64,000 nucleotides of DNA from Thermoanaerobaculia bacterium. Its GTDB lineage: Bacteria > Acidobacteriota > Thermoanaerobaculia > UBA5066. Within the stretch, counting starts at the first letter, position 1. Each line of letters opens with the position of its first letter. This document shows positions 1 to 64,000 of the stretch, in pieces. The stretch lies in contig CAVRAY010000001.1 of assembly GCA_963719225.1 (NCBI GenBank), positions 512,001 through 576,000 of the forward strand, given 5' to 3'. The translations under genes were made by a program, and so were the position numbers. Under the pieces are notes generated by a model that saw only the letters and a list, made by a program, of their open reading frames with translations, ran no database searches and had not been told where the DNA came from.

Positions 1-297
1 GCGGCCGCGTCGCTGGGGGCCTACCACTCCCTGGAGCTCCCGTTCGTTTTCGGCACGCTCGGGAACTTCCCGGGTTTCACGCCGTCCGCGCGCGAACTCG
101 CGCTCTCGGGCGCGATGAACGCTTACTGGGCCCGCTTCGCCGCGAACGGGGATCCGAACGGCGCGGGGGTGACTCCCTGGCCGCGCTACGACCCGGCCGT
201 CGATCCGTTTCTCGACCTCGACAACACGATCTTCTCCGGCGCGGGGGTCCGCACGGCGCGCTGCGACTTCTGGGACGCGCTCGTGGCCCCGCCATGA
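1..297 (+). CDS. Carboxylesterase type B family, C-terminal part (5' truncated by window)
   Basis: Frame 1 is open from base 1: GAYHSLELPFVFG...AMNAYWARFAANGDPN...WPRY, typical of the COesterase C-terminus with the catalytic His. Confidence 0.85.
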   Translation, partial: AAASLGAYHSLELPFVFGTLGNFPGFTPSARELALSGAMNAYWARFAANGDPNGAGVTPWPRYDPAVDPFLDLDNTIFSGAGVRTARCDFWDALVAPP

Positions 298-325
298 TCC
301 CCGGTCCTCGCGACATAATCCCCCC

Positions 326-1276
326 ATGAAGTCGCTCTTTCCCGAGATCGAGCCCTTCCGCTCCTTCCGTCTGCGCGTCTCGGAAATCCACGAGCTGCAC
401 GTGGAGGAAGCCGGAAACCCTTCGGGACCTCCCGTCATCTTCTTTCATGGCGGGCCCGGCGCGGGCATCTCGCCTCTCCACCGCCGGTTCTTCGATCCGG
501 CGTTCTGGCGCGTCGTTCTGTTCGATCAGCGCGGCTCGGGGAAGTCGACGCCTCTCGGCGAGCTGCGCGAGAACACGACGGGAGACCTCGTCGAGGATAC
601 CGAGCGCATCCGGACGCACCTCGGCATCGAGAAGTGGCTCGTGTTCGGCGGGTCGTGGGGCTCGACGCTCGGCCTTGCGTACGCCGAGCGGCATCCCGCC
701 CGCGTCACGGGGCTCATCCTCCGAGGGATTTTTCTGGCCCGGAAATCCGAGCTCGAGTGGAGCTTCTCGGACGGCGTACGGCACATCTGGCCGGACGCGT
801 GGGAGGCTTTCGTGGCGCCCCTGACGCCGCGGGAACGCGGCTCCATCGTGCGCGCCTACTACCGGCGCCTCACCTCGGAGGACCCGTCGGAACGAAGGGC
901 CGCCGCGCTCGCGTGGAACGCCTTCGAGGGGATCGCGAGCCACGTCGTCTGCGATCCCAAGCCTCCGGAGGACCAGGACATCGAGCGCGAGATCGCGCTC
1001 GCGCGAATCGAAGCGCACTACTTCATGAACGAATCGTTCCTCGAGACCGACGACCAGCTCCTGCGCGACGCCTGGCGCCTGCGCGCGTTCAAGGGAGTCA
1101 TCGTGCAGGGACGCTACGACCTCGTCTGCCCGATGCAGTCCGCCTGGGAACTCGCGGCCGCCTGGCCCGAGGCGCGCCTCGTCGTCGTGCCGGCGGCGGG
1201 CCACGCGGCGGACGAGCCCGGCATCGCGAGCGCGCTCGTCGAGGCGACCGAGGCCTTCAAGGCTTCGGCCCGCTGA
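326..1276 (+). CDS. pip: Proline iminopeptidase (S33)
   Basis: HGGPG, FDQRGSG, GGSWGS nucleophile elbow, GRYD, AGH catalytic His. Confidence 0.95.
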   Translation: MKSLFPEIEPFRSFRLRVSEIHELHVEEAGNPSGPPVIFFHGGPGAGISPLHRRFFDPAFWRVVLFDQRGSGKSTPLGELRENTTGDLVEDTERIRTHLGIEKWLVFGGSWGSTLGLAYAERHPARVTGLILRGIFLARKSELEWSFSDGVRHIWPDAWEAFVAPLTPRERGSIVRAYYRRLTSEDPSERRAAALAWNAFEGIASHVVCDPKPPEDQDIEREIALARIEAHYFMNESFLETDDQLLRDAWRLRAFKGVIVQGRYDLVCPMQSAWELAAAWPEARLVVVPAAGHAADEPGIASALVEATEAFKASAR

Positions 1277-1342
1277 TCCGATTTCCCTCAACGCTTTTGG
1301 CGCCGCGGAAGCCTCGTCAAATGAAGAGCGTAGGAGGCCGAC

Positions 1343-3133
1343 TCATCCCCTTTCGAGGCGCGCCGTCAGGAGCTCGCGCTGCAAGACGAGCTCTTTCGGC
1401 ATCGTGGCCGCGAGCTTCGTGAAGAACTCGCCCTGGTCCTTGAGCTCGGTTTTCCACGCCTCGATGTCGATGGACTCGGCCTCGTCCACGTCCTCCAGCG
1501 GCACGGACATGCCGGAAAGGTCGAACTCGGCCTGATGCGGGACCCACCCGAGCGCCGTCTCCCAGCCGCCGGTGCGACGGTGGGCGCGGTCGATGATCCA
1601 CTTCAGGACGCGCATGTTCTCGCCGAAGCCGGGCCACAGGAACCGCCCGTCCGCGCCCTTGCGGAACCAGTTCACCTGGAAAATCTTGGGCAGGTCCTTG
1701 ATGGCCGTCGCCATCTCCAGCCAGTGGTCGAAGTACCTGCCCATGTCGTAGCCGCAGAACGGGAGCATCGCCATCGGGTCGCGGCGCACGACGCCCACCT
1801 TTCCGGTTGCGGCGGCGGTCGTCTCCGAACCGAGCGTCGCGCCCATGTAGATGCCGTGCACCCAGTTGAAGGCCTGGACGACGAGCGGCACCGTCGTGGA
1901 GCGGCGGCCGCCGAAGACGATCGCCGCGATGGGCACGCCCTCCGGATCGTTCACGTGCGGCGAGAGGTGCGGGTTGTTCGTCATGGGCGACGTGAAGCGG
2001 CTGTTGGGATGCGCCGCTTTCTCGGGGGAGCCCTTTCTCCACGGGCGGCCCTGCCAGTCGATGAGCTCCTCGGGCACCTCGCCGTCCTTGCCCTCCCACC
2101 ACACGTCGCCGTCCGGCGTCATGGCCACGTTCGTGTAGATCGTGTCCCTCGAGATGGTGCGCATCGCGGTGGGGTTCGTGGCGTGGTTCGTCCCGGGCGC
2201 CACGCCGAAATACCCGGCCTCGGGGTTGATGGCCCACAGCCGGCCGTCGGAGCCGGGACGCATCCAGCAGATGTCGTCCCCCACGGTCCAGACCTTCCAG
2301 CGTTCGAAGCGCTTCGGCGGGATGAGCATGGCGAAGTTCGTCTTGCCGCACGCGCTCGGAAACGCCGCGGCCACGTAGGTCGTCTCGCCGTTCGGGTCCT
2401 CGACGCCGACGATCATCATGTGCTCGGCCATCCAGCCCTCGCGCCGCCCCAGGTACGAGCCGATGCGCAGGGCGAGGCACTTCTTTCCGAGCAGGACGTT
2501 GCCGCCGTATCCGCTGCCGATGGACCAGACGGCGTTGTCCTCCGGGAAGTGGCAGATGAACCGGCGGTCCGGGTCGAGGTCGAGCATCGCGTGGAGCCCG
2601 CGGTTGAAGTCGTTCGAGTCGCCGAGCGCGTCGAGGGCGCGCTGGCCCATCCGCGTCATGATCCCCATGTTCAGGACGACGTAGAGGCTGTCCGTGAGCT
2701 CCACGCCGACCTTCGACATCGGAGATCCCAGGGGCCCCATGACGTACGGAACGACGTAGAGCGTGCGGCCGCTCATCGAGCCGTCGAAGAGCCGGGAGAG
2801 CTTCTGGTACGCGTCCTGAGGCGACATCCAGTTGTTCGTGGGACCCGCTTCTTCCCTCGTTTTCGTGCAGATGAACGTGAGCTGCTCGACGCGCGCCACG
2901 TCGTTCGGGTGCGAGCGGTGGAGATAGCAGCCCGGGAGCTTTTCCTGGTTGAGCGGGATGAGGATCCCGAGGCGCACGGCCTCGCGCGTCAGCGTGTCCT
3001 TCTCGGCGGCCGATCCGTCGCACCAGACCACGCGGTCCGGCTTCGTCAGCCGGACGCATTCCTCGATCCACGAGAGGAGATGCGTGTTCCGCGAAAGCGG
3101 GGTGCCGATGCCTGTCGCGAGCGCTGAGCTCAT
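1343..3133 (-). CDS. pckG: Phosphoenolpyruvate carboxykinase (GTP)
   Basis: FPSACGKTN, VGDDI, NPEAGYFG, AHPNSRF, DPMAMLPFCGY, WPGFGEN motifs. Confidence 0.97.
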   Translation of the reverse strand: MSSALATGIGTPLSRNTHLLSWIEECVRLTKPDRVVWCDGSAAEKDTLTREAVRLGILIPLNQEKLPGCYLHRSHPNDVARVEQLTFICTKTREEAGPTNNWMSPQDAYQKLSRLFDGSMSGRTLYVVPYVMGPLGSPMSKVGVELTDSLYVVLNMGIMTRMGQRALDALGDSNDFNRGLHAMLDLDPDRRFICHFPEDNAVWSIGSGYGGNVLLGKKCLALRIGSYLGRREGWMAEHMMIVGVEDPNGETTYVAAAFPSACGKTNFAMLIPPKRFERWKVWTVGDDICWMRPGSDGRLWAINPEAGYFGVAPGTNHATNPTAMRTISRDTIYTNVAMTPDGDVWWEGKDGEVPEELIDWQGRPWRKGSPEKAAHPNSRFTSPMTNNPHLSPHVNDPEGVPIAAIVFGGRRSTTVPLVVQAFNWVHGIYMGATLGSETTAAATGKVGVVRRDPMAMLPFCGYDMGRYFDHWLEMATAIKDLPKIFQVNWFRKGADGRFLWPGFGENMRVLKWIIDRAHRRTGGWETALGWVPHQAEFDLSGMSVPLEDVDEAESIDIEAWKTELKDQGEFFTKLAATMPKELVLQRELLTARLERG

Positions 3134-3209
3134 GGAACTCCTGAGGGCGTCGGCCGCACGGGCGGCGCAAGCCCGAAAATAGCACGGGGACCTTTTCTGC
3201 TACGGTGAG

Positions 3210-4055
3210 ATGGTGCATCGCCTCGTGCGCCTTTACCCCAGGAAGGCCGGTTCCCGCGCGGTGGGCGCGCTCGCGCGGATGCGCCTCTCGGAAGGGCTGC
3301 GCCGCCCGTTCCTCGGGCGCTTCGCCGCCGCGTTCGGCGCGAACCTCGACGAGGCCGAAAAGGACCTCGGCGCGTACGTCTCCTTCCTCGACTTCTTCAC
3401 GCGGCGGCTGAAGCCGGGCGCGAGGCCTCAGGCTCCCGCGGTGCCGGGCGGGATCAACTCTCCGGTGGACGGCGAGGTGATCGCCGAGGGCCGCGTGAAG
3501 GAGGGAACGCTCCTCCAGGCCAAAGGGCTGGAGTACCCCCTCGGCGAGCTGATGGACGGGGATCCCCTGACGCCGGAATTCGCGCGCGCGCGCTACGCGA
3601 CGCTCTACCTCGCCCCGAAGGACTATCACCGCATCCACGTCCCGCTCGCGGGGGCGTGCGTCGCGGTGGGTCGCGTGGAAGGCGAGCTCTGGCCGGTGAA
3701 CGCCTCGTCCACGGCTTCGACGCCGCGGCTCTACGTGAGGAACCGCCGCGCCTACTGGATCGCTCGCGGCGAACGGGAGTCCGAAGGCCTCGTCGTGGCC
3801 GTCGTCATGGTCGCGGCGACGCACGTGGGCGGCGTCGTCGTCGACCCGCGCTGGCTCGGGGGCCGCGCCCTGCCGCGCCGCGGCCGGCTCGAGGTGGCGC
3901 ATCTCCCGTGCGCGAGCGGCGACGATCTCGGCGCATTCGAGCTCGGCTCGACGGTGGTCCTCCTCGTCGGCGGCGGGGGATCGGACCGCTGGGATCTGTC
4001 GCGCGGCCTCGGGCCGGTCCACGTGGGGGAAAGGCTCGGCCTTTTCACCGGCTAA
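3210..4055 (+). CDS. psd: Phosphatidylserine decarboxylase proenzyme
   Basis: FFTRRLK, SPVDG, YLAPKDYHRIH and the FELGSTV autocleavage motif. Confidence 0.92.
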   Translation: MVHRLVRLYPRKAGSRAVGALARMRLSEGLRRPFLGRFAAAFGANLDEAEKDLGAYVSFLDFFTRRLKPGARPQAPAVPGGINSPVDGEVIAEGRVKEGTLLQAKGLEYPLGELMDGDPLTPEFARARYATLYLAPKDYHRIHVPLAGACVAVGRVEGELWPVNASSTASTPRLYVRNRRAYWIARGERESEGLVVAVVMVAATHVGGVVVDPRWLGGRALPRRGRLEVAHLPCASGDDLGAFELGSTVVLLVGGGGSDRWDLSRGLGPVHVGERLGLFTG

Positions 4056-4161
4056 ACTCTCCCCGCCAAAGTGAGGAGAGATCTCGCATGAACCGGCGGT
4101 CGGCGCAGCTTTCCGGTGTCCTCCTGGGCGCCTGGGAGAAAAAGCCGTAAGACACGCCGCG

Positions 4162-5616
4162 GTGCTGCTCGTCCTCGCCGCCGCCGGGCCGCTCGCGGCC
4201 GCGCCCGGCGGCACGCTGCGCTGGGGCGGCGACGCGGAAGGCGGCGCGCCGTTCGTCGAGGCGGACCCGGCCGATCCCGCCCGCGTGCGCGGCTTCGACG
4301 TGGAGATCGCCGAGGCGCTCGCAAGAGGCCTCGGGCGGACGCCGCAATTCGTGCAGGTGGCGTTCCAGTCGATCGACCAGTCCGCCCAGCGCGGCGATTT
4401 CGACATCGGCCTTTCGGGGATGGAGGACACGCCGGCCCGCCGCGCCGCGCTCTCGGTGACGGTGCCGTACTTCGAGTTTCGAGAAGTGCTCGCCGTGCGC
4501 GCCTCCGACGTGGGCCGGTTCCGGACGCTGGCCGACTTCAGGAGCAGGAGGATCGGCACCCTCGCCGGCACGATCGCGTACGACATCCTCCTGAAGGCGC
4601 GCGCGGAGCAGGGCGTCCTGCCCGTGTCGTACGACGACGACGTCCACCCGTACGAAGACCTCGCCCGCGGGCGCCTCGACGCGGTCCTCCTCGACCACGT
4701 CCTCGCGGCGCGCTCGCTGAAGCGCGTCCCGGGCCTCGCGGTCCTGCCCGAAACGGTCGCGACCGGGCGCTACGTCGGCGTCCTCGCGAAGGAGAACGCC
4801 GCGCTGCGAGACGAAATAGACGTCCTGCTGAAGCAAATGATGCGGGACGGGACGCTGCGGAAGATCTTCGGGAAGTGGAACGTCTGGGACGAGGAGCAGG
4901 CTGCCTTCCAGGCACAAGAAGAGAAGAGGAAGATTTCTTCCCTCCCCTCTTCCCCTTCTAAGAAATCTTCTCTCTCTCTAATTCTTTCTTACTTGCCTTC
5001 CCTCTTCCGCGCCGCGCTCGTGACGATCGTCCTCTCGTGCGTGGCGATGGCGCTCGCCGTCGCCCTCGGGATCGTCATCGCGAGCGGCCGCATTTACGGA
5101 GGCGTTCTCGTGCGCGCGGCGCTCACGGGATACGTGGAGCTCGTCCGCGGCACGCCGGTGCTCCTCCAGCTCTTCGTCCTCTATTACGGCCTCTCGTCCG
5201 TCGTGCGCCTGCCGGCCTTCGTCGCCGCGCTCCTCGGTCTCGGGCTGAACTACGCGGCCTACGAGAGCGAGATCTACCGCGGCGCGCTCGAGGCCGTGCC
5301 GCGGGGACAGCTCGAGGCCGCGCGCACTCTCGGGCTCACGGAAGGACAGATCCTGCGCCTCGTGCGCGGTCCCCAGGCCTTCCGCCTCGCGCTCGCGCCC
5401 ATGACGAACGACTTCGTCGCGCTGCTCAAAGATTCCTCTCTCGTCTCGGTCGTGACCGTCGTCGAGCTCACGAAGCAGACGGCGATCTTCGCCACGAACG
5501 TCGGAAGCTGGGCGCTCCCCGGCGCGCTCTGCGCGGCGCTGTACCTCGCGATGTCTCTTCCGCTCTCTCGCCTCGCCCGGCGCCTGGAGGAACGGTGGAA
5601 CGCGCCCTCGGCCTGA
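4162..5616 (+). CDS. Polar amino-acid ABC transporter, substrate-binding + permease fusion
   Basis: SBP_bac_3 motifs (GFDVEIA, GDFD) followed by a HisM-type permease (RGTPVLLQL, EIYRGA..VPRGQLEAA, KDSSL). Start is uncertain. Confidence 0.9.
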   Translation: MLLVLAAAGPLAAAPGGTLRWGGDAEGGAPFVEADPADPARVRGFDVEIAEALARGLGRTPQFVQVAFQSIDQSAQRGDFDIGLSGMEDTPARRAALSVTVPYFEFREVLAVRASDVGRFRTLADFRSRRIGTLAGTIAYDILLKARAEQGVLPVSYDDDVHPYEDLARGRLDAVLLDHVLAARSLKRVPGLAVLPETVATGRYVGVLAKENAALRDEIDVLLKQMMRDGTLRKIFGKWNVWDEEQAAFQAQEEKRKISSLPSSPSKKSSLSLILSYLPSLFRAALVTIVLSCVAMALAVALGIVIASGRIYGGVLVRAALTGYVELVRGTPVLLQLFVLYYGLSSVVRLPAFVAALLGLGLNYAAYESEIYRGALEAVPRGQLEAARTLGLTEGQILRLVRGPQAFRLALAPMTNDFVALLKDSSLVSVVTVVELTKQTAIFATNVGSWALPGALCAALYLAMSLPLSRLARRLEERWNAPSA

Positions 5617-6368
5617 GGTCGCCGCTGCTGTCGATCAGCGGCCTCCGCCTGTCGCGCGGCGCGGTGGAGGTCGTGAAAGGTGTGGATCTCGCGCTCGAGC
5701 GCGGCGAGCTCGTGGCCCTCATGGGCCCTTCGGGCTGCGGAAAGACGACGATCCTGCGCGCCGTGGCCGCGCTCGAGCCTTTCCAGGCCGGCGCGATCCG
5801 CGTGGACGGCGTGCCGCTCTCTCCCGGGCCGATGCTTCGCGAATCGGCGTTGTCCGAGCTCCGCCGCAAGGTGGGTCTCGTCTTCCAGCTCCACTGCCTC
5901 TTCGACCACCTGTCCGCTCTCGACAACGTCACCCTCGCCCCCATCCACGTGCTGCGGCATTCGCGCACGGAAGCGGAGGAGCGGGCGCTCGCTCTTCTCG
6001 CGAGGCTCGGCGTCGCCGCCCGCGCCCGTTCGAAGCCCCGCGAGCTCTCCGGCGGCGAGGCACAGCGCGTGGCGATTGCGCGGGCTCTCGCGGTCGATCC
6101 CCCTCTGCTCCTGATGGACGAGCCCACCGCATCGCTCGATCCGGCGCGCAGGAACGAGCTCGGGGAGTCGCTGGAGAAGCTGACCGCTCAGGGGCGGTCG
6201 CTCCTCGTGGCGACGCACGACGACGACTTCGCCCGGGACTACGCCACGCGCGTCGTGGTCCTTTCCGGCGGCGTCGTCGTGGAGGACGGCCCCCCGGGCG
6301 AGGTCCTCGTGACCCCCCGGCACCCCGCTACGGCCCAGCTTCTGCAGTCGAAAGGGAAGAAGGTCTAG
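5595..6368 (+). CDS. Amino-acid ABC transporter ATP-binding protein (GlnQ-like)
   Basis: GPSGCGKT, LSGGE, LMDEP, H-loop. GTG at 5595 follows GGAGG; the track start at 5037 is over-extended. Confidence 0.9.
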   Translation: MERALGLRSPLLSISGLRLSRGAVEVVKGVDLALERGELVALMGPSGCGKTTILRAVAALEPFQAGAIRVDGVPLSPGPMLRESALSELRRKVGLVFQLHCLFDHLSALDNVTLAPIHVLRHSRTEAEERALALLARLGVAARARSKPRELSGGEAQRVAIARALAVDPPLLLMDEPTASLDPARRNELGESLEKLTAQGRSLLVATHDDDFARDYATRVVVLSGGVVVEDGPPGEVLVTPRHPATAQLLQSKGKKV

Positions 6369-6397
6369 GGGGCAGGTGCTACCCTTTTTGGGAGCAC

Positions 6398-7390
6398 ATG
6401 GCAACCGCAAGGCGCCTCAGGCAGACGATTCTCAGGGAGGCGGTCCGCGAAAACGTGGACGTCATCGAAAAACGTCTGCCCAGGGGCCTGAGGCGCGCCG
6501 ACCGCTTTCGAAGGCATCTCTTCCGCACCTCCGTCTTCATCGTCGTGCCGCTCGCCCTCTTCCTCTCCATCAACGCCCTGACGACGGGACGCGGCGAACG
6601 CACGGACGTCCTCGTCGTCGCGGGACCGTCCGCGGCCCCGCGGGTCCCCGCGGCCGTCATCAACGCTCCGAACGGCCTCGAACCCTCGCTCTTCCACCTC
6701 GAGGTGCGGTCCGTCGTGATCGACCCGGGACACGGGGGGCTGGATCCCGGAGCGGCGGCCTCCGGAGTCGTGGAAAAGGACGTGACGCTCGACGTCGCGC
6801 GGCGTCTCCGAGAGCTCCTCGTCGCCCAGAAGATCGCCGTATCGCTCACGCGCGACGCGGACACGACGCTGTCGCTGCGCGACCGCGTCTCGCTCGCGAA
6901 CGCGAAAAAAGCCGATCTCTTCGTGTCGATCCACGTGAACTCGCTGCCGGCCGTGAAGGAGAAGCGCGGCGTCGAGACGTATTTTCTCGGCACGACGACC
7001 GACCCGCACGTCCAGCGGCTCGCTCTCGACGAGAACCGAACCTCGGGCTACACGATGGCGGATTTCCGGCGCCTCCTCGAGGGCGTCCTCGCGGACTCGC
7101 GGCAGGGCGAGTCGCGCAAGTTCGCCGAGTCCGTGCAAGGGGGGCTCGTGAACGCGCTCCGCCCGGTCGTGCCCCGCCTGCAGGACCGCGGCGTGCGAAG
7201 CGCGCCCTTCGCGGTCCTCATCGCGACGGAAATGCCGGGTGTGCTCGCGGAGGTGTCGACGGTCTCGAACGAGGACGAGGCGCGCCATCTCCGGGATCCC
7301 GCGTATCGTCAGCAGATCGCGAGGGCTCTCTGCAACGGGATCCTCGCCTACGCGGAGTCGCGGAACCATCCGCCCTCCAAACGGAGTTGA
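6398..7390 (+). CDS. Membrane-anchored N-acetylmuramoyl-L-alanine amidase (Amidase_3)
   Basis: IDPGHGG, EKDVTL, SIHVN and LAEV zinc/catalytic residues; basic N-terminus followed by one hydrophobic segment (SVFIVVPLALFLSI). Confidence 0.93.
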   Translation: MATARRLRQTILREAVRENVDVIEKRLPRGLRRADRFRRHLFRTSVFIVVPLALFLSINALTTGRGERTDVLVVAGPSAAPRVPAAVINAPNGLEPSLFHLEVRSVVIDPGHGGLDPGAAASGVVEKDVTLDVARRLRELLVAQKIAVSLTRDADTTLSLRDRVSLANAKKADLFVSIHVNSLPAVKEKRGVETYFLGTTTDPHVQRLALDENRTSGYTMADFRRLLEGVLADSRQGESRKFAESVQGGLVNALRPVVPRLQDRGVRSAPFAVLIATEMPGVLAEVSTVSNEDEARHLRDPAYRQQIARALCNGILAYAESRNHPPSKRS

Positions 7391-7391
7391 C

Positions 7392-8411
7392 ATGAGCGGG
7401 AAGAAGGAAGTTCTCCACGTCGGCATCGACCTCGGCACGTCGCGCAGCGCGATCACGGCGTCGAACGGCGTGCATCACGTGGTCGAGAGCTACGTGGGAT
7501 GGCCCCTGGACATGGTAGCGAGGAAAGTCGTCAAGAAGCCGATCCTCTTCGGCGCCGAGGCCCTCGAGAACCGGCCGATGCTCGACCTGCACCGCCCGCT
7601 CGAGCGCGGCCTCATCAAGCAGGGCTCGGCGAAGGACGAGGAGGCCGTGCACGAGCTCCTGAAACACCTCATCTCGCTCGCCGGGAAGAAAGACGGCCAG
7701 TCCGTCCACGCCGTCGTGGGCGTGCCGGCCGAGGCGCTCCGCGTTTCGCGTTTGCACCTGCGCGGCGCCGTCAAGGGGATCGCCGACGCCCTGCTCATCG
7801 TGTCCGAGCCGTTCGCGGTGGCCTTCGGAATGGACGCGCTGCTGCACACGATGGTCATCGACATCGGCGCGGGGACCACGGACTTCTGCGTCATGAACGG
7901 GCGCTACCCGACCGAGGACGACCAGCGCACGCTGACGCACGCGGGCGACTCCATAGACGAGCAGCTCATGGCTCTCGTGAAGACGAGGCACCCGGACGGC
8001 CGCTTCTCGATCCACATGGTCCGCGACTGGAAGGAGAAGAACAGCTTCATCGGCAACGCGCCGGGACCGGTCGTCGTCCGGTTCCCGGTGAAGGGCAAGC
8101 CGGTCGATGTGGACATCACCGCCGAGATGAAGAAGGCCTGCGAGAGCGTCGTCGGCCCGATCGCCGAGACGATGCTCGATCTGCTCGCGAAGGTCGAGCC
8201 CGAATACCAGGAGAAGGTGCAGCGCAACGTCGTCCTGGCGGGCGGCGGCTCGCAGATGCCCGGTCTCGCCGCCGCGCTCGAGAAGACTCTCGCCGAGCTC
8301 GGCGGGGGCCGCGTGCGCGCCGTGGAGGATCCCGTCTTCGCGGGATCGAACGGCGGGCTCGCCATCGCGCTGGACGCGCCGGAAGGCGACTGGGAGCCGC
8401 TCTCGGCATGA
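7392..8411 (+). CDS. MamK-like actin-family ATPase
   Basis: GIDLGTS, VVGVPA, VSEPF, IDIGAGTTD, LAGGGS, DPVFAG and C-terminal W-x-x-L follow the MamK pattern rather than MreB (IEEP, DIGGGT). ATG at 7392 after GGAG. Confidence 0.88.
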   Translation: MSGKKEVLHVGIDLGTSRSAITASNGVHHVVESYVGWPLDMVARKVVKKPILFGAEALENRPMLDLHRPLERGLIKQGSAKDEEAVHELLKHLISLAGKKDGQSVHAVVGVPAEALRVSRLHLRGAVKGIADALLIVSEPFAVAFGMDALLHTMVIDIGAGTTDFCVMNGRYPTEDDQRTLTHAGDSIDEQLMALVKTRHPDGRFSIHMVRDWKEKNSFIGNAPGPVVVRFPVKGKPVDVDITAEMKKACESVVGPIAETMLDLLAKVEPEYQEKVQRNVVLAGGGSQMPGLAAALEKTLAELGGGRVRAVEDPVFAGSNGGLAIALDAPEGDWEPLSA

Positions 8412-10162
8412 GTCCCGTCGACAGCGGCTTCCCGCGGGATTCCGGCGTGAAGAAGCGGATGCTCCCCTCGGTGACCGAGGTCGTCCGCGAGCTCGCCAAG
8501 GTCGTCTCCGCGGACCCGGCCGTGCTGTTCAAGGGCGCGCGGAGCGTGGTCGCCGAGGAGCTCGCGAAGGTGAAGCAGGGGTTCGAAGCGGCGCCGCTCG
8601 ACGTCCTCGTCAAGAGGGCGCGCCTGCAGCTCGAGCGCGACGGCGAGGCGACCCCCGTGTCCGACCCGCCCATGCCCGTCTTTCCGACACGCCCCGCGCC
8701 GTCGCGCGATGCGGCGGAAACCCCTTCGTCTCCCGCGGGCGGCGCCTCCACGAAGAGGGCGACTCCCGACGATCCCTTTCAGGACGTGGCGTCGCGGGCG
8801 GAGCTCAACTGGGAAAAGGAGATCCCGATCCAACCCGAGGACGCGCCCTTCCGCTCCGCGATCCTTCCCATTCCGCGCAAGTCGCGGGGGCCGCTCGAGA
8901 TTTCCCAGCCCATCGACGCGCCGCACAAACCCGCTTCGGAGCCGAAGGTTGAGCCAAGAGTTGAGCCGAAGGTTGAGCCGACGCCTGGGCTGAAAACCGA
9001 GCCGGCCCCTCGGAAACCGCATCCCGAGCTGGAGCTGGACTTTGCTCGCCCGTCGCCGGCGGCGCCCGAAGCTCCCAAGCCAAAACCGAGAGTCGCGCCT
9101 CCCGAGCCGCCTCCGGTTCGGCCCGAGCCGGCTCCGAAGCCGAAAGCAACGCCTGCCGAGCCCGCGCCGCTCGCGTCCGAGCCCGCAGAACCGGCGCCGA
9201 AGCCGGCCCCGGCCGAGGTTGCGCCGGAAAAGCCGATGCAGCGTCCCGCGGTGGTGTCCGCACCCGCCATCCCGCTCGTGAACCCGCGCGAGCTCGAGCT
9301 CCCCGAGGCCCTCTCCCGGCGCGCTTCGCCGCCTCCCTCGGTTCCCAAGGCTCCTTTCGAGCCGCTTCCGCAGCCCGCCGGCCCGGAGCGGTTCCTCGTG
9401 ACGCCGGCTCCGCCTCCGCGGCGCGAGCCCGCGGTGATGTCCATGTCGGAGATGCCGCCCCTCGCAGAGACTCTCGAGGACCAGATCGAGAACCACGACG
9501 ACACGCAGCCGAACATGGAGGAGTTCAATTTCAAGGCGGCTGAAAATCCCGCCCCGGCGCAGGCCCCGCCGCCCTCCCGCTCGAGCCGAAGGGGCTGGCT
9601 CGTTGCGATCCTGGGCGTCCTCGTGATCGCCGCGGGCCTGACGTGGGCCGTGCGCGAGGGCGTTTTCAAGAGCGACGTCGTCAGGAACCCAGCGCTCGTC
9701 ACGCAACAAATCCCCGACCTGGCGCCGCCCGAAAGCGTGGCGCCCGCACAGGCACCCACGGCTCCGCCACCCGTCCTCGGAAAACCCGCGGGGCCGCCAT
9801 CGAAATCCGCTCCCGCTCCGGCGAAACAGTCTGCCGCCGGTCCCCCCTCGGGCGCCGCGATCCCGAAGGGCCGGGCTGCGGTGCTGCTGACGCCCGACTG
9901 GGCGGGGAAGCCTGTCGTCTACGTCATTCACTTCTCGTCGACGAAGGATCGCGAGAGCGCGGCGAAGGAGGCGCAGAAGCTCGGCGCCGCTCTCGGCGCT
10001 CCCGCACGCGCCGTCGAAGTGGATCTCGGCGAAAAGGGGACCTGGTACCGCGTCGTGATCGGCGAGTTCAAAGACGTCGACGCCGCGCGCGCGTTCCGCG
10101 CGGAGCTCGAGGCGAAGAAGACGCCGGGCATGGGCTTCGTCTACGAGATGCGGGGGCGCTGA
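8408..10162 (+). CDS. Pro-rich bitopic membrane protein with C-terminal SPOR domain
   Basis: ATGA overlap with the actin stop; small helical N-domain, long Pro/Glu/Ala-rich region, TM (WLVAILGVLVIAAGLTWAV), SPOR-like YVIHFSS...GTWYRVVIGEF..A.AF. Confidence 0.85.
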   Translation: MSPVDSGFPRDSGVKKRMLPSVTEVVRELAKVVSADPAVLFKGARSVVAEELAKVKQGFEAAPLDVLVKRARLQLERDGEATPVSDPPMPVFPTRPAPSRDAAETPSSPAGGASTKRATPDDPFQDVASRAELNWEKEIPIQPEDAPFRSAILPIPRKSRGPLEISQPIDAPHKPASEPKVEPRVEPKVEPTPGLKTEPAPRKPHPELELDFARPSPAAPEAPKPKPRVAPPEPPPVRPEPAPKPKATPAEPAPLASEPAEPAPKPAPAEVAPEKPMQRPAVVSAPAIPLVNPRELELPEALSRRASPPPSVPKAPFEPLPQPAGPERFLVTPAPPPRREPAVMSMSEMPPLAETLEDQIENHDDTQPNMEEFNFKAAENPAPAQAPPPSRSSRRGWLVAILGVLVIAAGLTWAVREGVFKSDVVRNPALVTQQIPDLAPPESVAPAQAPTAPPPVLGKPAGPPSKSAPAPAKQSAAGPPSGAAIPKGRAAVLLTPDWAGKPVVYVIHFSSTKDRESAAKEAQKLGAALGAPARAVEVDLGEKGTWYRVVIGEFKDVDAARAFRAELEAKKTPGMGFVYEMRGR

Positions 10163-10199
10163 GGCACGAGCGCGCTCGTCTTGTACGTCGCTGCGTCGG

Positions 10200-11680
10200 T
10201 GTCAAAGCTCCTTAGAAGTGTCCCCTCGTAGAGCTCGTTAGAAATGTCCCCTTTTGGTCGTCGTAGTCGTCGCGCGGTGGAAATGTGGAAAACGGGAGGC
10301 CGGCCTCATCGGAGGCCGGCGCGCTCCTTGCGCTCCCATGAAGCCTGGACGCTTGCGGCGGTTAATGGTGTTCTCCAGGGGTGAACATCAGAGGGCGCTT
10401 TGAAAGGGCGGCGTGTTGCCACGGAGGCCGGCTTGATCAGTGGCGCCGGCCGAGGCGGCCGGTTTTTGATTTCGTGAAACTCGAGGGCTCGATGGTAGTG
10501 AAGCAGCACCCGACTGCCATCAAGCCTGTGGCGAACCACGATCTTCTCGCGGCGGCGCGGCATCTGAGACTTGGGCCCGGTAATCTGGAACCAGCGGCCG
10601 TCCCAGGCGACCGTCCAGTCGTTCTGCACGGTGCGCTGCTCTTCGAAGACGAAAACATCCTCGAGCCGTAGGCGCTTGGGCACGGGTCGGTGGTAGTCGA
10701 CTCGGCTAGCCGAGCTGTGCGCGAATCTCTGATTGATCGTCTCGAGGAATCCTCCTCTCAGAAGGGCGTTGGCCGCCTGGAGGTCCTTGATGCCATGCAG
10801 CCTGAACTCCTTGACGAGCCGGTCCTGAAGCACGCCGTGCCGCCGCTCGATCCTGCCCTTGGCCTGAGGGCTGGCTGCGGGAATGATCTGAATCGAGAGC
10901 TTGTGGCAGGCCTTGCCGAAGGCCGTCAGTGCAGGCCGGCCTAAGAGCTGCTCGTCTTTCGTCGGCTCGCGATCAGCCACGTAGAGATTCTTGTGGTCGG
11001 TGTAAAGCGCCTTGGGGATCCCGTAAAGCTCGATCCACCGCCACAGCACCCTCATCGCTCCTTCGGTGGTCTCCTGCTCGAAGAATTCGCCTCCCATCTT
11101 CGCCGTGGCGTCGTCGACGAGGTCGATCAGGCATGGCTTGTGGCCCGTCTCGAGCCAGTCGTGGAAGCTTCCGTCCATCTGAACGAGCTCGCCGAAGTGC
11201 TCCTTCGGCGGCCTCCACCTGCGGTGCGGCCCTCGTTTCCTTTTCTTCTTCCACAGCCCCTCTACCATCAGCCACCGCCGCAACGTCTCGTGAGAAACCC
11301 TCAGCCCCACCTCGAGAAGCTTCTCGGCCGCCAGTGTCGGCCCAAAACCTTCCAGCCGCGTCCGGCAGAGCTCGAGACTCTGCTGCTTGCTCTCAGGGTC
11401 CAACTTCCGATTCGACGGCCGTCCTCGCGAGCGATGCACCAGTCCCTTGGCGCCCTCGGCGCGGTATCTCTTCCAGATCCTCTTGCCCTGCCGCCCGCTC
11501 ATCTGAAGCCGCTCGGCAGCCGCCACGACCGTCTGACGCCCGGCCTTCACCTGCTCGAGCTCCACCAGCCGCGCTCTCTCCTTCGTGCTCAGCCCCACGA
11601 TCTCCTCCATCGCGCCCCCTTCTTTACGAGGGGACACTTCTATCGAGTTATCGAGGGGACACTTTCATGGAGCTACGACA
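10200..11680 (-). mobile_element. Complete IS1202-family (formerly ISNCY) insertion sequence, 1481 bp, 17-bp target duplication
   Basis: Ends read TGTCAAAGCTCC and TGTCGTAGCTCC (revcomp), each with two subterminal AA(G/A)TGTCCCCT boxes. Direct repeat GTACGTCGCTGCGTCGG at 10183-10199 and 11681-11697. Confidence 0.93.
10306..11610 (-). CDS. DDE transposase, IS1202/ISNCY family
   Basis: N-terminal HTH (GLVHRSRGRPSN), GELVQMDGS, VDDAT, YTD, SPQAKGRIER. ATG at 11610 after GAAGGGGG. Confidence 0.93.
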   Translation of the reverse strand: MEEIVGLSTKERARLVELEQVKAGRQTVVAAAERLQMSGRQGKRIWKRYRAEGAKGLVHRSRGRPSNRKLDPESKQQSLELCRTRLEGFGPTLAAEKLLEVGLRVSHETLRRWLMVEGLWKKKRKRGPHRRWRPPKEHFGELVQMDGSFHDWLETGHKPCLIDLVDDATAKMGGEFFEQETTEGAMRVLWRWIELYGIPKALYTDHKNLYVADREPTKDEQLLGRPALTAFGKACHKLSIQIIPAASPQAKGRIERRHGVLQDRLVKEFRLHGIKDLQAANALLRGGFLETINQRFAHSSASRVDYHRPVPKRLRLEDVFVFEEQRTVQNDWTVAWDGRWFQITGPKSQMPRRREKIVVRHRLDGSRVLLHYHRALEFHEIKNRPPRPAPLIKPASVATRRPFKAPSDVHPWRTPLTAASVQASWERKERAGLR

Positions 11681-11697
11681 GTACGTCGCTGCGTCGG

Positions 11698-11726
11698 TTG
11701 ACATCTGATGTGTGATGCGTGATGCT
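11698..11726 (+). promoter_or_regulatory. Putative sigma70 promoter/operator of vapBC
   Basis: TTGACA-N17-GATGCT ending 6 nt before the antitoxin ATG; three TGATG repeats and the CATC-T-GATG palindrome overlap it. Confidence 0.55.
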
Positions 11727-11732
11727 ATCCCG

Positions 11733-11960
11733 ATGAGGACGACACTCGAGATCGACGACGATGTCTTGCAGGCGGCGAAGGAGATCGCGGCCAATCGCTC
11801 GACTACGGCCGGTCGAGTCCTTTCGGCCCTCGCGCGAAAGGCGCTCGAGCCGGGAAGGCAACCGCAGGTACGCAACGGGGTACCCCTGATTCCGCGCCGG
11901 CCGAAAGGGAGCGTCCGCCCGACGATGGCTCTCGTCAATCGGCTCCGGGACGAGGCGTGA
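11733..11960 (+). CDS. vapB: VapB-type (RHH) antitoxin
   Basis: MRTTLEIDDDVLQAAKEIA...RNGVPL; overlaps the PIN gene start. Confidence 0.88.
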   Translation: MRTTLEIDDDVLQAAKEIAANRSTTAGRVLSALARKALEPGRQPQVRNGVPLIPRRPKGSVRPTMALVNRLRDEA

Positions 11961-12400
11961 GGCGAGTCGCCCTCCTCGACGTCAACGTCCTCGTCGCGCT
12001 GTTCGATCCGGATCACGTGCACCACGAAGCCGCCCATCAATGGTTTCGCGGCATTCGCCAGGATGGCTGGGCCACCTGCCCGATCACAGAAAACGGGCTC
12101 GTGCGGATTCTCTCGAATCCCGCCTACATGGCCCGCCCCGAGACGCGCGGAGCGATCGTCCGACGCCTCGTCGACTTCTGCGCGAGCGGTGAGCACGTCT
12201 TCTGGTCCGACGAGATCTCGTTTCGAGACCACGGTCTCTTTAAGTGGTCCGCGCCCGTGTCCCACCAGGCGCTCACGGACGTTTACCTGTTGGGTCTTGC
12301 GAGGAGCAGGTCGGGGAAGCTCGCGACGTTCGACCGAAGTATTCCCGTTGCGGCCTTCGTCGGAGCCGACCGAGGAACACTCGAGGTGATCCCGGCCTGA
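11957..12400 (+). CDS. vapC: VapC PIN-domain ribonuclease toxin
   Basis: LLDVNVL, TCPITE, TDVYLL and LATFD acidic tetrad. Confidence 0.92.
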   Translation: MRRVALLDVNVLVALFDPDHVHHEAAHQWFRGIRQDGWATCPITENGLVRILSNPAYMARPETRGAIVRRLVDFCASGEHVFWSDEISFRDHGLFKWSAPVSHQALTDVYLLGLARSRSGKLATFDRSIPVAAFVGADRGTLEVIPA

Positions 12401-12437
12401 CGAGCGGCTTGAATCTCCGAGGGGAGACTTCCTCTAT

Positions 12438-13181
12438 TCATTGGCAGCCCCTCTCGGCACGTCGCAACGCGGCCTCCTGTCCGGCCTCCTGCCCTGGTCC
12501 GGGGCCGGGGATAATGACCTTTGCCACCGGCGCGACGGCCTCGTACAAGAGCCTCAAGAATCCATCACCGCCGCCGTTCGAGCGTACGACGCCGTGGGCC
12601 GCCACCAGGGATTCCTGCAGTAGCTTGCACCCGGCCTGCAGCGCCTGCGCACGTCCCTCGTCTTCGGTGTTGGGTTTCTCCCCTTTCGCCAGGGCTGCGC
12701 GGCTCGCTTCAAGAGAACGACGACGGTCCTCCTCGTGGAAAGCGAGTACGCGCTGCGCCTCGCCCCGCAAGAGATTCTCTGGTTCGGAAGGCAGGTTTAG
12801 GGCCTGCCATTTCGCGCGGATGAGCTGTCTGGTGGGGCTGGCCTCAAACTCGGGATCGAACATGTGGGGAATGAAGTTGCGGTAGAGCTCGATGGGAAGG
12901 AAGAGGGCGGGTGTCTTCGCACCGTTGACGTAGTCCTGAATTGGAATATCTCCGCTATTGTTATTGAGGGATACCCGATCAGCAGCTGCGCGACATGCCG
13001 CGGCGCCCGGTGCGAAGCGCGCCGCAAGTCGCTCCTCTGTGGTCCACTGCCACGCCGCCTTCGAACGTGTAGGCGATTGTGATTGGGTCTCCTCAGCCGT
13101 CCCGGGAAAGCCGAGCACACACTGGAGGGACACGGTTAACAAGAGCCTATTCAATGTCGCTTCTTCTTGAGTCCTCGTCAA
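12438..13181 (-). CDS. Hypothetical, probably secreted protein
   Basis: 247-aa ORF in a lower-GC segment with a signal-like hydrophobic stretch; no family recognised; start uncertain. Confidence 0.6.
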   Translation of the reverse strand: MTRTQEEATLNRLLLTVSLQCVLGFPGTAEETQSQSPTRSKAAWQWTTEERLAARFAPGAAACRAAADRVSLNNNSGDIPIQDYVNGAKTPALFLPIELYRNFIPHMFDPEFEASPTRQLIRAKWQALNLPSEPENLLRGEAQRVLAFHEEDRRRSLEASRAALAKGEKPNTEDEGRAQALQAGCKLLQESLVAAHGVVRSNGGGDGFLRLLYEAVAPVAKVIIPGPGPGQEAGQEAALRRAERGCQ

Positions 13182-13202
13182 AGATCATCATCGGCTCCGC
13201 TC

Positions 13203-13232
13203 AAAAAAAATAGGGCCGCGCGAACGCGGCCC
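13203..13232 (-). terminator. Rho-independent terminator after korB
   Basis: Minus strand GGGCCGCG-TTCG-CGCGGCCC followed by TATTTTTTTT. Confidence 0.9.
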
Positions 13233-13255
13233 GAGGCATCCATGGAAGAAGGCCG

Positions 13256-14134
13256 TCAGAATGACGGCTGGAAAGTCTTGATGACGTCGGCGACGGTCGG
13301 CGCCGGCTTGCCGGCGAGCGCGTTCACCTTGACGGCCGCGAGGCGGTCGAGGAGGGTGGGCTCCGAAACTTCGTAGAGCAGCCCCGTCGTCATGAACTCC
13401 TTCTCCCGCGTGTAGGCGAGCGCCGCCGCGCGCGACGAGGGGTCGTGATCCGCGGGGAGCGGCTTCTGCTTGGCCTTGAGCGTCTTGAACAGGTCGTCGC
13501 CGCGCCACGTGACGCAGGGAGACATGATGTTCAGGAACGCGAATCCCTTGTGAGAAAGAGCCTTCACCATGAGCTCGACGGTGCCCTTCAGGTCGCCCGA
13601 GAAGGTGCGCCCGACCCACGTGGCTCCGAACGAGATCGCGAGCTCGCAGGGGTCGACCGAAGGCTCGGGGTTTCCGTAGTGCGTGGACTTCGTCTTGTCT
13701 CCCGCGGGGGTCGTGGGCGCGGCCTGGCCCTTCGTGAGGCCGTAGATCTCGTTGTCCATGAGGAGGTACGTGACGTCCAGATTGCGCCTCGCGGCGTGCA
13801 TGAAGTGGTTGCCGCCGATGGCGATCCCGTCGCCGTCGCCGCCCACGGCGATGACCTTGAGGTCCGGGCGCGCGACCTTGACGCCCGCCGCGAGCGGAAG
13901 AGCGCGGCCGTGAAGGCTGTTCACGCCGAACGTGGCCACGTAGCCGGGGAGGCGCGACGAGCAGCCGATTCCCGAGACGACGACCGTCTCCCAGGGCTTG
14001 ACCTGCAATTCGGTGAGCGCGCGATAGAGGCCGGTCAGGACGCCGAAGTCGCCGCAACCGGCGCACCAGACGGGTTTCAGCTCGGTCTTGTAGTCGGCGG
14101 GCTTGAACTCGGGGAGCGTCGCGGTTTCGCTCAT
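13256..14134 (-). CDS. korB: 2-oxoacid:ferredoxin oxidoreductase beta subunit
   Basis: WCAGCG, SGIGCS, LHGRALP, GDGD...DNEIYGLTKGQ TPP motif. Confidence 0.95.
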   Translation of the reverse strand: MSETATLPEFKPADYKTELKPVWCAGCGDFGVLTGLYRALTELQVKPWETVVVSGIGCSSRLPGYVATFGVNSLHGRALPLAAGVKVARPDLKVIAVGGDGDGIAIGGNHFMHAARRNLDVTYLLMDNEIYGLTKGQAAPTTPAGDKTKSTHYGNPEPSVDPCELAISFGATWVGRTFSGDLKGTVELMVKALSHKGFAFLNIMSPCVTWRGDDLFKTLKAKQKPLPADHDPSSRAAALAYTREKEFMTTGLLYEVSEPTLLDRLAAVKVNALAGKPAPTVADVIKTFQPSF

Positions 14135-15903
14135 GCGGACACCTTTTCCTCGCTACGTTCGCCCGCGAAGAGCGCGGTGATCTCCGCGTCCACTTCGGCG
14201 ACGGTCAGGTGCTTGCCCCCCGACCTCTTGAAGACGTGCGTGCGCCCGGCGGGCAGGTCGATGAACGTGCGGAGGTATTGGTGGAACTGCGCGGCGTACG
14301 AGAGCTCGACGACGAGGATCTGCTTGACGCCTTTCAGGAACGCCTCGAGCTCCTTCTTCGGGAAAGGATGGATCATCTGGGGTATGAAGGCGGCGACCTT
14401 CTGGCCGCGCGCGTTCGCGCGCTGCACGGCTTCGCGCACGACTCCCTTCGACGACCCCCAGCACACGATGCCGACTTCGGCGTCCTCGGGCCCGTAACGC
14501 CGGTGGAACTTGTGGGCGTCGCGGATGGGGACGAGCTTGCGATAGCGCTTCTCGTTCATCCTCTCGTGGAGGAGGTACCCGGAGCCGGGGCTGCCCTCCT
14601 CGTCGTGCTCGAGCCCGTTCGTCTGGTAGATCCCGCCCTTGATGCCCGGGCGCGCGATCGGCGAGACGCCGTCGGCGGTTTCCCGGTAGCGGTGGTAGTC
14701 GGTGAGCTCCTCGGGAGACGGAAGGCGCCGCTCGCGCACCTCGTGGACCAGAGACGCCGGGTCGAAGGTCTCCCGCCGCTGGCCGACGAGCTGGTCGGAG
14801 AGGACGATGACGGGGATCTGATATTCCTCGGCGATGTTGAAGGCCTCGACGGTCGTGTGGAAGCAGTCTTCCACGTCCGAGGGGGCCAGGACGACGCGCG
14901 GCGCGTCGCCGTGCCCGGCGAAGACCGCCTGGAAGAGATCCGACTGCTCGCTCTTCGTGGGAAGGCCGGTGGACGGTCCGCCGCGCTGAACGTTCACGAC
15001 GACACAGGGGAGCTCGGCCATCGACGCGAGCCCGAGCATCTCGGTCATGAGGGAGAGACCGGGGCCGGAGGTGGCCGTCATCGCCTTCTGGCCCGCGAAA
15101 GACGCGCCGAGGACGGCGCCGATGGCGGAGAGCTCGTCTTCCGTCTGCGAGAGCGAGCCGCCCATCTTCGGAAGCCACTCGTCGAGGAACATGAGGATCT
15201 CGGTGGAAGGCGTGATGGGGTAGCCCGCGAAATAGCGACAGCCCGCGTGCAGGGCCCCGATCGCGGAGGCCTCGTTACCCGACATGATGAGCTTGACGGG
15301 GCCCGGCGTGAAGGCGAGCTGGCGCTCCGGCATCGGCGGGAGCGTCTGGCCGAGGAGATACCCGGCTTCGAACGCCTTCAGGGCGCCTTCACCGACCGCC
15401 GCTTTCTTCCGCCCGAAGCGGGAGACGACCGCGCGGCGAAGCGTGTCGAGGGGGAGGCCGAAGAGGGCCGTGAGAACGCCGAGCCCGACGAGGTTCTTCG
15501 ATCCCTTCGCGCCGGAATCCGTGGAGAGCTTCCCGAACGGCAGCTTGATCCAGACGGCATCCGCGTCCAGGCCGAGGTCCTCGGGGGTGCGCGCGACGGG
15601 ATCGGCCTCGTCCGAAAGGACGACGGCGTTCTTCACGGGCGTGCACTCGCCCTTGAAACGGCCGAAGTCGGCCCAGCTGAAGACGACGAGGACGTCCGCG
15701 CCGTCGCCCGATTCGTAGATCGGATCTCCGCTGAGGCGGACGACGCAGGACGATTCGCCGCCCCGGATCTGCGGGCCGTAGGCTTCGGTCTTCAGGACGT
15801 TCAGGCCGTCGCGCGCGGCAGCCTGTGCCAGGACGTCGCCCATCGTGACGATTCCGTCGCCGCCCGCGCCGACCATGGCGATGGTGATATCTCGTTTCGG
15901 CAT
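14131..15903 (-). CDS. korA: 2-oxoacid:ferredoxin oxidoreductase alpha subunit (gamma+alpha)
   Basis: GAGGDG, IRGG, YPITP, EDE, TSGPG, QRGGPSTGLPTK. Confidence 0.95.
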   Translation of the reverse strand: MPKRDITIAMVGAGGDGIVTMGDVLAQAAARDGLNVLKTEAYGPQIRGGESSCVVRLSGDPIYESGDGADVLVVFSWADFGRFKGECTPVKNAVVLSDEADPVARTPEDLGLDADAVWIKLPFGKLSTDSGAKGSKNLVGLGVLTALFGLPLDTLRRAVVSRFGRKKAAVGEGALKAFEAGYLLGQTLPPMPERQLAFTPGPVKLIMSGNEASAIGALHAGCRYFAGYPITPSTEILMFLDEWLPKMGGSLSQTEDELSAIGAVLGASFAGQKAMTATSGPGLSLMTEMLGLASMAELPCVVVNVQRGGPSTGLPTKSEQSDLFQAVFAGHGDAPRVVLAPSDVEDCFHTTVEAFNIAEEYQIPVIVLSDQLVGQRRETFDPASLVHEVRERRLPSPEELTDYHRYRETADGVSPIARPGIKGGIYQTNGLEHDEEGSPGSGYLLHERMNEKRYRKLVPIRDAHKFHRRYGPEDAEVGIVCWGSSKGVVREAVQRANARGQKVAAFIPQMIHPFPKKELEAFLKGVKQILVVELSYAAQFHQYLRTFIDLPAGRTHVFKRSGGKHLTVAEVDAEITALFAGERSEEKVSA

Positions 15904-16027
15904 CGTTGGCCTCGCCTTCTCCGAACGGCTCGCCGACTCGCCGGAGGGTCCTTCGGGTGCGCGCCAGAGTGCGTGCGGACGCGGGCTACCTCAATGGTGC
16001 AAACGGATCACCCGTTGAGGCTGCGTC

Positions 16028-16807
16028 TCAGGCTGAAATCAGCCGCGCCAGCGAATACGCCGCTCCCGAGGCGAGGGCGCCGACGAGGACGGTGCGCAAC
16101 CCTTCCTGAACGGGCGGCCGGCCCGTCAGCCGACCCTTCACCCCCCCGAAGACGGCGAGCGCAGCCAGCGTGACCCCCACGGACACCGCGAGCGCGGACG
16201 TCACGGGGATAGCGAGGAGGTACGGGGCGAGCGGGATCGCCCCCCCGGCGACGTAGGAGCCGCCGATGGTGAACGCCGAGATGCGCGCGCGCTTCGGATC
16301 GGGCTCCACGAGGTTCAGCTCCTCGCGCATCATGAAATCCACCCAGCGCGTGTGATCCGCGCAGACGGCGTGGGTAGCCTTCTCCAGCGTGTCGCCCTCG
16401 AGGCCCCATCCCCGAAAGACCTTGCGGACCTCCTCCTGCTCCTCGCTCGGAACCTCGGCGACCTCCTCGCGCTCGCGTTTCCGCTCGCTGGCCCAGGTGT
16501 CGGCCTCGCTCCGGGCGGCGAGGTAGCCGCCGAGACCCATCGCGATGGCGCCCGCGGCCAGCTCCGCGACGCCCGCGATGAGAATGACGCGCGCGTTCGC
16601 GACGGCGCCGGAGAGGCCGGCGGCGAGCGCGAACGGAACCGTGAGGCCGTCGGACATTCCGAGGACGACGTCGCGTACCGTCTCGGACCCGGAGAAGTGG
16701 GCCTCGACGTGGTGGTGGCGGGGCCGTGGACGGGACGTGCCCTTCACGTGCGGCGGCGAAGCTGCCGTGTGCGGCCGCGGCTTCTCCTTCGACTTTTGGG
16801 CAGTCAC
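16028..16807 (-). CDS. VIT1/CCC1 family Fe/Mn transporter
   Basis: VRDVVLGMSDGL, AMGLGGYLA, MMREEL. GTG start overlaps the SDR stop. Confidence 0.92.
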   Translation of the reverse strand: MTAQKSKEKPRPHTAASPPHVKGTSRPRPRHHHVEAHFSGSETVRDVVLGMSDGLTVPFALAAGLSGAVANARVILIAGVAELAAGAIAMGLGGYLAARSEADTWASERKREREEVAEVPSEEQEEVRKVFRGWGLEGDTLEKATHAVCADHTRWVDFMMREELNLVEPDPKRARISAFTIGGSYVAGGAIPLAPYLLAIPVTSALAVSVGVTLAALAVFGGVKGRLTGRPPVQEGLRTVLVGALASGAAYSLARLISA

Positions 16808-17514
16808 GGGTTCGTCTGCCAGATCTCGAGGCTCTTCGTCAGGGCGCGGTCGTCGGCCGCGACGAGAGAGACGACCGCGTCCGCCACGTCCTCGGGCTGG
16901 ATCGCGCGCGCCGACTCGAAGGGGAGTCCGGATCTCTTCATGAGATCGGTGCTCACGGTCGACGGGAAGACGCACGTCACGCGCACGTTCGACGTCCGCG
17001 CCTCGTAGAGCAGGACCTCGGAAAGCCCGGCGAGGCCGAACTTCGACGCGCAATAGGCGCCGCCGCCGGCAAACCCGCGGCGGCCCGCGGTCGAGGCGAT
17101 GTTCACGATGTGCCCGCGCTTTCTCGACTTCATCCCGGGCAGGACCGCGCGCGACATGAGGAACGGCCCGCGCAGGTTGACGGCGAGAACGCGGTCGAAG
17201 ACGACCGCATCCATCTTCTCGACGGGAGCGGACGCGAAGATCCCCGCGTTGTTCACGAGCACGTCCACGGGGCCGAGCTGCTGCTCCACGGCGGACACCG
17301 CGCGCGAGACGGCGCCTTCGTCGGCGACGTCCCCGGAGACGGCGCACGTCGTGGCACCCGAGTCCTTCATCTCCTTCTGGACCTCGAGGAGGTTTTTCTT
17401 CGTCTTGCCGAGAAGCGCGACCATCGCTCCGGCGGCCGCGAAGGCGTGCACCAGCGCGCGGCCGATCCCGCGTCCGGCGCCCGTGACGAGAACGACCCTG
17501 CCCTCGAGCTTCAT
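16804..17514 (-). CDS. SDR family oxidoreductase
   Basis: TGAGRGIG, NNAG, YCASK. Confidence 0.93.
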   Translation of the reverse strand: MKLEGRVVLVTGAGRGIGRALVHAFAAAGAMVALLGKTKKNLLEVQKEMKDSGATTCAVSGDVADEGAVSRAVSAVEQQLGPVDVLVNNAGIFASAPVEKMDAVVFDRVLAVNLRGPFLMSRAVLPGMKSRKRGHIVNIASTAGRRGFAGGGAYCASKFGLAGLSEVLLYEARTSNVRVTCVFPSTVSTDLMKRSGLPFESARAIQPEDVADAVVSLVAADDRALTKSLEIWQTNP

Positions 17515-17580
17515 CGGCGCCTCCCGGCCGGGATTCTAGAGCCGCACTGGCGTTCGGGGTGGTAACTTGGAGAGAGCCCG

Positions 17581-18662
<1,082 letters not shown>

Positions 18663-18663
<1 letters not shown>

Positions 18664-20054
18664 TGGAGCTCCGGCGAGTCCTCGGTTTCCGGGACCTCGT
18701 CTTTTTCTACACGCTGACGTGCTTCAGCCTCCGGTGGATCGCGACGGCCGCCGAAGCGGGACCGTCTTCGCTCGTGGTCTGGGTGCTCGCGGCTCTCGGG
18801 CTCTTCGTGCCGCTCGTGGCGTCGGTCCTGGAGCTCTCCTCGCGATACCCGGAGGAAGGCGGCCTCTACGTGTGGACGCGTCGGGCGTATGGGGACTTCC
18901 CGGGCTTCATGGCGGGATTCCTCTACTGGGCGAGCAATCTGCCGTTCTTTCCGGCTCTCCTCTATTTCACGGCCGCGAACGCGCTCTTCCTCGGAGGTGA
19001 AAAGGGCGCCGCGCTCCAGGAGAGCCGCGGCTTTTTCCTGGCGTTCTCGCTCGTCGGGCTGGTCCTCGCGACCGCCGTGAACGTCCGCGGCCTCAGGTAC
19101 GGCACGTGGCTGCACAACGCCGCCGCGGTCGCGACGTGGATCCCGGCGATCCTCCTCGTCGTCTCGGGCGGCGTCGTGTTCGCCCGATTCGGCTCGATGA
19201 CGTCCTTTTCCGCGATGCACCTCGTTCCCTCGGCCGGCTTCCAGGACGCCCTCTTCTTCTCCACGATCGCATTCGCATTCGGTGGAATCGAAACCGCGTC
19301 GTTCCTCGGCGACGAGATCCGCGATCCGCGCCGCAACCTGCCTCGCGCCCTCCTCGTCGTGGGCGCGCTCATCACGGCGACCTATCTCGCGGGGACGGCG
19401 AGCCTCCTCGTGGCTTTGCCCGCGAGCGAGGCGAGCGGGCTGACGGGCATCACGCACGCGGTCGCGGCGGCATCGGCGAAGGCGGGGCTGCCGGGAATGG
19501 GAACTCTGGCCGCGCTCCTCATCACGCTCGCTGGAGTCGGCGTGACGGGCGCGTGGCTGGCGACGGCGTCCCGCCTTCCGTTCGTCGGCGGGCTCGACCG
19601 TTTCCTGCCGCCCGCGTTCGCGAAGATCCACCCGAAATGGGGCACGCCCGCCGTCGCCATCCTCGTGCAATCGGGCCTTTCCGCTGTTTTCGTGCTCCTC
19701 AGCCAGGCCGGAACCGGGGTGAAGGGCGCCTACGACGCCCTCGTCGCGATGAGCGTGATCGCGTACTTCGTGCCGTTCCTCTTCCTCTTCGCGTCCACGA
19801 TCCGGCTGTCGAAGGCGCCGCTTCCCGACGGCGCGATCCGCATCCCGGGCGGCCGGCCCGTCTCGGTCGCCCTCGCCTGCGTCGGCTTCTTCACGACGAC
19901 CGTCTCTCTCCTCCTCGCCTTCATCCCGCCCGGCCAGGGGCCGGACCAGGTCTTCGCCGCCGCGAAGATCGTTCTCCTGACTATCTTCCTCGTCGCCGGA
20001 GGCGTCGCGCTCTATGCGTCCTCGGCGCGCCGGCGGCGACTGCTTCGGACGTAG
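18663..20054 (+). CDS. APC family amino-acid permease
   Basis: ELSSRYPEEGGLYVW, FAFGGIE, EIRDPRRNLPRA; about 12 TM segments; start overlaps the Rieske stop. Confidence 0.9.
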
Positions 20055-20138
20055 CCGCGCGCGCCCTCGCGGCCGCCTGAGTCCTCGTCCGTCCGCCGTT
20101 TTTCCTCCGTTACCCGGTGCTACGATCCGTGCGGCGCA

Positions 20139-20681
20139 ATGGATCCCGAGTCGAACGCCGCCTCCGGTCCGCCGGGTCCGGATTCCCTCACGTTCGAGGC
20201 GCTGTACGACGAGCTGCACGCGCTGGCGCACCGGCAGATCCGGCGTGCGCGCCCCGGCGAAACGCTGCGCACGACGGCGCTCCTGCACGAGGCCTACCTC
20301 AAGCTCGCTCGCGGAGCGTCCCCGAAGGATCGCGCGCACTTCTTCGCTCTCGCGGCGCGGGCCATGCGGCAGGTGCTGGTCGACCACGCGCGCAACCACA
20401 CGGCATTGAAGCGTGGCGGCGGGCTCCGGGTCGCGACGCTCGGGGATGTCGCGTCCGAAGTCGAAGCCGATGCCGCCGAGCTGATCGCGATCGACACCGC
20501 GCTCGAGAAGCTGCAAGGCGCGAATTCGCGGATGGCGCGCGTCGTCGAGCTTCGCTTCTTCGGAGGCCTGTCGGTCGAGGAGACTGCGGAGGCGCTCGAC
20601 GGGTCGACCGCCACGGTCAAGCGCGACTGGCGCGCGGCACGGGCGTTCCTCCTGGCGACGCTCTCCCCGGGCCCGCCGTGA
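20139..20681 (+). CDS. ECF sigma factor, kinase-associated (ECF43/TIGR02999-like)
   Basis: LYDELHALA, TLRTTALLHEAYLKL, AMRQVLVDHAR, VELRFFGGLS..E.A, TVKRDW. Confidence 0.9.
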   Translation: MDPESNAASGPPGPDSLTFEALYDELHALAHRQIRRARPGETLRTTALLHEAYLKLARGASPKDRAHFFALAARAMRQVLVDHARNHTALKRGGGLRVATLGDVASEVEADAAELIAIDTALEKLQGANSRMARVVELRFFGGLSVEETAEALDGSTATVKRDWRAARAFLLATLSPGPP

Positions 20682-23635
20682 GCACGGACGAAACCTGGAG
20701 TCGCGCGCTCGAGATCTTCCAGGATGTCGCCGATCTCGCGCCTGATGAGCGCGATCTCCGCGTCGCGGCTGCCTGCGGCGGGGACGAGGCGCTCCGCCGG
20801 CGGGTCGCCGATCTCCTGACGGCCGATTCGGAGGCCGACTCTCCTCTCGACGGAGGTGCCGCACGGCGCTTCCCGAGCCTGCTCGATGGTGACGACACCC
20901 CTCTGGATCTTTGGATCGGTCGGCAGCTCGGTCCTTACCGCGTCGTCCGCGAGCTGGGACACGGCGGGATGGGAGCCGTCTTCCTCGGTGAGCGCTGCGA
21001 TGGACACTTCGAGCAGCGTGTTGCACTCAAGGTCGCGCGCCTCAGCCTTGCCGGCGACGAGGCCATCCGGCGCTTTCTCGCCGAGCGCCGGATCCTGGCC
21101 GGGCTCGAGCATCCGCACATCGCCCATCTGCTCGACGGCGGCGTGACTCCCGAGGGTCTTCCTTACTTCGCGATGGAGTATGTCGAGGGAGTCCCGATCG
21201 GGGACTACTGCGACTCGCAAGAGCTTTCTCTTTCGCCGCGCATCGAGCTGTTTCTCGGCGTCTGCGCGGCGGTCGACCACGCTCACCGCCGGCTCGTGGT
21301 GCACCGTGATCTCAAGCCCTCGAACATCCTCGTAACCGCCAGCGGCGACGTCAAGCTCCTGGACTTCGGCATCGCGAAGCTTCTCGGCGACGACGACGAC
21401 GGGACTCGTACGCTCGAGCGCCATTTGACCCCGGCCTATGCCGCGCCCGAGCAGATTCGCGGCGAGCGAGTCACGACCGCGACCGACATCTGGGCTCTGG
21501 GTGTCGTGCTCTACGAGCTGCTCGTCGGACGTCGACCGTTCGCGGCCCGAGGGGGCCCTGAGGAGGCCGCGCTCGCCGTGGCCGGTGAGGAGCCGACCCG
21601 GCCCAGCACGGCGGTGCCGGCTGCCGGACCTGGCGGTTCGTCTCGTCGCCGGCTCCGTCGTGCCCTGCGCGGCGATCTGGACACCATCCTTCTCACCGCA
21701 CTACGAGAGGAGCCCGACCGCCGGTATCCCTCGGCTGCGGCGCTCGCCGAGGATCTTCGGCGGCATCTCTCCTTTCTGCCGATCCGCGCGCGACCGGACA
21801 GCTTCCGCTACCGCGCGGGAAAGTTCGCCGCGCGACATCGCTGGACGCTCGCGGTCGCTGCGACGCTGCTCGTCGCCCTCATCGGTGCTCTCGGGGCCGC
21901 GCTGGAGCAGGCGCGTGCTAAGACCCGTGAGGCGCGCGCCTCGCAGGAGGTGACGTCGTTCCTCGTGCGACTGTTCGAGGGCTCGGATCCGACCCTGGCG
22001 CGAGGCGCGTCGCTGACGGCGCAGGAGCTTCTCGACGAAGGCGTCGACCGGCTGCGATCCGACCTCGCCGGCCAGCCCGGGGTACGCGCCCGGCTGCTTC
22101 ACGCCATGGCGGCATCGTACGCGGCACTCGGCCTCTACGACCGCGCGCTGCCGCTCGCCCAGGAGGCGTTGCAGCTGCGCCGACGGATTCTTCCCACCGG
22201 GAGCGCGGATGTCGCAGAGAGCATGGACCAGCTCGGCGAGCTCTTCCGGCTCGAGGCGGACTTCGCCCGTGCGGAGCCTTTGCTCCGCGACGCCCTGGCG
22301 GCGCGTCGCGCGAGCCTCGGTTCGGACGACCCGGCGGTGATCCAGAGCCTCGGCCACCTCGGCCGGCTGCTCGGGGACGAGGGGAAGTTCGCCCGCGCCG
22401 AGGAGCCGTACCGCGAGGCTCTCGCCGCCAGCGAGCGCCGCTTCGGACCGGTCTCCCCGGAGAGCGCGGGATGCCTGGACGATTTCGCCACGAACCAGTC
22501 GGATCTCGGCCGGGAGACGAAGGCGATCGAGCTGCTGCGGAGGGCCCTGGAGACGCGTGAGAAGACCCTTGGTCCGGAGTCACTCGCGGTGGCCGGCTCG
22601 CTGAACAGTCTCGGCCTTCATCTCGACGGCGCCGGGGCGTATCCGGAGTCGGCCGCGGCGCTCGAGCGTGCGCTCGCGATCCGCCGGAAGGTCCTCGGGT
22701 CCACACATCCGCTCGTGGGCGCGACCCAGATCGACCTGGCCGGCGTCTACGACGACTTAGATCGCCACGACGCCGCCGAGGATGCCGCCCAGAGCGCGCT
22801 CGGGATCCTTCGGCACGCGCTGCCCGAGGATCACCCGAAGATCGGCGAGGCGCTCAATATGCTCGGGATCATCCGCTCCTCGCGCCGCGACTTTACCGGC
22901 GCGGTGCCCGTCTTCCGGGAGCTGCTCACCCGATACCAGCGCGTCTCGGGAAAGGGACACCCCGACACGCTCTCCGTCGAGAACAACCTCGCGATCACGC
23001 TCCTCCACGCGGGCCGAGCTCCCGAGGCGGAGTCGCTGGAGCGCGACGTACTGGCGCAGCTCGGCGGGGACAACGGCCAGGCCACGGGAGCCCTGGCGCG
23101 AGAGAACCTCGCGAGGACGCTCGAGCAGGAAGCGAGGCCTCGCGAAGCGCTCGAGCTCGCGCGGCAGGCACTGGGGCTGCAGCGGAGACGCGAAGGCATG
23201 GCCTCGGGAAACGTGGCCGTGGCCTTACGCGAGGTCGCGCTCGCAGAGGAGATGTGTGGCGAAGCGGGTCTCGCGGAGCAGGACTTTCGCGAGGGCCTCC
23301 GCCTCGGAGAAGGGCTCACGTCCTCCCGCGGCAACGTGACGTACGAATGGAGGATCCCGCTGGCCGACTTCCTCGTCGGCTCCGGCCGCTGTTCCGAGGC
23401 CCTCCCGCTGCTCGCCGGCGCGATCGCCGAGATCACCGGAGCACGCCGTTCCGTGGACCCGATCTGGCGGCTCCAGGCAAGGCTGCTCCAGGCGCGATGC
23501 ACGCAACCCTCCGGCGCGGGAGCCGACGGCGCCAAGGCGGTCCGTGCGGCCCTGCGCCTCATGCCGGCAGTCGAGGTCGATCTTTACCCTACCGCGCGGG
23601 ACCTGCTCTCCGCCCGCGGCACGTCGCTTCCGTGA
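20678..23635 (+). CDS. Ser/Thr protein kinase with TM segment and TPR repeats
   Basis: LGHGGMG, VALK, HRDLKPSN, DFG, APE; TM then kinesin-light-chain-like TPRs; GTGA overlap with the ECF gene. Confidence 0.93.
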   Translation: MSTDETWSRALEIFQDVADLAPDERDLRVAAACGGDEALRRRVADLLTADSEADSPLDGGAARRFPSLLDGDDTPLDLWIGRQLGPYRVVRELGHGGMGAVFLGERCDGHFEQRVALKVARLSLAGDEAIRRFLAERRILAGLEHPHIAHLLDGGVTPEGLPYFAMEYVEGVPIGDYCDSQELSLSPRIELFLGVCAAVDHAHRRLVVHRDLKPSNILVTASGDVKLLDFGIAKLLGDDDDGTRTLERHLTPAYAAPEQIRGERVTTATDIWALGVVLYELLVGRRPFAARGGPEEAALAVAGEEPTRPSTAVPAAGPGGSSRRRLRRALRGDLDTILLTALREEPDRRYPSAAALAEDLRRHLSFLPIRARPDSFRYRAGKFAARHRWTLAVAATLLVALIGALGAALEQARAKTREARASQEVTSFLVRLFEGSDPTLARGASLTAQELLDEGVDRLRSDLAGQPGVRARLLHAMAASYAALGLYDRALPLAQEALQLRRRILPTGSADVAESMDQLGELFRLEADFARAEPLLRDALAARRASLGSDDPAVIQSLGHLGRLLGDEGKFARAEEPYREALAASERRFGPVSPESAGCLDDFATNQSDLGRETKAIELLRRALETREKTLGPESLAVAGSLNSLGLHLDGAGAYPESAAALERALAIRRKVLGSTHPLVGATQIDLAGVYDDLDRHDAAEDAAQSALGILRHALPEDHPKIGEALNMLGIIRSSRRDFTGAVPVFRELLTRYQRVSGKGHPDTLSVENNLAITLLHAGRAPEAESLERDVLAQLGGDNGQATGALARENLARTLEQEARPREALELARQALGLQRRREGMASGNVAVALREVALAEEMCGEAGLAEQDFREGLRLGEGLTSSRGNVTYEWRIPLADFLVGSGRCSEALPLLAGAIAEITGARRSVDPIWRLQARLLQARCTQPSGAGADGAKAVRAALRLMPAVEVDLYPTARDLLSARGTSLP

Positions 23636-23753
23636 GCACAAGGGAGATGGGAGCGCAGCGCCCCCGCTAAAGAGCTCGCCGCCGCCGCAACCCCCGCTCG
23701 ATGATCCCTGTCTCGCCTCCTTTCCGTTTCTTCCGGATGACGGGAGGTGACCC

Positions 23754-25331
23754 ATGAGATCGAAAACGAGGCGCGAAATCAGGCGAGCCGTCGTCGGCGG
23801 CATGGCGGCTCGAGCTGGCGTCGCCATCGCGGCGGTGCTACTCGCGGGCGCTGCGCCGGGGCAGGCGGAAACGTATGTCCTGCCGTCATCCGCCTACAGC
23901 ACGGGAGCGGGGGGGGCCGAATTCCACTCGGACGTCCGCCTGCTCAACGTCACGAGGTCACCGGTGACGGTGACGGCGACGTTCTACGACCAGGCGAGCG
24001 GCGCGACGTTGCCGGCTTCGCCATTCACGGTCCCGGCGCGGAGCCAGGCGTCCTTCGACAACATCCTCAGGTCCCTCTTCGGAGGTGGCCTTGGGTCGTA
24101 CGGCCCGATCCGGCTCGAGGCGAGCGGTTCTCTCATCGTCTCGTCGAGCGTGAACAACGTGAACGCGTGCGGGACGGGGGCGACTTCGGGGCAGTGGCTC
24201 CCGGGGCTCGCGCTCTCGCAGGCTCTGCGGGTCGGGATCCTGGGTCAGCTCGCGCTCAGCACGAGCTCCGCGACGGGCTACCGGACCAACGTCGTCTTCA
24301 TGAACCCGGGGACGGCGAATGCGACGGTGACGGGGGCGTTGCGGCGCGGGGATGGATCGCTCATCGGGACGGAGACCTTCCCGCCGCTACCCGCCAACGG
24401 ATTCCGGCAGGTCTCCCTCGGCGGCTTTCCGGGGGCCACCGGGACGACGGACACGAACCTCTTCCTCGAGTTCACGAGCGACCAGCCGGTCCTCTCCTTC
24501 GCGTCGGTCATCAACAACGCCTCGGGCGACCCCTTTGCGATCGTCGCGGCGGCCGACACCGCCAGCCAGGAGCTGACCGTGACGCTGCCCGGCGGCGTGC
24601 CGCTGGTGCTGGAGAAGATTCCGAACGGAACGTTTCTGATGGGATCGCCGGGCACGGAACGGAGCCGCGGGAGCGACGAAACGCAGCACCCGGTGACGAT
24701 CTCGGCCGACTACTACATCGGGAAGACCCTCCTGACGCAGGCGCAGTGGCAGGCCGTGATGGGGAGCAATCCGAGCACCTACTCCAGCTGCGGAGGCACG
24801 TGCCCAGTCGAGAACGTGTCCTGGAACGACATCGCGGGAAGCGGAGGATTCCTGGAGAAGCTGAACGCGGCGCTGGGGCTGAGCGGGGCGTCGGCATTCC
24901 GACTCCCCACGGAGGCGGAGTGGGAGCGCGCGGCGCGTGGGGGCACGACGACCCGATTCTGGTTCGGGGATGCTTTGGACTGCGACGACTCTCCGTCCGT
25001 CAGCACGTGCAGCGCAGACCCATACGTCTGGTGGACCGCGAACTCGAGCGGCTTGACCAGCGGGACGCACCCGGTCGGACAGAAGCAGCCGAACCCCTAC
25101 GGGCTGTACGACGCGAACGGCAACCTGTACGAGCGGGTGCAGGACTGGTACGGCGCCTACCCGACGACGGCCGTGACGGATCCCACCGGCCCCGCATCGG
25201 GCGGGGGTCGGGTCGCCCGGGGCGGCGCCTGGGATGTGGTTCTCGCGATCTGCCGGTCCGCGTACCGCGGTGGCAGCGCCGACTCCTACCGCTCCAACAA
25301 CATCGGGTTCCGGATTGCCAGGTCCCAATGA
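23754..25331 (+). CDS. Secreted protein with C-terminal FGE-sulfatase (C-type lectin fold) domain
   Basis: Signal peptide, beta-rich N-domain, then FLMGS, RLPTEAEWE, PNPYGLYD..GN..E, RGG.W, GFR. Confidence 0.88.
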   Translation: MRSKTRREIRRAVVGGMAARAGVAIAAVLLAGAAPGQAETYVLPSSAYSTGAGGAEFHSDVRLLNVTRSPVTVTATFYDQASGATLPASPFTVPARSQASFDNILRSLFGGGLGSYGPIRLEASGSLIVSSSVNNVNACGTGATSGQWLPGLALSQALRVGILGQLALSTSSATGYRTNVVFMNPGTANATVTGALRRGDGSLIGTETFPPLPANGFRQVSLGGFPGATGTTDTNLFLEFTSDQPVLSFASVINNASGDPFAIVAAADTASQELTVTLPGGVPLVLEKIPNGTFLMGSPGTERSRGSDETQHPVTISADYYIGKTLLTQAQWQAVMGSNPSTYSSCGGTCPVENVSWNDIAGSGGFLEKLNAALGLSGASAFRLPTEAEWERAARGGTTTRFWFGDALDCDDSPSVSTCSADPYVWWTANSSGLTSGTHPVGQKQPNPYGLYDANGNLYERVQDWYGAYPTTAVTDPTGPASGGGRVARGGAWDVVLAICRSAYRGGSADSYRSNNIGFRIARSQ

Positions 25332-25403
25332 CCCAAGGCGGAATCGGGCCCAAGTCCTTACTGATCGTGCTCGGCGAACAGCATCAACAAGGGAGTACGA
25401 ACG

Positions 25404-26144
25404 ATGAAGGGGTCACTTCGCCATGGTGTTCTCGTGCTCGAAGCGATCGTCGCATTGGGCTGCAAGAAGGAAGCGGCGCGGCAGGCTTCCCCGTCCACGG
25501 CTCCGGCGGCGGTTGTCTCGGCCCCGAGCGTGCAGGCTTGTGCGCTCATCTCGGCGGCCGAGGTGGGCACGATCTTTGAAAAGACGCTCGTGGCGACGGG
25601 TTCGGGCCGGGAATGTCAGTACGGCCTTGATCCCGCCGAAAAGGAGAAGCAGCTGAACGCGTTGAAGGGCGGCGCGGGCCAGTCGGGCTCGGGTGCGGAC
25701 AGCGCCGACCTCGGCGCTCTTGCGAACAGCCTGGTCAAAGGGGGCGGCTTCAAGATGCCGTCGGCCATCTCGGACCAGCTGCTGGTGAACCTGAGCCTCT
25801 CGCGCGACTCGCAGAGCGAAGGGCAGGTCAAGGCGATCTATTCGGGCGTGGGCAAAACCGTTCGCGGCGTCGTCGAGCCGGAGAAGCGCGGCTTGAACGG
25901 CACGATCGAGGTGGGCAAGGACATCCCTGGCGTCGGTGACTGGGCTTTTGCGACGAATGTCGCGTCGGTAAGCCTGGGGCCGGGATTCTCGTCCCGCGGC
26001 CGTATTCTCGAAGCGCGGCAGGGCGCGTGGCGCGTCACGGTTGGCGCGACGATCGCCCCCGATCCAGGTGAGCCGAAGCTCGACGGAGAGCTCGGCGATG
26101 TTGCGCGCGCGGCGTTCGCGAAGCTGGGGGTGACGGGACGCTGA
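25404..26144 (+). CDS. Hypothetical lipoprotein
   Basis: Lipobox-like VALGC; ACALISAAEV...C motif; GGAG RBS. Confidence 0.7.
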   Translation: MKGSLRHGVLVLEAIVALGCKKEAARQASPSTAPAAVVSAPSVQACALISAAEVGTIFEKTLVATGSGRECQYGLDPAEKEKQLNALKGGAGQSGSGADSADLGALANSLVKGGGFKMPSAISDQLLVNLSLSRDSQSEGQVKAIYSGVGKTVRGVVEPEKRGLNGTIEVGKDIPGVGDWAFATNVASVSLGPGFSSRGRILEARQGAWRVTVGATIAPDPGEPKLDGELGDVARAAFAKLGVTGR

Positions 26145-26235
26145 AGTAAGGGTCTCCACGGCCCCTCGCGTCGCGGCACGCCGGGGATCTCGAGAACTGG
26201 ACCGGTCGTTCCATATTGACTACTCTCTCGCGCCC

Positions 26236-27711
26236 ATGTCCGCCTCGGTCGCGCCCCGCTTCGATCCCGCGCGACGGCGGGCGGTGACGATCGCTCTCCT
26301 GCTCGTCACGGCTCTCGCGTCTTTCGAGTCGACGATCGTCTCGACGGCGATGCCGACGATCATCGGCGAGCTCCACGGCCTGCCCCTCTACTCCTGGGTT
26401 TTCTCCGTCTACCTCCTCACGTCCACGGTCACGATGCCGATCTACGGGCGCCTCGCGGACGTCTACGGGAGGCGCCGCATCCTGATGACCGCCATGGCCA
26501 TCTTCCTCGCCGGAGCGGTCACCTGCGCGCTCGCACGCTCGATGCCGCAGCTCATCGTGGCGCGCGGCCTTCAGGGCCTCGGCGCGGGCGGGCTCATTCC
26601 GATCGCCCTCACCGTCTCCGGCGACCTCTACTCCCTCGAGGAACGCGCACGCGTGCAGGCCTTCTTCAGCGGCGTCTGGGGATTCGCGAGTCTCGTGGGC
26701 CCGCTGCTCGGCGCGTTCCTGACGGTGACGTTCGGGTGGCGCTCGATCTTCACGATCAACCTGCCGCTCGGCATCATCGCGTTCACACTCGTCGCGACGA
26801 AGATGATCGAGTCGCGCAAGCCGGGCTCGGACCCTCTGGACGTCGCCGGCGCCGCGACGCTGGCGTCGGGCATCGCCGCGCTTCTCTTCGCGGTGCTCCA
26901 GAGGGCGGGGGCCGGAACTCTCGGGGCCGGCGTTCGGCTCGCACTCGGAGCGTCCGGGCTCCTCCTCCTCGCCGTCTTCGTCCGCCTCCAGCGGAGGCGC
27001 GAACACCCGCTCGTTCCGCCGGAGCTTTTCCGCCACCCGCGGACCGCGGCGCCATACCTGGGCGGCGTTCTCCTGGGCACCACGATCTATGGGGTCGACA
27101 CGTTCGTTCCCCTCTTCGTGCAGGGCGCGCGCGGCGGGACCGCGGGAGCCGCCGGGGCGGTCATCACGCCGCTCGTCCTTTTCTGGGCGCTCTCGGCGGC
27201 GGCCGCCGCCCGCGTGATCATTCGATTCGGCTTCCGGAGGACGGCCCGCGCGGGAGCGCTCCTGATCCTCGCGGGGTTCGTCAGCCTGCTCGTCGCGGCC
27301 CGGCTCGACGCGCCGGTTCTCGCGATCAGCGCGGCGTGCGGACTCGTCGGCGCCGGTCTCGGGCCGTCGTCGCTCGCGCAGGTGCTCGCGATCCAGAACG
27401 TCGTGGAGGAGGGCCGCCGCGGCGTCGCGACGAGCCTCGTGCCGTTCTTTCGCACCGTCGGGGGGTCGCTGGGCGTGGGCGCTCTCGGAGGCATCCTCGC
27501 TTCCGGCCTGACGAGTCGGATGGGAGCGGCCGCCGATTCGGCGGGGGCGGCGCTGGCGGAGGGACGCGTGCCACGCGAGCTCCGGCTCGCGCTCGAGCAG
27601 TCGCTGTTCCCCGTTTTCGCGGTGCTCCTCGCCCTCGCAGCCGTGAATCTCGTCGTGACGTCGCGGTTCCCCGATCTCCAGGTGACGCCGCGGACGCCGA
27701 CGAACGCCTAG
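26236..27711 (+). CDS. MFS drug:H+ antiporter (DHA2-like)
   Basis: TIVSTAMP, GRLADVYGRR, RGLQGLG, GPLLG, WRSIF.IN.P. Confidence 0.92.
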   Translation: MSASVAPRFDPARRRAVTIALLLVTALASFESTIVSTAMPTIIGELHGLPLYSWVFSVYLLTSTVTMPIYGRLADVYGRRRILMTAMAIFLAGAVTCALARSMPQLIVARGLQGLGAGGLIPIALTVSGDLYSLEERARVQAFFSGVWGFASLVGPLLGAFLTVTFGWRSIFTINLPLGIIAFTLVATKMIESRKPGSDPLDVAGAATLASGIAALLFAVLQRAGAGTLGAGVRLALGASGLLLLAVFVRLQRRREHPLVPPELFRHPRTAAPYLGGVLLGTTIYGVDTFVPLFVQGARGGTAGAAGAVITPLVLFWALSAAAAARVIIRFGFRRTARAGALLILAGFVSLLVAARLDAPVLAISAACGLVGAGLGPSSLAQVLAIQNVVEEGRRGVATSLVPFFRTVGGSLGVGALGGILASGLTSRMGAAADSAGAALAEGRVPRELRLALEQSLFPVFAVLLALAAVNLVVTSRFPDLQVTPRTPTNA

Positions 27712-27831
27712 ACGCTCCTCCGAGAGGATACGTTTGCAGGCCGCACTTCGTTCGCGAGATCATGGTTCGTCCCCGCGGCGCGCGGCGAGCCGAGCAAAGC
27801 GACCTGACCCCGGGAGATCTACAATTCGCCC

Positions 27832-28467
27832 ATGAGGGTCTTCATCTCCGCGCTCGTCTCCTTCGCGGTCGCAGCGGCCGGCCCCGTCGCCGCGCAGCAG
27901 GCGACGCCGACTCCCGTCGTCCCGCAACCGACGGCGACTCCCGTCGAGCAGCACGTCGTCGCGCCGGCCCTTCCCGATCAGCCGAACAAGGAAGGCGTCG
28001 TGCGACCGAGCGGATCGATGCCGACCGACGCGGAGGGCTACGTCCGGACGAATCGGGGGACGATCGACCCGACCACCACCGCGTCGCCGGCTCCAGGCGC
28101 AGCACCGGGGCCGGGGATCGCGACCGGAGCGGTCGCGGCGGAGGGTGCCCCCGTCACGGCCTCGGCACCGCCCCCGCGCGGAAAGGCGACCGTCAAGGCC
28201 GCCTACCTCTCCGTGCGCGGCACGGTGAAGGCGTACGAGAAGGGCGTCTCCCTCACGGTCGTGGAAGCCGACGGGCAGGAGCGCACCGTGAAGATCGCGG
28301 GGAAGGCGACGGTGTATGAAGGACTCGTCGTGGGCGACAAGGTCGTCGTGAGAATTCCGCTCGGGAAGCCCGCGGACGGAAAGACGACGGATCATGTCGA
28401 GCGGCAAAGACCCCTGAAGCCGCCTCCGAAGTCGAAGTTCACCCGGGCACAATCGCCGTCCAGCTGA
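27832..28467 (+). CDS. Secreted Pro/Thr-rich protein with small C-terminal beta (OB-like) domain
   Basis: Signal peptide, PT-rich linker, GTVKAYEKGVSLTV...GDKVVV. Confidence 0.7.
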   Translation: MRVFISALVSFAVAAAGPVAAQQATPTPVVPQPTATPVEQHVVAPALPDQPNKEGVVRPSGSMPTDAEGYVRTNRGTIDPTTTASPAPGAAPGPGIATGAVAAEGAPVTASAPPPRGKATVKAAYLSVRGTVKAYEKGVSLTVVEADGQERTVKIAGKATVYEGLVVGDKVVVRIPLGKPADGKTTDHVERQRPLKPPPKSKFTRAQSPSS

Positions 28468-28480
28468 GCCGCGGACCGGG

Positions 28481-29062
28481 ATGCAGCGACTCTTCGTCCG
28501 CTCGGTCGCTCTCGTGGCCGTCCTCGCGGCGCCCCTCGCCGCACAAACGCCCACGCCCACGCCGAGGAACGCGGTCGAGCCGTCGGACCAGTCCGCCGTG
28601 GCCCCGGCGCTTCCGGTGCGTGCGGGCGAGCCGAATCCCGAGGTCACCCTGGGCCGGCCCGCCGCGCCGGCGACGTCGACGGCGGCGCCTCTTCCGGTTC
28701 CGCCGGAGCTCGTCCCCTCCTCCGCGAGAGAGGACACACCGACGGTCTCCTCGCCGCCGAGCTCCTTGTCGCCTGCCGCCGGGAGCGCGCACGCGAGGGC
28801 AGGAGTCGTTTCCGCGAAGCCGGTGACCCTCTCGCAGGGAGCGGCCTCGACCGTCATGAGCTACCGGAAAGGAAAGTCCTTGACCGTAAAGACGCCGTCG
28901 GGTTCGCTCGTGGGATACCGGCTCACGAGGGACTCGGTCCTGCCGCCCGATCTCGCCCCCGGCCGGTCGGTGCTCGTCGAGACGAAGATGGTCGGGAAGC
29001 GCCGTGTCGCGACGAAGGTGTCGTACGCCGAGGGACGCGTCGTCCTCACGAACGTGAACTGA
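28481..29062 (+). CDS. Secreted Pro/Thr-rich protein, probable paralog of the upstream gene
   Basis: Signal peptide, shared VAPALP motif, TVMSYRKGKSLTV...GRSVLV. Confidence 0.7.
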   Translation: MQRLFVRSVALVAVLAAPLAAQTPTPTPRNAVEPSDQSAVAPALPVRAGEPNPEVTLGRPAAPATSTAAPLPVPPELVPSSAREDTPTVSSPPSSLSPAAGSAHARAGVVSAKPVTLSQGAASTVMSYRKGKSLTVKTPSGSLVGYRLTRDSVLPPDLAPGRSVLVETKMVGKRRVATKVSYAEGRVVLTNVN

Positions 29063-29102
29063 CTCTCCGGGAACCGGCGGACGTCGTGACGTTCTCCCTG
29101 AG

Positions 29103-29837
29103 GTGAAGACCCAAGCACGATCGCTGTGGCATAACGCGCGCGTGATCCTCTTCGAGAACGAAGACGTCCTCGCCCTCGACAAGCCGGCGGGCATCTCGAT
29201 GGCGACGTCGACGAAGGAGGGAAAATCCGGCGCGGACGCGGTCGCGCGCCTGTTCGCGGCCTGCGCCCTTCCCACGCCCGATCCGCCTCCGCTCCTCGTC
29301 CACCGCCTGGACGCGGGGACTTCGGGCGTCGTCCTCCTCGCGAAAACGTCCGAGGCGCACCGCGCGCTGAGCCTCGCGCTCCAGGAACGCCGCGTGAAGA
29401 AGACGTACCGCGCACTGGTCTGGGGACACCCGGTCCCCGCGAAGGGAACGATCGACCTCCCGCTCCAGCGCGATCAGAAGGACGGCCGCAAGATGCGCGT
29501 CTCGGCGGAGGGGAAGCCCAGCCGGACGCGCTATGCGACGCTCCGGAGGTTCTCGTCTCTCGCGGATCTCGAGCTCCATCCCGAGACCGGGCGCACGCAT
29601 CAGATCCGCGTCCATCTCTCGGCGAAGGGGCATCCCATCGCGGGCGACGACTTCTACGGCGGGTCGAGCCGGTGGCACGGCATGCGCGACCCGGGACTCC
29701 GCGAGGCGCTCAGGAGAGTCGTGCGGCCGCTTCTCCACGCTTCGCGTGTCGAGATTCCGGAGATGGGCGTCGACGTGACGGCCCCGCTGCCCGGGGATTA
29801 CGTCGAGATCTTGGCTTCCCTCGCGGCCTCAGCGTGA
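29103..29837 (+). CDS. RluA-family pseudouridine synthase
   Basis: DKPAG, HRLDAGTSG, KTYRALV, TGRTHQIRVH, GD..Y, LHA. Confidence 0.93.
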   Translation: MKTQARSLWHNARVILFENEDVLALDKPAGISMATSTKEGKSGADAVARLFAACALPTPDPPPLLVHRLDAGTSGVVLLAKTSEAHRALSLALQERRVKKTYRALVWGHPVPAKGTIDLPLQRDQKDGRKMRVSAEGKPSRTRYATLRRFSSLADLELHPETGRTHQIRVHLSAKGHPIAGDDFYGGSSRWHGMRDPGLREALRRVVRPLLHASRVEIPEMGVDVTAPLPGDYVEILASLAASA

Positions 29838-30974
29838 GGGCGCGGACGAACGCGAGAGCAGGCGCCGGGCCCCGCAACCCTTCGTCGCGAGGAACGTCGC
29901 GGCTCCCGCGAGAAGAACGAGGCTCGCGACGAGCAGAAGGACCAGAGGGCCCTTCTTCGGAGGCGGAAGCTCGCTCGTCACGGGGGCGGCGGCCGGGCGC
30001 CTCGACGTGAGAGGGGCCGTGGAATCGGCGAGGGAGGGCGGGGGGGCGACGTCGGCGAAGGCGGAGATCTCGCGCGTGATCGCGCTCTTGACGGGCCTCG
30101 CGTGGAGATCGCGCCGCGCGACGACGAGGTCGAGGATCATCTGGCCGGCGCTTCCGTATCGATCCAGCGGCTCCTTCTTGAGGGCTCTCGCGACGATCTG
30201 CTTCAGGGTGTCGGGCACGAGGTCGGGCTCGGGCCACGGGTCCGCCTCCTTGGTCATCATCTTGGCCACCATCTGGGTCACGCTCGCGCCCGAGAAGGGG
30301 TGCACGCCGGCCAGCATCTGGTAGAAGACGATGCCGAAGGAGAAGAGGTCCGACCGCTCGTCGAGCGGGTTTCCGAGCGCCTGCTCCGGAGAGAGGTAGT
30401 CGAGCGTGCCGACGATCATTCCCTCGCCCGTCTGCCGGTGCGAGCGGGACGTGTCGCGCGCGCCCTCGGCGAGGAGCTTGCTGAGGCCGAAGTCGAGCAC
30501 CTTGACGCGGCCGTCCGGCGCGAGCATGAGGTTCGAGGGCGTGATGTCCCGGTGGAGGATGCGGTTCTGGTGCGCGACCTTCAGGCCCTCGAGCGCCTGG
30601 ATCGCGATGTCGAGGCACTCCGTGATGGAAAGCCTCCGCTTGTCCATGATCTCGTCGAGACCCTCGCCTTCCAGGTACTCGAGGACGAGATAGAGCGAGC
30701 CCGGTGGAAATCCCACGTCGCGCGCCTCGGTCGTCGCGAGATCGTGGATCGTGATGACGTTCGGATGATTGAGCGCCGCGACGGCGCGCGCCTCGTTCAT
30801 GAACCGCCCGCGCATCTTCGTGTCGCTCTGGAGCGCGGCCGGCAGGATCTTGATGGCGACGCGGCGCCCGAGCGCCGAATCCGTCGCGAGATAGACCTCT
30901 CCCATGCCGCCCCGGCCGAGCAAGCGGAGGATCTCGTACCGGCCGATGCTCTTGGGAAGTGGTTCCGCGGACAA
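29829..30974 (-). CDS. Ser/Thr protein kinase with C-terminal TM segment
   Basis: LGRGGMG, VAIK, HRDITPSN, DFG, YLSPE; hydrophobic C-terminal segment. Confidence 0.9.
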   Translation of the reverse strand: MSAEPLPKSIGRYEILRLLGRGGMGEVYLATDSALGRRVAIKILPAALQSDTKMRGRFMNEARAVAALNHPNVITIHDLATTEARDVGFPPGSLYLVLEYLEGEGLDEIMDKRRLSITECLDIAIQALEGLKVAHQNRILHRDITPSNLMLAPDGRVKVLDFGLSKLLAEGARDTSRSHRQTGEGMIVGTLDYLSPEQALGNPLDERSDLFSFGIVFYQMLAGVHPFSGASVTQMVAKMMTKEADPWPEPDLVPDTLKQIVARALKKEPLDRYGSAGQMILDLVVARRDLHARPVKSAITREISAFADVAPPPSLADSTAPLTSRRPAAAPVTSELPPPKKGPLVLLLVASLVLLAGAATFLATKGCGARRLLSRSSAPSR

Positions 30975-31008
30975 CGCGACGCAAGTATAGGGAGTCCGGG
31001 GCCTTCGA

Positions 31009-31590
31009 TCAGGCGGGCGGAAGCGGCGCCGGGTCGAGCGCCATCAATATCGTCAGGGTGTTTCCCCCGTCGCGCGTCGTCGAGGTGAGGCCCGTCCGCG
31101 CGAAGAGACGAAGCATCCGCTCGTTGTTCTTCAGGACCTCGGCTTCGAAGACGGAGATCCCCCGCGCGCGCGCGAGCGTCGCGATTCGATGAAAGAGAAG
31201 GCTTCCGAGGCCCCGGCCCTGAAACGTGTCCGCCACCGTGAACGCGACCTCGGCGTGAGTGGGCCGATCGGGATAGCGCTCCCACCGTGCGACTCCCACG
31301 ATGGCCCCCGCCGTCTCGGCGACGAGGGCGTAACGAGCCTCGTAGTCCACGCGAGCGAGGTACTGCGCCTTCCCCGCGTCCTTGTCGGGAACGGCGAAGA
31401 ACCGGAAATAGAGGCTGTCGGGCGAAAGGCGGTCGTAGAGCGCCAGGAGGCCGGCGGCGTCGTCGCCGCGGATCGGGCGCAGGTGCAGCGCCACGCCGTC
31501 TCGGAGGACGACATCGGATTCGTCCGTGGCCGGATAGGTCGCGCTCGCGCGGGATCGGCCGTCCAGCTCCTCCCGAATCGTTCGAACCAC
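31009..31590 (-). CDS. GNAT acetyltransferase (Pat-type GNAT domain, standalone)
   Basis: LRPIR..D, SLYFRFF, AEVAF.VAD.FQGRGLG, N.RML. Confidence 0.85.
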   Translation of the reverse strand: MVRTIREELDGRSRASATYPATDESDVVLRDGVALHLRPIRGDDAAGLLALYDRLSPDSLYFRFFAVPDKDAGKAQYLARVDYEARYALVAETAGAIVGVARWERYPDRPTHAEVAFTVADTFQGRGLGSLLFHRIATLARARGISVFEAEVLKNNERMLRLFARTGLTSTTRDGGNTLTILMALDPAPLPPA

Positions 31591-31721
31591 GCTCCGATGA
31601 TTTCACGGAGCCTGGTGTTTTGGCTTCCCGTACACGCGCGTCGGATTTTTCGCGACCTGCTTTCCTTCGACGTCGAAAGGCGATAGAACGCGCCGTCACT
31701 CGGCATCCGAAGGGGGGCGAC

Positions 31722-32120
31722 ATGAAGCTCATCACGACGATCATCCGGCCCGAGAAGCTGGCGGACGTGAAGGCCGCCCTTTTCCGCGCGGGAGTGACCG
31801 GGATTTCGCTGTCGCGGGTGCAGGGGCACGGGGGCGAGCACGAGACCGTCGAGCAGTACCGCGGCACGACGCTCGTCTTCGAGTTCGTCGAGAAGGTGCG
31901 CATCGACATCGCCGTCTCGGAGCCGTTCGTGGAGCCCACGATCGCGGCGATCCTCGCGGGAGCGCGCACGGGCGAAGTCGGCGACGGCAAGATCTTCGTC
32001 CAGCCTCTCGAGCGCATCATCCGGATCCGGACGGGAGAGCAGGACGTGCAGGCGCTCACCCCCGTTTCAGCCGACGAGGTCCAGGCGCGGGCGATCCGCG
32101 CGAAACGGGAGCCGTCGTGA
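31722..32120 (+). CDS. glnK: P-II nitrogen regulator
   Basis: MKLITTIIRPEKL, T-loop YRG, TGEVGDGKIFV, RIRTGE; directly upstream of amt. Confidence 0.92.
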   Translation: MKLITTIIRPEKLADVKAALFRAGVTGISLSRVQGHGGEHETVEQYRGTTLVFEFVEKVRIDIAVSEPFVEPTIAAILAGARTGEVGDGKIFVQPLERIIRIRTGEQDVQALTPVSADEVQARAIRAKREPS

Positions 32121-33418
32121 ACGCCCCTTCGGCGATCAACTCCGGCGACACCGCGTGGCTCCTCGGCTCGGCGGCGCTCGTCTTCCTGATGAACCCGGGG
32201 CTCGCGTTCTTCTATGCAGGCCTCGTGAGGCGGAAGAACACGCTCAATACGCTCATGATGACGTACGTCGCGATGGGCATGGGCGCCCTCGTCTGGATGG
32301 CCGCCGGCTACTCCCTCGCGTTCGCGCCCGGTTCGCCCTTTCTCGGTGGCCTGAGGTGGCTCGGGCTCTCCGGAGTGGGCTCGGCTCCGGAGCCAGCCTA
32401 TGCGGCCACCGTTCCTCATCTCGCGTACGTCGTCTTTCAGGGCATGTTCGCGACGATCACGCCCGCCCTGATCTCGGGCGCGATCGTCGAGCGCATGAGC
32501 TTTCGCGCATACGTGCTTTTCATCGGCCTCTGGAGCCTCGTCGTGTACGCGCCGGTCGCGCACTGGGTCTGGGGCACGGGCGGATTCGTCCGCGCGTGGG
32601 GCGCGCTCGACTTCGCCGGAGGAACGGTCGTGCACGTGACGGCGGGGACCGCGGCCCTCGTCGCCGCGATGTTCCTCGGCCCGCGGCAGGACAACAAGCG
32701 CATCGCGCTGATTCCGCACAACGTCCCGTACGCGCTCCTCGGCGCGGGCCTCCTCTGGTTCGGGTGGTTCGGCTTCAACGCGGGATCCGCGCTCGCGGCG
32801 AACGGAACCGCGGCGCTCGCGTTCATCACGACGAATGCCGGTGCGGCGTCGGCGCTTCTCACGTGGATCCTTCTCGAAAATTACTTCGGAGGTCATGCGA
32901 CGGCGGTCGGTGCCGCGACGGGCGCCGTCGTCGGGCTCGTCGGCATCACGCCCGGGGCGGGCTTCGTGCCGCCGCTCGCCGCGGTCGCGATCGGCTCGCT
33001 GACGGCGCTCGCGAGCTTCAGCGCGCTGCGCCTGAGGGCCCGCACGTCGCTCGACGACACGCTCGACGTCTTCGCTTGTCACGGGATCGGCGGAATCACC
33101 GGCTCGATCCTGACGGGAGTCTTCGCATCCAAGGCCGCGAACCCGGACGGGGGCGACGGGCTCCTCGCAGGCGGAGCGGCGCTCCTCGGCATCCAGCTCG
33201 GGGCCGTCGCGGTCGTGTTCGTCTACACCGCGGCGGCCACGGCGGGCGTTCTCCTCCTCGTGAAGCTCGTGACGCCTCTCAGAATCGAGCTCCATGCCGA
33301 GCTCGAGGGCCTCGACCGGCAGGTGCATGGCGAGGAGGCGTACCGAGGCGGAAGCGCGGCGGGCGGACTCGGGGAATCCGTCATTCTCCTGCCGTCGGAG
33401 CGCGCCCCGGGAGTCTAG
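32117..33418 (+). CDS. amtB: Ammonium transporter
   Basis: GLAFFYAG, FQGMFA.IT, DFAGGTVVH, WFGWFGFNAGS, DD.LDVF..HG. Confidence 0.96.
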   Translation: MNAPSAINSGDTAWLLGSAALVFLMNPGLAFFYAGLVRRKNTLNTLMMTYVAMGMGALVWMAAGYSLAFAPGSPFLGGLRWLGLSGVGSAPEPAYAATVPHLAYVVFQGMFATITPALISGAIVERMSFRAYVLFIGLWSLVVYAPVAHWVWGTGGFVRAWGALDFAGGTVVHVTAGTAALVAAMFLGPRQDNKRIALIPHNVPYALLGAGLLWFGWFGFNAGSALAANGTAALAFITTNAGAASALLTWILLENYFGGHATAVGAATGAVVGLVGITPGAGFVPPLAAVAIGSLTALASFSALRLRARTSLDDTLDVFACHGIGGITGSILTGVFASKAANPDGGDGLLAGGAALLGIQLGAVAVVFVYTAAATAGVLLLVKLVTPLRIELHAELEGLDRQVHGEEAYRGGSAAGGLGESVILLPSERAPGV

Positions 33419-34920
33419 GGTATGGGTGTCGCGCGTCCCGTCAGCACGGCGAGGCGCCTGAGCCGCGCGGCGAGGTCCGGCGAGAATGAATCCCTGGTGG
33501 CGCGCCAGGCCCAGTTCGCACCGGCGCGTCCGGGTACGTTCATGCGGCCCTCGGCTCCGAGGGCGAGGTAATCCTGCATCGGCGCGATGGCGCGATCGGC
33601 GACGGACGAGAACGCGGCGCGAACGAGGTCCCAGGACGCGTCCTCGCCCGACGTGCCGAGGTAGTCGCGAAAGCGGGTCTTCGCGGTTTCGTCGAGCGAC
33701 GCGAACCACGAGCGCGACGTGTCGTTGTCGTGCGTTCCCGTGTAGATCACCATGTTGGGAATGTAATGGTGCGGCAGGTGCTCGCTGTCGTTCTCACCGA
33801 AGGCGAATTGAAGCACCTTCATGCCGGGAAGCCCGAGGATCTCGACGAGCCGCCGGACGTCCTCCGTGAGGAGGCCGAGGTCTTCGGCGACGAGGGTGAC
33901 GTCCCCGAGCGCGTGCTGGATCGCCATGAAGAGCATGAGTCCCGGCCCGTTCACCCAGCGCCCGTCGCGCGCGGTGGCGGCGCCGGCGGGCACCTCCCAG
34001 TACGCCGAGAAGCCGCGGAAGTGGTCGAGGCGAACGACGTCGGCGAGCCGCAGGTTCAAGCGGATCCTCTCGATCCACCAGTCGTAGCCGTCCTCGGCGA
34101 GAACGTCCCACCGGTAGAGGGGATGGCCCCACAGCTGCCCGTCCGCGCTGAAGTCGTCGGGCGGAACGCCCGCCGAGGCCGTCGGCCGCCCGTCTTCGCC
34201 GAGAACGAAGAGCCGGCGGTGCGCCCACACGTCGGCGCTGTCACACGCGACGTAGATGGGGAGGTCCCCCATCACCGAAATGTCGCGCGCGTTCGCTTCC
34301 GACTTCACGCGCTGCCACTGCCGGAAGAAGAGGAACTGCGCGTACGTGTGGAACGCGATCTCGCCCTCGAGCTCCTTCCGCGCCGCGGCAAGCGCCTCCT
34401 CCTCGCGCTTCGCGAGAGCGGGATCCCATTCCGTCCAGGGCCGGCCCGCGTTCTTCTCCCTGAGGGCGGCGAAGAGGGACCAGTCGGCGAGCCAGGCGGC
34501 GTTCGACGACGCATTCGCGAACCGGGAGACCTCGTCCAGGATGCGCCCGCCGAGTGACTTCGAGTGGCGGAACGAGTCCTCGAGGAGGCGGCGGCGGAAC
34601 GGCACGACCCGCTCCCAGTCCACGCGCCCCTCCGGGAATTCCGGGGCTGCGTCCAAAGCCCCGGCTGGGAGGAGACCCTCCTCGACGAGCCACTCCGGCG
34701 AGACGAGGAGCGGATCGCCCGCGAAGGCCGAGAGCCCGTCGTACGGGGAGTGGTGGGGGCCGGTGGGGCCGGGTGGCAGGACCTGCCAGAGTCTCAGCCC
34801 CGCCTGGGACGCCCAGTCGAGGAAGGCGTCGGCGGCCGGGCCGAGGTCCCCCACGCCGAACCGCGAGGGCAGGGACGTCGGGTGCAGGAGCACGCCAGCC
34901 TGTCGCGTGGGACGAGTCAT
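33415..34920 (-). CDS. malQ: 4-alpha-glucanotransferase (GH77)
   Basis: GVLLHPTSLP, GDLPIYV, RLDHFRG, AEDLG, YTGTHDNDT. Confidence 0.96.
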   Translation of the reverse strand: MTRPTRQAGVLLHPTSLPSRFGVGDLGPAADAFLDWASQAGLRLWQVLPPGPTGPHHSPYDGLSAFAGDPLLVSPEWLVEEGLLPAGALDAAPEFPEGRVDWERVVPFRRRLLEDSFRHSKSLGGRILDEVSRFANASSNAAWLADWSLFAALREKNAGRPWTEWDPALAKREEEALAAARKELEGEIAFHTYAQFLFFRQWQRVKSEANARDISVMGDLPIYVACDSADVWAHRRLFVLGEDGRPTASAGVPPDDFSADGQLWGHPLYRWDVLAEDGYDWWIERIRLNLRLADVVRLDHFRGFSAYWEVPAGAATARDGRWVNGPGLMLFMAIQHALGDVTLVAEDLGLLTEDVRRLVEILGLPGMKVLQFAFGENDSEHLPHHYIPNMVIYTGTHDNDTSRSWFASLDETAKTRFRDYLGTSGEDASWDLVRAAFSSVADRAIAPMQDYLALGAEGRMNVPGRAGANWAWRATRDSFSPDLAARLRRLAVLTGRATPIP

Positions 34921-34944
34921 TTCTCGGATGCTACCCCGGCGGCT

Positions 34945-36483
34945 TCACCGGCCCATGCCGGCTTCGTGCCCGAGAATCCGGAGCGCCCGCCCGTAGATCG
35001 CCTCCACTTCCTCGCGCGTGTTCCCGATCGCCGTCATTCCGAGCTTTCCATATTCCGAAAGCGCCCCGATGAGATGAAAGAGGACGCCCGATTCGGAATT
35101 GTGACTGTAGTGAAGGGAGTTGATCGTGACGATCTCGATGAGGTCCTCCGGCAGGAGTCCGCGGAACGTCTCCGACTGGAGGTTGTCCGTCGCGCGATAG
35201 AACTTCGGCGAGCCCCTGGGCGAATGAAAGAGGCCGGTCTCGGCATCGAGCTGCCCGCCCGTCAGGAACTGGAGCGCGAGGTAAGGATGCGTCGTGCCGC
35301 CCATGCGGAGGTTGATCTCGAGCGCCCACGCCTTCCAGGGGGCCGAGGGAGCGTCGCGGGTCACCAGGAAGTCGATCCCGAATCGGCTCACGACGCCCTT
35401 GGCGGCGAGAACAGCGCCGATCCGCAGGGCCACTTCGTGGATGTGCATCCGGTACGCGTCGTCTGCCGGAAAGAGGCAGCCGAGAAACACCTGGCCGCTC
35501 GGTCCTCCCAGGATCTGATCGTGGGTGGAGATGGGGATGACGGCACCGTGAGGACCGCTCCGGAGCTGGACGCTCGGCGAGGCCTTGAAGGGAGCCTCGA
35601 GGAACTCCTCGGCGATGCCGCCCATCCTTCGAAACTTCCCGTGGTAATCGCTCCACGTCTCCCACGGCACCGAGAACTCCACTGCGGGAAGCGTCGCGTG
35701 GACCGCCTCGGCGAGATCGCCGCGAGCGTCGGGATACCGGAAGACGGCGTTTCCCTCGCCCGAGAAACTGTCGTTCAGCTTCACGACCGCGCTCTTCAGG
35801 CCCGGTTTCCGCCGCTTGAGCTCGACGAGGGCCGCCTCGATGTCCTGGTCGTCGCGCAGGTCCTCGAGGCCGTCGGGAATCGCGATACCCGCCTCGCGGA
35901 AGATCTTCCGGCCTCCTGACTTCGTTCCGTACGCGTTGAGCGCGGGATCGACCCCGTTGAGCGGAATCCCGAGAAGGACCGAGAGCTTGCGCTCGAGGGC
36001 CGTCGAGTTGAATACCGTGAGGTATGCCCGTGAACGGTCGGCGATGCCCTGGCGGATGCGCTCGAGGAGGCGCGGGCGCTCGAGGATCTTCTCCGTGAGA
36101 GATCGCGGCGAGGCGTCGTGCGCGCAGAGGAGAGTCAGCCGGCTCCGCGCATGGCTCGTCGGGATGCCGACGAGGAGCTGGAAGTAATACTCGAGGACGA
36201 GGGGATGCACGGGCTGTGACGTGACGAAGACGACGCGCGCCCGCGGATTTCGAAGCCGGATGAGAAGGAAAAGCAGCCTCTCCTCGTAGAAGCTCGCTCC
36301 CTCGAGCTTCCTCATCTCGGCCTGGTCGAGCGTGAGCGAGGGAACGACGACCGACGTGTGCGGCTCCTGGTCACGTCCCGCGATCGAATCCCAGACCGCG
36401 GCGAGGCGCGGTTTGAGCGCCTCGAACTCGGCGAGCTCCTCGTCGAGCGTGAGCGCGGACGCGAACGGTGGGCGGGGGATCAA
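34945..36483 (-). CDS. ATP-grasp protein, peptide ligase PGM1-related
   Basis: YEERLLFLL, KLNDSFSGEGNA, STHDQILGG, FGIDF, EINLRMGGTTHP. Confidence 0.8.
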   Translation of the reverse strand: MIPRPPFASALTLDEELAEFEALKPRLAAVWDSIAGRDQEPHTSVVVPSLTLDQAEMRKLEGASFYEERLLFLLIRLRNPRARVVFVTSQPVHPLVLEYYFQLLVGIPTSHARSRLTLLCAHDASPRSLTEKILERPRLLERIRQGIADRSRAYLTVFNSTALERKLSVLLGIPLNGVDPALNAYGTKSGGRKIFREAGIAIPDGLEDLRDDQDIEAALVELKRRKPGLKSAVVKLNDSFSGEGNAVFRYPDARGDLAEAVHATLPAVEFSVPWETWSDYHGKFRRMGGIAEEFLEAPFKASPSVQLRSGPHGAVIPISTHDQILGGPSGQVFLGCLFPADDAYRMHIHEVALRIGAVLAAKGVVSRFGIDFLVTRDAPSAPWKAWALEINLRMGGTTHPYLALQFLTGGQLDAETGLFHSPRGSPKFYRATDNLQSETFRGLLPEDLIEIVTINSLHYSHNSESGVLFHLIGALSEYGKLGMTAIGNTREEVEAIYGRALRILGHEAGMGR

Positions 36484-36524
36484 CCTGGACCCATTCTAAA
36501 GGCGGTGAACGGCGCCAGAACCGG

Positions 36525-36538
36525 GGCACGCTTCTTGA
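36525..36538 (+). promoter_or_regulatory. Putative sigma54 -24/-12 promoter of pilin 1
   Basis: GGCACG-CTTC-TTGA (GG-N10-GA), well spaced from the RBS and ATG 36565. Confidence 0.55.
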
Positions 36539-36564
36539 TTGCGTTTCGGTGAACGAGAGGGAGA

Positions 36565-37050
36565 ATGACGAGACGCCGGGGATTCACGCTCATCGAGCTC
36601 CTGATCGTCGTGGCGATCATCGGAATCATCGTCGCGATTGCCGTCGTGAACATGATCAACGCAATTCAGCGCGCGAAGCAGAAGCGCTCGATGGCGGACA
36701 TGAGGAGCCTCGCGACGGCAATCGAGGCGTACGCGACCGATCAGAATTACTATCCGGCCGCGGCCGGTTACACGTTGCCTTCAGGGCTCTCGCTCCCCAC
36801 CGGGACGCTCGGGCCGGTGCCGGACTCGCTCAGCCCGACGTACCTGAGGGTGGTGCCGCTCGTCGACGGGTGGAGCTCCTACTACACGTATGGGACCAGC
36901 ACCTCCCAGACCGACTTCGTGGTGCGCTCGGCCGGTGCCGACGGAGCCCTCGATTCCTCCCCGATTTGGGGCCTGACGACCAACTTCAACGCCGACATCA
37001 TCCTCGTCGACGGGACCTTCGTGCAGTACCCGGAGGGTGCTCAGAAATGA
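36565..37050 (+). CDS. Type IV pilin / GspG-like protein 1
   Basis: RRRG|FTLIELLIVVAIIGI class III signal; PLVDGW and SAGADG motifs. Confidence 0.92.
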   Translation: MTRRRGFTLIELLIVVAIIGIIVAIAVVNMINAIQRAKQKRSMADMRSLATAIEAYATDQNYYPAAAGYTLPSGLSLPTGTLGPVPDSLSPTYLRVVPLVDGWSSYYTYGTSTSQTDFVVRSAGADGALDSSPIWGLTTNFNADIILVDGTFVQYPEGAQK

Positions 37051-37179
37051 CTCGGTGCGGAGCCGGCCCGACAAACGGTGTCCCGGTCTGCCCGCCTCCT
37101 CCGACAAAATTTCGTCGCCGCGCCGGTGTTCAGGCCCTATTCCTGCCCGAACCAGCCGGATTCCGGCTCCCCGGATCGC

Positions 37180-37193
37180 GGCACGCGTCTTGA
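37180..37193 (+). promoter_or_regulatory. Putative sigma54 -24/-12 promoter of pilin 2
   Basis: GGCACG-CGTC-TTGA upstream of AGGAGG and ATG 37225. Confidence 0.6.
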
Positions 37194-37224
37194 AAGCACA
37201 TCGGCACATTAGGAGGTTCATCTT

Positions 37225-37731
37225 ATGAAGAAGAGGAACAACAAGGGATTCACCCTCATCGAGCTCTTGATCGTCGTGGCCATCATCGGCATCATCGTCG
37301 CCATCGCCATTCCGAACCTGCTCAACGCCATTCAGCGCGCCAAGCAGAAGAGGACGATGGGCGACATGCGGACGGCCGGCACGGCGGCCGAAGCGTACGC
37401 CGTCGATTTCAATCACTACCCGGCAGCCGCCGGCTACACGCTGCCGTCGGCTCTCACGTGGCCTTTCTCAGCCACCTTCGGCGCGCCGGGCTGCGCGGCC
37501 CCCTGCCTCAACGGCCAGGTGACCCCGACGTACGTCCGCCTCCTGCCGCTCACGGACGGCTGGAATTCGTACTTCCTCTATGCAAGCGGCACCCAGAACT
37601 ACGGGCTCGCGTCGAACGGGAAGGATGGCCTGCAGGAAACCCCCCCCTGGACCGAAACGACCAACTTCAACAACGACATCATCTTCGTCGACGGCCAATT
37701 CACCAATTACCCAGCGGGCGCGCAGAACTGA
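37225..37731 (+). CDS. Type IV pilin / GspG-like protein 2 (probable major pilin)
   Basis: KG|FTLIELLIVVAIIGIIVAIAIP; strong RBS, own promoter motif and terminator; paralog of pilin 1. Confidence 0.92.
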   Translation: MKKRNNKGFTLIELLIVVAIIGIIVAIAIPNLLNAIQRAKQKRTMGDMRTAGTAAEAYAVDFNHYPAAAGYTLPSALTWPFSATFGAPGCAAPCLNGQVTPTYVRLLPLTDGWNSYFLYASGTQNYGLASNGKDGLQETPPWTETTNFNNDIIFVDGQFTNYPAGAQN

Positions 37732-37757
37732 TCGTCCTCCTTCTGCAGCCCGAACCC

Positions 37758-37789
37758 AAGAGCCCCCTCGTCGGGGGCTCTTTTCTTTT
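37758..37789 (+). terminator. Rho-independent terminator after pilin 2
   Basis: AAGAGCCCCC-TCGTC-GGGGGCTCTT followed by TTCTTTT. Confidence 0.9.
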
Positions 37790-37803
37790 CCGGGCCTAGA
37801 ATC

Positions 37804-40101
37804 GTGGAGGTGCAAGGCCGCGGGACGATGGGACGGACGGCGCTCCTGGGCGGCGCCCTGGGACTGGCGTTCGCAAGCCTCCTTCTCGTCCGCTGCATCC
37901 TCACGGGGGGTGTACCGGCTCGAGGCGATCTTGCCGACTTCTTCTGGCCGATGAAGGCATACACCGCCGCGCGATGGCCTTCGGGAGTGCCGCTCTGGAA
38001 TCCCCTTTCGGGCTGCGGTGAGCCCTGGCTCGCGCAGCTTCAAACGGGAGTCTTCAACCCCGGAGACCTGCCGTTTCTGCTTCCGGGTGCCGCTGGCCCT
38101 CTTCTCGGAATCGCGCTCCACCTCGCGATCGCCGCGGCCGGAATGGCGGCCTGGCTATCGGCGCTCGGCACATCGCGCGCGGGCGCTCTCCTCGGGGCCG
38201 GTGTCTTTGCGGGAGGAGGCGCTTTTCTCTCCCTGGGGCTCGTGTACAACAACTTCGAAACGGCCGCCTTCCTGCCCTGGCTGTTCCTGTCGGCGCGGCA
38301 CGCGGCACGCGGCGGCTCGCCCGCAGGGCTCGCCGTCTCCCTCGCCCTCGCGTTTCTGGGCGGCGAGCCGGCCCTGGCCGCCGCCGGCGCGATGGCCGCG
38401 ACGTTCGTCGCGTTCGCAACGCAGCGCGACGAGCCGGGCCCGCCCCCGCGCGGCCTTCGGGGAGGCTCGCGCCTTCTGGGAGGGCTCGTTCTCGGCGCGG
38501 GCCTCACGGCCGCCGCCGCGATTCCGTTCCTGGAATACGCCGTGTCGTCCGGCCGGATCGCGGGCGTGACGAAGAAAGAAGCTCTCGCGCGACCGGTCGG
38601 CGCCTCGGACCTCGTCGACCTCGTCCTTCCGCCCACCGACGCCCTCCTCTTTCGACCGTCGGAAGGCCGTGGGGGATACCTCACGACCCTCGCCCTCTCG
38701 CCGCTCGTCCTCCTTCTCGCGGCGGGGTCGGGCGCAGGGTTCGCGGCCCGTCCCCGCCTCCTCGGCGCGCTGACGATCCTCGGTCTCGCGGGCTTCCTCC
38801 TCGCGCTCGGGGCGCGCGGCGGAATCCTCCCTTTGCTTTGGGACGTGGGGCTCGCGAAGGGCCTTCGGTTCCCCGCGCGCTGGTTCGTCCTGACGCACCT
38901 CGCGCTCTCGGGCCTCGCGGGGGCGGGCCTCGACGGTTGGCTGCACGGACGGGTCTTCGGATGGCCAAAAGGTCGTGCCCCCGAGGAGGGCGCAGACGCG
39001 TCGCCGTCCGCCGTCTCGCGCCTCGCCCCCGTCCTGGTCTTCGGCGCGGCGGCTGCTGCGCTCCTCGGCGCCGGAGCGGTCTCCGGACGTCTGACGGGTC
39101 TTTCCGCCTGGGCGGCGCTCGTCGGAGCGGGAGCCGGCGCTTCTGTTCTGGCGTCCGCGCGCGCCACCGGTCGCCCCGGCGCTTCCCTCGCGGGGCCGTT
39201 CCTCGTGGCGATCGTGACGTTGCCTCTCGTTCCGGCATCGGCGGGACTCTTCGCGCCGACGCCCCTGACGCGACCTCCTTCCGCCGTCGCGGATCTGGGC
39301 CGAACACCGGGCCGCGTGTTCCCGGTGGTCTCGGACGCACCCTTGCTCGCGGCATTGGCGCGTGAAGCCGGCGGAGAATGGGGCGGCGCGTCGGGTGTGC
39401 GCGCGCGTGCCGCTCTCTCCGGCTACACGAACCTCCCGCTCGGGATTTCCTCGGCCGCCTCACCGTCCCCGATCGGAAATCCCCGCTTGACGCGCTTCCT
39501 CGGAGCGGCGCTTTCGGGAGGAGACGTGGAGACCATCCTCGCCCTTGCGGACGTACGGCACGTGGTGTCTCCGTTCCCGACGACCATCCCCGGCCTTCGG
39601 CTCGAACGGCACGAAGCGGGGATCCGCATTTACGCTCTCTCGCGTTCGTTCGGTCGCGTGTTTTTCGCACGCGCGGCCCTTGAAGCGGACGACGATGCGG
39701 CTTTTCGCACGCTTGCCACGCCTCTCTTCGACGCGGAGGCGGTCGTCCTTCTCGCGCCGCCCTCGGGGCCCCTTCCCGCTCCCCGCGCGGGCCGGACGTT
39801 CTCGGTCGCGCGGGTCGTCACGGACGTGCCCGAGGCCCTGGCGGTGGACACGGAGGCCTCCGAGACGGGTTATCTCGTCGTCACGCGCTCGCACGGACCT
39901 GGATGGAAAGCACGCGTGGACGGAACGGAAGTCCCGCTCCGGCGGGCGGATCTCGCTTTCTCGGCCGTGCTCGTGCCCGCGGGTGCGCATCGCATCGAGC
40001 TCTCCTACCGCCCGACCTCGTTCCGAGTCGGCGCGGCTGTCTCCGTGACGTCGCTCGTCATCCTCGCCGGCCTTCTCCTCGCGGGCCAGAGGCCCTCGTG
40101 A
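37804..40101 (+). CDS. YfhO-family polytopic membrane protein (GT-C-like glycosyltransferase)
   Basis: GD...FWP, PLWNP..GCG.P, LRFPARW and C-terminal PGWKA.VDG...VPAG.H.IEL.Y.P; may start at ATG 37828. Confidence 0.8.
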   Translation: MEVQGRGTMGRTALLGGALGLAFASLLLVRCILTGGVPARGDLADFFWPMKAYTAARWPSGVPLWNPLSGCGEPWLAQLQTGVFNPGDLPFLLPGAAGPLLGIALHLAIAAAGMAAWLSALGTSRAGALLGAGVFAGGGAFLSLGLVYNNFETAAFLPWLFLSARHAARGGSPAGLAVSLALAFLGGEPALAAAGAMAATFVAFATQRDEPGPPPRGLRGGSRLLGGLVLGAGLTAAAAIPFLEYAVSSGRIAGVTKKEALARPVGASDLVDLVLPPTDALLFRPSEGRGGYLTTLALSPLVLLLAAGSGAGFAARPRLLGALTILGLAGFLLALGARGGILPLLWDVGLAKGLRFPARWFVLTHLALSGLAGAGLDGWLHGRVFGWPKGRAPEEGADASPSAVSRLAPVLVFGAAAAALLGAGAVSGRLTGLSAWAALVGAGAGASVLASARATGRPGASLAGPFLVAIVTLPLVPASAGLFAPTPLTRPPSAVADLGRTPGRVFPVVSDAPLLAALAREAGGEWGGASGVRARAALSGYTNLPLGISSAASPSPIGNPRLTRFLGAALSGGDVETILALADVRHVVSPFPTTIPGLRLERHEAGIRIYALSRSFGRVFFARAALEADDDAAFRTLATPLFDAEAVVLLAPPSGPLPAPRAGRTFSVARVVTDVPEALAVDTEASETGYLVVTRSHGPGWKARVDGTEVPLRRADLAFSAVLVPAGAHRIELSYRPTSFRVGAAVSVTSLVILAGLLLAGQRPS

Positions 40102-41276
40102 ACGCGGCCGATGGCGTCCTTCTGTGCTTCTTCTTCGCGACGGGGGCCGTCGTAGGATCGTTCGCGAACGTCTGCATCCACCGCCTGCCGCGAGGAGCCT
40201 CGGTCGTCCACCCGGGCTCGCACTGTCCGGCCTGTGGCGCCGCCATCGCTTTCTACGACAACGTCCCGCTCGTGTCCTGGCTCGTGCTCCGCGGCCGATG
40301 CCGCGGGTGCGGAGCTCCCATTCGCGTCCGCTACCCGGCCGTCGAGCTGCTCGTCGCGCTCCTTTTCCTCGCCGCGGGTCTCCTCTACGGACCCACGCTC
40401 GTCGCAGCCTCCGCGGCGATTCTCTCGGCAGCGTGCGTGATCCTCGCGGCCACCGATCTCGAGGCGCGCACGCTGCCCGACGAAGTGACGTTCTCGACGC
40501 TCGGGTGCGGGCTGCTTCTTGCGGCGCTTCGCGACCACGCGGCTCGAAGCCCGGATCGTCCTTCCGCCTTCCGCTTCGCGGAGAGCCATTTCTTCGAGGC
40601 GCTGCTGGGAGCGTTCCTGGGAGCGGTTTTTCTGGAAGGTGTGAGGCGCGCCTACGCGAGACTGCGCGGCCAGGAAGGGATGGGCGGCGGCGACGTGAAG
40701 ATGCTCGCGATGGCGGGAGCGTTCACCGGGCCCGCAGGCGTCTTTTTCACGCTCCTTTTCGCGTCTCTCGCGGGCACGGCGCTGGCGGGCGGCGCGGCGG
40801 CCGTACGAGCGCTCAACTGGTCTCTCGAAGCGCGGCGCGCGCGGCGCTCATCCTCCTCGGCCCGTGCGGTTGCCGCGCGAGCCGGACTTCTGGTCGGCGA
40901 GAACGGCCTCGTCCTCGCGGCCTCCGCCCGCTTTCGGGAGATTCCCGGAGCGGCGGCGGAGGGAACCCGGCTCACGGCGGATTTCCCCACGGCCGGGCGC
41001 CTTCTCGCGTTCGTGCGGCTGGCGCGGACGCGGGCGCGGCGCGGGGCGCGAACGGCGCACGGACGCATTGCGCTGGACGACGGGGCGGCTTTTTTCCGGG
41101 TCCTCGCGGCACGCGCCGAGCCGACGCCGGCAGGACTACTCGTCCTCCTCGCCCGTGCCGACGTGCCGTTCGGCGTGTTTCTCGCGTGCGGGGCGCTCGC
41201 GGCTTTCGTGGCCGGTCGCGCGCTCTGGGAAGTGGTGGCCGGAGCCCTGCCGTGGATCCCGAGGCTCCTGCCGTGA
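40098..41276 (+). CDS. pilD: Prepilin peptidase/N-methyltransferase (A24A) with ~119-aa insertion
   Basis: GSFANVCIHRLP, CPAC and CRGC, TD.E...LPD, GMGGGDVK, VPFG; GTGA overlaps on both sides. Confidence 0.92.
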   Translation: MNAADGVLLCFFFATGAVVGSFANVCIHRLPRGASVVHPGSHCPACGAAIAFYDNVPLVSWLVLRGRCRGCGAPIRVRYPAVELLVALLFLAAGLLYGPTLVAASAAILSAACVILAATDLEARTLPDEVTFSTLGCGLLLAALRDHAARSPDRPSAFRFAESHFFEALLGAFLGAVFLEGVRRAYARLRGQEGMGGGDVKMLAMAGAFTGPAGVFFTLLFASLAGTALAGGAAAVRALNWSLEARRARRSSSSARAVAARAGLLVGENGLVLAASARFREIPGAAAEGTRLTADFPTAGRLLAFVRLARTRARRGARTAHGRIALDDGAAFFRVLAARAEPTPAGLLVLLARADVPFGVFLACGALAAFVAGRALWEVVAGALPWIPRLLP

Positions 41277-43051
41277 CGGATCGCACGTTCGAGCGCGAGG
41301 TCCGCAACGTGATCGTCGGCGGTCTCGCGACGGTGCTTTTTCTCGCCGGGACCGCGGTCGTCGTCCTCCGGAACACCGTGGCATGGGGAGTGAGCGAAAA
41401 CCTGCGCCGCCTGACGGGGGAGACCGACGTCCTCGCGAACCGAATCGGCTCGGCACCCGACCCCGAGACGGCGCTCGTGTCTGATCCCCTCGTGGCACGC
41501 CTTCTCCGCGACGCGAACGCGCGCAGCGCCGCGATTTACGACGCGCAGGGTCGGCGCGTCGCCGATGCGCCCTTCCTCCCGGACGCGGGACTCGCGCCCG
41601 TGGCGGTGACACCGGCGGGAGGGCTGCCTTCTCTCCAGCCTCTCGTCGACGCGGCCGGCGGCGCTTCCCCCTCCATCACCGTTGCCCTTCCCGACGCGAC
41701 CCGAATGCTGCGGATCGTCTGGGACGGCACGTCGATCGCCGAAGCGCGCCGGAACGCCCGCATCCTCTCGATCGCGGTGCCCGCGGCCGCATTCGTCCTC
41801 GTCCTCCTCGTCGTGCCGTTCCTGAGGCGTCTCCTCGAACCGATCGACGCGCTCACTCAGGCCGCTCGGGGGGCCGGCGGGCTCGTCCCGGCCGTGCGTG
41901 CCGGCGGCGACGAAGCCGAGACGGCGATCGCGACGTTCCAACGGACGGTCGAGGAGCTGAAAAAACGCACCGCCGAGCTGGAAGGGCTCCGCAGCTCCGA
42001 AAAGCGGCGCGCCGACATCCTCGCGGTCACGGCCGACACTCTCGTGAGGTCGCATCCCGGCGGGCTCCTCGTCGTGGACGCCGCAGGCCGCCTGACGCAG
42101 GCGAACGTTCCGGCCCGCGAGCTCCTCGGTCTCTCCGAGGAGAGTCTCGGCTCCGCGGCCGCGGAAGCCGCGCTCGACGCGGTGCCCGCGATCCGAGAGG
42201 CGGCGCAGAGCGCTCGGGCCGGCACGCCGACGCTGTCGAAGGAGCTCGCGTTCGGAGAGGGAACCGACGCCCGCCTCGTCGAGCTCACGGCGGTCCCGAT
42301 CCTGGATTCCTCGAAGGCGGTCCTGGGCGTGCTCCTCTTCCTCGAGGACCGGACGACGACGAGGCGCCTCGAGCGCGAGCTGTCGTCCCGCCGCGAGCTG
42401 GCGGCGCTCGGCGAGATGTCGGCGGGAATCGCGCACGAGTTCCGGAACGCGACGGGAACGATCCTCGGGTGGGCGCGTCTCGCCGCGAAGACGGAGGATG
42501 CCGCTTCCCGGGCCCGCCAGCTCGAGGCGATCCAGGCGGAGGCCGAGCACGTCGCGCGCGTGACGGGCGATTTTCTCTTCTTCGGCCGGCCCGAGCGGCT
42601 CGAGGCGGGGCCGTGCGACCTGCGCGCCCTCGCGCTCGAGATCGCCGACGAGCAGCGTGCGCTGACGCCAGGCGTCGTGGTCGAGGTGATCGGAACGTTT
42701 TCCCCGGCGTTCGCCGACGCCGCTCTCGTTCGCCGCGCGCTCGTGAACCTCGTGAAGAACGCGTGCGAGGCCGCGGCGGCGGGCCCGCGCGCGGGGCGCG
42801 TGGCGCTGCGCGGCGAAGGCGAAGCGGCCGGGTTCGTCAGGATCGCCGTCGAGGACGACGGCTCAGGCGTGCCCGACGAGGCGGCGGCAAAGCTCTTCGT
42901 TCCGTTCTTCTCGACGAAGGACACGGGGACGGGGCTCGGCCTCGCCATGGTCGCGAAGATCGTCGCGCTCCACGCCGGCACGATCTCGGTGGGGCGCTCG
43001 TCGGGCCTCTCGGGGGCGCGGTTCGCGCTCGAGTTCCCCGCCGTGCCCTGA
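41273..43051 (+). CDS. Sensor histidine kinase with PAS domain (PilS/NtrB-like)
   Basis: Two TM segments, HAMP-like linker, PAS (GLLVVDAAGR..AN), AHEFRN H-box, NLVKNA, DDGSG, PFFSTK..GTGLGL. Confidence 0.92.
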   Translation: MTDRTFEREVRNVIVGGLATVLFLAGTAVVVLRNTVAWGVSENLRRLTGETDVLANRIGSAPDPETALVSDPLVARLLRDANARSAAIYDAQGRRVADAPFLPDAGLAPVAVTPAGGLPSLQPLVDAAGGASPSITVALPDATRMLRIVWDGTSIAEARRNARILSIAVPAAAFVLVLLVVPFLRRLLEPIDALTQAARGAGGLVPAVRAGGDEAETAIATFQRTVEELKKRTAELEGLRSSEKRRADILAVTADTLVRSHPGGLLVVDAAGRLTQANVPARELLGLSEESLGSAAAEAALDAVPAIREAAQSARAGTPTLSKELAFGEGTDARLVELTAVPILDSSKAVLGVLLFLEDRTTTRRLERELSSRRELAALGEMSAGIAHEFRNATGTILGWARLAAKTEDAASRARQLEAIQAEAEHVARVTGDFLFFGRPERLEAGPCDLRALALEIADEQRALTPGVVVEVIGTFSPAFADAALVRRALVNLVKNACEAAAAGPRAGRVALRGEGEAAGFVRIAVEDDGSGVPDEAAAKLFVPFFSTKDTGTGLGLAMVAKIVALHAGTISVGRSSGLSGARFALEFPAVP

Positions 43052-43062
43052 ACGCGCCCGAC

Positions 43063-44202
43063 TCAGCCGGCGGCGGCGGAAGCGGCGGGCCGCGCGGCCG
43101 CCGTCTTCCTCTTCTCCACGAGGGCCTTGAACGCTTCCTTGTCGAGCGCCTTCTCGAGCGCGTCGTCCGGGTCCACCGTCGCCGCCACGACGAGGTCGGC
43201 GAGATACTGGTCCATCCCGATCATCCCGGCGTTGCGGCCCGTCTGGATGAGCGTCGTGATCATGTTCGTCTTTCCCTCGCGGATGCTGTTCGAGAGCGCG
43301 GAGGATCCGCGGAGCACCTCGAAAGCGGGAGCGCGGCCGCCCCCCTTCTTCTTCAGGAGAACCTGGGCGACGACGGCTTTCAGCACCTCGGCGAGGACGG
43401 TACGAGTCTGCTCCTGCTCCTCGGCAGGGAAGCTGTCGATGAGGCGGTCCACGGCCTTCGACGCCGAGTTCGTGTGGAGCGTCCCGAAGACGAGGAGTCC
43501 CGTCTCGGCCGCCTGAAGAGCCATCGACATCGTCTCGAGGTCGCGGAGCTCGCCGACGAGAACGACGTCCGGGTCTTCCCGGAGCGCCGCCTTCAGCGCG
43601 CCGGCGAACGTCGGCGTGTCGAAACCGAGCTCGCGGTGCGAGATCAGCGACTTCTGCGGCACGTGGAGGAACTCGACGGGATCCTCGATCGTCACGATGT
43701 GCGAAGCGCGGGTCCGGTTGATCCAGTCGAGAAGGGCCGCGAGGGTCGTGGACTTTCCCGAGCCCGTCGGGCCGGTCACGAGGACGAGGCCCCGCGGGAC
43801 GCGGGCGACGTTCGAGACGATCGGGGGCAGCCCCAGCTCCTCGATCCCGAGGACCTTCGGCGGGATCATGCGCAGGACCGCCCCCGATCCGTGCTCCTGG
43901 CGAAAGAGATTGACGCGGAAGCGCGCGATCTTGCCCATCGCGTAGGCGAAGTCGGCATCGCCCGTCTCCTGCCAGTCCTTGAAAGGCTTCTCGGGAGCGA
44001 TCGGCGCGATGAGGCTCTCGTATTCTTCCTCGGTCAGCGTGCGCCACTTGAGCCTCTGGAGATCCCCGTCCACGCGGACGATCGGCGGCGATCCCACGGC
44101 GAGATGGAGATCCGAGGCTTTCTTGTCGACGACGATCCTGAGGAGCGTGTCGATCCGGTTGATCCCCATGTCCGAGGGGGCGGGCGCGGCCGGCTTCGTC
44201 AT
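43063..44202 (-). CDS. pilT: PilT-family pilus retraction ATPase
   Basis: ASDLHL, RFRVN, GPTGSGKST, EDPVE, DPDVVLVGELRD, TLHT, ALSNSIRE. Confidence 0.93.
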   Translation of the reverse strand: MTKPAAPAPSDMGINRIDTLLRIVVDKKASDLHLAVGSPPIVRVDGDLQRLKWRTLTEEEYESLIAPIAPEKPFKDWQETGDADFAYAMGKIARFRVNLFRQEHGSGAVLRMIPPKVLGIEELGLPPIVSNVARVPRGLVLVTGPTGSGKSTTLAALLDWINRTRASHIVTIEDPVEFLHVPQKSLISHRELGFDTPTFAGALKAALREDPDVVLVGELRDLETMSMALQAAETGLLVFGTLHTNSASKAVDRLIDSFPAEEQEQTRTVLAEVLKAVVAQVLLKKKGGGRAPAFEVLRGSSALSNSIREGKTNMITTLIQTGRNAGMIGMDQYLADLVVAATVDPDDALEKALDKEAFKALVEKRKTAAARPAASAAAG

Positions 44203-46724
44203 TCGAGGGCCTGCTTCTCGTCGGCGATGAGCTTCTCGAAAGGCTCCTTCTTGAGCGCTTTCTCGACGGCGATCTCGGGGTCGACCTTCCCGTCCTCGCA
44301 GAGCTTCTGGAGCGACTGGTCCATGGTCATCATGCCGGCCATCTGGCCCGTCTGGAGCTGGGACGGGAGCTGATGCGTCTTGCCTTCTCGAATCAGCGAC
44401 GCCACCGCTGCGGTCGAGCGGAGGATCTCGAAGGCGGCGACGCGACCCGCGAATCCTCGACGCGGAAGGAGGACCTGGGAGACGACCGCCTTCAGCGAAT
44501 CCGAGAGCATCACGCGCACCTGTCCCTGCTGCCCGGCGGGGAACGAGCTGATGATACGGTCGATCGTCGCGGGCGCGTTCGTCGTGTGAAGGGTGCCGAG
44601 CACGAGGTGGCCCGTCTCCGAGGCCGTGATCGCGAGCGCGATCGTCTCGAGATCGCGCATTTCGCCCACGAGGATGACGTCCGGGTCCTCGCGAAGGGCC
44701 GCCTTGAGCGCCCGCGCGAACGAGGCCGTGTGGTGAGGAACCTGGCGCTGGTTCACCATCGCTTCCTTGTTCGGGTGGACGAACTCCACGGGATCCTCGA
44801 CCGTGATGATGTGGCAGGGACGCGTCTCGTTGATGCGGTCGATCAGCGCGGCGAGCGTCGTGGACTTTCCGCATCCGGACGAGCCCGTCACGAGGACGAG
44901 GCCCTGCGAAAACTTGAGGACGTCCGACAGGGACGGGGGAAGTCCGATCTCCTCGATCGTCGGAATGGTCTTCGGCACGAGCCGGAAGCAGGCGTCGAAC
45001 CCCCCGCGCTGGGAGTAGAAGTTCGCGCGGAAGCGCCCAAGCCCCGGGAGCTTCAGGCAGACGTCGATCTGCCTTTCGCGCTCGAGCCGCTTCCACTCGG
45101 TCTCGTCGAGCACTTCCCGGATGAGCTGGGTGGCGCGCGCACGCGTCATCGGCGGCGCGTCCACCGGCTCGAGCATGCCCTGCATCCGACGGTGCGGGAC
45201 GAATCCGGTCGCGAGATGGAGGTCCGAGGCTCCGCGCTGGACCATGTCGGCCAGGTACTCGACGAGCCGCGCGTTCTGGTTGCCGGCCAGCTCGACGGTG
45301 GCCACTTCCTGCTCGATCTCGGGGAGGGCGTCGCGCGCGTCGTCGCCCATGAGCCTGCCGACGAGGCGGCGGGCCCGCTCCCTCACCGCCTGGTCGAGCT
45401 GCGCCATCTGGACGACCCTCGAGCAGATCGTGACGACCTGCTGCTGGACGCGCGCCTCGGCCACGGCGAGCTTTCCCATCGCGTCGAGGATCTCCATCTG
45501 GACGTCGGGACGCGTGACGGCGCCCTTGAACGCGTCGAGAAGCGGCTGCGCGGCGCGTGCGTCGGCGAGCTCCCCGAGCGCGGAGGCCGCCGCGATGACG
45601 ACCTCGGGATCCTTGAGAGCCTGGAGGAGGCGCGCGAGGACCTGATCGTTTCCCTGTCCGGTTCGCCCCAGCGTCTCGATGGCGCGCGTCCTCACCCAGA
45701 GGTCGGGATCGTCGACGAGCTTGATCCACACGGGAAGAGCCTTGGCGTCATTGAGCGCGAGCGTCATCTCCGAAGCGGCCTTCGCGAACGCGGGATCCGC
45801 GTCCCTCGTGAGCAGGAGAAGGGCGTTCACGAAGCCGGGGAGGCCGTCCCGGGCGGCCTCGACGGCGCGGTCCCTCACCCAGACGAAGGCGCCGCGGAAG
45901 TGCTCGAGGATCCGGCGCGCGAGGAGCTCCGGTGCGTAGGGCATGAGGAGGTTCACGGCGCCGTGTCGCACGATGGCGTTCCCGTCCGCAAGAAGGGGAA
46001 CGATCTCGGGCGTGTGGTCCTGCTTGGCCGTCGTGAGGAGTCGCTTGAGGGCCGAGAAAGACGCTTCCGCCACGCGTCCTCCGCCCGTCCGCGCCATCTG
46101 GAGGACGTCGGGGAAGTAGCTCTCGTTCGGGTTCTTCTCGAGGACCGCGAGGGCCGAGTAGCGGATCTCCTCGTTCTCGTCCTGAAGCAGCGGGACGGCG
46201 AGGCTCGCCGCCACGGCCGCGCTGCCCTCGAACGTCATCTCGCCCACCGCTTTGAGGGCGCGCGCGCGCACGGCGGGATTGGACGCGGTGAGCACGCGGC
46301 GCGCGATGTCGAACGACGCTTCGGCGGGAAGCTCTTTGGCGAGCTCGAGGGCGGCGAGACGGGCGAAGTCGTCCCCCCGCGATCCGATCTCCTGCAGGAA
46401 CGGCCCGAGCTGCGGACCCGCGAGCTCCTTGAGGAAACGCATGACGGCGCGCCGCACGGCTTCCGAACGCGTCTTCAGGAGCGGAACGAGCGCCTCGAGG
46501 CCGGCACGATCGCGCCGCCGCCTGAGAATGGCGAGGCCTGCCGCCCGGATCTCGGGAATCGGCTCGAGCGCCGTCCAGACGAGCCACTCGACGTCCGGCT
46601 TGGTGATGGCGTAGAACTTCTCGAGGAGCTCTCTCTTTTGCTCCTCGCTCGTCCACTTGTGTTCCCGAAGCTGGGCGACGACGGCAGGCTCCGACCGCAG
46701 GCCGCGCAGCTTCTCGAGAACCAT
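44199..46724 (-). CDS. HEAT-repeat-PilT ATPase fusion protein
   Basis: About 480 aa of HEAT/PBS-like repeats (VRRAV, VRARAL, IRYSAL, VRHGAV, VRDRAV, VRTRAI) then a full PilT domain (ASDLHL, GSSGCGKST, GEMRD, TGHLV.GTLHT). ATG 46724 after GGAGAGG. Confidence 0.9.
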   Translation of the reverse strand: MVLEKLRGLRSEPAVVAQLREHKWTSEEQKRELLEKFYAITKPDVEWLVWTALEPIPEIRAAGLAILRRRRDRAGLEALVPLLKTRSEAVRRAVMRFLKELAGPQLGPFLQEIGSRGDDFARLAALELAKELPAEASFDIARRVLTASNPAVRARALKAVGEMTFEGSAAVAASLAVPLLQDENEEIRYSALAVLEKNPNESYFPDVLQMARTGGGRVAEASFSALKRLLTTAKQDHTPEIVPLLADGNAIVRHGAVNLLMPYAPELLARRILEHFRGAFVWVRDRAVEAARDGLPGFVNALLLLTRDADPAFAKAASEMTLALNDAKALPVWIKLVDDPDLWVRTRAIETLGRTGQGNDQVLARLLQALKDPEVVIAAASALGELADARAAQPLLDAFKGAVTRPDVQMEILDAMGKLAVAEARVQQQVVTICSRVVQMAQLDQAVRERARRLVGRLMGDDARDALPEIEQEVATVELAGNQNARLVEYLADMVQRGASDLHLATGFVPHRRMQGMLEPVDAPPMTRARATQLIREVLDETEWKRLERERQIDVCLKLPGLGRFRANFYSQRGGFDACFRLVPKTIPTIEEIGLPPSLSDVLKFSQGLVLVTGSSGCGKSTTLAALIDRINETRPCHIITVEDPVEFVHPNKEAMVNQRQVPHHTASFARALKAALREDPDVILVGEMRDLETIALAITASETGHLVLGTLHTTNAPATIDRIISSFPAGQQGQVRVMLSDSLKAVVSQVLLPRRGFAGRVAAFEILRSTAAVASLIREGKTHQLPSQLQTGQMAGMMTMDQSLQKLCEDGKVDPEIAVEKALKKEPFEKLIADEKQALE

Positions 46725-47034
46725 CAGCCCCTCTCCATGGTCCGCTATCGTAGCTCGCGCGCAGCGGGCTGCGCCCGCGCCCGGAGAAGGGGCGCGCGAG
46801 CATCTGCCATTTCGCAGGGAAACCCCGCCCGGGTTTCCCTGCACCTTTCCTCGCGCCGGAGACACGTTTGATTACCCGCCGTTCGGTGTCGGTGCTCGCC
46901 GGGAATCGTCCGCCACCGGTCAGCGTGTGTTACGAAATGTGTCGATTCGATCGACGCATTCGCTCTGGACCTGAGGGGGGACTACGGGTATAAGATCCCT
47001 GCCACGAGTCGTTTGGCTGTCAGAATCGGATTGC

Positions 47035-47048
47035 GGCACGGACCTCGC
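47035..47048 (+). promoter_or_regulatory. Putative sigma54 promoter of the minor-pilin operon
   Basis: GGCACG-GACC-TCGC (GG-N10-GC). Confidence 0.45.
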
Positions 47049-47067
47049 TTTGGAAAGGCGGATCTCC

Positions 47068-47845
47068 ATGATGAGCGTTACGCTTCCGCTTGCCAGTCCC
47101 CCTCACCCGGCGCCCTCGCGTTCCGCGAGAGGATCGAGAGGATCGAGAGGATTCAGCCTCGTCGAGATGCTCGCGGTCGTCGCGATCCTAGGGATCATCG
47201 CCATCCTCGGCGGAGGCGAGATCTCCGAGGGCCTGGAAGCGCCAGAAGGTGCAGAGCGCCTCCACCGACATCAAGGTCCTGCTGCAGAGGGCGCTCCCGG
47301 AGATGCAGCGCCGGAACATGCGCACGTTCATCCAGGTCGGTCCCTTCACCACCGCGGGCGGGGCGCAGTGGATGCCGATATTCCTCGTGGGCGACGCGGA
47401 TGGGGACGGCGTCCTCTCCTGCTTCGCGAATCCGCCGACAGTGGCGTGTCCGGACCTCCTCATCTCGCAATACGACATCATCGTGGTGGGCAAGACCGGC
47501 ACGAAGGGGACGACGGGCGTGGACCAGGAGTTCAGCCTCTCCGACCTTGGCTTGAACCAGGTCGCGTCCACGCTCTGGTCGGACAACACGACGAACTGGC
47601 TCAATCCGCGCGTCCTCATGTGCGACTTCCAGGGGCGTGCCATCGACGTCCTGACGGGCCGGCAGATCGCAGGTCCCGCGACGATCGTTCTCACGCACGT
47701 GAACGTCGTCACCGGGGGCCTGAACCCCCTGACGCGTTACGTGATCAGCGTCAACCCGGTCTGGAGCGTCCGCGTCGCGAAGCAGACCACGGCGGGCCCG
47801 TTCCCGATCACGGCGGCGAACGTGTGGATGACCCAAAATGGCTGA
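47068..47845 (+). pseudogene. FimU/GspH-like minor pilin with +1 frameshift near 47225-47227 (pseudogene or sequence error)
   Basis: G|FSLVEMLAVVAILGII is in frame 1 and the body RAWKRQKVQSAS...DFQGRA is in frame 2; removing one base from TCCG restores EISRAWKRQ. Confidence 0.8.
47126..47152 (+). repeat. (CGAGAGGAT)x3 tandem repeat in prepilin leader
   Basis: Three perfect 9-bp units ending at the G|F cleavage site. Confidence 0.9.
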
Positions 47846-48392
47846 GCGCGGCGCCCGGCGCGCGCGCCGGACCGGCGCATCCTCCCGTCGTGGCAGCAGC
47901 TTCGTCGAAGTGCTTCTCGCCATGACCATCATGGCCCTCGTGCTCGTGGGCATCCTCCAGATGTTCTCGGTTTCGCTTCTGATCAACAAGGGTGCCGCGG
48001 CGCGCACGCAGATGCTCTTCAAGTGCCAGCAGGTCGTCGAGAACATCCGCTGGTATTACTACGTGACGTCGCACAGCCTCGCGACGCCGCTCACGACGGG
48101 CATCCCTGCGCTGGGCGCGACCACGGTGAACCTGCCGTACGACGGGACAGAGGCCGAATACCCTTACTGGGGTCCGACCGGAGCGAACGTGATCGAGAGG
48201 CCCAACGGCCCGTACAAGATCAGCTACACGATCGTCAACGACGCGGCGCAGACGCTGAACAGCGGCGTCAACGTCTGGGTGATCACGGTTTCCGCGGTGC
48301 CGACGGACGTCGCCGGCGCCACGCGCTACCTGGGAATCGGCACGAACGGCGGCGGCAAGAGAGTGGACTATGTGGCGCAATTCACGCAGTAA
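47838..48392 (+). CDS. PilV-like minor pilin
   Basis: RRG|SSFVEVLLAMTIMALVLVGI; second position in the fimU-V-W-X-Y1 order. Confidence 0.82.
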   Translation: MAERGARRARRTGASSRRGSSFVEVLLAMTIMALVLVGILQMFSVSLLINKGAAARTQMLFKCQQVVENIRWYYYVTSHSLATPLTTGIPALGATTVNLPYDGTEAEYPYWGPTGANVIERPNGPYKISYTIVNDAAQTLNSGVNVWVITVSAVPTDVAGATRYLGIGTNGGGKRVDYVAQFTQ

Positions 48393-49776
48393 CGAGCCGC
48401 GACTTCGCGACGAGCGGCGCCGCCGTCCGTCCCGGGGATTCACGCTTCTCGAGGCGATGGTCTCGCTGCTGCTCCTCGTGATCGTCCTCGTCGTGGCGAT
48501 GACGATGCTCTTCCAGATGCGCGCCTTCGCGGAGCGGCAGCAGTACTTCATGCTCCCCCGCCAGGCGGCGCGCCGGGCCGCCGATTACCTCTCGTTCTAT
48601 TTCGCCGGCGCGTCCGACATCAACTACATCGATGCCACGCATCCGAGCCCGAACGCGCTGATCATGTCTTACAACCTGAACGGAGTCCTGACGCAGGCGT
48701 CGTACAACAACCTCACGGGAGTCGGCGCCGACGAGCCGGGAAACGCCGTGCTGCCGGCGAGCGGCCTCAGGCCGGCGAACACCTCGACCCGGTTCGGCGA
48801 CATTGGAACCGACGTCATCACGATGGTGAGCCCGTTCAGTCCCGGCCGGTACCAGGTCTTCGCGCCGTTTCCGGCCCTCGGTCCTGGCGTCGACCTGTGG
48901 TTCAACTACCGGGTCGCCTGCGGCCCCGGGCCCTTCAACGCCGCGACGGACGCCGCGAACCTGGCGTCCTTCAAGGCCGACACGGGTTTCGACGGGGCAC
49001 AGAGCACCCTGCTGATGCTCGTCGACCGGAACGGCAACTGGTCGTACGTGCGCATCCCGGCCGCGGGCTATCAGACGGACGGAACCTGCGCGGACGTGGC
49101 CACGTTCAAGAACATCCACGTGACGGTCGATACGGCCTCGGCGACGCTTCCCTCGGCCCCGAACCCGACCGGAGCCGTGGTCTCACCCTTCGTGGATCCC
49201 GTTTACCTCGTCACCGGCCTCCAGGTCATCTCCTTCCGCATCCTCACGGACGACGTCGATGGCCTTCCGAAGCTGCAGCAGAAGCTCGGGCTTTTCGATC
49301 CGGCGACGGACAACCCGGGGAACGCCTTCACGAACGTCATGGAGAACGTCGAAGACCTGCAGGTCGCGTACATGTTCTCGCAGAATGCCGCCGTCGGAAC
49401 GGGAGACAACCCGCTCGTCTGGAACTCGGCCTCGCAGACGATCGACCAGGGCTGCCCGGGGCCGGGGTGCAACATTCCCTTCCAGGCGGGGCCGAGCGGG
49501 GCGCCTCCCGCGCTCGACATCTCGAACGTGATCGGGGTGCGGGTCTCGGTCACCGGGCGCTCGCCGCTCCTGCCGCTCGCGGCCCAGCAAATCACGAACG
49601 TGCGCGCCAATGACGCGCTCTCGGCAAACCCCCTCGACACCCCGAACCAGCACTTCCGCCCGCTCTCCGAGGACCACGCCATCACGATCGTGGCCGGAAA
49701 GCCGCAGTACGACCTGTTCGACCACTATCGCGCGACCGCCACGCTCCTTCTTCGCAACCGGATTCCGAGGGGATGA
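48370..49776 (+). CDS. PilW-like minor pilin
   Basis: RG|FTLLEAMVSLLLL, ENVEDLQVAY, GVRVSVTGR, C-terminal LRN. Confidence 0.85.
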   Translation: MWRNSRSNEPRLRDERRRRPSRGFTLLEAMVSLLLLVIVLVVAMTMLFQMRAFAERQQYFMLPRQAARRAADYLSFYFAGASDINYIDATHPSPNALIMSYNLNGVLTQASYNNLTGVGADEPGNAVLPASGLRPANTSTRFGDIGTDVITMVSPFSPGRYQVFAPFPALGPGVDLWFNYRVACGPGPFNAATDAANLASFKADTGFDGAQSTLLMLVDRNGNWSYVRIPAAGYQTDGTCADVATFKNIHVTVDTASATLPSAPNPTGAVVSPFVDPVYLVTGLQVISFRILTDDVDGLPKLQQKLGLFDPATDNPGNAFTNVMENVEDLQVAYMFSQNAAVGTGDNPLVWNSASQTIDQGCPGPGCNIPFQAGPSGAPPALDISNVIGVRVSVTGRSPLLPLAAQQITNVRANDALSANPLDTPNQHFRPLSEDHAITIVAGKPQYDLFDHYRATATLLLRNRIPRG

Positions 49777-50411
49777 TGAGAGAACGCGGCAGCGCCCTCG
49801 TCTCGGTGATCCTCGTCCTCCTCGTCCTGACGATCGTGGGCGTCGGCATCGCGTACTTCACGTCCATGGAGGACCGCCTCTCGGGGAACACGCGCATCAC
49901 GAAGGCGGGCTTCTACGCGGCGGACGCCGGCCTGAGGCGGGGCGAAGAGCTCCTCACGGAGGTCATCACGCTCGACCCGACGACCTGCGGCGCCCAGAGT
50001 CTCTCGGCTCTCCTCCTGGCGCGCACACCACCGGTCCTCAAGGTGCCCGGCGGCGGGTACGACGCCCAGGTGCTGGACCTCTCGACGACCGCGAACGTCG
50101 CCTGCCTCGGGCTGGACCGCCGGGCCTACCTGAACGTCCCGATCCCGCCGCCCGCCGGAGTCTCCGTCGTGGATCAGGTCTCGTACTCGCTCTACCTCCG
50201 CAACAACGTGGACGACGCGTCGGGCACGGACGTCCTCGACAGCGACAACATCATCAACCTCGTCTCGGTCGGAACGGTGCGGCTCACGGCCGGCGTCGTC
50301 GTGACGAAGATCGTCGAAGAACAGCTCCTCCTGACGGCGGGCGGCAGCTCGACCGGAGCCCAGAAAGACGTGAACGCCGGCGGAACGAACACCATCACCG
50401 GAAGCACGTGA
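49773..50411 (+). CDS. PilX-like minor pilin
   Basis: RG|[17 protein letters not shown] (no E5), SGN.R....FYAADAGL. Confidence 0.87.
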
Positions 50412-50423
50412 TCGGATGACATC

Positions 50424-53400
50424 ATGACGAAACCTCGCCGCCCCTTCACCCTTCCGATCACCGTGAGGAAGGCGTGCGCCTTCCTGCTTCTCTTCGCGAT
50501 GATCTTCGGCGGAGCGGGGACCCTCCAGGGGGCGACGAGAACCGAAGGGTTGGACCCCCTTCGCCAGATCACCGCACAGCTCCTCCGCGCGAACCTCCTC
50601 ATCCTCCAGGACGTCAGCGGCTCGATGCGGTGGGACGTGCACGCCCACTCCCTCATCGAAGACGAGGATTCCGTCGGCCGGCTCGTCTGGAGCGTCACGT
50701 GCCTCGACGGGAACCCCGGCCCGACGCCGACGCCCACCGTCACGCCGACCGAGACGCCGACGCAGACCCCCACGATCACACCGACCTCCACGGAAACGGC
50801 GACCCCCACGCCAACCCCGACGTCGACGCCGACCGAGACGTCCACGCCGACGTTCACGCCGACTCTCACGCAGACACCGACGGAGACGCCGACCCCCACC
50901 CCGACGTTCACGCCGACCGTGACGCCGACCTCGACGGTCACGCCCACGCTGACACCCTCGGGAACGCCGACGTTCACGCCGACGGTGACGCCGACCTGGA
51001 CGGCCTCGAACACGCCCACCGTGACACCGACCAGTACGCTCACGGGGACGCCGACGAATACCCCGACCGTGACGCCGACGAGCACGCCGTCGCGGACGCC
51101 GACGATCACACGGACGCCCACGCGGACGCCCACGGTTACCCGGACGCCCACGATCACGCGGACGCCGACGCGGACCCCCACCAGAACGAGGACGCCGACG
51201 CGGACGCCCACGAACACGCCGTCGCGGACGCCGTCGCGGACCCCCACGCCCACGAACACGCCCACGGCGCTGCCGACGGGGACGCCGACGAACACGCCGA
51301 CGGCGACGCCGACGGGAACGCCCACGAATACGCCCACCGTGACCCCCACGGGGACGCCGACGGGCACGCCGACGGTGACGCCGACGCCCACGAACACGCC
51401 CACGGTCACTCCGACCTCGACGGTGACGCAGACGCCGACGGTCACCCGGACGCCGACGCGCACGCCCACACCGACGGTCACGCCGACGTTGACGCCGACC
51501 CCGACCGTCACGCCGACGGGAACACCGACGAGGACGCCGACGATCACGCCCACGTCGACGATCACGCCGACCGTGACGCCGACGAATACGCCCTCGTTCA
51601 CGCCGACGCGCACGCCGACGCTGACGCCGACGCCGACGCGGACTCCGACGTTGACGCCGACCGTCACGCCGACCGGCACTCCGACGTCGACGCCGACGCC
51701 GACGACGACGCCGTCGAGTACGCCAACGCGGACGCCCACCTTCACCGAGACGCCGACGGCCACGCCCACGACCACGCCGACGCGGACTCCGACGGTCAAG
51801 ATCAACGAGCTCGGGGTTCCGAGAAACCCGCTCGTGAAGCCGGACGATCGCCAGCCGGTCCAGGCCGCGGCGGGACGGCATGGCCTGCCTGAGCCGGTCG
51901 CGCTCGTCGCGTGGAACGGATCGCGTCCGGGGCCCAGGAACCTGGCTTCGGATTCCGACTCGTTCGAGACCCTTCTCCCGCGCGAGCCTCATGGAGTCTC
52001 GATGGGCATCGCAGCTCTCATGGCCGCCGCCACGCCCACTCCCACGCCGATCGCGGCCGGCCTCGGATGCCACCGCTGGCGCTACGCGCTCCGGTGGGAG
52101 GAGCCCTCGCGCCTCGCGATCCTCAAGAACGTCCTGGGCAATTCCGTGACGACGTACACGGACTACAAGGCGCCCGGGAACGGGGACCAGGACGACTGGC
52201 CGGATCCGATCGCCCACAGCGAAATCCCGAACGCATGGAGATATACGGCCCCCTCACAGCCGACGGTGGGAATCTACGATCACGACTGTGGAGTCGGGCT
52301 GCCGGCCTGTGCGGCGCCGACCGCGACGGACGTCGAAGGCGAGCGGCCGGGAATCTACTACTCGAAGGGAACCTGGAACTGGCCCGACCCGAACTCGCCG
52401 TTCCTGTCCTCCGCATACGACTCGGCGCATCCTCCGATCTACCACCCGGGCGCCGATACGACGGGGTCGCTCATTTACGAGGATGCCCCGGTAGACCTCT
52501 TTGGGAATCCGCTCCCGCCGACGGTCTTCCTGGCCGCGCCGTATGGAACCGCCGGGACGTACGACGGCTGGGCCTGGACGTTGAACTACGGCTACGGGCC
52601 CGCTCCGAACAACGACATCGTCTACGGTCCCGATCCCGGTCCGCCCCTGACGCTCATGGACGAGACGACGGACAATTCATGCGGACTGGGATGCGGGAAC
52701 TCCATCCCGCAAGTGACGGGTACACCACTCTCCTTCCCGTCGACGTGGACGACCCGAGGAGGGGGCCTCCTCGGGGCGCAGACGCAGACATCGAAGCCGA
52801 ACGATCCGGCCGTGACCCTGTTCGCCGGCACCAACCAGCCCTCCTGGACCGTGAACCTCCACCGCGATGTCGTGGGCACGACGAAAGACGTCGTGAACTG
52901 GGGCCTCATGACGTACTACAGTCTCGGCACAACCCCCGCAAGCGCGGTTTATGACCCAAAAGTGACTGTCACGACCATCGACACTGGTCCCGGAGACGTT
53001 ACGGCCATCGAGGGCTTCATGCGCCTGAGGTACTCCAACTCGATGCCGTATCCGGGCCTCGCGGTGAACGGCGGGACGCCCACGAAGGGTGCTATCGGCG
53101 CCGCGGATTCCTCCCTCAACGCGACGTGGGACCTGGACCCGAAGAAGGCGTGCAACCGGGCCTACGGAATCATCATGTGCACGGACGGCCAGTCGAACGT
53201 CACCAACACGGGCAGCCTGCCGGATTCCTTCTGGGACTCGACGACGACGCCGTGCGCCCCGGACGTCAACGGGCTCGACTTCGACAAGTTCCCACCGGGC
53301 GCCGCGGAGCTCGCGTACCTGAACGCGCACCAGGCGGGGCCGGGCGACGCCGTCATCCGCACGCGGACGTTCGCGATCGGAATCTCGTCCGACATCTCGC

Positions 53401-55826
53401 GGTGCGAGCTGAACCGCACCGCCTACCGCGGCCGCACGGATGCGAACGCGAAGAAGAGGGACGCCGGGTTCGTCCTCTACGATCCGACTGACCCGCCGGT
53501 CCTGCGCGGGGACGTCCGCTTGCCGCACATCAACCCCGCTCCCGATATCGCTGGGACGACGGTTCCTACGAACGAGAGCGGACCGGGAAGCCCGCCTGCG
53601 CCGAACCGGTTCGGTCCGGACCAGACTCCTGCGGACAACAGGGACTACGCTTTCTTCGCGAGCGACGCCCGCGCCCTCTTCGACGCCTTCCTCGCGATCG
53701 TGCGAGGCTCGGCGAGCGGCGACTACACGACGAGCGCCCCCGTCTCGGGCGCGGCCGTCAGCCTCGGGAACACGGTCGTCCTGACCTCGGCGACGTACCC
53801 GCTCTGGCAGGGCCACATCTATGCGAAGGACACGACGAACCCGCTCGCGATCGTCGATCTCTGGGATGCGGGAGACGTCCTGAAGAACCCGTCTCAGCCA
53901 TGGCATCCGACGCCCGCGAACCGGGAGCTCTATACGTGGGATCCGGTCACGGGCACCCTGATCCCGATCATCGCGGGCAATGCCGGGACCATCGACGCCC
54001 TGTGCGGCGGCTGCGGGATCACGGCCACTGTCGTCGATTTCATGCGTGGAATCGACACGCGGGTTCAGATTTTTGACGATACCCTGAAGACGTGGGTGGC
54101 CAATCCAAATTTTGGACTTCCGCGCAACTGGCTCCTGGGCCCGTCCATCAACGTGACGCCCGCGATCGTGGGCGCCGCGCAGCAGTACTTCCAGGCGGGC
54201 AACGTCCAGAACCACAAGCCTTTCGAGGCGGCGTATGCGACGCGGCGTGCGATCGCGTGGCTCGGCGCCGACGACGGGTTCCTGCACGCATTCGATTTCG
54301 GGGACAAGACCAACCCGGGGGACGGCGCCGAGGTGCTCGGCCTCCTGCCGCCGAACCAGATCGCGAACCAGGTCACGCTCTACAACACCTTCCTCGATCC
54401 GGACCCGCAGATCTCGACGGACACGGGGCAGAACGCCGGCTTCCTGTTCGAGGAGCACACCTGGGGCATCGCGAGCTCCCTGAGGTTCGCGGACGTGTGG
54501 TTCGGCGCTCCGACGAACGCCTACAAGACGGTCGGATTCCTCACCGAGGGACCGGGAGGCGACCTCATCGCGGCGATCGACATCACGCACCCCTATGGGA
54601 ATCTGCTGGCGAGGCCGTCCGTCTCGCCGGACCCGAACTACGGCTCGTTCATCGGCCCGAACGCGGGGAGGCCGGTCGACATCCTCTGGACGAAGAGCTC
54701 GGCGGACTACGCCGGCCTCTTCGGCTCCTGGAGCGTCCCGGCCGTCGCGAACGACACGTTCTCGACGAGCAAGATGACGTTCGGCGCCGGCATCAACCCG
54801 ACGAGCCTCTACAACGCGCAGCAGGACGCGAACGTCTTCGTCGTCGATCCGGTGGACGGCACGCTCCAGTCGACGACCGTGGTCGCGCCCCAGGCGGTGC
54901 CGGCCCCGCTCGTCGGCCACCAGACGTTCACCGATTCGATCCTCTTCCAGACGAACGCCCCGGGCTTCCAGAACGACAACCTGGCGAATCTCTCGCTCCA
55001 GGGCGACACGAACGGCCGCGTCAACGCGCTCTTCGGGAACTGGTCGGCTCCGACCCCGAGCGTCCTCATCGACCTCAACGCCGCCGTGGGAGGCTTCCCG
55101 CAGCCGCTCTACTATTCGCCCGCCGCGAACGGAATCGGAACGCTCGGCTTCCAGGTCTACGCTCTCGCGAGCGGCAGCTTCTACGAGACGAGCCCGGCCG
55201 TCTCGGGGTGGAACGTGAACCGGATCGGACCCCCTCCCGTCTCCGCGCCCCCGTCTCCGAGCGACTATCCCAGCACGCTCCCCGTCTTCACTCCGACGCT
55301 TTTCGTCGCGACGAACCCGTACAAGATCACCGATCCCCTCTTCGGCACGACGCCGCTCGGTTCGGGAGCCCTGGCGCCGCACGTCATCAGCAAGGTCATC
55401 GGCGGCGAGAGCACCGGAATTCCGCTCCAGGTGACCGATCCGACATACGTGGCGGGTATCCATACGCGTCTCGGCATCCACACGCAGGTCACCTCGTCGC
55501 CGCTTCTCGTCGGGAACGTGACGTCGTCGAAACAGCACGTCTTCTTCACCGTCTTCGATCCCGACTACGGCTGCAACGGGTACTCGTACGTCATCGACGT
55601 CGAGTTCACGATCTCGGCGGGAGCCCCGCCGGCCTTCAGCGCGACGACTGTCTACGCCGCCGGCGCGGGAGCCGCGTCCGGGTTCGTCGTGACCGAGAAC
55701 GGCGCGTTCATCGGACAGAGCGGCGTCGGAAAGAACGAGGCGACGCTCATCCAGGTCAACATACCGAAACCTTCCCTGCCTGGCGCGCCGCACTTCCAAC
55801 CCACGTGGTGGAACCAGAAGAGCTAA
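50424..55826 (+). CDS. PilY1-like tip adhesin (vWA + beta-propeller) with long Thr/Pro insertion
   Basis: Signal peptide; vWA elements [34 protein letters not shown]; PilY1 motif [11 protein letters not shown]...EVLGLLP. Confidence 0.87.
50721..51797 (+). repeat. Degenerate ACG-CCG (Thr-Pro) coding repeat, ~360 codons
   Basis: Continuous PTxT / TPTxTx units within the PilY1 frame. Confidence 0.95.
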
Positions 55827-55867
55827 GCGCCGGGGGGCGGGACGAAACCTTCGGCTAGACTCCGCGC

Positions 55868-57106
55868 GTGGTCGCGGGGGCGAGGCCGTTCCTCAAGGAG
55901 AGTGGGTTCTCCGTGCGAGAGCTCACTCTCTCGCTCCTTCTCCTGGGGGTCGTCATCGTCGTCGCGGTCAGGCTGATCGACCTCAGGACGAAGCTCCTCC
56001 TCGTCGAAAAGGACGTTCCCGGCACGGCCGGAGTTCTGGACGTCGCCGTTCGCCTGATCTCGCGTGATCTCGAGAGCGCCGTTCACGGCGGCGTCGCCCG
56101 TTCCGAGGCCGTGCGCCCGGTCGAGGACAACACGAGCGCCGCGGGCGTCACCTCGTACCGCGACGCCGCGGGAGGAGCCGTGGCGGTTCGCCCCGGCACC
56201 GACCAGCTGCGCCTTCGAGGCGTGATTCGGTCGCCCCGGCTCGACGTGGAGTCCCCGCTGGACGGTGCGGGCGTCCCGGACCGGATCCTGAAGAACGCCT
56301 CCTCGGTGCCTCTCCGGGCCGGTCCGCCGGCGGGGGACCGTGACGCGACGAGAAGCCTTCAGTCCGTGATCGAGCATCTCGGAGACCCCGCGCGGCGCTC
56401 GAAGCGTTTCTTTCTCGTGATCGATGCTTCGGGTCGCCATGCCGCCGCGCTCGTCAAATCGTGGAGTCGTGCTCCCGCCCCGGGCCAGACTCTGGAGCTT
56501 CTCCTCGACTTCACGGATTCGGACGCGGTCGGTCTGAACCCGGGCGGCGAAGCGGGTGCCGCCCGCTCGCTCTCGCGGGTGGTGAGCGGGGGGGTCCTGG
56601 ACGACCTCGTATGGTTCGCGGCCCAGGGTCCTGAAGGGCAGCCTCCGGATTACGACGCAACCCGCGATCCGCCGTCGTTGAGGTTTCCCCATCCTTACCT
56701 GGCGGTCGCCGCGTTCGCGGGCGAGGGCCGCTGGGAGATCGCGCGCGTGGGCGAGGACCTCGAGGATCTCCAGGTCGCCTGGGGGCTCGGCGGCGCGGGA
56801 GGCGCGCTCGTGTGGCGGGGAGACGTCCCCGGGAGCCCGGCGCCGAAGGTGGAAGAGCTCGTGGACGCCGCCGGGAAGCCGCTTCTCGCCTCTCTCAAGA
56901 TCGCGATGACGGCCAAGGCGGAGCACCGCTACGTTCGGGGCGACGGTCCGCCGCCACCCCTGGATTTCGCTCCGCTCCTGAACGCGCCCGCGCCCGACCC
57001 TCAGCGCGGCTTCGGGCCGGTGGGTTGGAGCGCCGACGAGAGCCGGCGCATCCCGTTCGAGCGAACGACGCGCGAGGTCGTCATCCCGACTTCGGTCGGG
57101 CCGTGA
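55868..57106 (+). CDS. Second, divergent PilW-like pilin
   Basis: SG|FSVRELTLSLLLLGVV, ISRDL..A, GTD.L, EDLEDLQVAWG matching the upstream PilW motif. Confidence 0.72.
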   Translation: MVAGARPFLKESGFSVRELTLSLLLLGVVIVVAVRLIDLRTKLLLVEKDVPGTAGVLDVAVRLISRDLESAVHGGVARSEAVRPVEDNTSAAGVTSYRDAAGGAVAVRPGTDQLRLRGVIRSPRLDVESPLDGAGVPDRILKNASSVPLRAGPPAGDRDATRSLQSVIEHLGDPARRSKRFFLVIDASGRHAAALVKSWSRAPAPGQTLELLLDFTDSDAVGLNPGGEAGAARSLSRVVSGGVLDDLVWFAAQGPEGQPPDYDATRDPPSLRFPHPYLAVAAFAGEGRWEIARVGEDLEDLQVAWGLGGAGGALVWRGDVPGSPAPKVEELVDAAGKPLLASLKIAMTAKAEHRYVRGDGPPPPLDFAPLLNAPAPDPQRGFGPVGWSADESRRIPFERTTREVVIPTSVGP

Positions 57107-57156
57107 GGGGGAAAGGTGTAAAATACCGGGGCGAACACCCTCGGAAGGAGGTCTCG

Positions 57157-58053
57157 ATGCGACGGCTCCTGGTGGCGGTGGTTCTCGCGTGTCTCGCCGG
57201 CATCGCGGGAGCCGATGAGATCTGGCTCAGGGACGGTCGCCGGATCGTCACGAAAAAGCCTCTCGTCCAGAAAGGCAGCCTTGCGCTGCTCACGACGATG
57301 GACGGGGTCCTCATGTCGATCCCGCTTTCGGAGATCGACCTCGACAAGACGGCCGCCGAGAAGGCACGCCAGGCGGTGGCGACTCCCGTGCCCACGGCGA
57401 GCGTCCCGAAGCTCCTCACGCCCGCCGAGGCCGCCAGGCAGAAGAGCGGCCGCCGGGCGGCCGTCGTCCTCACGGACGACACCGTGGCGCACGGAATCGG
57501 CGAAGAGAGCGGCGGCGGGCAGAAGGAAGGCGAGGGCGAGGGCCGTGTCGACGTCGCGAACACTTCCGCCACGAAGACGAAGGACGGCTACTCTTTCTCC
57601 GGCTCCGTGATCAACGGCGGGGCCTCCGAGGTCTCCGGCGTCTCGGTCACGGTGGAGGTCGTCGGCAAGGATGGCAAGACGTCCTCCTCCGCGTTCGCGC
57701 AGTTGGCGAAGGACACGCTCGCGCCGGGCGAGAAGTCGACGTTCACGGCCTCGGCTCCGATGGAGGGCGAGGCGGCGTCGTACCGGTACATCCCCCGCTG
57801 GCAGGTCCGGATTCCGGTCAGAACGGCCACCGACTCGAAGGCACCCGAAGGCACGGCGCAGAAGCCCGAGACCGAAGCCGCGGCGGCGGCCGCGCCCGCC
57901 CCGACCCCGCCCCCGGTGCCCACGCTCGTGCCGATTCAGCGATCCGACGTCGCGCCGCCCGCGGCGAACGCTCCGACCGGAAATCCCGCCAGCGGCGCTT
58001 TCATTCCGCAGAACGACGTGACGAAGACGACGCCGAAACCTCCGGGCACCTGA
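57157..58053 (+). CDS. Secreted protein with FxLYD-like Ig domain
   Basis: AAGGAGG RBS, signal peptide, ADEIWLRDG, GSVIN.G....V.V....G...LAPGEKSTF. Confidence 0.72.
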   Translation: MRRLLVAVVLACLAGIAGADEIWLRDGRRIVTKKPLVQKGSLALLTTMDGVLMSIPLSEIDLDKTAAEKARQAVATPVPTASVPKLLTPAEAARQKSGRRAAVVLTDDTVAHGIGEESGGGQKEGEGEGRVDVANTSATKTKDGYSFSGSVINGGASEVSGVSVTVEVVGKDGKTSSSAFAQLAKDTLAPGEKSTFTASAPMEGEAASYRYIPRWQVRIPVRTATDSKAPEGTAQKPETEAAAAAAPAPTPPPVPTLVPIQRSDVAPPAANAPTGNPASGAFIPQNDVTKTTPKPPGT

Positions 58054-58073
58054 TTCCGGGTCTTCGGACTCTG

Positions 58074-59435
58074 ATGGCCGCGGAGATCCTGCTCGTCGAA
58101 GACCGCGAGTCTCTCCGCGCGATGCTCGCGGAGACGTTGACACGAGAGGGCTACAGCGTCGAGGCCGTGGCGACCGGCGAAGAGGCGCTGCGCCGTCTCG
58201 CCGAAGGGCGCCGCTACACGCTCGTCCTCACGGACTTCAAGATGCCGGGCGCCGACGGCCTCGCCGTCCTTCGGGCGGCGACGGCGTCCGACGCCGCCAT
58301 GCCCGTCGTCGTCCTCACCGGGTTCGGAACCGTCGAAACGGCGGTCACGGCCATGAAGATGGGGGCGGCCGACTTCCTCAGCAAGCCGGTAGACCCCGAC
58401 CTCCTTCTCCTCCTCGTGGCGCGACACGTGCGCGCCCGGCGCTCGGCGGTCGCGCACTCTCTTCTCGCCGCCGAAGCGGGCCTCGCGGGAATGCCCGAGA
58501 TCGTGGGCACGTCTCAGGCGCTTGCCGAGGCCCTCGAACGGATCCGGGCGGCCGCCGCGTCGGACGTCACCGTCCTCCTGACGGGCGAGTCCGGCACCGG
58601 CAAGGAGCTGTTCGCCCGGGCCATGCACGCGCTCTCGCCACGGGCGCCGGGACCGTTCGTCGCCGTCAACGTCGCCGCCCTGCCTGAGAGCCTGGTCGAA
58701 AACGAGCTCTTCGGGCACGAGCGGGGCGCGTACACCGGCGCGAGCGAGCGGCGTGCGGGGCGTTTCGAGCTCGCCGACGGGGGCACGCTTTTTCTCGACG
58801 AGATCGGCGAGCTGCCACCCGCGGCCCAGGCCAAGTTCCTCAGGGCCGTGGAGGAGCGGACGTTTCTTCGCGTGGGCGGCACGGTGCCGATCGCGGTCGA
58901 CGTGCGGATCGTCACGGCCACGAACCGCGAGCTCGCCTCTCTCGTCAAGTCGGGGGCGTTCCGGGAGGACCTCTTTTATCGCCTCGACGTCTTCCCGGTG
59001 CGCCTGCCCCCGCTGCGCGCCCGGAAGGACGACATTCCGGCGCTCGCGAGCGTTTTCGCGGCCTCGGCGGCCCGCCAGGTCAAGAAGAAGACGCCGTCGT
59101 TCTCGCCCGCCGCGCTCGAGCGGCTCCAGGCGCACGACTGGCCGGGCAACGTGCGGGAGCTTCGAAACGTCATCGAGCGGGCCGTCCTCCTCGCGGCGGG
59201 AGAGGTCATCCGGCCGGCGGACGTCGTCGTGGGCGTTCCGGGCGAGACACAGCCGCGGTATCCCTCGCTCGACGGGACGCTCGAAGACACCGCGGAAAGG
59301 TGGCGGCGCGCGGGGGAGTCGGCGCGGATCCGGCGTTCGCTCGAGGCCACGGGAGGGGACAAAGCCCGTTCCGCCGAGGACCTCGGCGTGCCCCTCCGAA
59401 AGCTCGCGCAGAGGATGAAGGAGCTGGGAATCTGA
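58074..59435 (+). CDS. Sigma54-dependent response regulator (PilR/NtrC-like)
   Basis: REC domain (VED, TDFKMP), GESGTGKE, GAYTGA, FLDEIG, DLFYRL, WPGNVREL, Fis-type HTH. Confidence 0.95.
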   Translation: MAAEILLVEDRESLRAMLAETLTREGYSVEAVATGEEALRRLAEGRRYTLVLTDFKMPGADGLAVLRAATASDAAMPVVVLTGFGTVETAVTAMKMGAADFLSKPVDPDLLLLLVARHVRARRSAVAHSLLAAEAGLAGMPEIVGTSQALAEALERIRAAAASDVTVLLTGESGTGKELFARAMHALSPRAPGPFVAVNVAALPESLVENELFGHERGAYTGASERRAGRFELADGGTLFLDEIGELPPAAQAKFLRAVEERTFLRVGGTVPIAVDVRIVTATNRELASLVKSGAFREDLFYRLDVFPVRLPPLRARKDDIPALASVFAASAARQVKKKTPSFSPAALERLQAHDWPGNVRELRNVIERAVLLAAGEVIRPADVVVGVPGETQPRYPSLDGTLEDTAERWRRAGESARIRRSLEATGGDKARSAEDLGVPLRKLAQRMKELGI

Positions 59436-59468
59436 CTTCGCGCGTCTAGAATCGGACTCACGAAGTCG

Positions 59469-62400
59469 ATGAGGAAAAGCTCCCGCCCGCTCTTCGCCCT
59501 CGTTCTCCTCGCCTCTCCGGCTGCCGCTCGGACGGTTCCGGAATTCGACGCGTTCGCGGCAGCTTCGCCCGTGCGTCGCGCGCTCGCACTTCCGGCCGGC
59601 GACGTCGCCCGGCCCGGTACCGTCGTTCACGTCGAAGAACGCCTCGGTGTCCCGACGTTCCTCCAGCCCGCGCGCGCAGGGGAGAGCGGCCGACGCGCTC
59701 TCGCGCGAAAGGGCGTCGACGCCGAGAGCGTCGCCCGGGCGCACCTGCTCGACATCGCGCCGCTCTGGGGCCTCTCGGAGCCGGACGTTCTTTCGGCGCC
59801 GCTCGCGCAGATCCACGATACCGGGAAAGGGCCCATCGTCGTGCAGCTCCGCCAGGAGGCCTTCGGCGTGCCCGTCTTCCGGGACGAGATCCGCATCGCG
59901 ATGAACCGTGCGTACCAGCCCGTGGCGGTGGCGGGCTACCTTCCCTCGGTGGCGGGCCTTTCGGAGCCGGTCTTCGCGCTCGCCCCGGGTGACGCGCTCG
60001 TGCGGGCGCTGGCGGACTTCGGGGTCACGGGCCTGACGCCGGCTGACGTCGAGAATCTCGGCGCGGCGCCGGGCGGCTACGAGCGACTCGGCCTCGCGGG
60101 CGTGCGACACGGTCTGCTCGCAGCGCCGGTGCGGGCGAAGAAGGTCCTCTTCCACCTGCCGGGGCGCCTCGAGCCGGGCTGGTACCTCGAGATCGACGTC
60201 CCGAAGGAGCGAGCCGGCTCCGATCTCTACGCGGTCGTCCTCGCGGCGAAGGACGGAGCGCTCCTGTATCGCCATCGCCTCGCGGCGTCGGACGGCTTCT
60301 CGTACCGCGTGTGGGCCGAGCCGTCCGGGCTCAAGGTCCCCCTCAACGGGCCGCAGGGCCGGGGCGGCGATCCCTATCCCGGCACGACGCCGGACCGGTA
60401 TCAGGCTCCCTTCGTCGCGCCCTCTCTCGTGACGCTCGCCTCCGGACCGATCTCGACGAGGGACCCATGGCTCCCTCCGAGCGCGACCGAGACGAACGGC
60501 AACAACGTGGACGCGTACGCGGACCTCGCCGCGCCCGACGGATTCGGAGCCGGCGATTTCCGCGCGAACGTCACGGCGGCGGGCGTGTTCGACCGGACGT
60601 ACGACGTCACGCAGGAGCCGGGCGCGAGCGACGATCAGAGCAAGGCCGCCATCGCGCACCTCTTCTACGTCACGAATTTCCTTCACGACTGGTATTACGA
60701 CGTGGGCTTCAACGAGGTCGCGGGCAACGCGCAGGCGTCGAACTACGGCCGCGGCGGCATCGAGGGCGACGCGTTGCGCGCGGAGGCGCAGGACTACGAC
60801 GGGACGGACAACGCGGACATGACGACGCCGGCCGACGGCGGCCGGCCCCGGATGCAGATGTACGTCTGGTCGCCGAACGCCCGCCGCATCCTCACCGTGA
60901 CGGCTCCCGCGGCCGCTGCAAGAGTCGTCGACATCGGACTCGCGGACTTCGGCCCGGCTTCGTTCTCCATCGCGGGGACGGTCGTCATCGCGGTCGACGG
61001 GACGCCGCCGGCGTCCGACGCCTGCACCCCGATCACGAACGGCGCGGCTCTCGCTGGAAAGATCGCGCTCGTCGACCGGGGGACGTGCGCCTTCGTGATC
61101 AAGGTTGCGAACGCGCAGGCCGCCGGCGCGATCGGCGTGATCGTCGCGAACAACCAGGGAACGCTGTACTTCAACATGGGCGATTCCCCGGGGGCCACGA
61201 CCCTTCCCTACACGATCCCCGCGGTGTCCATCAGCACGCGGGACGGAAGCGTGCTCAAGTCGTTTCTCGCGCTCCAGGCCCTCACCGTGACGATCCAGCG
61301 CGAGGCCGCGGTGAAACGCGACGGGACGGTCGACAGCCAGATCGTCGCCCACGAGTGGGCGCATTACCTCTCGGACCGCCTCGTCGGAAACGCGAACGGC
61401 CTGAACGCGAACCAGTCGAGCGGCCTCGGCGAAGGCTGGAGCGACTTCAGCTCGCTTCTCCTGACGGTCCAGGCGGGCGACGCGGCGCTGCCGGGGAACT
61501 CGGGCTTCGGCGGCCTCTATCCCATGGGCGGCTACGTCTACGGCGGAGGCGACAACGGCTTCGTCTACAACACCGGCTGGTATTTCGGACTCCGGCGCTA
61601 CCCGTATTCGACGGACATGACGAAAGACCCGCTCACTTACAAGCACATCACGAACGGCGTCGCGCTTCCCACCGGAGTTCCGATCGCCCACCCGGACGAC
61701 GGCTCCTTCAACGCCGAGGCCCATGCGACGGGCGAGATCTGGACGACGATGCTCTGGGAATGCTACGCGGCGCTTCTCCGGGACACGGCTCGGCTCACGT
61801 TCGACCAGGCGCGCGACCGAATGCGCGCGTACTTCGTCGCCTCGCTCAAGGTCACGCCGCTCAACCCGACTCTTCTGGAGGCGCGCGACGCGCTTCTCGC
61901 GGTTGCGTTCGCGGCAGACCCGGACGACCACGCGCTTTTCCTCCGCGCGTTCGCGAAGCGCGGAGCCGGCCCGCGCGCCGCCACGGGCGACCGCTTCGAC
62001 CCGGACAACGCAGGAGCGGTGGAGAGCTTCGACGTCGGCGGCGATCTCGGTGTTGAGGCGGTCGCGGTGGACGACTCGATCGCTCCCTGCGACCGGGACG
62101 GCCGGCTGGACGCGGGCGAGACCGGGAATCTCACGCTCCTCGCGAAGAACCGCGGTCTTTTCCGGCTCTCGGGGACGCAGCTGACGGTCTCTTCCACGAA
62201 CCCCGCGGTTTCGTTCCCGGCGGGGACGACCGTCAGCGTCCCGACGACCGACCCGACGCAGTCGGCCGTCGTGTCGGTCCCTGTGAAGCTCGCCCCGGGC
62301 ACGGCCGGCATCCAGAGCCTCGGGTTCACGATCACGCTGCGCGACCCGAATCTCCTTGCCGACGCGACCGCGACCGTCTCGGTAAGGGGAAACGGCGACG

Positions 62401-63077
62401 ACGTGGCTGCTTCGTCTGCGTCCGACGACGTGGAGTCGGCTCGCACGGAGTGGGGAAGCGCGGCGGCACCCAACCTGAGTCCGGCCGCTTCGTTCGAGCG
62501 CCGCGAGGTCACGCCGTTCGACCACCGCTGGGTCTCGCGCGGCCGATCGGACGTCGCGGACCTCACGCTCACCTCTCCGCGGCTCGTCGTTTCTTCCACC
62601 GTCCCGTTCAGCTTTACGTTCCACCATCGCTACTCTCTGTTCTCTTTCGGGAGCGGAGCGTCGGGCCTGTATTTCGACGGAGGCGTCCTGGAAATCTCGT
62701 CGGATGACGGCGCGACGTGGACCGACGTCGGCGCGTCCGCCGTGCCGGGCTATTCGCACGCCCTTTACGACGACTCCGACGCCGAGAGTCCCCTCCACGG
62801 CCGGCAGGCGTGGTCTGGTGGGTCTCCGGGATTCCCCGGCTTCACCTCAGTGGCGGTGTCGCTCGGAACGGCCTACGCGGGCACGGCGGTGCGCGTGCGT
62901 TTCCGCCGCGGCATGGAGTTCACCGACTCCGCGAGCCTCTGGGAGATCGACGACGTCGCGTTCACCGGCATCACGAACACGCCGTTCCCGGCGTTCGTCG
63001 CGGACCGCGGACGTTGTCGCGGGAAGACGATCCCCATCGGGACGACCGGCGGCGGGACGACCGTCAGGAAGAGGTAG
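59469..63077 (+). CDS. Secreted M36 (fungalysin-like) metallopeptidase with PA domain
   Basis: FTP-like propeptide, GFNE.AGN.Q, DNA.M.TP.DG..PRMQMY, PA domain (RGTC.F), HEWAH...EGWSD. Confidence 0.92.
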   Translation: MRKSSRPLFALVLLASPAAARTVPEFDAFAAASPVRRALALPAGDVARPGTVVHVEERLGVPTFLQPARAGESGRRALARKGVDAESVARAHLLDIAPLWGLSEPDVLSAPLAQIHDTGKGPIVVQLRQEAFGVPVFRDEIRIAMNRAYQPVAVAGYLPSVAGLSEPVFALAPGDALVRALADFGVTGLTPADVENLGAAPGGYERLGLAGVRHGLLAAPVRAKKVLFHLPGRLEPGWYLEIDVPKERAGSDLYAVVLAAKDGALLYRHRLAASDGFSYRVWAEPSGLKVPLNGPQGRGGDPYPGTTPDRYQAPFVAPSLVTLASGPISTRDPWLPPSATETNGNNVDAYADLAAPDGFGAGDFRANVTAAGVFDRTYDVTQEPGASDDQSKAAIAHLFYVTNFLHDWYYDVGFNEVAGNAQASNYGRGGIEGDALRAEAQDYDGTDNADMTTPADGGRPRMQMYVWSPNARRILTVTAPAAAARVVDIGLADFGPASFSIAGTVVIAVDGTPPASDACTPITNGAALAGKIALVDRGTCAFVIKVANAQAAGAIGVIVANNQGTLYFNMGDSPGATTLPYTIPAVSISTRDGSVLKSFLALQALTVTIQREAAVKRDGTVDSQIVAHEWAHYLSDRLVGNANGLNANQSSGLGEGWSDFSSLLLTVQAGDAALPGNSGFGGLYPMGGYVYGGGDNGFVYNTGWYFGLRRYPYSTDMTKDPLTYKHITNGVALPTGVPIAHPDDGSFNAEAHATGEIWTTMLWECYAALLRDTARLTFDQARDRMRAYFVASLKVTPLNPTLLEARDALLAVAFAADPDDHALFLRAFAKRGAGPRAATGDRFDPDNAGAVESFDVGGDLGVEAVAVDDSIAPCDRDGRLDAGETGNLTLLAKNRGLFRLSGTQLTVSSTNPAVSFPAGTTVSVPTTDPTQSAVVSVPVKLAPGTAGIQSLGFTITLRDPNLLADATATVSVRGNGDDVAASSASDDVESARTEWGSAAAPNLSPAASFERREVTPFDHRWVSRGRSDVADLTLTSPRLVVSSTVPFSFTFHHRYSLFSFGSGASGLYFDGGVLEISSDDGATWTDVGASAVPGYSHALYDDSDAESPLHGRQAWSGGSPGFPGFTSVAVSLGTAYAGTAVRVRFRRGMEFTDSASLWEIDDVAFTGITNTPFPAFVADRGRCRGKTIPIGTTGGGTTVRKR

Positions 63078-64000
63078 CGAGGGCGTTCAGGACGGCGCCG
63101 ACCTCGGCGTCCTCCTCTTCGGCGACGCTCCTCAGGTCGAGGAGGACGCGGCCCTCCTCGATCCGCCCGATGACCGGTGGCTCTCCCTTGCGGAGCGCCG
63201 CGAGCAGGGCGTCGGCCGAAAGCGAGGGCCGTGAAAGAGCGACGGCCTTCGAAGGCAGCGTGGACCCGGCGCCCGCGCCGCCTCCCGCGGTCGCGACGGA
63301 GTCGACCGCCGCCGCGTCGAATCCGGCCGCGCGCGCGGCCGCGGCGAGCGCATCCGCCCGCCGCGCCAGGTTTTCGAGGGAGATCTCGAGCATCCGGTGA
63401 AAGGGAATCTCGAGGCGCCGGCCCGCCAGGTGAAGATCGAGCGTCGCGGCGAGGGCCCCGAGGACGAGCTTGTCCGGGCGCAGGGCGCGCGCGAGAGGGT
63501 TGGCTCCCGCGCGCGCGACGAGGTCCTTTTTTCCGATGAGGATTCCCGCCTGAGGGCCGCCGAGCACTTTGTCGCCCGAGAAGCAGACGAGGTCCGCGCC
63601 CGCGTCGAGGGCCTCGAGAGGGACGGGCTCGTCCGCGAGGGCCCGCTCGGCGAAGCGAACGGGCGTGCCTGCCCCGGCGTCGAAGATCAGGGGGACGCCG
63701 TACGTCCCCGCGAGCGACCCGAGCGCGGAAACCGAGACCTCCTCGGTGAAGCCCACGATGCGGTAGTTCGAGGGCCGGACCTTGAGGATCGCGCCCGCGC
63801 CGGCCTCGAGCGCCTCTTCGTAGTCCCTCGGCGTGGTCCGGTTCGTGGTTCCGACCTCGTGGAGCGTGGCGCCGCTCTTCGCGAGGATCGAAGGCACGCG
63901 GAAGTCGCCGCCGATCGCGACGAGCTCGCCGCGCGAAACCGCCACTTTCCGCCCGTTCGCGAGCGTGTCGAGGGCGAGGAGGAGCGCCGCGGCCGTATTC
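63064..64000 (-). CDS. selA: L-seryl-tRNA(Sec) selenium transferase (5' truncated by window)
   Basis: VSRGELV.IGG.FR, EVGTTNRT, SNY.I.GF, FSGDKVLGGPQAG, RALR.DK. Confidence 0.93.
   Translation of the reverse strand, partial: NTAAALLLALDTLANGRKVAVSRGELVAIGGDFRVPSILAKSGATLHEVGTTNRTTPRDYEEALEAGAGAILKVRPSNYRIVGFTEEVSVSALGSLAGTYGVPLIFDAGAGTPVRFAERALADEPVPLEALDAGADLVCFSGDKVLGGPQAGILIGKKDLVARAGANPLARALRPDKLVLGALAATLDLHLAGRRLEIPFHRMLEISLENLARRADALAAAARAAGFDAAAVDSVATAGGGAGAGSTLPSKAVALSRPSLSADALLAALRKGEPPVIGRIEEGRVLLDLRSVAEEEDAEVGAVLNALATSS

What the first reader, a model, noticed from the sequence alone, without database searches (positions are those of the whole stretch)
6398..10162. Amidase + MamK-like actin + TM-SPOR operon: candidate new cytoskeleton-guided cell-wall remodelling module
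Seen: three co-directional genes with a 1-nt gap (7390/7392) and an ATGA overlap (8408-8411), encoding a membrane-anchored Amidase_3, a MamK-pattern actin and a bitopic Pro-rich SPOR protein. Known: SPOR domains bind the denuded glycan that these amidases produce, and MamK forms filaments that position membrane cargo through an adaptor (MamJ). Inference: the amidase marks peptidoglycan, the SPOR protein reads the mark and spans the membrane, and its cytoplasmic part tethers the actin filament. That would be a self-contained module distinct from mreBCD/rodZ, ftsA/ftsN and magnetosome islands. I know of no description of this triad.
Basis: partly seen in the sequence, partly recalled or inferred. 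Interest (0 to 1): 0.88.

Follow-up and report, generated by a model that had tools for sequence, protein, structure and literature searches.

The report
Actin gene locked to wall-cutting amidase
A bacterial actin related to the magnetosome protein MamK is almost always encoded right behind a membrane-anchored cell-wall-cutting amidase, whose conserved inner tail likely docks on the actin and would steer wall cutting from inside the cell; the SPOR wall-binding protein is an optional third partner.

Summary
The three genes are real, as described. The conserved unit is a pair, not a triad. The amidase lies directly upstream of 176 of 189 distinct actin homologues (7 cut by contig ends, 6 without), from Acidobacteriota, Nitrospirota and Desulfobacterota records. 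Its cytoplasmic N-terminal helix (near-invariant Asn19) is absent from this genome's other amidases and tracks the actin across 121 genomes. A similar motif ends the soluble protein encoded before three amidase-less related actins. A TM-SPOR third gene follows in only 39 of 127 loci, with two unrelated cytoplasmic domains (three-helix here, receiver in Nitrospirota). One genus deleted amidase and actin together and kept the SPOR gene under purifying selection, with its cytoplasmic domain evolving about 1.8 times faster. The actin clade is separate from magnetosome MamK and MreB. The genome has its own mreBCD and ftsA, and no magnetosome marker was found. Best model: the amidase tail, not the SPOR protein, is the actin adaptor. 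Binding and filament formation are untested, and the acidic residue at MamK position 278 is a caution. My searches found no description in print. This scan noted the pair before in at least eight other genomes.

The parts
6398..7390 (+). Membrane-anchored Amidase_3 (AmiA/B/C-type zinc N-acetylmuramoyl-L-alanine amidase), 330 aa; core gene 1
   Evidence: PF01520 E 7e-50; H112, E126, H179 in 163 of 163 and E285 in 162 of 163 homologous domains; AlphaFold model matches E. coli AmiA 8c2o best, E 9e-19, TM 0.82 by target length
6401..6472 (+). Conserved cytoplasmic amphipathic helix of the amidase (res 2-25; pattern basic-x2-hydrophobic pair-x2-small/hydrophobic-hydrophobic-x2-Asn19-hydrophobic); candidate actin-docking motif
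   Evidence: Asn19 in 98% of 72 aligned amidases and readable in distant loci; helix 2-23 with pLDDT about 90; not found on the genome's two other Amidase_3 proteins
6521..6583 (+). Single signal-anchor helix after a basic stretch (N-in, catalytic domain outside; topology inferred)
   Evidence: Hydrophobic helix (KD at least 1.6) in 69 of 71 homologues, positive charge before it in 71 of 71, strict Tat motif in 1 of 71, lipobox in 1 of 71; helix 29-63 in the model
7392..8411 (+). MamK-like actin ATPase, 339 aa; core gene 2
   Evidence: NF040964 375.6 bits, cut-off 400; MamK structures E 3e-75; phosphate-1, phosphate-2 and adenosine residues invariant in 73 of 73, E139 in 72 of 73; own clade, 99% SH-aLRT
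8408..10162 (+). Bitopic SPOR protein, 584 aa: three-helix domain, long Pro-rich linker, TM helix, short linker, SPOR; accessory gene 3
   Evidence: PF05036 E 1e-9; ATGA overlap; orthologues of about 390-640 aa with one TM and a variable Pro-rich linker
8456..8638 (+). Conserved cytoplasmic three-helix domain of the SPOR protein (about res 17-77)
   Evidence: Alignment A2; model pLDDT 83, helices 22-32, 37-56, 64-77; only a weak likeness to the SelA N-terminal domain
9596..9652 (+). TM helix of the SPOR protein (res 397-415), preceded by two Arg
   Evidence: Read from the sequence; single TM in orthologues
9920..10117 (+). SPOR domain (res 505-570); binding of denuded glycan is inferred from the family
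   Evidence: family property from PMC6895207 (search listing and start of abstract)

Best explanation
The amidase and the MamK-like actin form a two-gene unit in which the actin likely polymerises in the cytoplasm and the amidase's conserved inner helix likely docks on it, which would confine peptide-stem cutting of the cell wall to a line or zone set from inside the cell. Shown: gene linkage, joint loss, intact catalytic and ATP-binding residues, a conserved cytoplasmic helix and a single membrane anchor. Inferred: polymerisation, tail-actin binding, and control of the amidase by an AmiA/B/C-type blocking helix. The SPOR protein is an optional reader of the denuded glycan left by amidases. 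It was recruited at least twice with different cytoplasmic domains, probably touches the pair secondarily in this lineage, and can work without it. The module is accessory to the Rod complex and the divisome, which this genome also has. Its most likely output is a local wall-thinning step or a positional landmark for shape or cell separation.
For: Amidase directly upstream of 176 of 189 distinct actins. Amidase-linked actins form one clade, 99% SH-aLRT, apart from magnetosome MamK (98%). The tail profile matches at E below 1e-3 in 61 of 121 class genomes, all 61 among the 78 with the actin and none among the 43 without (counted by hand; the profile was built partly from these genomes). The tail is absent from the genome's two other amidases. 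Amidase and actin were deleted together in six genomes, leaving 30-92 nt where others have about 2,010-2,070 nt. Three related actins without an amidase have an upstream soluble protein ending in a similar motif; a pattern derived from amidase tails fits 113 of 120 members of that family against 8 of 6,685 background ORFs, and hhalign gives P 0.001 at probability 20%. MamK's adaptors MamJ and Mg-1g50 are encoded directly upstream of mamK (PMC10653835, passages). The relatives BeeR and saltatorellin form filaments. A receiver-TM-SPOR gene follows the pair in Nitrospirota.
Against: All protein-protein links are inferred from genomes alone. The residue aligned to MamK 278 is Glu here, and Glu or Asp in 48 of 73 homologues; PDB 5ljw has Asp there where 5jyg has Ala, and I recall A278D as a polymerisation-blocking mutation (paper not read; no text hit). 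No clear covariation rescues this: the 44/274 pair is not among the top pairs. The motif likeness in the amidase-less family is weak: the tail HMM gives no score of 7.2 bits or more on those 120 proteins, and gene context is known for only 3 of them. The Asn in a heptad-like helix would also suit amidase self-dimerisation. Two actins inside the clade (L189, L199) have no amidase or motif upstream. A FastTree run with MreB as outgroup split the amidase-linked actins in two.
Confidence: 0.55

Rival explanations
1. Amidase and actin serve one process without touching. The conserved helix dimerises the amidase, lies on the membrane, or binds a third factor encoded elsewhere.
For: The helix is amphipathic (hydrophobic moment 0.39), with Leu12, Ala15, Asn19 and Val22 spaced like a zipper with a buried Asn (read from the sequence; zipper analogy recalled). 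Operon linkage shows shared function, not contact.
Against: The helix occurs only on actin-linked amidases. A similar motif sits on an unrelated soluble protein upstream of related actins.
Confidence: 0.18
2. One reading: the amidase marks the wall, the SPOR protein reads the mark, and its cytoplasmic three-helix domain is the main tether of the actin.
For: Translational coupling. The three-helix domain occurs in 59 of 60 genomes of the family. It changed faster, relative to the SPOR domain, after the pair was lost: 50 against 131 changes, versus 59 against 281; odds ratio 1.8, bootstrap 1.2-2.7. A SPOR third gene also appears in Nitrospirota.
Against: No SPOR gene follows in 88 of 127 loci. 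The domain is in 18 of 121 class genomes against 78 for the actin. The Nitrospirota protein has a receiver domain instead, and its SPOR domain is no closer to this one than unrelated SPOR domains are. The gene stays under purifying selection without the actin: dN below dS in 15 of 15 pairs. The relaxation rests on one loss event.
Confidence: 0.12
3. The actin does not form long filaments. It acts as an ATP-dependent monomer or short oligomer that binds the amidase tail and switches or clusters the enzyme across the membrane.
For: Acidic residue at the MamK 278 position in 48 of 73 homologues. The amidase keeps a conserved helix 203-213 with invariant Glu212-Asn213, probably the blocking helix, so it needs an activating input.
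Against: MamK, BeeR and saltatorellin all polymerise. The neighbouring segment 270-273 matches MamK. The genome has seven M23/LytM-domain matches that could supply an ordinary activator. A low-confidence linker of about 35 residues separates the anchor from the catalytic domain.
Confidence: 0.12
4. The actin is a magnetosome relic, or its neighbours are incidental.
For: Nearest solved and named relative is MamK; some carriers belong to phyla that contain magnetotactic bacteria.
Against: Below the MamK cut-off; separate clade; no MamI or magnetochrome match and the CDF hit is far below the MamB cut-off (the magnetochrome search had no positive control); 176 of 189 linkage and joint deletion.
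Confidence: 0.03

Closest known systems
MamK with its adaptors MamJ / Mg-1g50 (PDB 5ljw, 5jyg, 5ljv; NF040964)
   Same: Closest solved relative (E 3e-75); same ATP-binding residues; a candidate adaptor gene lies directly upstream (PMC10653835, passages).
   Different: Below the family cut-off, separate clade, no magnetosome markers found; the upstream gene is a wall amidase; Glu at the MamK 278 position.
Saltatorellin (bioRxiv 10.1101/817700) and BeeR (PMC11929497, PDB 8r2n)
   Same: MamK-related actins of non-magnetotactic bacteria with canonical MreB also present (saltatorellin); both form filaments.
   Different: No partner or operon described: 'amidase' occurs 0 times in the saltatorellin text, and no partner is named in the BeeR main text, read whole. 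BeeR model score is 211 against a cut-off of 530.
FtsA-FtsN-AmiA/B/C loop of the E. coli divisome
   Same: Actin inside, bitopic SPOR protein across the membrane, amidases making denuded glycan; AmiA is the best fold match. The FtsA-FtsN contact is recalled.
   Different: The actin is not FtsA (the genome has its own); the amidase is membrane-anchored with a cytoplasmic helix; no synthase in the unit; the SPOR gene is optional.
Sinorhizobium meliloti AmiC-RgsS polarity landmark (PMC7822825)
   Same: Amidase-processed wall serves as a landmark for a bitopic SPOR protein (abstract and outline).
   Different: The abstract and section titles mention no dedicated actin; I did not read the body.
Bacillus subtilis MreBH-LytE (recalled, not read)
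   Same: An actin homologue reported to place a wall hydrolase.
   Different: MreB-family actin and a secreted endopeptidase, unlinked genes; no membrane-anchored amidase with a cytoplasmic motif.
FcmB-FcmC of filamentous cyanobacteria (PMC12645912)
   Same: An extra actin plus partner that affects shape alongside MreB (passages).
   Different: Derived from plasmid-partition actins; 'amidase' and 'SPOR' occur 0 times in that text.

Membership tests
MamK (magnetosome actin) | Reaches the NF040964 cut-off of 400 bits | tested here: not met
   375.6 bits; some amidase-clade relatives do pass, e.g. P0006 at 425, so the cut-off does not separate the groups cleanly
MamK (magnetosome actin) | Nests within the magnetosome MamK clade | tested here: not met
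   Separate clades, each 99% SH-aLRT; only 3 of the 6 rows labelled MamK have a supporting source name
MamK (magnetosome actin) | Other core mam genes in the genome | tested here: not met
   No MamI match; CDF hit 89.5 bits against MamB cut-off 350; no magnetochrome match, but that search had no positive control; genome 97% complete; mamA, E, M, O, Q not searched
MamK (magnetosome actin) | ATP-dependent double-helical filament | not testable with these tools
   ATP motifs intact; position 278 equivalent is acidic in 48 of 73
MreB / Rod complex | MreB model score and mreBCD context | tested here: not met
   69 bits against cut-off 293; the canonical mreB cluster is at C1:65-71 kb, its neighbours identified by eye from translations
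FtsA | TIGR01174 cut-off | tested here: not met
   22.9 bits against 175.85; true ftsA at C1:282976-284088
BeeR | NF053558 cut-off and a 30-50 aa disordered N-terminal extension | tested here: not met
   211 bits against 530; no extension
Amidase_3 (AmiA/B/C type) | Zinc ligands His-Glu-His and catalytic Glu | tested here: met
   H112, E126, H179 in 163 of 163, E285 in 162 of 163; residue roles recalled
Amidase_3 (AmiA/B/C type) | Fold, including an autoinhibitory helix | tested here: inconclusive
   Fold met: AmiA aligned over 226 columns. Helix 203-213 with invariant Glu212-Asn213 is present, but its position in the active site was not inspected
Amidase_3 (AmiA/B/C type) | Soluble periplasmic enzyme with a cleaved Tat or Sec signal (recalled for AmiA/B/C) | tested here: not met
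   Strict Tat motif in 1 of 71; about 40-residue cytoplasmic region with a conserved helix; no signal-peptide predictor was run
FtsN-like SPOR proteins | Bitopic protein with a C-terminal SPOR domain | tested here: met
FtsN-like SPOR proteins | FtsN orthology (TIGR02223) with a short cytoplasmic tail | tested here: not met
   16.8 bits against 107.65; about 395 residues lie before the TM
SelA N-terminal domain (PF12390) | Significant sequence or fold match of the three-helix domain | tested here: inconclusive
   Pfam 5 of 20 members, best E 0.069; Foldseek SelA E 1.7, TM 0.58; no alignment to the genome's own SelA; no atlas hit

The most novel reading that the evidence does not exclude
A widespread, undescribed actin-based wall machine that places a hydrolase and no synthase. 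A MamK-type filament grips the amidase through a short portable docking helix, the same helix that soluble adaptors use in related planctomycete systems. It draws a denuded-glycan track that independently recruited SPOR proteins, carrying receiver or three-helix domains, read and relay back to the cytoplasm. MamK-type actins would then be a general platform with swappable cargo, of which magnetosomes are one case.
Probability: 0.35. Interest if true: 0.85.

Novelty: new variant of a known kind. Interest (0 to 1): 0.68.

Why it matters
Known bacterial actin systems mostly steer wall synthesis (MreB, FtsA) or organelles and DNA (MamK, ParM). A MamK-type actin locked to a wall hydrolase, with a short candidate docking helix, would show a direct way to steer hydrolysis from the cytoplasm. 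It gives a testable function to MamK-like actins of non-magnetic bacteria, which are mostly annotated as MreB. It also offers a 24-residue peptide to test how MamK-type filaments bind cargo, an open point even for MamJ-less magnetotactic bacteria. The natural deletion in one genus separates the core from the accessory gene.

Tried and rejected
The wide structural search for the three-helix domain was also not obtained. SelA N-domain origin of that domain: only weak hints, not confirmed. Covariation between actin positions 44 and 274 as a sign of a compensated filament contact: weighted counts lean that way (39 basic-acidic, 29, 16, 38), but the pair is not among the top pairs; rejected as evidence. 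Tail motif in the SPOR protein, in the actin, or in the long N-terminal extensions of 19 fused actins: no convincing match. Expression: 16 runs with word shares of 0.15 or less; 4 laid at 80% likeness gave contigs of relatives across the genes, including one spanning actin and SPOR gene, but contigs show neither strand nor level and DNA is not excluded; not used. No sigma-70 promoter found. AMIN as third-gene domain, a lead from earlier notes: PilZ found in L140, AMIN not detected in L140, L144 or L202. FastTree with a truncated MreB split the clade; IQ-TREE without MreB and 7 long-branch rows, and with 27 near-duplicates thinned (75 of 110 rows), did not. The careful tree did not finish, so support is SH-aLRT only; the outgroup rows were assumed to be BeeR-like. 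A homologue search with the single L223 upstream protein found only itself. Literature searches that found no description: (open-access library only; supplements not read).
Full report
Observation. The window holds three co-directional genes at 6398-7390, 7392-8411 and 8408-10162, with a 1-nt gap and an ATGA overlap. They encode an Amidase_3 (E 7e-50), an actin-fold protein and a Pro-rich protein with one TM helix and a C-terminal SPOR domain (E 1e-9). The actin scores 375.6 bits on the MamK model (cut-off 400), 211 on BeeR (530), 69 on MreB (293) and 23 on FtsA (176). Its best solved relative is MamK, E 3e-75. Close relatives are Thermoanaerobaculia (Acidobacteriota) by record title. The genome (97% complete) has a separate mreB cluster, ftsA, two other Amidase_3 proteins and three other SPOR matches. 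It has no MamI or magnetochrome match and no CDF near the MamB cut-off.

The conserved unit is amidase plus actin. I pooled loci L027-L228: 80 GTDB loci, 42 from a phylum survey and 80 metagenome loci found with distant homologues. These 202 loci hold 189 distinct actins. The amidase lies directly upstream of 176; 7 are cut by a contig end; 6 have room but no amidase. Source names place carriers in Acidobacteriota, Ca. Binatia and Ca. Rokubacteria, Nitrospirota and Desulfobulbus-like Desulfobacterota. In IQ-TREE the amidase-linked actins form one clade (99% SH-aLRT) that also holds two amidase-less rows, L189 and L199. Magnetosome MamK rows form another clade (99%) (same result). A FastTree run with MreB as outgroup split the clade; I attribute that to long-branch attraction but did not test it. 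The actin is in 33 of 401 genomes of the phylum and, nearly always as one match, in 78 of 121 of the class; it was not found in any of 14 genomes of one family of the same order. It is therefore accessory.

The amidase looks active and carries an unusual tail. The zinc ligands and catalytic Glu are nearly invariant in 163 domains (roles recalled). The AlphaFold model has a confident helix at 2-23, a second helix at 29-63 that includes the anchor, a low-confidence linker, and a catalytic domain best matched by E. coli AmiA. A helix at 203-213 with invariant Glu212-Asn213 is probably the autoinhibitory helix of AmiA/B/C (described in 10.1101/2020.10.19.344754, passages); this assignment is inferred. 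All 71 aligned homologues have positive charge before the hydrophobic helix, and only 1 has a strict Tat motif, so the N-terminus is most likely cytoplasmic. Its helix is conserved while the sequence around it is not. It is missing from the genome's other amidases. Across 121 class genomes a strong tail match (E below 1e-3) occurs in 61, all actin-positive. Five of the 43 actin-negative genomes give only partial matches at E 0.003-0.009. Seventeen actin-positive genomes lack a strong match, mostly one genus with a diverged but readable motif.

The motif may be portable. Three of the six amidase-less actins (L204, L223, L227) group together near the clade and follow a soluble protein that ends in a similar motif. 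That protein family has 268 hits, some named Tepidisphaeraceae. A pattern derived from amidase tails fits 113 of the 120 listed, against 8 of 6,685 background ORFs; profile comparison gives P 0.001 at probability 20%, while the tail HMM itself does not score them. This is suggestive only, and context is known for three proteins. It parallels MamJ and Mg-1g50, adaptors encoded directly upstream of mamK (PMC10653835, passages).

The SPOR gene is accessory but not incidental. Of 127 amidase-actin loci with at least 1.9 kb downstream, 35 have this lineage's three-helix-TM-SPOR gene, 4 have a SPOR gene without that domain, and 88 have neither. The second type is receiver-TM-SPOR, two of whose loci are named Nitrospirota. 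Its SPOR domain is no closer to this one than unrelated SPOR domains are, which points to independent recruitment. That fits the known link between amidases and SPOR domains (PMC6895207, listing and abstract start; PMC7822825, abstract and outline). The three-helix domain is in 18 of 121 class genomes and 59 of 60 family genomes, where the actin is in 54. All six exceptions belong to one genus. There the ABC-ATPase gene is followed after 30-92 nt by the SPOR gene, against about 2 kb elsewhere; the gene is full length in five and cut by a contig end in one. The tail-bearing amidase was not found elsewhere in the five of these genomes that I searched. Both domains stay under purifying selection. 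The cytoplasmic domain nevertheless changed about 1.8 times faster relative to the SPOR domain after the loss (bootstrap 1.2-2.7; one event; 38 proteins). So the SPOR protein works without the pair, yet part of the constraint on its cytoplasmic domain seems to come from the pair.

Mechanism. Shown: linkage, joint loss, intact active sites, the conserved tail, the anchor. Inferred: the actin polymerises like MamK, BeeR (PMC11929497, whole main text) and saltatorellin (10.1101/817700, passages); the tail binds it; the amidase then strips stems along the filament; SPOR proteins read the product. One caution is that the residue aligned to MamK 278 is Glu here and acidic in 48 of 73 homologues. I recall A278D as a non-polymerising MamK mutation but could not read the paper. 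The filament interface may differ, or the protein may act as a monomeric switch. No complex model was obtained, so the binding step is untested.

Comparison and novelty. It is not a member of MamK in the strict sense, MreB, FtsA or BeeR. It works most like MamK-MamJ in layout and like FtsA-FtsN-amidase in parts. MreBH-LytE (recalled) is a precedent for an actin placing a hydrolase, which is why I rate it a new variant rather than categorically new. Eight searches of the open-access library found no description; the Mad28 and FcmB papers do not contain 'amidase' (passages). Subscription papers and supplements were not seen. Earlier notes of this scan report the same pair in eight other genomes. 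I had reached the pair-plus-tail reading before that look-up. The genus-level deletion, the relaxation test, the receiver-TM-SPOR variant and the motif on soluble proteins come from my own calls. Genome G025, marked unpublished, counts only as one actin-negative genome in the tallies.

Verdict. A real, strongly conserved, apparently undescribed amidase-actin module with an optional SPOR reader. Interest 0.68; confidence in the tail-docking mechanism 0.55.

Noticed in passing
window 10183-11698: An intact-looking insertion sequence directly behind the SPOR gene: 443-aa transposase ORF on the minus strand (10306-11637), doubled terminal inverted repeats (10200-10252, 11622-11680) and an exact 18-bp target duplication (10183-10200, 11681-11698).
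   Followed up: partly
L204:4119-4793, L223:2398-3243, L227:1023-2030: Family of soluble proteins (268 hits, no Pfam match, some Tepidisphaeraceae) encoded directly before MamK-like actins and ending in a motif like the amidase tail; candidate MamJ-like adaptors.
   Followed up: partly
L153, L156, L157, L166, L170, L175 (gene after the actin): Receiver-TM-SPOR proteins follow the pair in Nitrospirota-type loci; L140 has a PilZ-TM protein, and L144 and L202 have Pro-rich single-TM proteins without a Pfam match.
   Followed up: partly
proteins P0014, P0018, P0021-P0030, P0033, P0035, P0047: A clade of MamK-like actins with 180-890-residue N-terminal extensions (helical start, then low-complexity linker), organisms not named.
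   Followed up: no
protein P0083 (CAX83788.1): 768-aa protein with an FtsZ domain (over its cut-off) fused to MamK, from an uncultured bacterium; real fusion or assembly artefact not checked.
   Followed up: no
proteins P0052, P0183-P0188: MamK-like actins in ANME-2 / Methanosarcinales archaea, annotated as rod shape-determining proteins.
   Followed up: no
L221:2665-6005: MamK-like actin preceded by a 662-aa coiled-coil protein with one hydrophobic segment and no amidase.
   Followed up: no
L189:4998-6029: Actin nested inside the amidase-linked clade but standing alone, 450 nt behind a protease-like ORF: an apparent loss of the amidase.
   Followed up: partly
window 11957-12400: PIN-domain gene beside the insertion sequence, probably the toxin of a toxin-antitoxin pair.
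   Followed up: no
G000:C1:576309-576416 (L229): selA begins about 300 nt beyond the window end; the SPOR protein's three-helix domain resembles the SelA N-terminal domain only weakly.
   Followed up: yes

What the first reader, a model, noticed from the sequence alone, without database searches (positions are those of the whole stretch)
7392..8411. MamK-clade actin with no magnetosome genes in the window
The sequence tracks MamK along its length as I recall it (S.VG.P.D, VGVPA, VSEPF..GMD.L..T..IDIGAGTTD, P..DDQ.TLT.AG, GKPV..DIT...K.ACE, PEYQ..V..N.V.AGGGS, terminal W). No mamA/B/E/I/M/Q-like genes occur in the 64 kb. MamK-like genes outside magnetotactic bacteria exist but are largely uncharacterised; this context hints at a cell-wall-linked role from which magnetosome MamK could have been co-opted (inference).
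Basis: partly seen in the sequence, partly recalled or inferred. Interest (0 to 1): 0.72.

Follow-up and report, generated by a model that had tools for sequence, protein, structure and literature searches.

The report
MamK-like actin paired with wall amidase
In a bacterium with no magnetosome genes, a relative of the magnetosome actin MamK is encoded right behind a cell-wall amidase whose conserved inner tail likely docks on the filament to steer where the wall is cut, and a similar helix ends the unexplained magnetosome protein Man1, which would make Man1 a candidate for the missing filament adaptor of deep-branching magnetic bacteria.

Summary
Observation confirmed. 7392-8411 encodes an intact MamK-family actin (model matches the MamK filament subunit at TM 0.93; NCBIfam MamK 376 bits, cut-off 400; not BeeR). 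The genome, likely Thermoanaerobaculia, has separate mreBCD and no mam cluster. The actin is the middle gene of an amidase / actin / membrane-SPOR operon. It forms its own well-supported subfamily, outside both magnetosome MamK clades, in at least six phyla, always behind the amidase where context is held; in 201 class genomes the two genes co-occur (131 both, 69 neither, 1 actin only). The amidase keeps its catalytic and AmiA-type autoinhibitory residues, a membrane anchor and a conserved cytoplasmic helix. A similar helix ends unrelated proteins encoded beside other MamK-family actins, including Man1 in 8 of 8 Nitrospirota magnetosome clusters examined. Best reading (0.6): the helix docks on the filament, which positions wall cleavage, like bactofilin-LmdC. 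Binding, polymerisation and phenotype are untested; the complex predictor was unavailable. Direction of co-option is unresolved. This scan noted the amidase pairing on other genomes before, and once the Man1 link.

The parts
6398..7390 (+). Membrane-anchored N-acetylmuramoyl-L-alanine amidase (Amidase_3), 330 aa: cytoplasmic tail, one TM helix, linker, catalytic domain
   Evidence: Pfam PF01520 aa 106-316, 170 bits; H112, E126, H179, E285 invariant in 65 of 65; stop codon 1 base before the actin ATG
6398..6466 (+). Conserved N-terminal helix of the amidase (aa 2-23; core R/K-x-x-hydrophobic-L-x-x-hydrophobic-hydrophobic-x-E/D-N-hydrophobic); candidate actin-docking element
   Evidence: N19 invariant 65 of 65, E/D at 18 in 64 of 65; helix at pLDDT 82-90; profile matches the C-termini of Man1 and Planctomycete partners. 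Docking itself is inferred
6533..6589 (+). Predicted transmembrane helix of the amidase (aa 46-64), preceded by a basic stretch
   Evidence: Hydropathy window >=1.6 in 62 of 65 homologues, 18-34 aa after the invariant Asn, median net charge +5 between them
7004..7099 (+). AmiA-type regulatory insert: blocking helix (E212 = AmiA Glu167) and interaction helix (L226, L227, V230, L231)
   Evidence: Aligns to E. coli AmiA 8c2o without the gap seen for unregulated amidases; E212 and N213 invariant; model closest to autoinhibited AmiA, rmsd 2.2, vs 6.2 for EnvC-activated AmiB; residue roles from PMC10268282 passages
7392..8411 (+). MamK-family actin-like ATPase, 339 aa, amidase-linked subfamily
   Evidence: nucleotide-site residues D13, G15, T16, E139, D157, G159, G161, T162, K214, E215, G284 invariant in 50 of 50 subfamily rows
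7617..7634 (+). Loop equivalent to the MamK cross-strand loop (MamK 80-85), same length as in MamK, absent from BeeR and MreB
   Evidence: 23 residues between anchors here and in 4 of 4 core MamK shown, 18 in 3 BeeR and 2 MreB; loop role from bioRxiv 2023.11.07.565980 passage
8408..10162 (+). Bitopic protein, 584 aa: small conserved cytoplasmic helical domain (aa 18-83), long Pro/Glu-rich linker, TM helix (about aa 397-415), periplasmic SPOR domain (aa 505-570); start overlaps the actin stop (ATGA)
   Evidence: Pfam SPOR 38.9 bits; hydropathy; homologue downstream in 33 of 51 class loci with 1.5 kb flanks; N-domain has no Pfam hit and no paralogue in the genome

Best explanation
The gene encodes a MamK-family actin that sits in a conserved operon with a membrane-anchored cell-wall amidase, and it likely forms a filament under the inner membrane on which the amidase's conserved cytoplasmic helix would dock, so that the filament would position where the wall is cut. 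Shown here: family assignment, intact nucleotide site, gene order, co-occurrence, amidase catalytic and autoinhibitory residues, the tail helix and its recurrence beside other MamK-family actins. Inferred: ATP-driven two-stranded filament (from MamK), tail-filament binding (from the recurrence of the helix on unrelated neighbours), activation of the autoinhibited amidase by an EnvC-like factor (the genome has two LytM proteins lacking the catalytic motifs), and a role of the third protein as wall-side anchor or feedback, since SPOR domains bind the peptide-stripped glycan that amidases leave (own knowledge). The outcome is likely accessory local wall remodelling (shape, pole or separation detail), not core elongation or division, because mreBCD, ftsA-ftsZ and ordinary amidases are separate and a third of the class lacks the pair.
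For: Amidase directly upstream in 51 of 51 class loci from 49 genomes, in 28 of 79 named GTDB loci, which are exactly the named members of one clade, in 18 of 29 Nitrospirota loci and in 5 of 5 Acidobacteriota hits outside the class. Co-occurrence in 201 genomes: 131 both, 69 neither, 1 actin only. Tail conserved across phyla while the linker around it is not. A profile trained on amidase tails alone scores 19 of 23 genes upstream of non-amidase, non-core MamK-family actins at >=5 vs 27 of 302 other genes. Against 36 neighbour-gene families the top matches after the amidases are the three families that lie directly upstream of MamK-family actins (72.6, 52.5, 20.4%; next 5.6%). Prospective test: the helix ends the gene at position -1 or -2 of mamK in 8 of 8 Nitrospirota mam clusters fetched afterwards. 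Third gene is a bitopic wall-binding protein in two phyla (SPOR in 9 of 9 Nitrospirota tested; PilZ-TM forms in other Thermoanaerobaculia). Precedent: LmdC binds bactofilin by its N-terminal 38 residues (PMC10945521 passages).
Against: No binding, polymerisation, localisation or phenotype data. The helix is short and amphipathic: 274 of 4359 proteins of this genome reach the same score threshold of 5, profile-profile probabilities are moderate (49-73%), and related neighbours are not independent. Some partners score poorly (L122 shuffle p 0.15, L111 0.22); one MamK copy in G784 has no such neighbour. Core magnetite MamK works without it (5 of 27 upstream genes vs 27 of 312; MamJ lacks it). The third gene is absent in many families. 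Cleavage of the tail as a signal peptide was not tested.
Confidence: 0.6

Rival explanations
1. The binding is real but works the other way: the autoinhibited amidase and the SPOR protein serve mainly as wall anchors that hold the filament in place, and the filament positions some other cargo.
For: The zinc-latching E212 is invariant and no activator gene is in the operon. Man1 and the Planctomycete partners carry the helix without any hydrolase, so the helix fits a general tether.
Against: All four catalytic residues and the hydrophobic face of the activator-binding helix are conserved across phyla; no conserved cargo gene is seen around 20 wider loci.
Confidence: 0.15
2. The two genes act in one pathway but the tail binds something else (itself, the third protein, or a membrane complex); the resemblance to Man1 is convergence of basic amphipathic helices.
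For: Background rate of the motif score is 6% of proteins; Man1 and Planctomycete helices follow coiled coils, the amidase helix does not.
Against: The recurrence is positional: top-ranked of 36 families and at the chain end next to the actin gene in Planctomycetota, Nitrospirota, Omnitrophota (3 of 3), Deltaproteobacteria and an archaeon. The third gene varies while the tail does not.
Confidence: 0.15
3. The pair opens local gaps in the wall for an envelope-spanning machine such as a pilus or secretion system, rather than shaping the cell.
For: In some families the neighbour is a PilZ-TM protein or a receiver-SPOR protein, suggesting signalling input; type IV pilus genes lie 26-45 kb away in this window.
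Against: No pilus or secretion gene is a conserved neighbour in 20 wider loci or in the named loci.
Confidence: 0.08
4. It is a true mamK, a remnant or outlier of a magnetosome cluster.
For: 38-46% identity to magnetosome MamK; subfamily members in other phyla pass the NCBIfam MamK cut-off (421-435 bits); silent clusters in non-magnetic bacteria exist (PMC9938234, search listing only).
Against: No mam cluster in a 97% complete two-contig genome; separate clade from both magnetosome groups; kept at 86-97% identity in 24 of 24 genus genomes.
Confidence: 0.02

Closest known systems
MamK, magnetosome actin (PDB 5LJV, 5LJW, 5JYG; NCBIfam NF040964)
   Same: Fold (TM 0.93, rmsd 1.3 A to the filament subunit), nucleotide site, cross-strand loop length, gap-free alignment over 333 residues.
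   Different: No magnetosome genes; separate clade; 35-40% identity to core and 41-46% to Man1-type MamK; partner is a wall amidase; filament untested.
BeeR of Verrucomicrobiota (PDB 8R2N; PMC11929497, part 1 of 2 read)
   Same: MamK relative in non-magnetic bacteria, function unknown.
   Different: 211 of 530 bits; 30-34% identity; no 30-50 aa N-terminal extension; keeps the MamK loop that BeeR lacks; BeeR is a separate clade.
Bactofilin BacA - LmdC module (PMC10945521, passages read)
   Same: Adjacent genes for a cytoskeletal protein and a bitopic peptidoglycan hydrolase with a short conserved cytoplasmic N-terminal tail; widespread across phyla.
   Different: There a nucleotide-free bactofilin, an M23 endopeptidase and a beta-hairpin tail, with binding shown; here an actin ATPase, an autoinhibited Amidase_3 and a helical tail, binding inferred. 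No homology.
E. coli AmiA/AmiB/AmiC with EnvC (PDB 8C2O, 8C0J, 4BIN; PMC10268282, passages read)
   Same: Catalytic domain with blocking helix, zinc-latching Glu and interaction helix.
   Different: Retained membrane anchor and cytoplasmic helix, no AMIN domain, Asn at the AmiA Asp135 position, fixed link to an actin gene; Tat-like motif in only 11 of 65.
Man1 of Nitrospirota magnetosome clusters (identified by gene order; PMC8353452, PMC9376291, PMC11344931, passages read)
   Same: Encoded directly before a MamK-family actin; ends in a helix like the amidase tail.
   Different: Man1 is a small coiled-coil protein without enzyme domain, helix at the C-terminus; no experimental function in the passages seen.

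Membership tests
MamK (magnetosome) | NCBIfam NF040964 score >= 400 | tested here: not met
   375.6 bits; 0 of 201 class genomes pass. The cut-off is not diagnostic: amidase-linked members elsewhere pass it.
MamK (magnetosome) | Encoded in or with a magnetosome gene cluster (mamABIMQ etc.) | tested here: not met
   The MamQ model is uninformative (it scores a real Nitrospirota cluster below LemA).
MamK (magnetosome) | Branches inside a magnetosome MamK clade | tested here: not met
   Own clade, distinct from core MamK (98-99*) and Man1-type MamK (100*); quick IQ-TREE searches, careful runs did not finish.
MamK family (broad, structural) | MamK-like fold, nucleotide site and cross-strand loop | tested here: met
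MamK family (broad, structural) | ATP-dependent two-stranded non-staggered filament | not testable with these tools
   Needs pelleting and cryo-EM. The two MamK structure papers were not held, so interface residues were not checked one by one.
BeeR | NF053558 >= 530, N-terminal 30-50 aa extension, loss of the MamK loop | tested here: not met
   211 bits; no extension; loop present.
MreB | MreB HMM cut-off and mreBCD context | tested here: not met
   55-69 bits; a canonical mreB followed by mreC- and mreD-like genes lies at C1:68-71 kb (names by inspection of the translations).
Autoinhibited AmiA/B/C-type amidases (upstream gene) | Zn ligands, catalytic Glu, blocking helix with latching Glu, interaction helix | tested here: met
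Cytoskeleton-tethered wall hydrolase modules (BacA-LmdC type) | Adjacent conserved genes; bitopic hydrolase with conserved cytoplasmic tail | tested here: met
Cytoskeleton-tethered wall hydrolase modules (BacA-LmdC type) | Direct binding of the tail to the filament | not tested

The most novel reading that the evidence does not exclude
MamK-family actins are general positioning tracks read by one short docking helix that evolution has attached to different cargoes: a wall amidase in at least six phyla, Man1 in deep-branching magnetosome clusters (the missing MamJ equivalent), GGDEF-like and coiled-coil proteins in Planctomycetota, a CheW fusion, and an archaellum FlaD/E-domain protein in Methanoperedens. 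Magnetosome chains would then be one use of an older modular system, and this operon would be the first actin that directly steers an amidase.
Probability: 0.4. Interest if true: 0.88.

Novelty: new variant of a known kind. Interest (0 to 1): 0.73.

Why it matters
It defines an apparently undescribed, widespread MamK-family subfamily tied to wall hydrolysis, present in two thirds of a common soil and sediment class. It gives a one-peptide test for an open question stated in PMC10653835 (discussion read): what replaces MamJ outside magnetospirilla. It also warns that mamK is not a safe marker of magnetotaxis: 18 of 28 Nitrospirota genomes passing the NCBIfam MamK cut-off carry the amidase-linked form, and 3 of those tested plus one Desulfobulbus genome had no MamB-level match (best 60-125 bits vs 224 for a true cluster).

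Tried and rejected
Complex prediction of actin with the amidase tail: tool not available, so no structural support either way. Careful IQ-TREE runs did not finish; quick trees used. AU tests of 'all magnetosome MamK one clade', 'amidase + core MamK' and 'all helix-partnered actins' were inconclusive. Expression: only 6 runs with 5-8% of words; laid contigs came from relatives, mostly under 95% alike, and cannot show transcription; not used as evidence. Natural amidase-actin fusion: none among 11 longer hits; two long representatives inspected read as frameshift run-ons into the third gene. Tat export of the amidase: twin-arginine-like motif in 11 of 65, no lipobox in 65; rejected as a family trait. 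E274 at the site of the non-polymerising MamK A278D mutation looked like an objection, but 6 of 14 core MamK also have Glu there. A score of 10.6 for MamJ of L056 was rejected as chance, since three other MamJ-like proteins do not align there. A recalled likeness of the SPOR protein's N-domain to the SelA N-terminus was not confirmed. Plasmid search gave only MreB-like hits. Nine actin positions shared by helix-partnered groups and absent from core MamK (among them F205, M209, P232, V233) may mark the docking patch or only ancestry; not resolved.

Full report
Observation. 7392-8411 (+) is a single 339-aa ORF. Its best solved relatives are MamK (E 3e-75, gap-free over residues 5-337), then BeeR (3e-43) and MreB (3e-11). 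NCBIfam gives MamK 375.6 bits (cut-off 400) and BeeR 211 (cut-off 530). An AlphaFold model (pLDDT 93) matches the MamK filament subunit 5LJV at TM 0.93, rmsd 1.3 A. Nucleotide-site residues are invariant in 50 of 50 subfamily rows, and the loop that forms MamK's cross-strand contact (residues 80-85, bioRxiv 2023.11.07.565980 passage) has MamK's length here and is missing in BeeR and MreB. The closest named homologues are from Thermoanaerobaculia, so the host is likely of that class (inference).

No magnetosome. HMM scores in the whole genome are those of generic paralogues: MamM 89.6/350, MamB 89.5/350, MamA 68/200, MamI none (the MamI model does score a real MamI). These models favour Proteobacteria, so I also searched the genome with the genes of 9 mamK loci and 4 Nitrospirota clusters: only scattered DegP, LemA, CDF and TPR genes answer. 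A canonical mreB operon, ftsZ next to an ftsA-like gene and three other Amidase_3 genes lie elsewhere.

Operon. The actin ATG lies 1 base after the stop of an Amidase_3 gene (6398-7390), and its stop overlaps the start of a 584-aa protein with a Pro-rich linker, one TM helix and a SPOR domain (8408-10162). The actin is 86-97% identical in 24 of 24 genus genomes, present in 132 of 201 class genomes and 25 of 301 phylum genomes. The amidase is directly upstream in 51 of 51 class loci (49 genomes). Across the same 201 genomes, the tailed amidase subfamily (E <= 1e-74; ordinary amidases score 1e-35 to 1e-69) and the actin co-occur: 131 both, 69 neither, 1 actin only, in a 400-contig assembly; kin are not independent. 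Three of these genomes are flagged unpublished (G193 positive, G025 and G196 negative); no claim depends on them.

Phylogeny. Of 79 named GTDB loci fetched with a mixed MamK alignment (the best 80 of 464, ranked by a core MamK), 28 have the amidase upstream, from Acidobacteriota including Aminicenantes, Desulfobulbaceae, Nitrospirota, Gammaproteobacteria, Rokubacteria and Rhodothermales. All 28 fall in one clade (FastTree 0.999, 167 rows; SH-aLRT 100 in quick IQ-TREE runs on 91, 53 and 55 of the rows; 90 on 33 rows). Magnetosome MamK forms a core clade and a separate Man1-type clade, with non-magnetosome Planctomycete, Omnitrophota and archaeal relatives among the deep branches. The order of these groups is open and AU tests reject nothing (p 0.165, 0.246, 0.493), so the direction of co-option cannot be stated.

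The amidase. In 65 homologues H112, E126, H179 and E285 are invariant. The profile aligns in one piece to AmiB, AmiA and AmiC, and in two pieces to amidases lacking the regulatory insert. E212 corresponds to AmiA Glu167, the zinc latch of the blocking helix, and the hydrophobic face of the EnvC-binding helix is kept. The model is nearest to autoinhibited AmiA. Two of seven LytM proteins of the genome lack the catalytic motifs and are candidate activators (inference). The N-terminus is a helix (residues 2-23), a basic stretch and a TM segment (62 of 65); N19 is invariant. This is the layout of a cytoplasmic tail (inference).

The shared helix. Genes upstream of Planctomycete MamK-family actins end in a similar motif. 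A scoring matrix trained only on amidase tails ranked 19 of 23 upstream genes in non-amidase, non-core loci at >=5 against 27 of 302 other genes; in core MamK loci 5 of 27 against 27 of 312; background 274 of 4359 own proteins. I then fetched new loci. Of 28 Nitrospirota genomes passing the MamK cut-off (28 of 301; 29 loci), 18 loci were amidase-linked and 11 not. I widened 10 of the 11: 8 are full mam clusters, and in all 8 a 135-186-aa gene at position -1 or -2 ends in the helix (scores 7-16; shuffle p 0.005-0.035 for the five tested). By the published order man1-mamK-man2-mad10-man3-mamP (PMC8353452, PMC9376291, passages) this gene is man1; the name rests on position, not on a reference sequence. 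The other two loci are two copies in one genome, one with a CheW-helix fusion upstream, one with no such neighbour. All 3 Omnitrophota hits (3 of 301) have a helix-bearing upstream gene (scores 6-15; p 0.003-0.075); one host, nS315_bin20, is a described magnetotactic genome (bioRxiv 2020.04.27.061960 passage). Profile comparison: tail vs Man1 66%, vs Planctomycete partners 49%, vs the actin control 0.5%; against 36 neighbour families the three upstream families rank next after the amidases themselves. MamJ lacks the motif.

Mechanism. Most likely (0.6) the actin polymerises like MamK, the amidase tail docks on it, and the filament positions an activator-dependent amidase, with the SPOR protein as wall-side partner. 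Gene order, co-occurrence and residue conservation are shown; polymerisation, binding, activation and phenotype are inferred. The best functional precedent is bactofilin with LmdC, whose N-terminal 38 residues bind the filament (PMC10945521, passages); the parts are not homologous.

Literature. Full-text searches of the held library found 0 papers with MamK and N-acetylmuramoyl-L-alanine amidase, 0 with Man1, MamK, magnetosome and adaptor, 7 with MamK, Acidobacteri and actin (listing only, plus one text search covering the first 300,000 characters of PMC7203096), and 2 recent ones with Man1 and MamK. One of these notes a coiled coil in Man1 and suggests a role in chain organisation (PMC11344931 passage); PMC9840458 suggests a role in crystal shape (passages). 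Most subscription papers and all supplements were unseen and could hold an earlier mention. Earlier notes of this scan report the amidase pairing on at least 8 other windows and, in one note seen only after my own result, the Man1 link; they are not counted as evidence.

Verdict. A real, intact MamK-family actin of an amidase-linked subfamily; not a magnetosome MamK, not BeeR. New variant of a known kind (cytoskeleton-tethered wall hydrolase), with a testable bridge to magnetosome chain assembly. Interest 0.73.

Noticed in passing
window 10306-12400: A transposase-like gene (HTH domains, minus strand) and a PIN-domain toxin-antitoxin-like pair sit directly after the operon; in relative G019 the operon is followed by a 293-aa gene matching the oxidoreductase subunit at 13256-14134, so this looks like a recent insertion.
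   Followed up: partly
window about 8930-9250: The SPOR protein's Pro/Glu-rich linker has short tandem repeats and varies strongly in length among relatives.
   Followed up: no
L129:472-2118 (Ca. Methanoperedens): An archaeal MamK-family actin passes the NCBIfam MamK cut-off (404.6) and is followed by an archaellum FlaD/E-domain protein ending in the same helix (score 19.5, shuffle p 0.003). Relatives occur in ANME-2 archaea.
   Followed up: partly
L094-L132 (Planctomycetota): A separate non-magnetosome MamK-family clade pairs with coiled-coil proteins, some with a GGDEF-like domain, ending in the helix; L091 carries three tandem copies of it.
   Followed up: partly
L199:8533-10443 (G784): A CheW domain fused to a Man1-like C-terminus lies upstream of a MamK-family gene with no mam genes in 17 kb; might tie chemoreceptor arrays to the filament.
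   Followed up: partly
P0204: A 768-aa protein with a full FtsZ domain fused to a core MamK domain; could be real or a read-through artefact.
   Followed up: no
P0135, P0139, P0142-P0151, P0154, P0168: A clade of MamK-family actins with 190-900-aa low-complexity N-terminal extensions, one named from candidate division KSB1.
   Followed up: no
L175-L191 (Nitrospirota): The third gene of the operon there is receiver-SPOR (SPOR in 9 of 9 tested, receiver in 7 of 9), suggesting phosphorylation input; in other Thermoanaerobaculia it is a PilZ-TM protein, up- or downstream.
   Followed up: partly
window 16028-16657 and 36565-55826: A VIT1-family transporter and a type IV pilus / T2SS-like gene cluster lie in the window; neither is a conserved neighbour of the operon.
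   Followed up: no
G000:C1:3102263-3103267 and C1:998961-999950: Two LytM proteins without catalytic motifs, one EnvC-like with a coiled coil; candidate amidase activators.
   Followed up: partly

Follow-up and report, generated by a model that had tools for sequence, protein, structure and literature searches.

A probable PAS-fold domain in the last loop of the prepilin peptidase PilD, conserved throughout a family of Thermoanaerobaculia

To our knowledge, the literature treats prepilin peptidases as stand-alone enzymes that have a single cytoplasmic domain and no known regulation. The bacterial enzyme PilD unites the domains PF06750 and PF01478, has CxxC pairs, two aspartates, a GxGD and a PFG motif and eight predicted membrane helices, and is encoded among pilus genes; its PFG motif may be related to the PAL motif of presenilin. 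According to a review (PMC10191384), the methylase domain is the only large cytoplasmic part of bacterial PilD, the catalytic aspartates and the zinc domain lie on the cytoplasmic side, and processing by PilD requires no partner. The archaeal enzyme FlaK is described as having a soluble domain on the cytoplasmic side, to which no function has been assigned (PMC4471445, PMC4985597).

The pilD gene analysed here is found in a stretch of 64,000 nucleotides from a Thermoanaerobaculia bacterium, which as a whole is called the window (Table 1). Its product shares with bacterial PilD all the traits listed above, including the position of the gene among pilus genes, and differs in having a second, probably cytoplasmic part of 119 amino acids in the last loop. 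By all sequence tests run, it is a member of A24A: the Pfam scores are 67.3 bits for Peptidase_A24 (curated cut-off 26.5) and 116.8 for A24_N (cut-off 23). Of 40 insert-bearing rows, 39 have the zinc cysteines C43, C46, C68 and C71, and the remaining one is N-terminally truncated; D120 as well as G196, G198 and D199 of the G196-G-G198-D199 motif are each found in all 40. D120 and D199 are presumably catalytic, by analogy with the family, and the PFG motif is intact. From the intact motifs and the prepilin genes nearby we infer that PilD would cleave and methylate prepilins. A search of the genome with the PF01478 profile found no further A24 peptidase, and a pattern search found 8 prepilin-like genes. 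Two further residues, R124 and E129 (window 40470-40484, PilD residues 124-129), occur in 40/40 insert-bearing PilD and are rare in 12 short-loop PilD; R190 occurs in 38/40. An arginine of the insert may have E129 as its partner.

Table 1. Features of the pilD locus, with positions counted from the first nucleotide of the window.
Feature	Position	Strand	Remarks
IQCH-like ATP-grasp / PGM1_C protein	34945-36483	-	divergent from pilin genes
Two prepilin genes, likely substrates	36565-37050, 37225-37731	+	
YfhO-like membrane protein	37804-40101	+	between pilin genes and pilD; stop overlapped by pilD start (4 nt)
pilD, prepilin peptidase / N-methyltransferase	40098-41276	+	392 aa, GTG start
A24_N zinc/methylase domain	40140-40376	+	residues 15-93, PF06750 E 4e-34
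Peptidase_A24 domain	40419-40787	+	residues 108-230, PF01478 E 2e-18
D120	40455-40457	+	putative catalytic aspartate
D199	40692-40694	+	putative catalytic aspartate
Insert, whole	40806-41162	+	residues 237-355, 119 aa
Insert, first part	40806-40883	+	residues 237-262, two predicted helices
Predicted PAS core	40884-41162	+	residues 263-355, ends at D355
P-F-G motif and last membrane helix	41166-41240	+	residues 357-381
Overlap of pilD stop and kinase start	41273-41276	+	4 nt, GTGA
Membrane histidine kinase	41273-43051	+	592 aa; two membrane helices, PAS, HisKA, HATPase
Kinase PAS domain	42038-42349	+	residues 256-359, PF08448 E 9e-9
Plain PilT	43063-44199	-	passes TIGR01420
PilT/PilU-family ATPase fused to ~470 residues of HEAT repeats	44199-46745	-	passes TIGR01420

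That about 119 residues stand between the penultimate membrane helix and the V-P-F-G motif, as the original prediction had it, was confirmed by translation, which is free of stops and in frame with pilD, and by comparison with two sister families. In all 12 PilD cut from these families the GxGD motif is followed by about 80 residues up to the stop, as against about 199 in the window's PilD; their last loop has about 10 residues, and PilD has 119 extra. As the insert is carried by 85 database proteins, an assembly artefact is ruled out. In the model, the first insert helix continues the penultimate membrane helix; R237 and W241 are nearly invariant in residues 237-262, and the others are variable. 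The core is modelled with strands at 263-266, 271-275, 321-327, 333-343 and 346-353 and with a short helix (277-280) and a long one (296-314) that are separated by a loop. With its last strand the core comes to within three residues of the PFG proline, and a two-residue link joins it to the PFG motif and the last membrane helix. Since the two helices after GxGD bring the chain back to the side of the aspartates and the zinc domain, and since Arg/Lys are in excess (21 versus 9 Asp/Glu), the insert probably faces the cytoplasm. It also contains a conserved acidic hairpin, D/E327-D328.

Judging from predicted structures, the insert very probably has a PAS fold. Whole PilD was modelled by AlphaFold2 with a mean pLDDT of 88.2 (83-96 in the insert) and a pTM of 0.81, and a second AlphaFold2 model, of the insert alone, reached 88.6 and 0.83. 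The order of elements in the models is that of a PAS domain with two preceding helices, and the five-stranded antiparallel sheet with its helical connector is PAS-like over most of the domain. When the insert was compared with 48,161 chains, the 50 top rows were all PAS or Cache domains (70-111 residues aligned), led by 3fc7 (Z 8.4, rmsd 2.8, 87 aligned); their Z of 6.0-8.4 is near the middling level of the tool. With the whole protein, FlaK ranked first and the other 49 rows aligned to the insert (best Z 8.9). PAS domains also rank first in Foldseek, with best E of 0.011 and 0.013, TM-scores to about 0.6 and no match to the insert at E 0.001 or better, and in an Atlas feature search PAS and PYP clusters came out at 0.83-0.84, which is a lead only. 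Two models and three fold searches thus back the PAS-like character claimed in the original prediction; the insert appears neither disordered nor of another fold, as both AlphaFold models are confident and the matches are PAS/Cache.

At the level of sequence, Pfam and NCBIfam place no family on the insert above noise, Pfam PAS models match none of 16 insert-bearing members even at E 10, and a PDB sequence search with the insert gave no PAS match; the insert profile weakly matches a true PAS domain (E 3.5e-4). With the cytoplasmic PAS domains of AtoS/NtrB-type kinases (PAS_4), that of the neighbouring kinase included, the insert has in common the predicted topology, a GLLV-x-x-DGR start, Gly after the C-helix and the F-helix, a Pro ending the H strand and a terminal Asp. 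It differs in falling below all PAS profile thresholds, in the loss of the conserved Asn, in D/E helices that are predicted as loop, in being rich in arginine and in its place between two membrane helices of a membrane enzyme. The best structural match of the whole model is archaeal FlaK (3s0x; Z 11.8, rmsd 3.4, 154 aligned), which lacks the methylase domain that PilD has. The soluble domain of FlaK appears to lie before its last membrane helix, and the aligned range of 3s0x fits its being in the same loop as the insert. This FlaK/PibD domain (IPR009655) has four antiparallel strands, is not described as PAS and is unrelated to the insert; it is absent from the best 50 rows of matches to the insert alone.

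A database search with the insert region returned 85 proteins, namely 84 prepilin peptidases and a chimera (P0088), which was dropped from the insert-bearing set. All 24 named genome loci with the insert belong to Thermoanaerobaculia or Acidobacteriota. The insert profile was run against 400 genomes from the class and matches 34 of the 38 other genomes of the window's family, from 9 genera, and 1 of the 362 outside it, weakly; the four misses within the family are two genomes without a pilD match and two where it ends at a contig edge, all broken assemblies. In a draw of 400 genomes from the phylum, which overlaps that from the class, 3/3 family members match and 2/397 others do so weakly. The three weak matches (G214, G552, G487) were rejected by eye as two low-complexity frames and one unrelated ORF, and in the 759 genome searches of these overlapping draws the insert was not found in genomes of other families. 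When 1.84 billion representatives were searched with the profile, there were 12 matches, 11 to insert-bearing PilD or fragments and one to a repeat protein that was dropped (P0099); none was a free-standing relative of the insert. Whether close orthologs have the insert, a point left to be seen by the original prediction, is answered by the family genomes and database proteins that carry it.

In a tree of 52 proteins, computed without the insert columns, 40 insert-bearing proteins are set apart from 12 short-loop ones with a support of 100/100. Given this clean split, the simplest reading is that the insert arose once. Wherever the gene is assembled in the family, the PAS core is present and has not been shortened. 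A survey of long PilD returned 11 from 7992 candidates scored, and PAS inserts of independent origin may exist elsewhere. Unrelated acidic inserts occur in the same last loop of P0106 and P0107; larger unrelated inserts, that of P0109 being likely strand-rich, stand before GxGD in P0108-P0110. The original prediction knew of no PilD-PAS fusion, and we likewise found none in titles and abstract openings of the open-access literature; the available parts of PMC4307647, PMC10117864 and PMC4858521 contain nothing on inserts. This family-wide architecture is apparently undescribed.

The original prediction also saw a resemblance between the insert and the PAS domain of the kinase encoded next to it. 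This resemblance is invisible to BLASTP (best E 1.2, nothing usable) and weak when profiles are compared (HH probability 27.7%, 77 columns, pairwise E 6e-4; 4.4% and 25 columns against a generic profile built from the other PAS domains of this genome). It holds up modestly in a ranking: among the 57 PAS domains of the genome, that of the window's kinase is the best match to the insert profile with a score of 25.3, as compared to a mean of 12.4 for the 56 others (sd 3.1, maximum 23.6) and 11.2 for 100 shuffles (maximum 21.2). Because it outscores all of these, we consider it likely, with modest confidence, that the insert is a local duplication of the kinase PAS. The gene order YfhO-pilD-kinase-pilT predates the insert, as 7 of 12 short-loop loci also have the kinase downstream of pilD.

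In the insert family, 4 of the 17 genome loci that were fetched have lost the kinase PAS. PAS-less kinases of 479-503 aa, with clean in-frame deletions, were found at L080-L082, L087, L111, L116, L120 and L126; for the metagenome loci L080-L082 and L087, Pfam agrees for the two tested. At L084 and L085 pilT stands directly after pilD; the kinase is absent from the locus and may be elsewhere in the genome. There are two different deletion junctions and the tree keeps one clade possible (p-AU 0.36), so that the PAS was lost in one or two events. In a sister family, 74 of 81 genomes have a kinase match with no PAS-sized gap, as read from the table; one further kinase is frameshifted but has its PAS covered, and in the remaining six no kinase was found. 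The unpublished genome G025 is part of these counts, and no conclusion rests on it. At loci where the kinase is PAS-less or absent, 18/18 of the invariant residues of the insert are kept in four of five proteins and 16/18 in the fifth. In PAS-less-kinase lineages, to which P0093 was assigned on similarity and without genomic context, divergence of the insert slightly exceeds expectation (10/10 pairs, which are not independent), though not beyond what is seen in lineages that have the PAS, for example L112, L117 and L125. Pairwise dN/dS in these lineages is 0.29, 0.41 and 0.65 for the insert versus 0.19, 0.18 and 0.40 for the rest.

Across the family, dN/dS is 0.19 for the PAS core versus 0.18 for the rest of PilD (370 of 1830 pairs, 75-97% identity; kin are not independent), and the insert is under purifying selection like the enzyme. 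L022 and L054, which have frameshifts in the insert, were left out of the conservation and dN/dS analyses; including them also gave 0.19. In 130 distinct insert sequences, R312 is invariant (130/130), R237, R307, R353, P283, F333 and D355 are each present in 129, and W241, G263, G289, A304 and R323 each in 128. The positions conserved in 28 representatives of <72% identity are Gly/Pro turns, W241, F332-F333, D355 and arginines; neither these nor the 130 sequences have a conserved Cys, His, Met or Tyr in the insert. No ligand of a heme, flavin, chromophore or iron-sulfur cluster and no LOV motif is conserved in the 130 sequences.

Several neighbours of pilD are not confined to insert-bearing relatives. 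The YfhO-like gene is also present in short-loop relatives and conserved across the order, with further YfhO-like matches upstream of the pilins in sister families; its product is a candidate pilin glycosyltransferase. The pair of HEAT-fused PilT/PilU and plain PilT also occurs in sister families. The IQCH-like gene is kept beside the pilins across the family with 72-93% identity. The leader of major pilins ends on K/R-G in the insert family and mostly on E/D-S/A-G in the sister families (L089-L100 compared with L031-L073 and L110-L126), which is a single tree split and was not used as evidence. A minor prepilin gene (start near 47050-47150) has one extra base at about 47226 as compared to two relatives; it shifts the frame after the N-terminal helix and is an assembly error or a real break.

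We tentatively prefer the possibility that the PAS-fold insert, likely derived from the kinase, serves to brace or cover the active site from beside it, with no need of a cofactor, and is not a classical sensor. The invariant arginines 237, 307, 312, 323, 334 and 353 would bind an anionic surface, which might be formed by the head groups of lipids or by an acidic patch on the enzyme or on a partner. Such arginine anchoring would hold the last membrane helix, and the helix so held may shape the access of prepilin leader peptides. Entry into the domain would be made rigid by the predicted continuation of the penultimate membrane helix, and exit by the predicted link of only two residues between the last PAS strand and PFG. 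Arginine is favoured in G+C-rich genomes, which counts against this reading, and the strand register is equally compatible with arginines towards the pocket and on the outer face. The low dN/dS of the insert could come from fold stability alone. Its relaxation in PAS-less-kinase lineages fits some link to the kinase PAS and counts against a brace.

If the insert were a true sensor, a small anionic ligand would bind in the PAS pocket and the last strand would pull on D355-V-P-F-G and the last helix, switching maturation. PAS domains usually signal through that end of the C-terminal strand which here is joined to PFG, and in the model the last strand leads straight to this motif and the first helix extends the membrane helix without a break; R353 and D355 are nearly invariant and small residues are conserved on the strands. 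This speaks for a sensor, but we favour it less as no cofactor-binding residue is conserved and invariant arginines dominate. Moreover, G/S stands where the C-helix of PAS domains usually has Asn, a loop is predicted in place of the D/E helices, no regulated PilD was found in the open-access literature, and gating of the only A24 peptidase found would hit all 8 prepilin-like genes. We regard a sensor as unlikely, if with an appreciable chance, and say the same of gating throughout the family, where a PAS domain captured from the kinase would bind an anionic ligand and move the PFG helix, some kinases then shedding their own PAS. The insert might instead be a kinase fragment that landed in a tolerant loop, to which the enzyme adapted and of which selection keeps only the fold. 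PilD loops do accept unrelated inserts (in the same loop of P0106 and P0107, before GxGD in P0108-P0110), and a single origin would fit; the near-invariance of R312, R237, R307 and R353 is, however, more than folding alone usually needs, and the PAS core is never lost or shortened in assembled family genes, which makes such an entrenched passenger rather unlikely.

The original prediction had proposed that PilD may dock on the kinase through PAS-PAS contact. By such contact, or another, with the co-translated kinase, PilD might report the state of pilin processing. In favour of this are the 4-nt overlap of the two genes, the likely common origin of both PAS domains, the slightly relaxed constraint on the insert in lineages without the kinase PAS, and deletions of the kinase PAS only in the insert family (4/17 loci, one or two events), with none in 75 sister-family kinases. 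The proposal is weakened by the persistence of the insert, with its invariant residues, where the kinase PAS is deleted (L080-L082, L087, L111, L116, L120, L126) or the kinase is absent from the locus (L084, L085); the order of pilD and kinase is older than the insert, and the kinase PAS would lie about 70 residues past the membrane, which the insert adjoins. A complex prediction for the insert with two copies of the kinase linker-plus-PAS scored 0.00 twice, with controls that did not fold, and counts neither for nor against binding. Docking is improbable in our view, and obligatory PAS-PAS docking is unlikely. Finally, the insert could be a look-alike that is not homologous to PAS and has merely a similar arrangement of helices and sheet. 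For this one may cite that it and 16 relatives have no PAS match in Pfam or NCBIfam, that the PDB sequence search gave none either, and that 1.84 billion representatives hold no free-standing relative. Strand order, coverage of the full domain and the uniform PAS/Cache matches argue against it, as do traces in the sequence (rank 1/57, the weak profile match to a true PAS), and it is very improbable.

A brace or lid beside the active site is thus the role that we tentatively prefer for what looks like a domain of a neighbouring gene copied into an enzyme loop. Thanks to its added soluble domain, this PilD is attractive for structural studies; a PDB sequence search found no bacterial PilD among solved structures. 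A PAS-fold domain that is wired to a helix adjacent to the active site, family-wide, provides a handle on whether pilin maturation is controllable. If gating were true, pilus biogenesis would be controlled at the step of pilin maturation.
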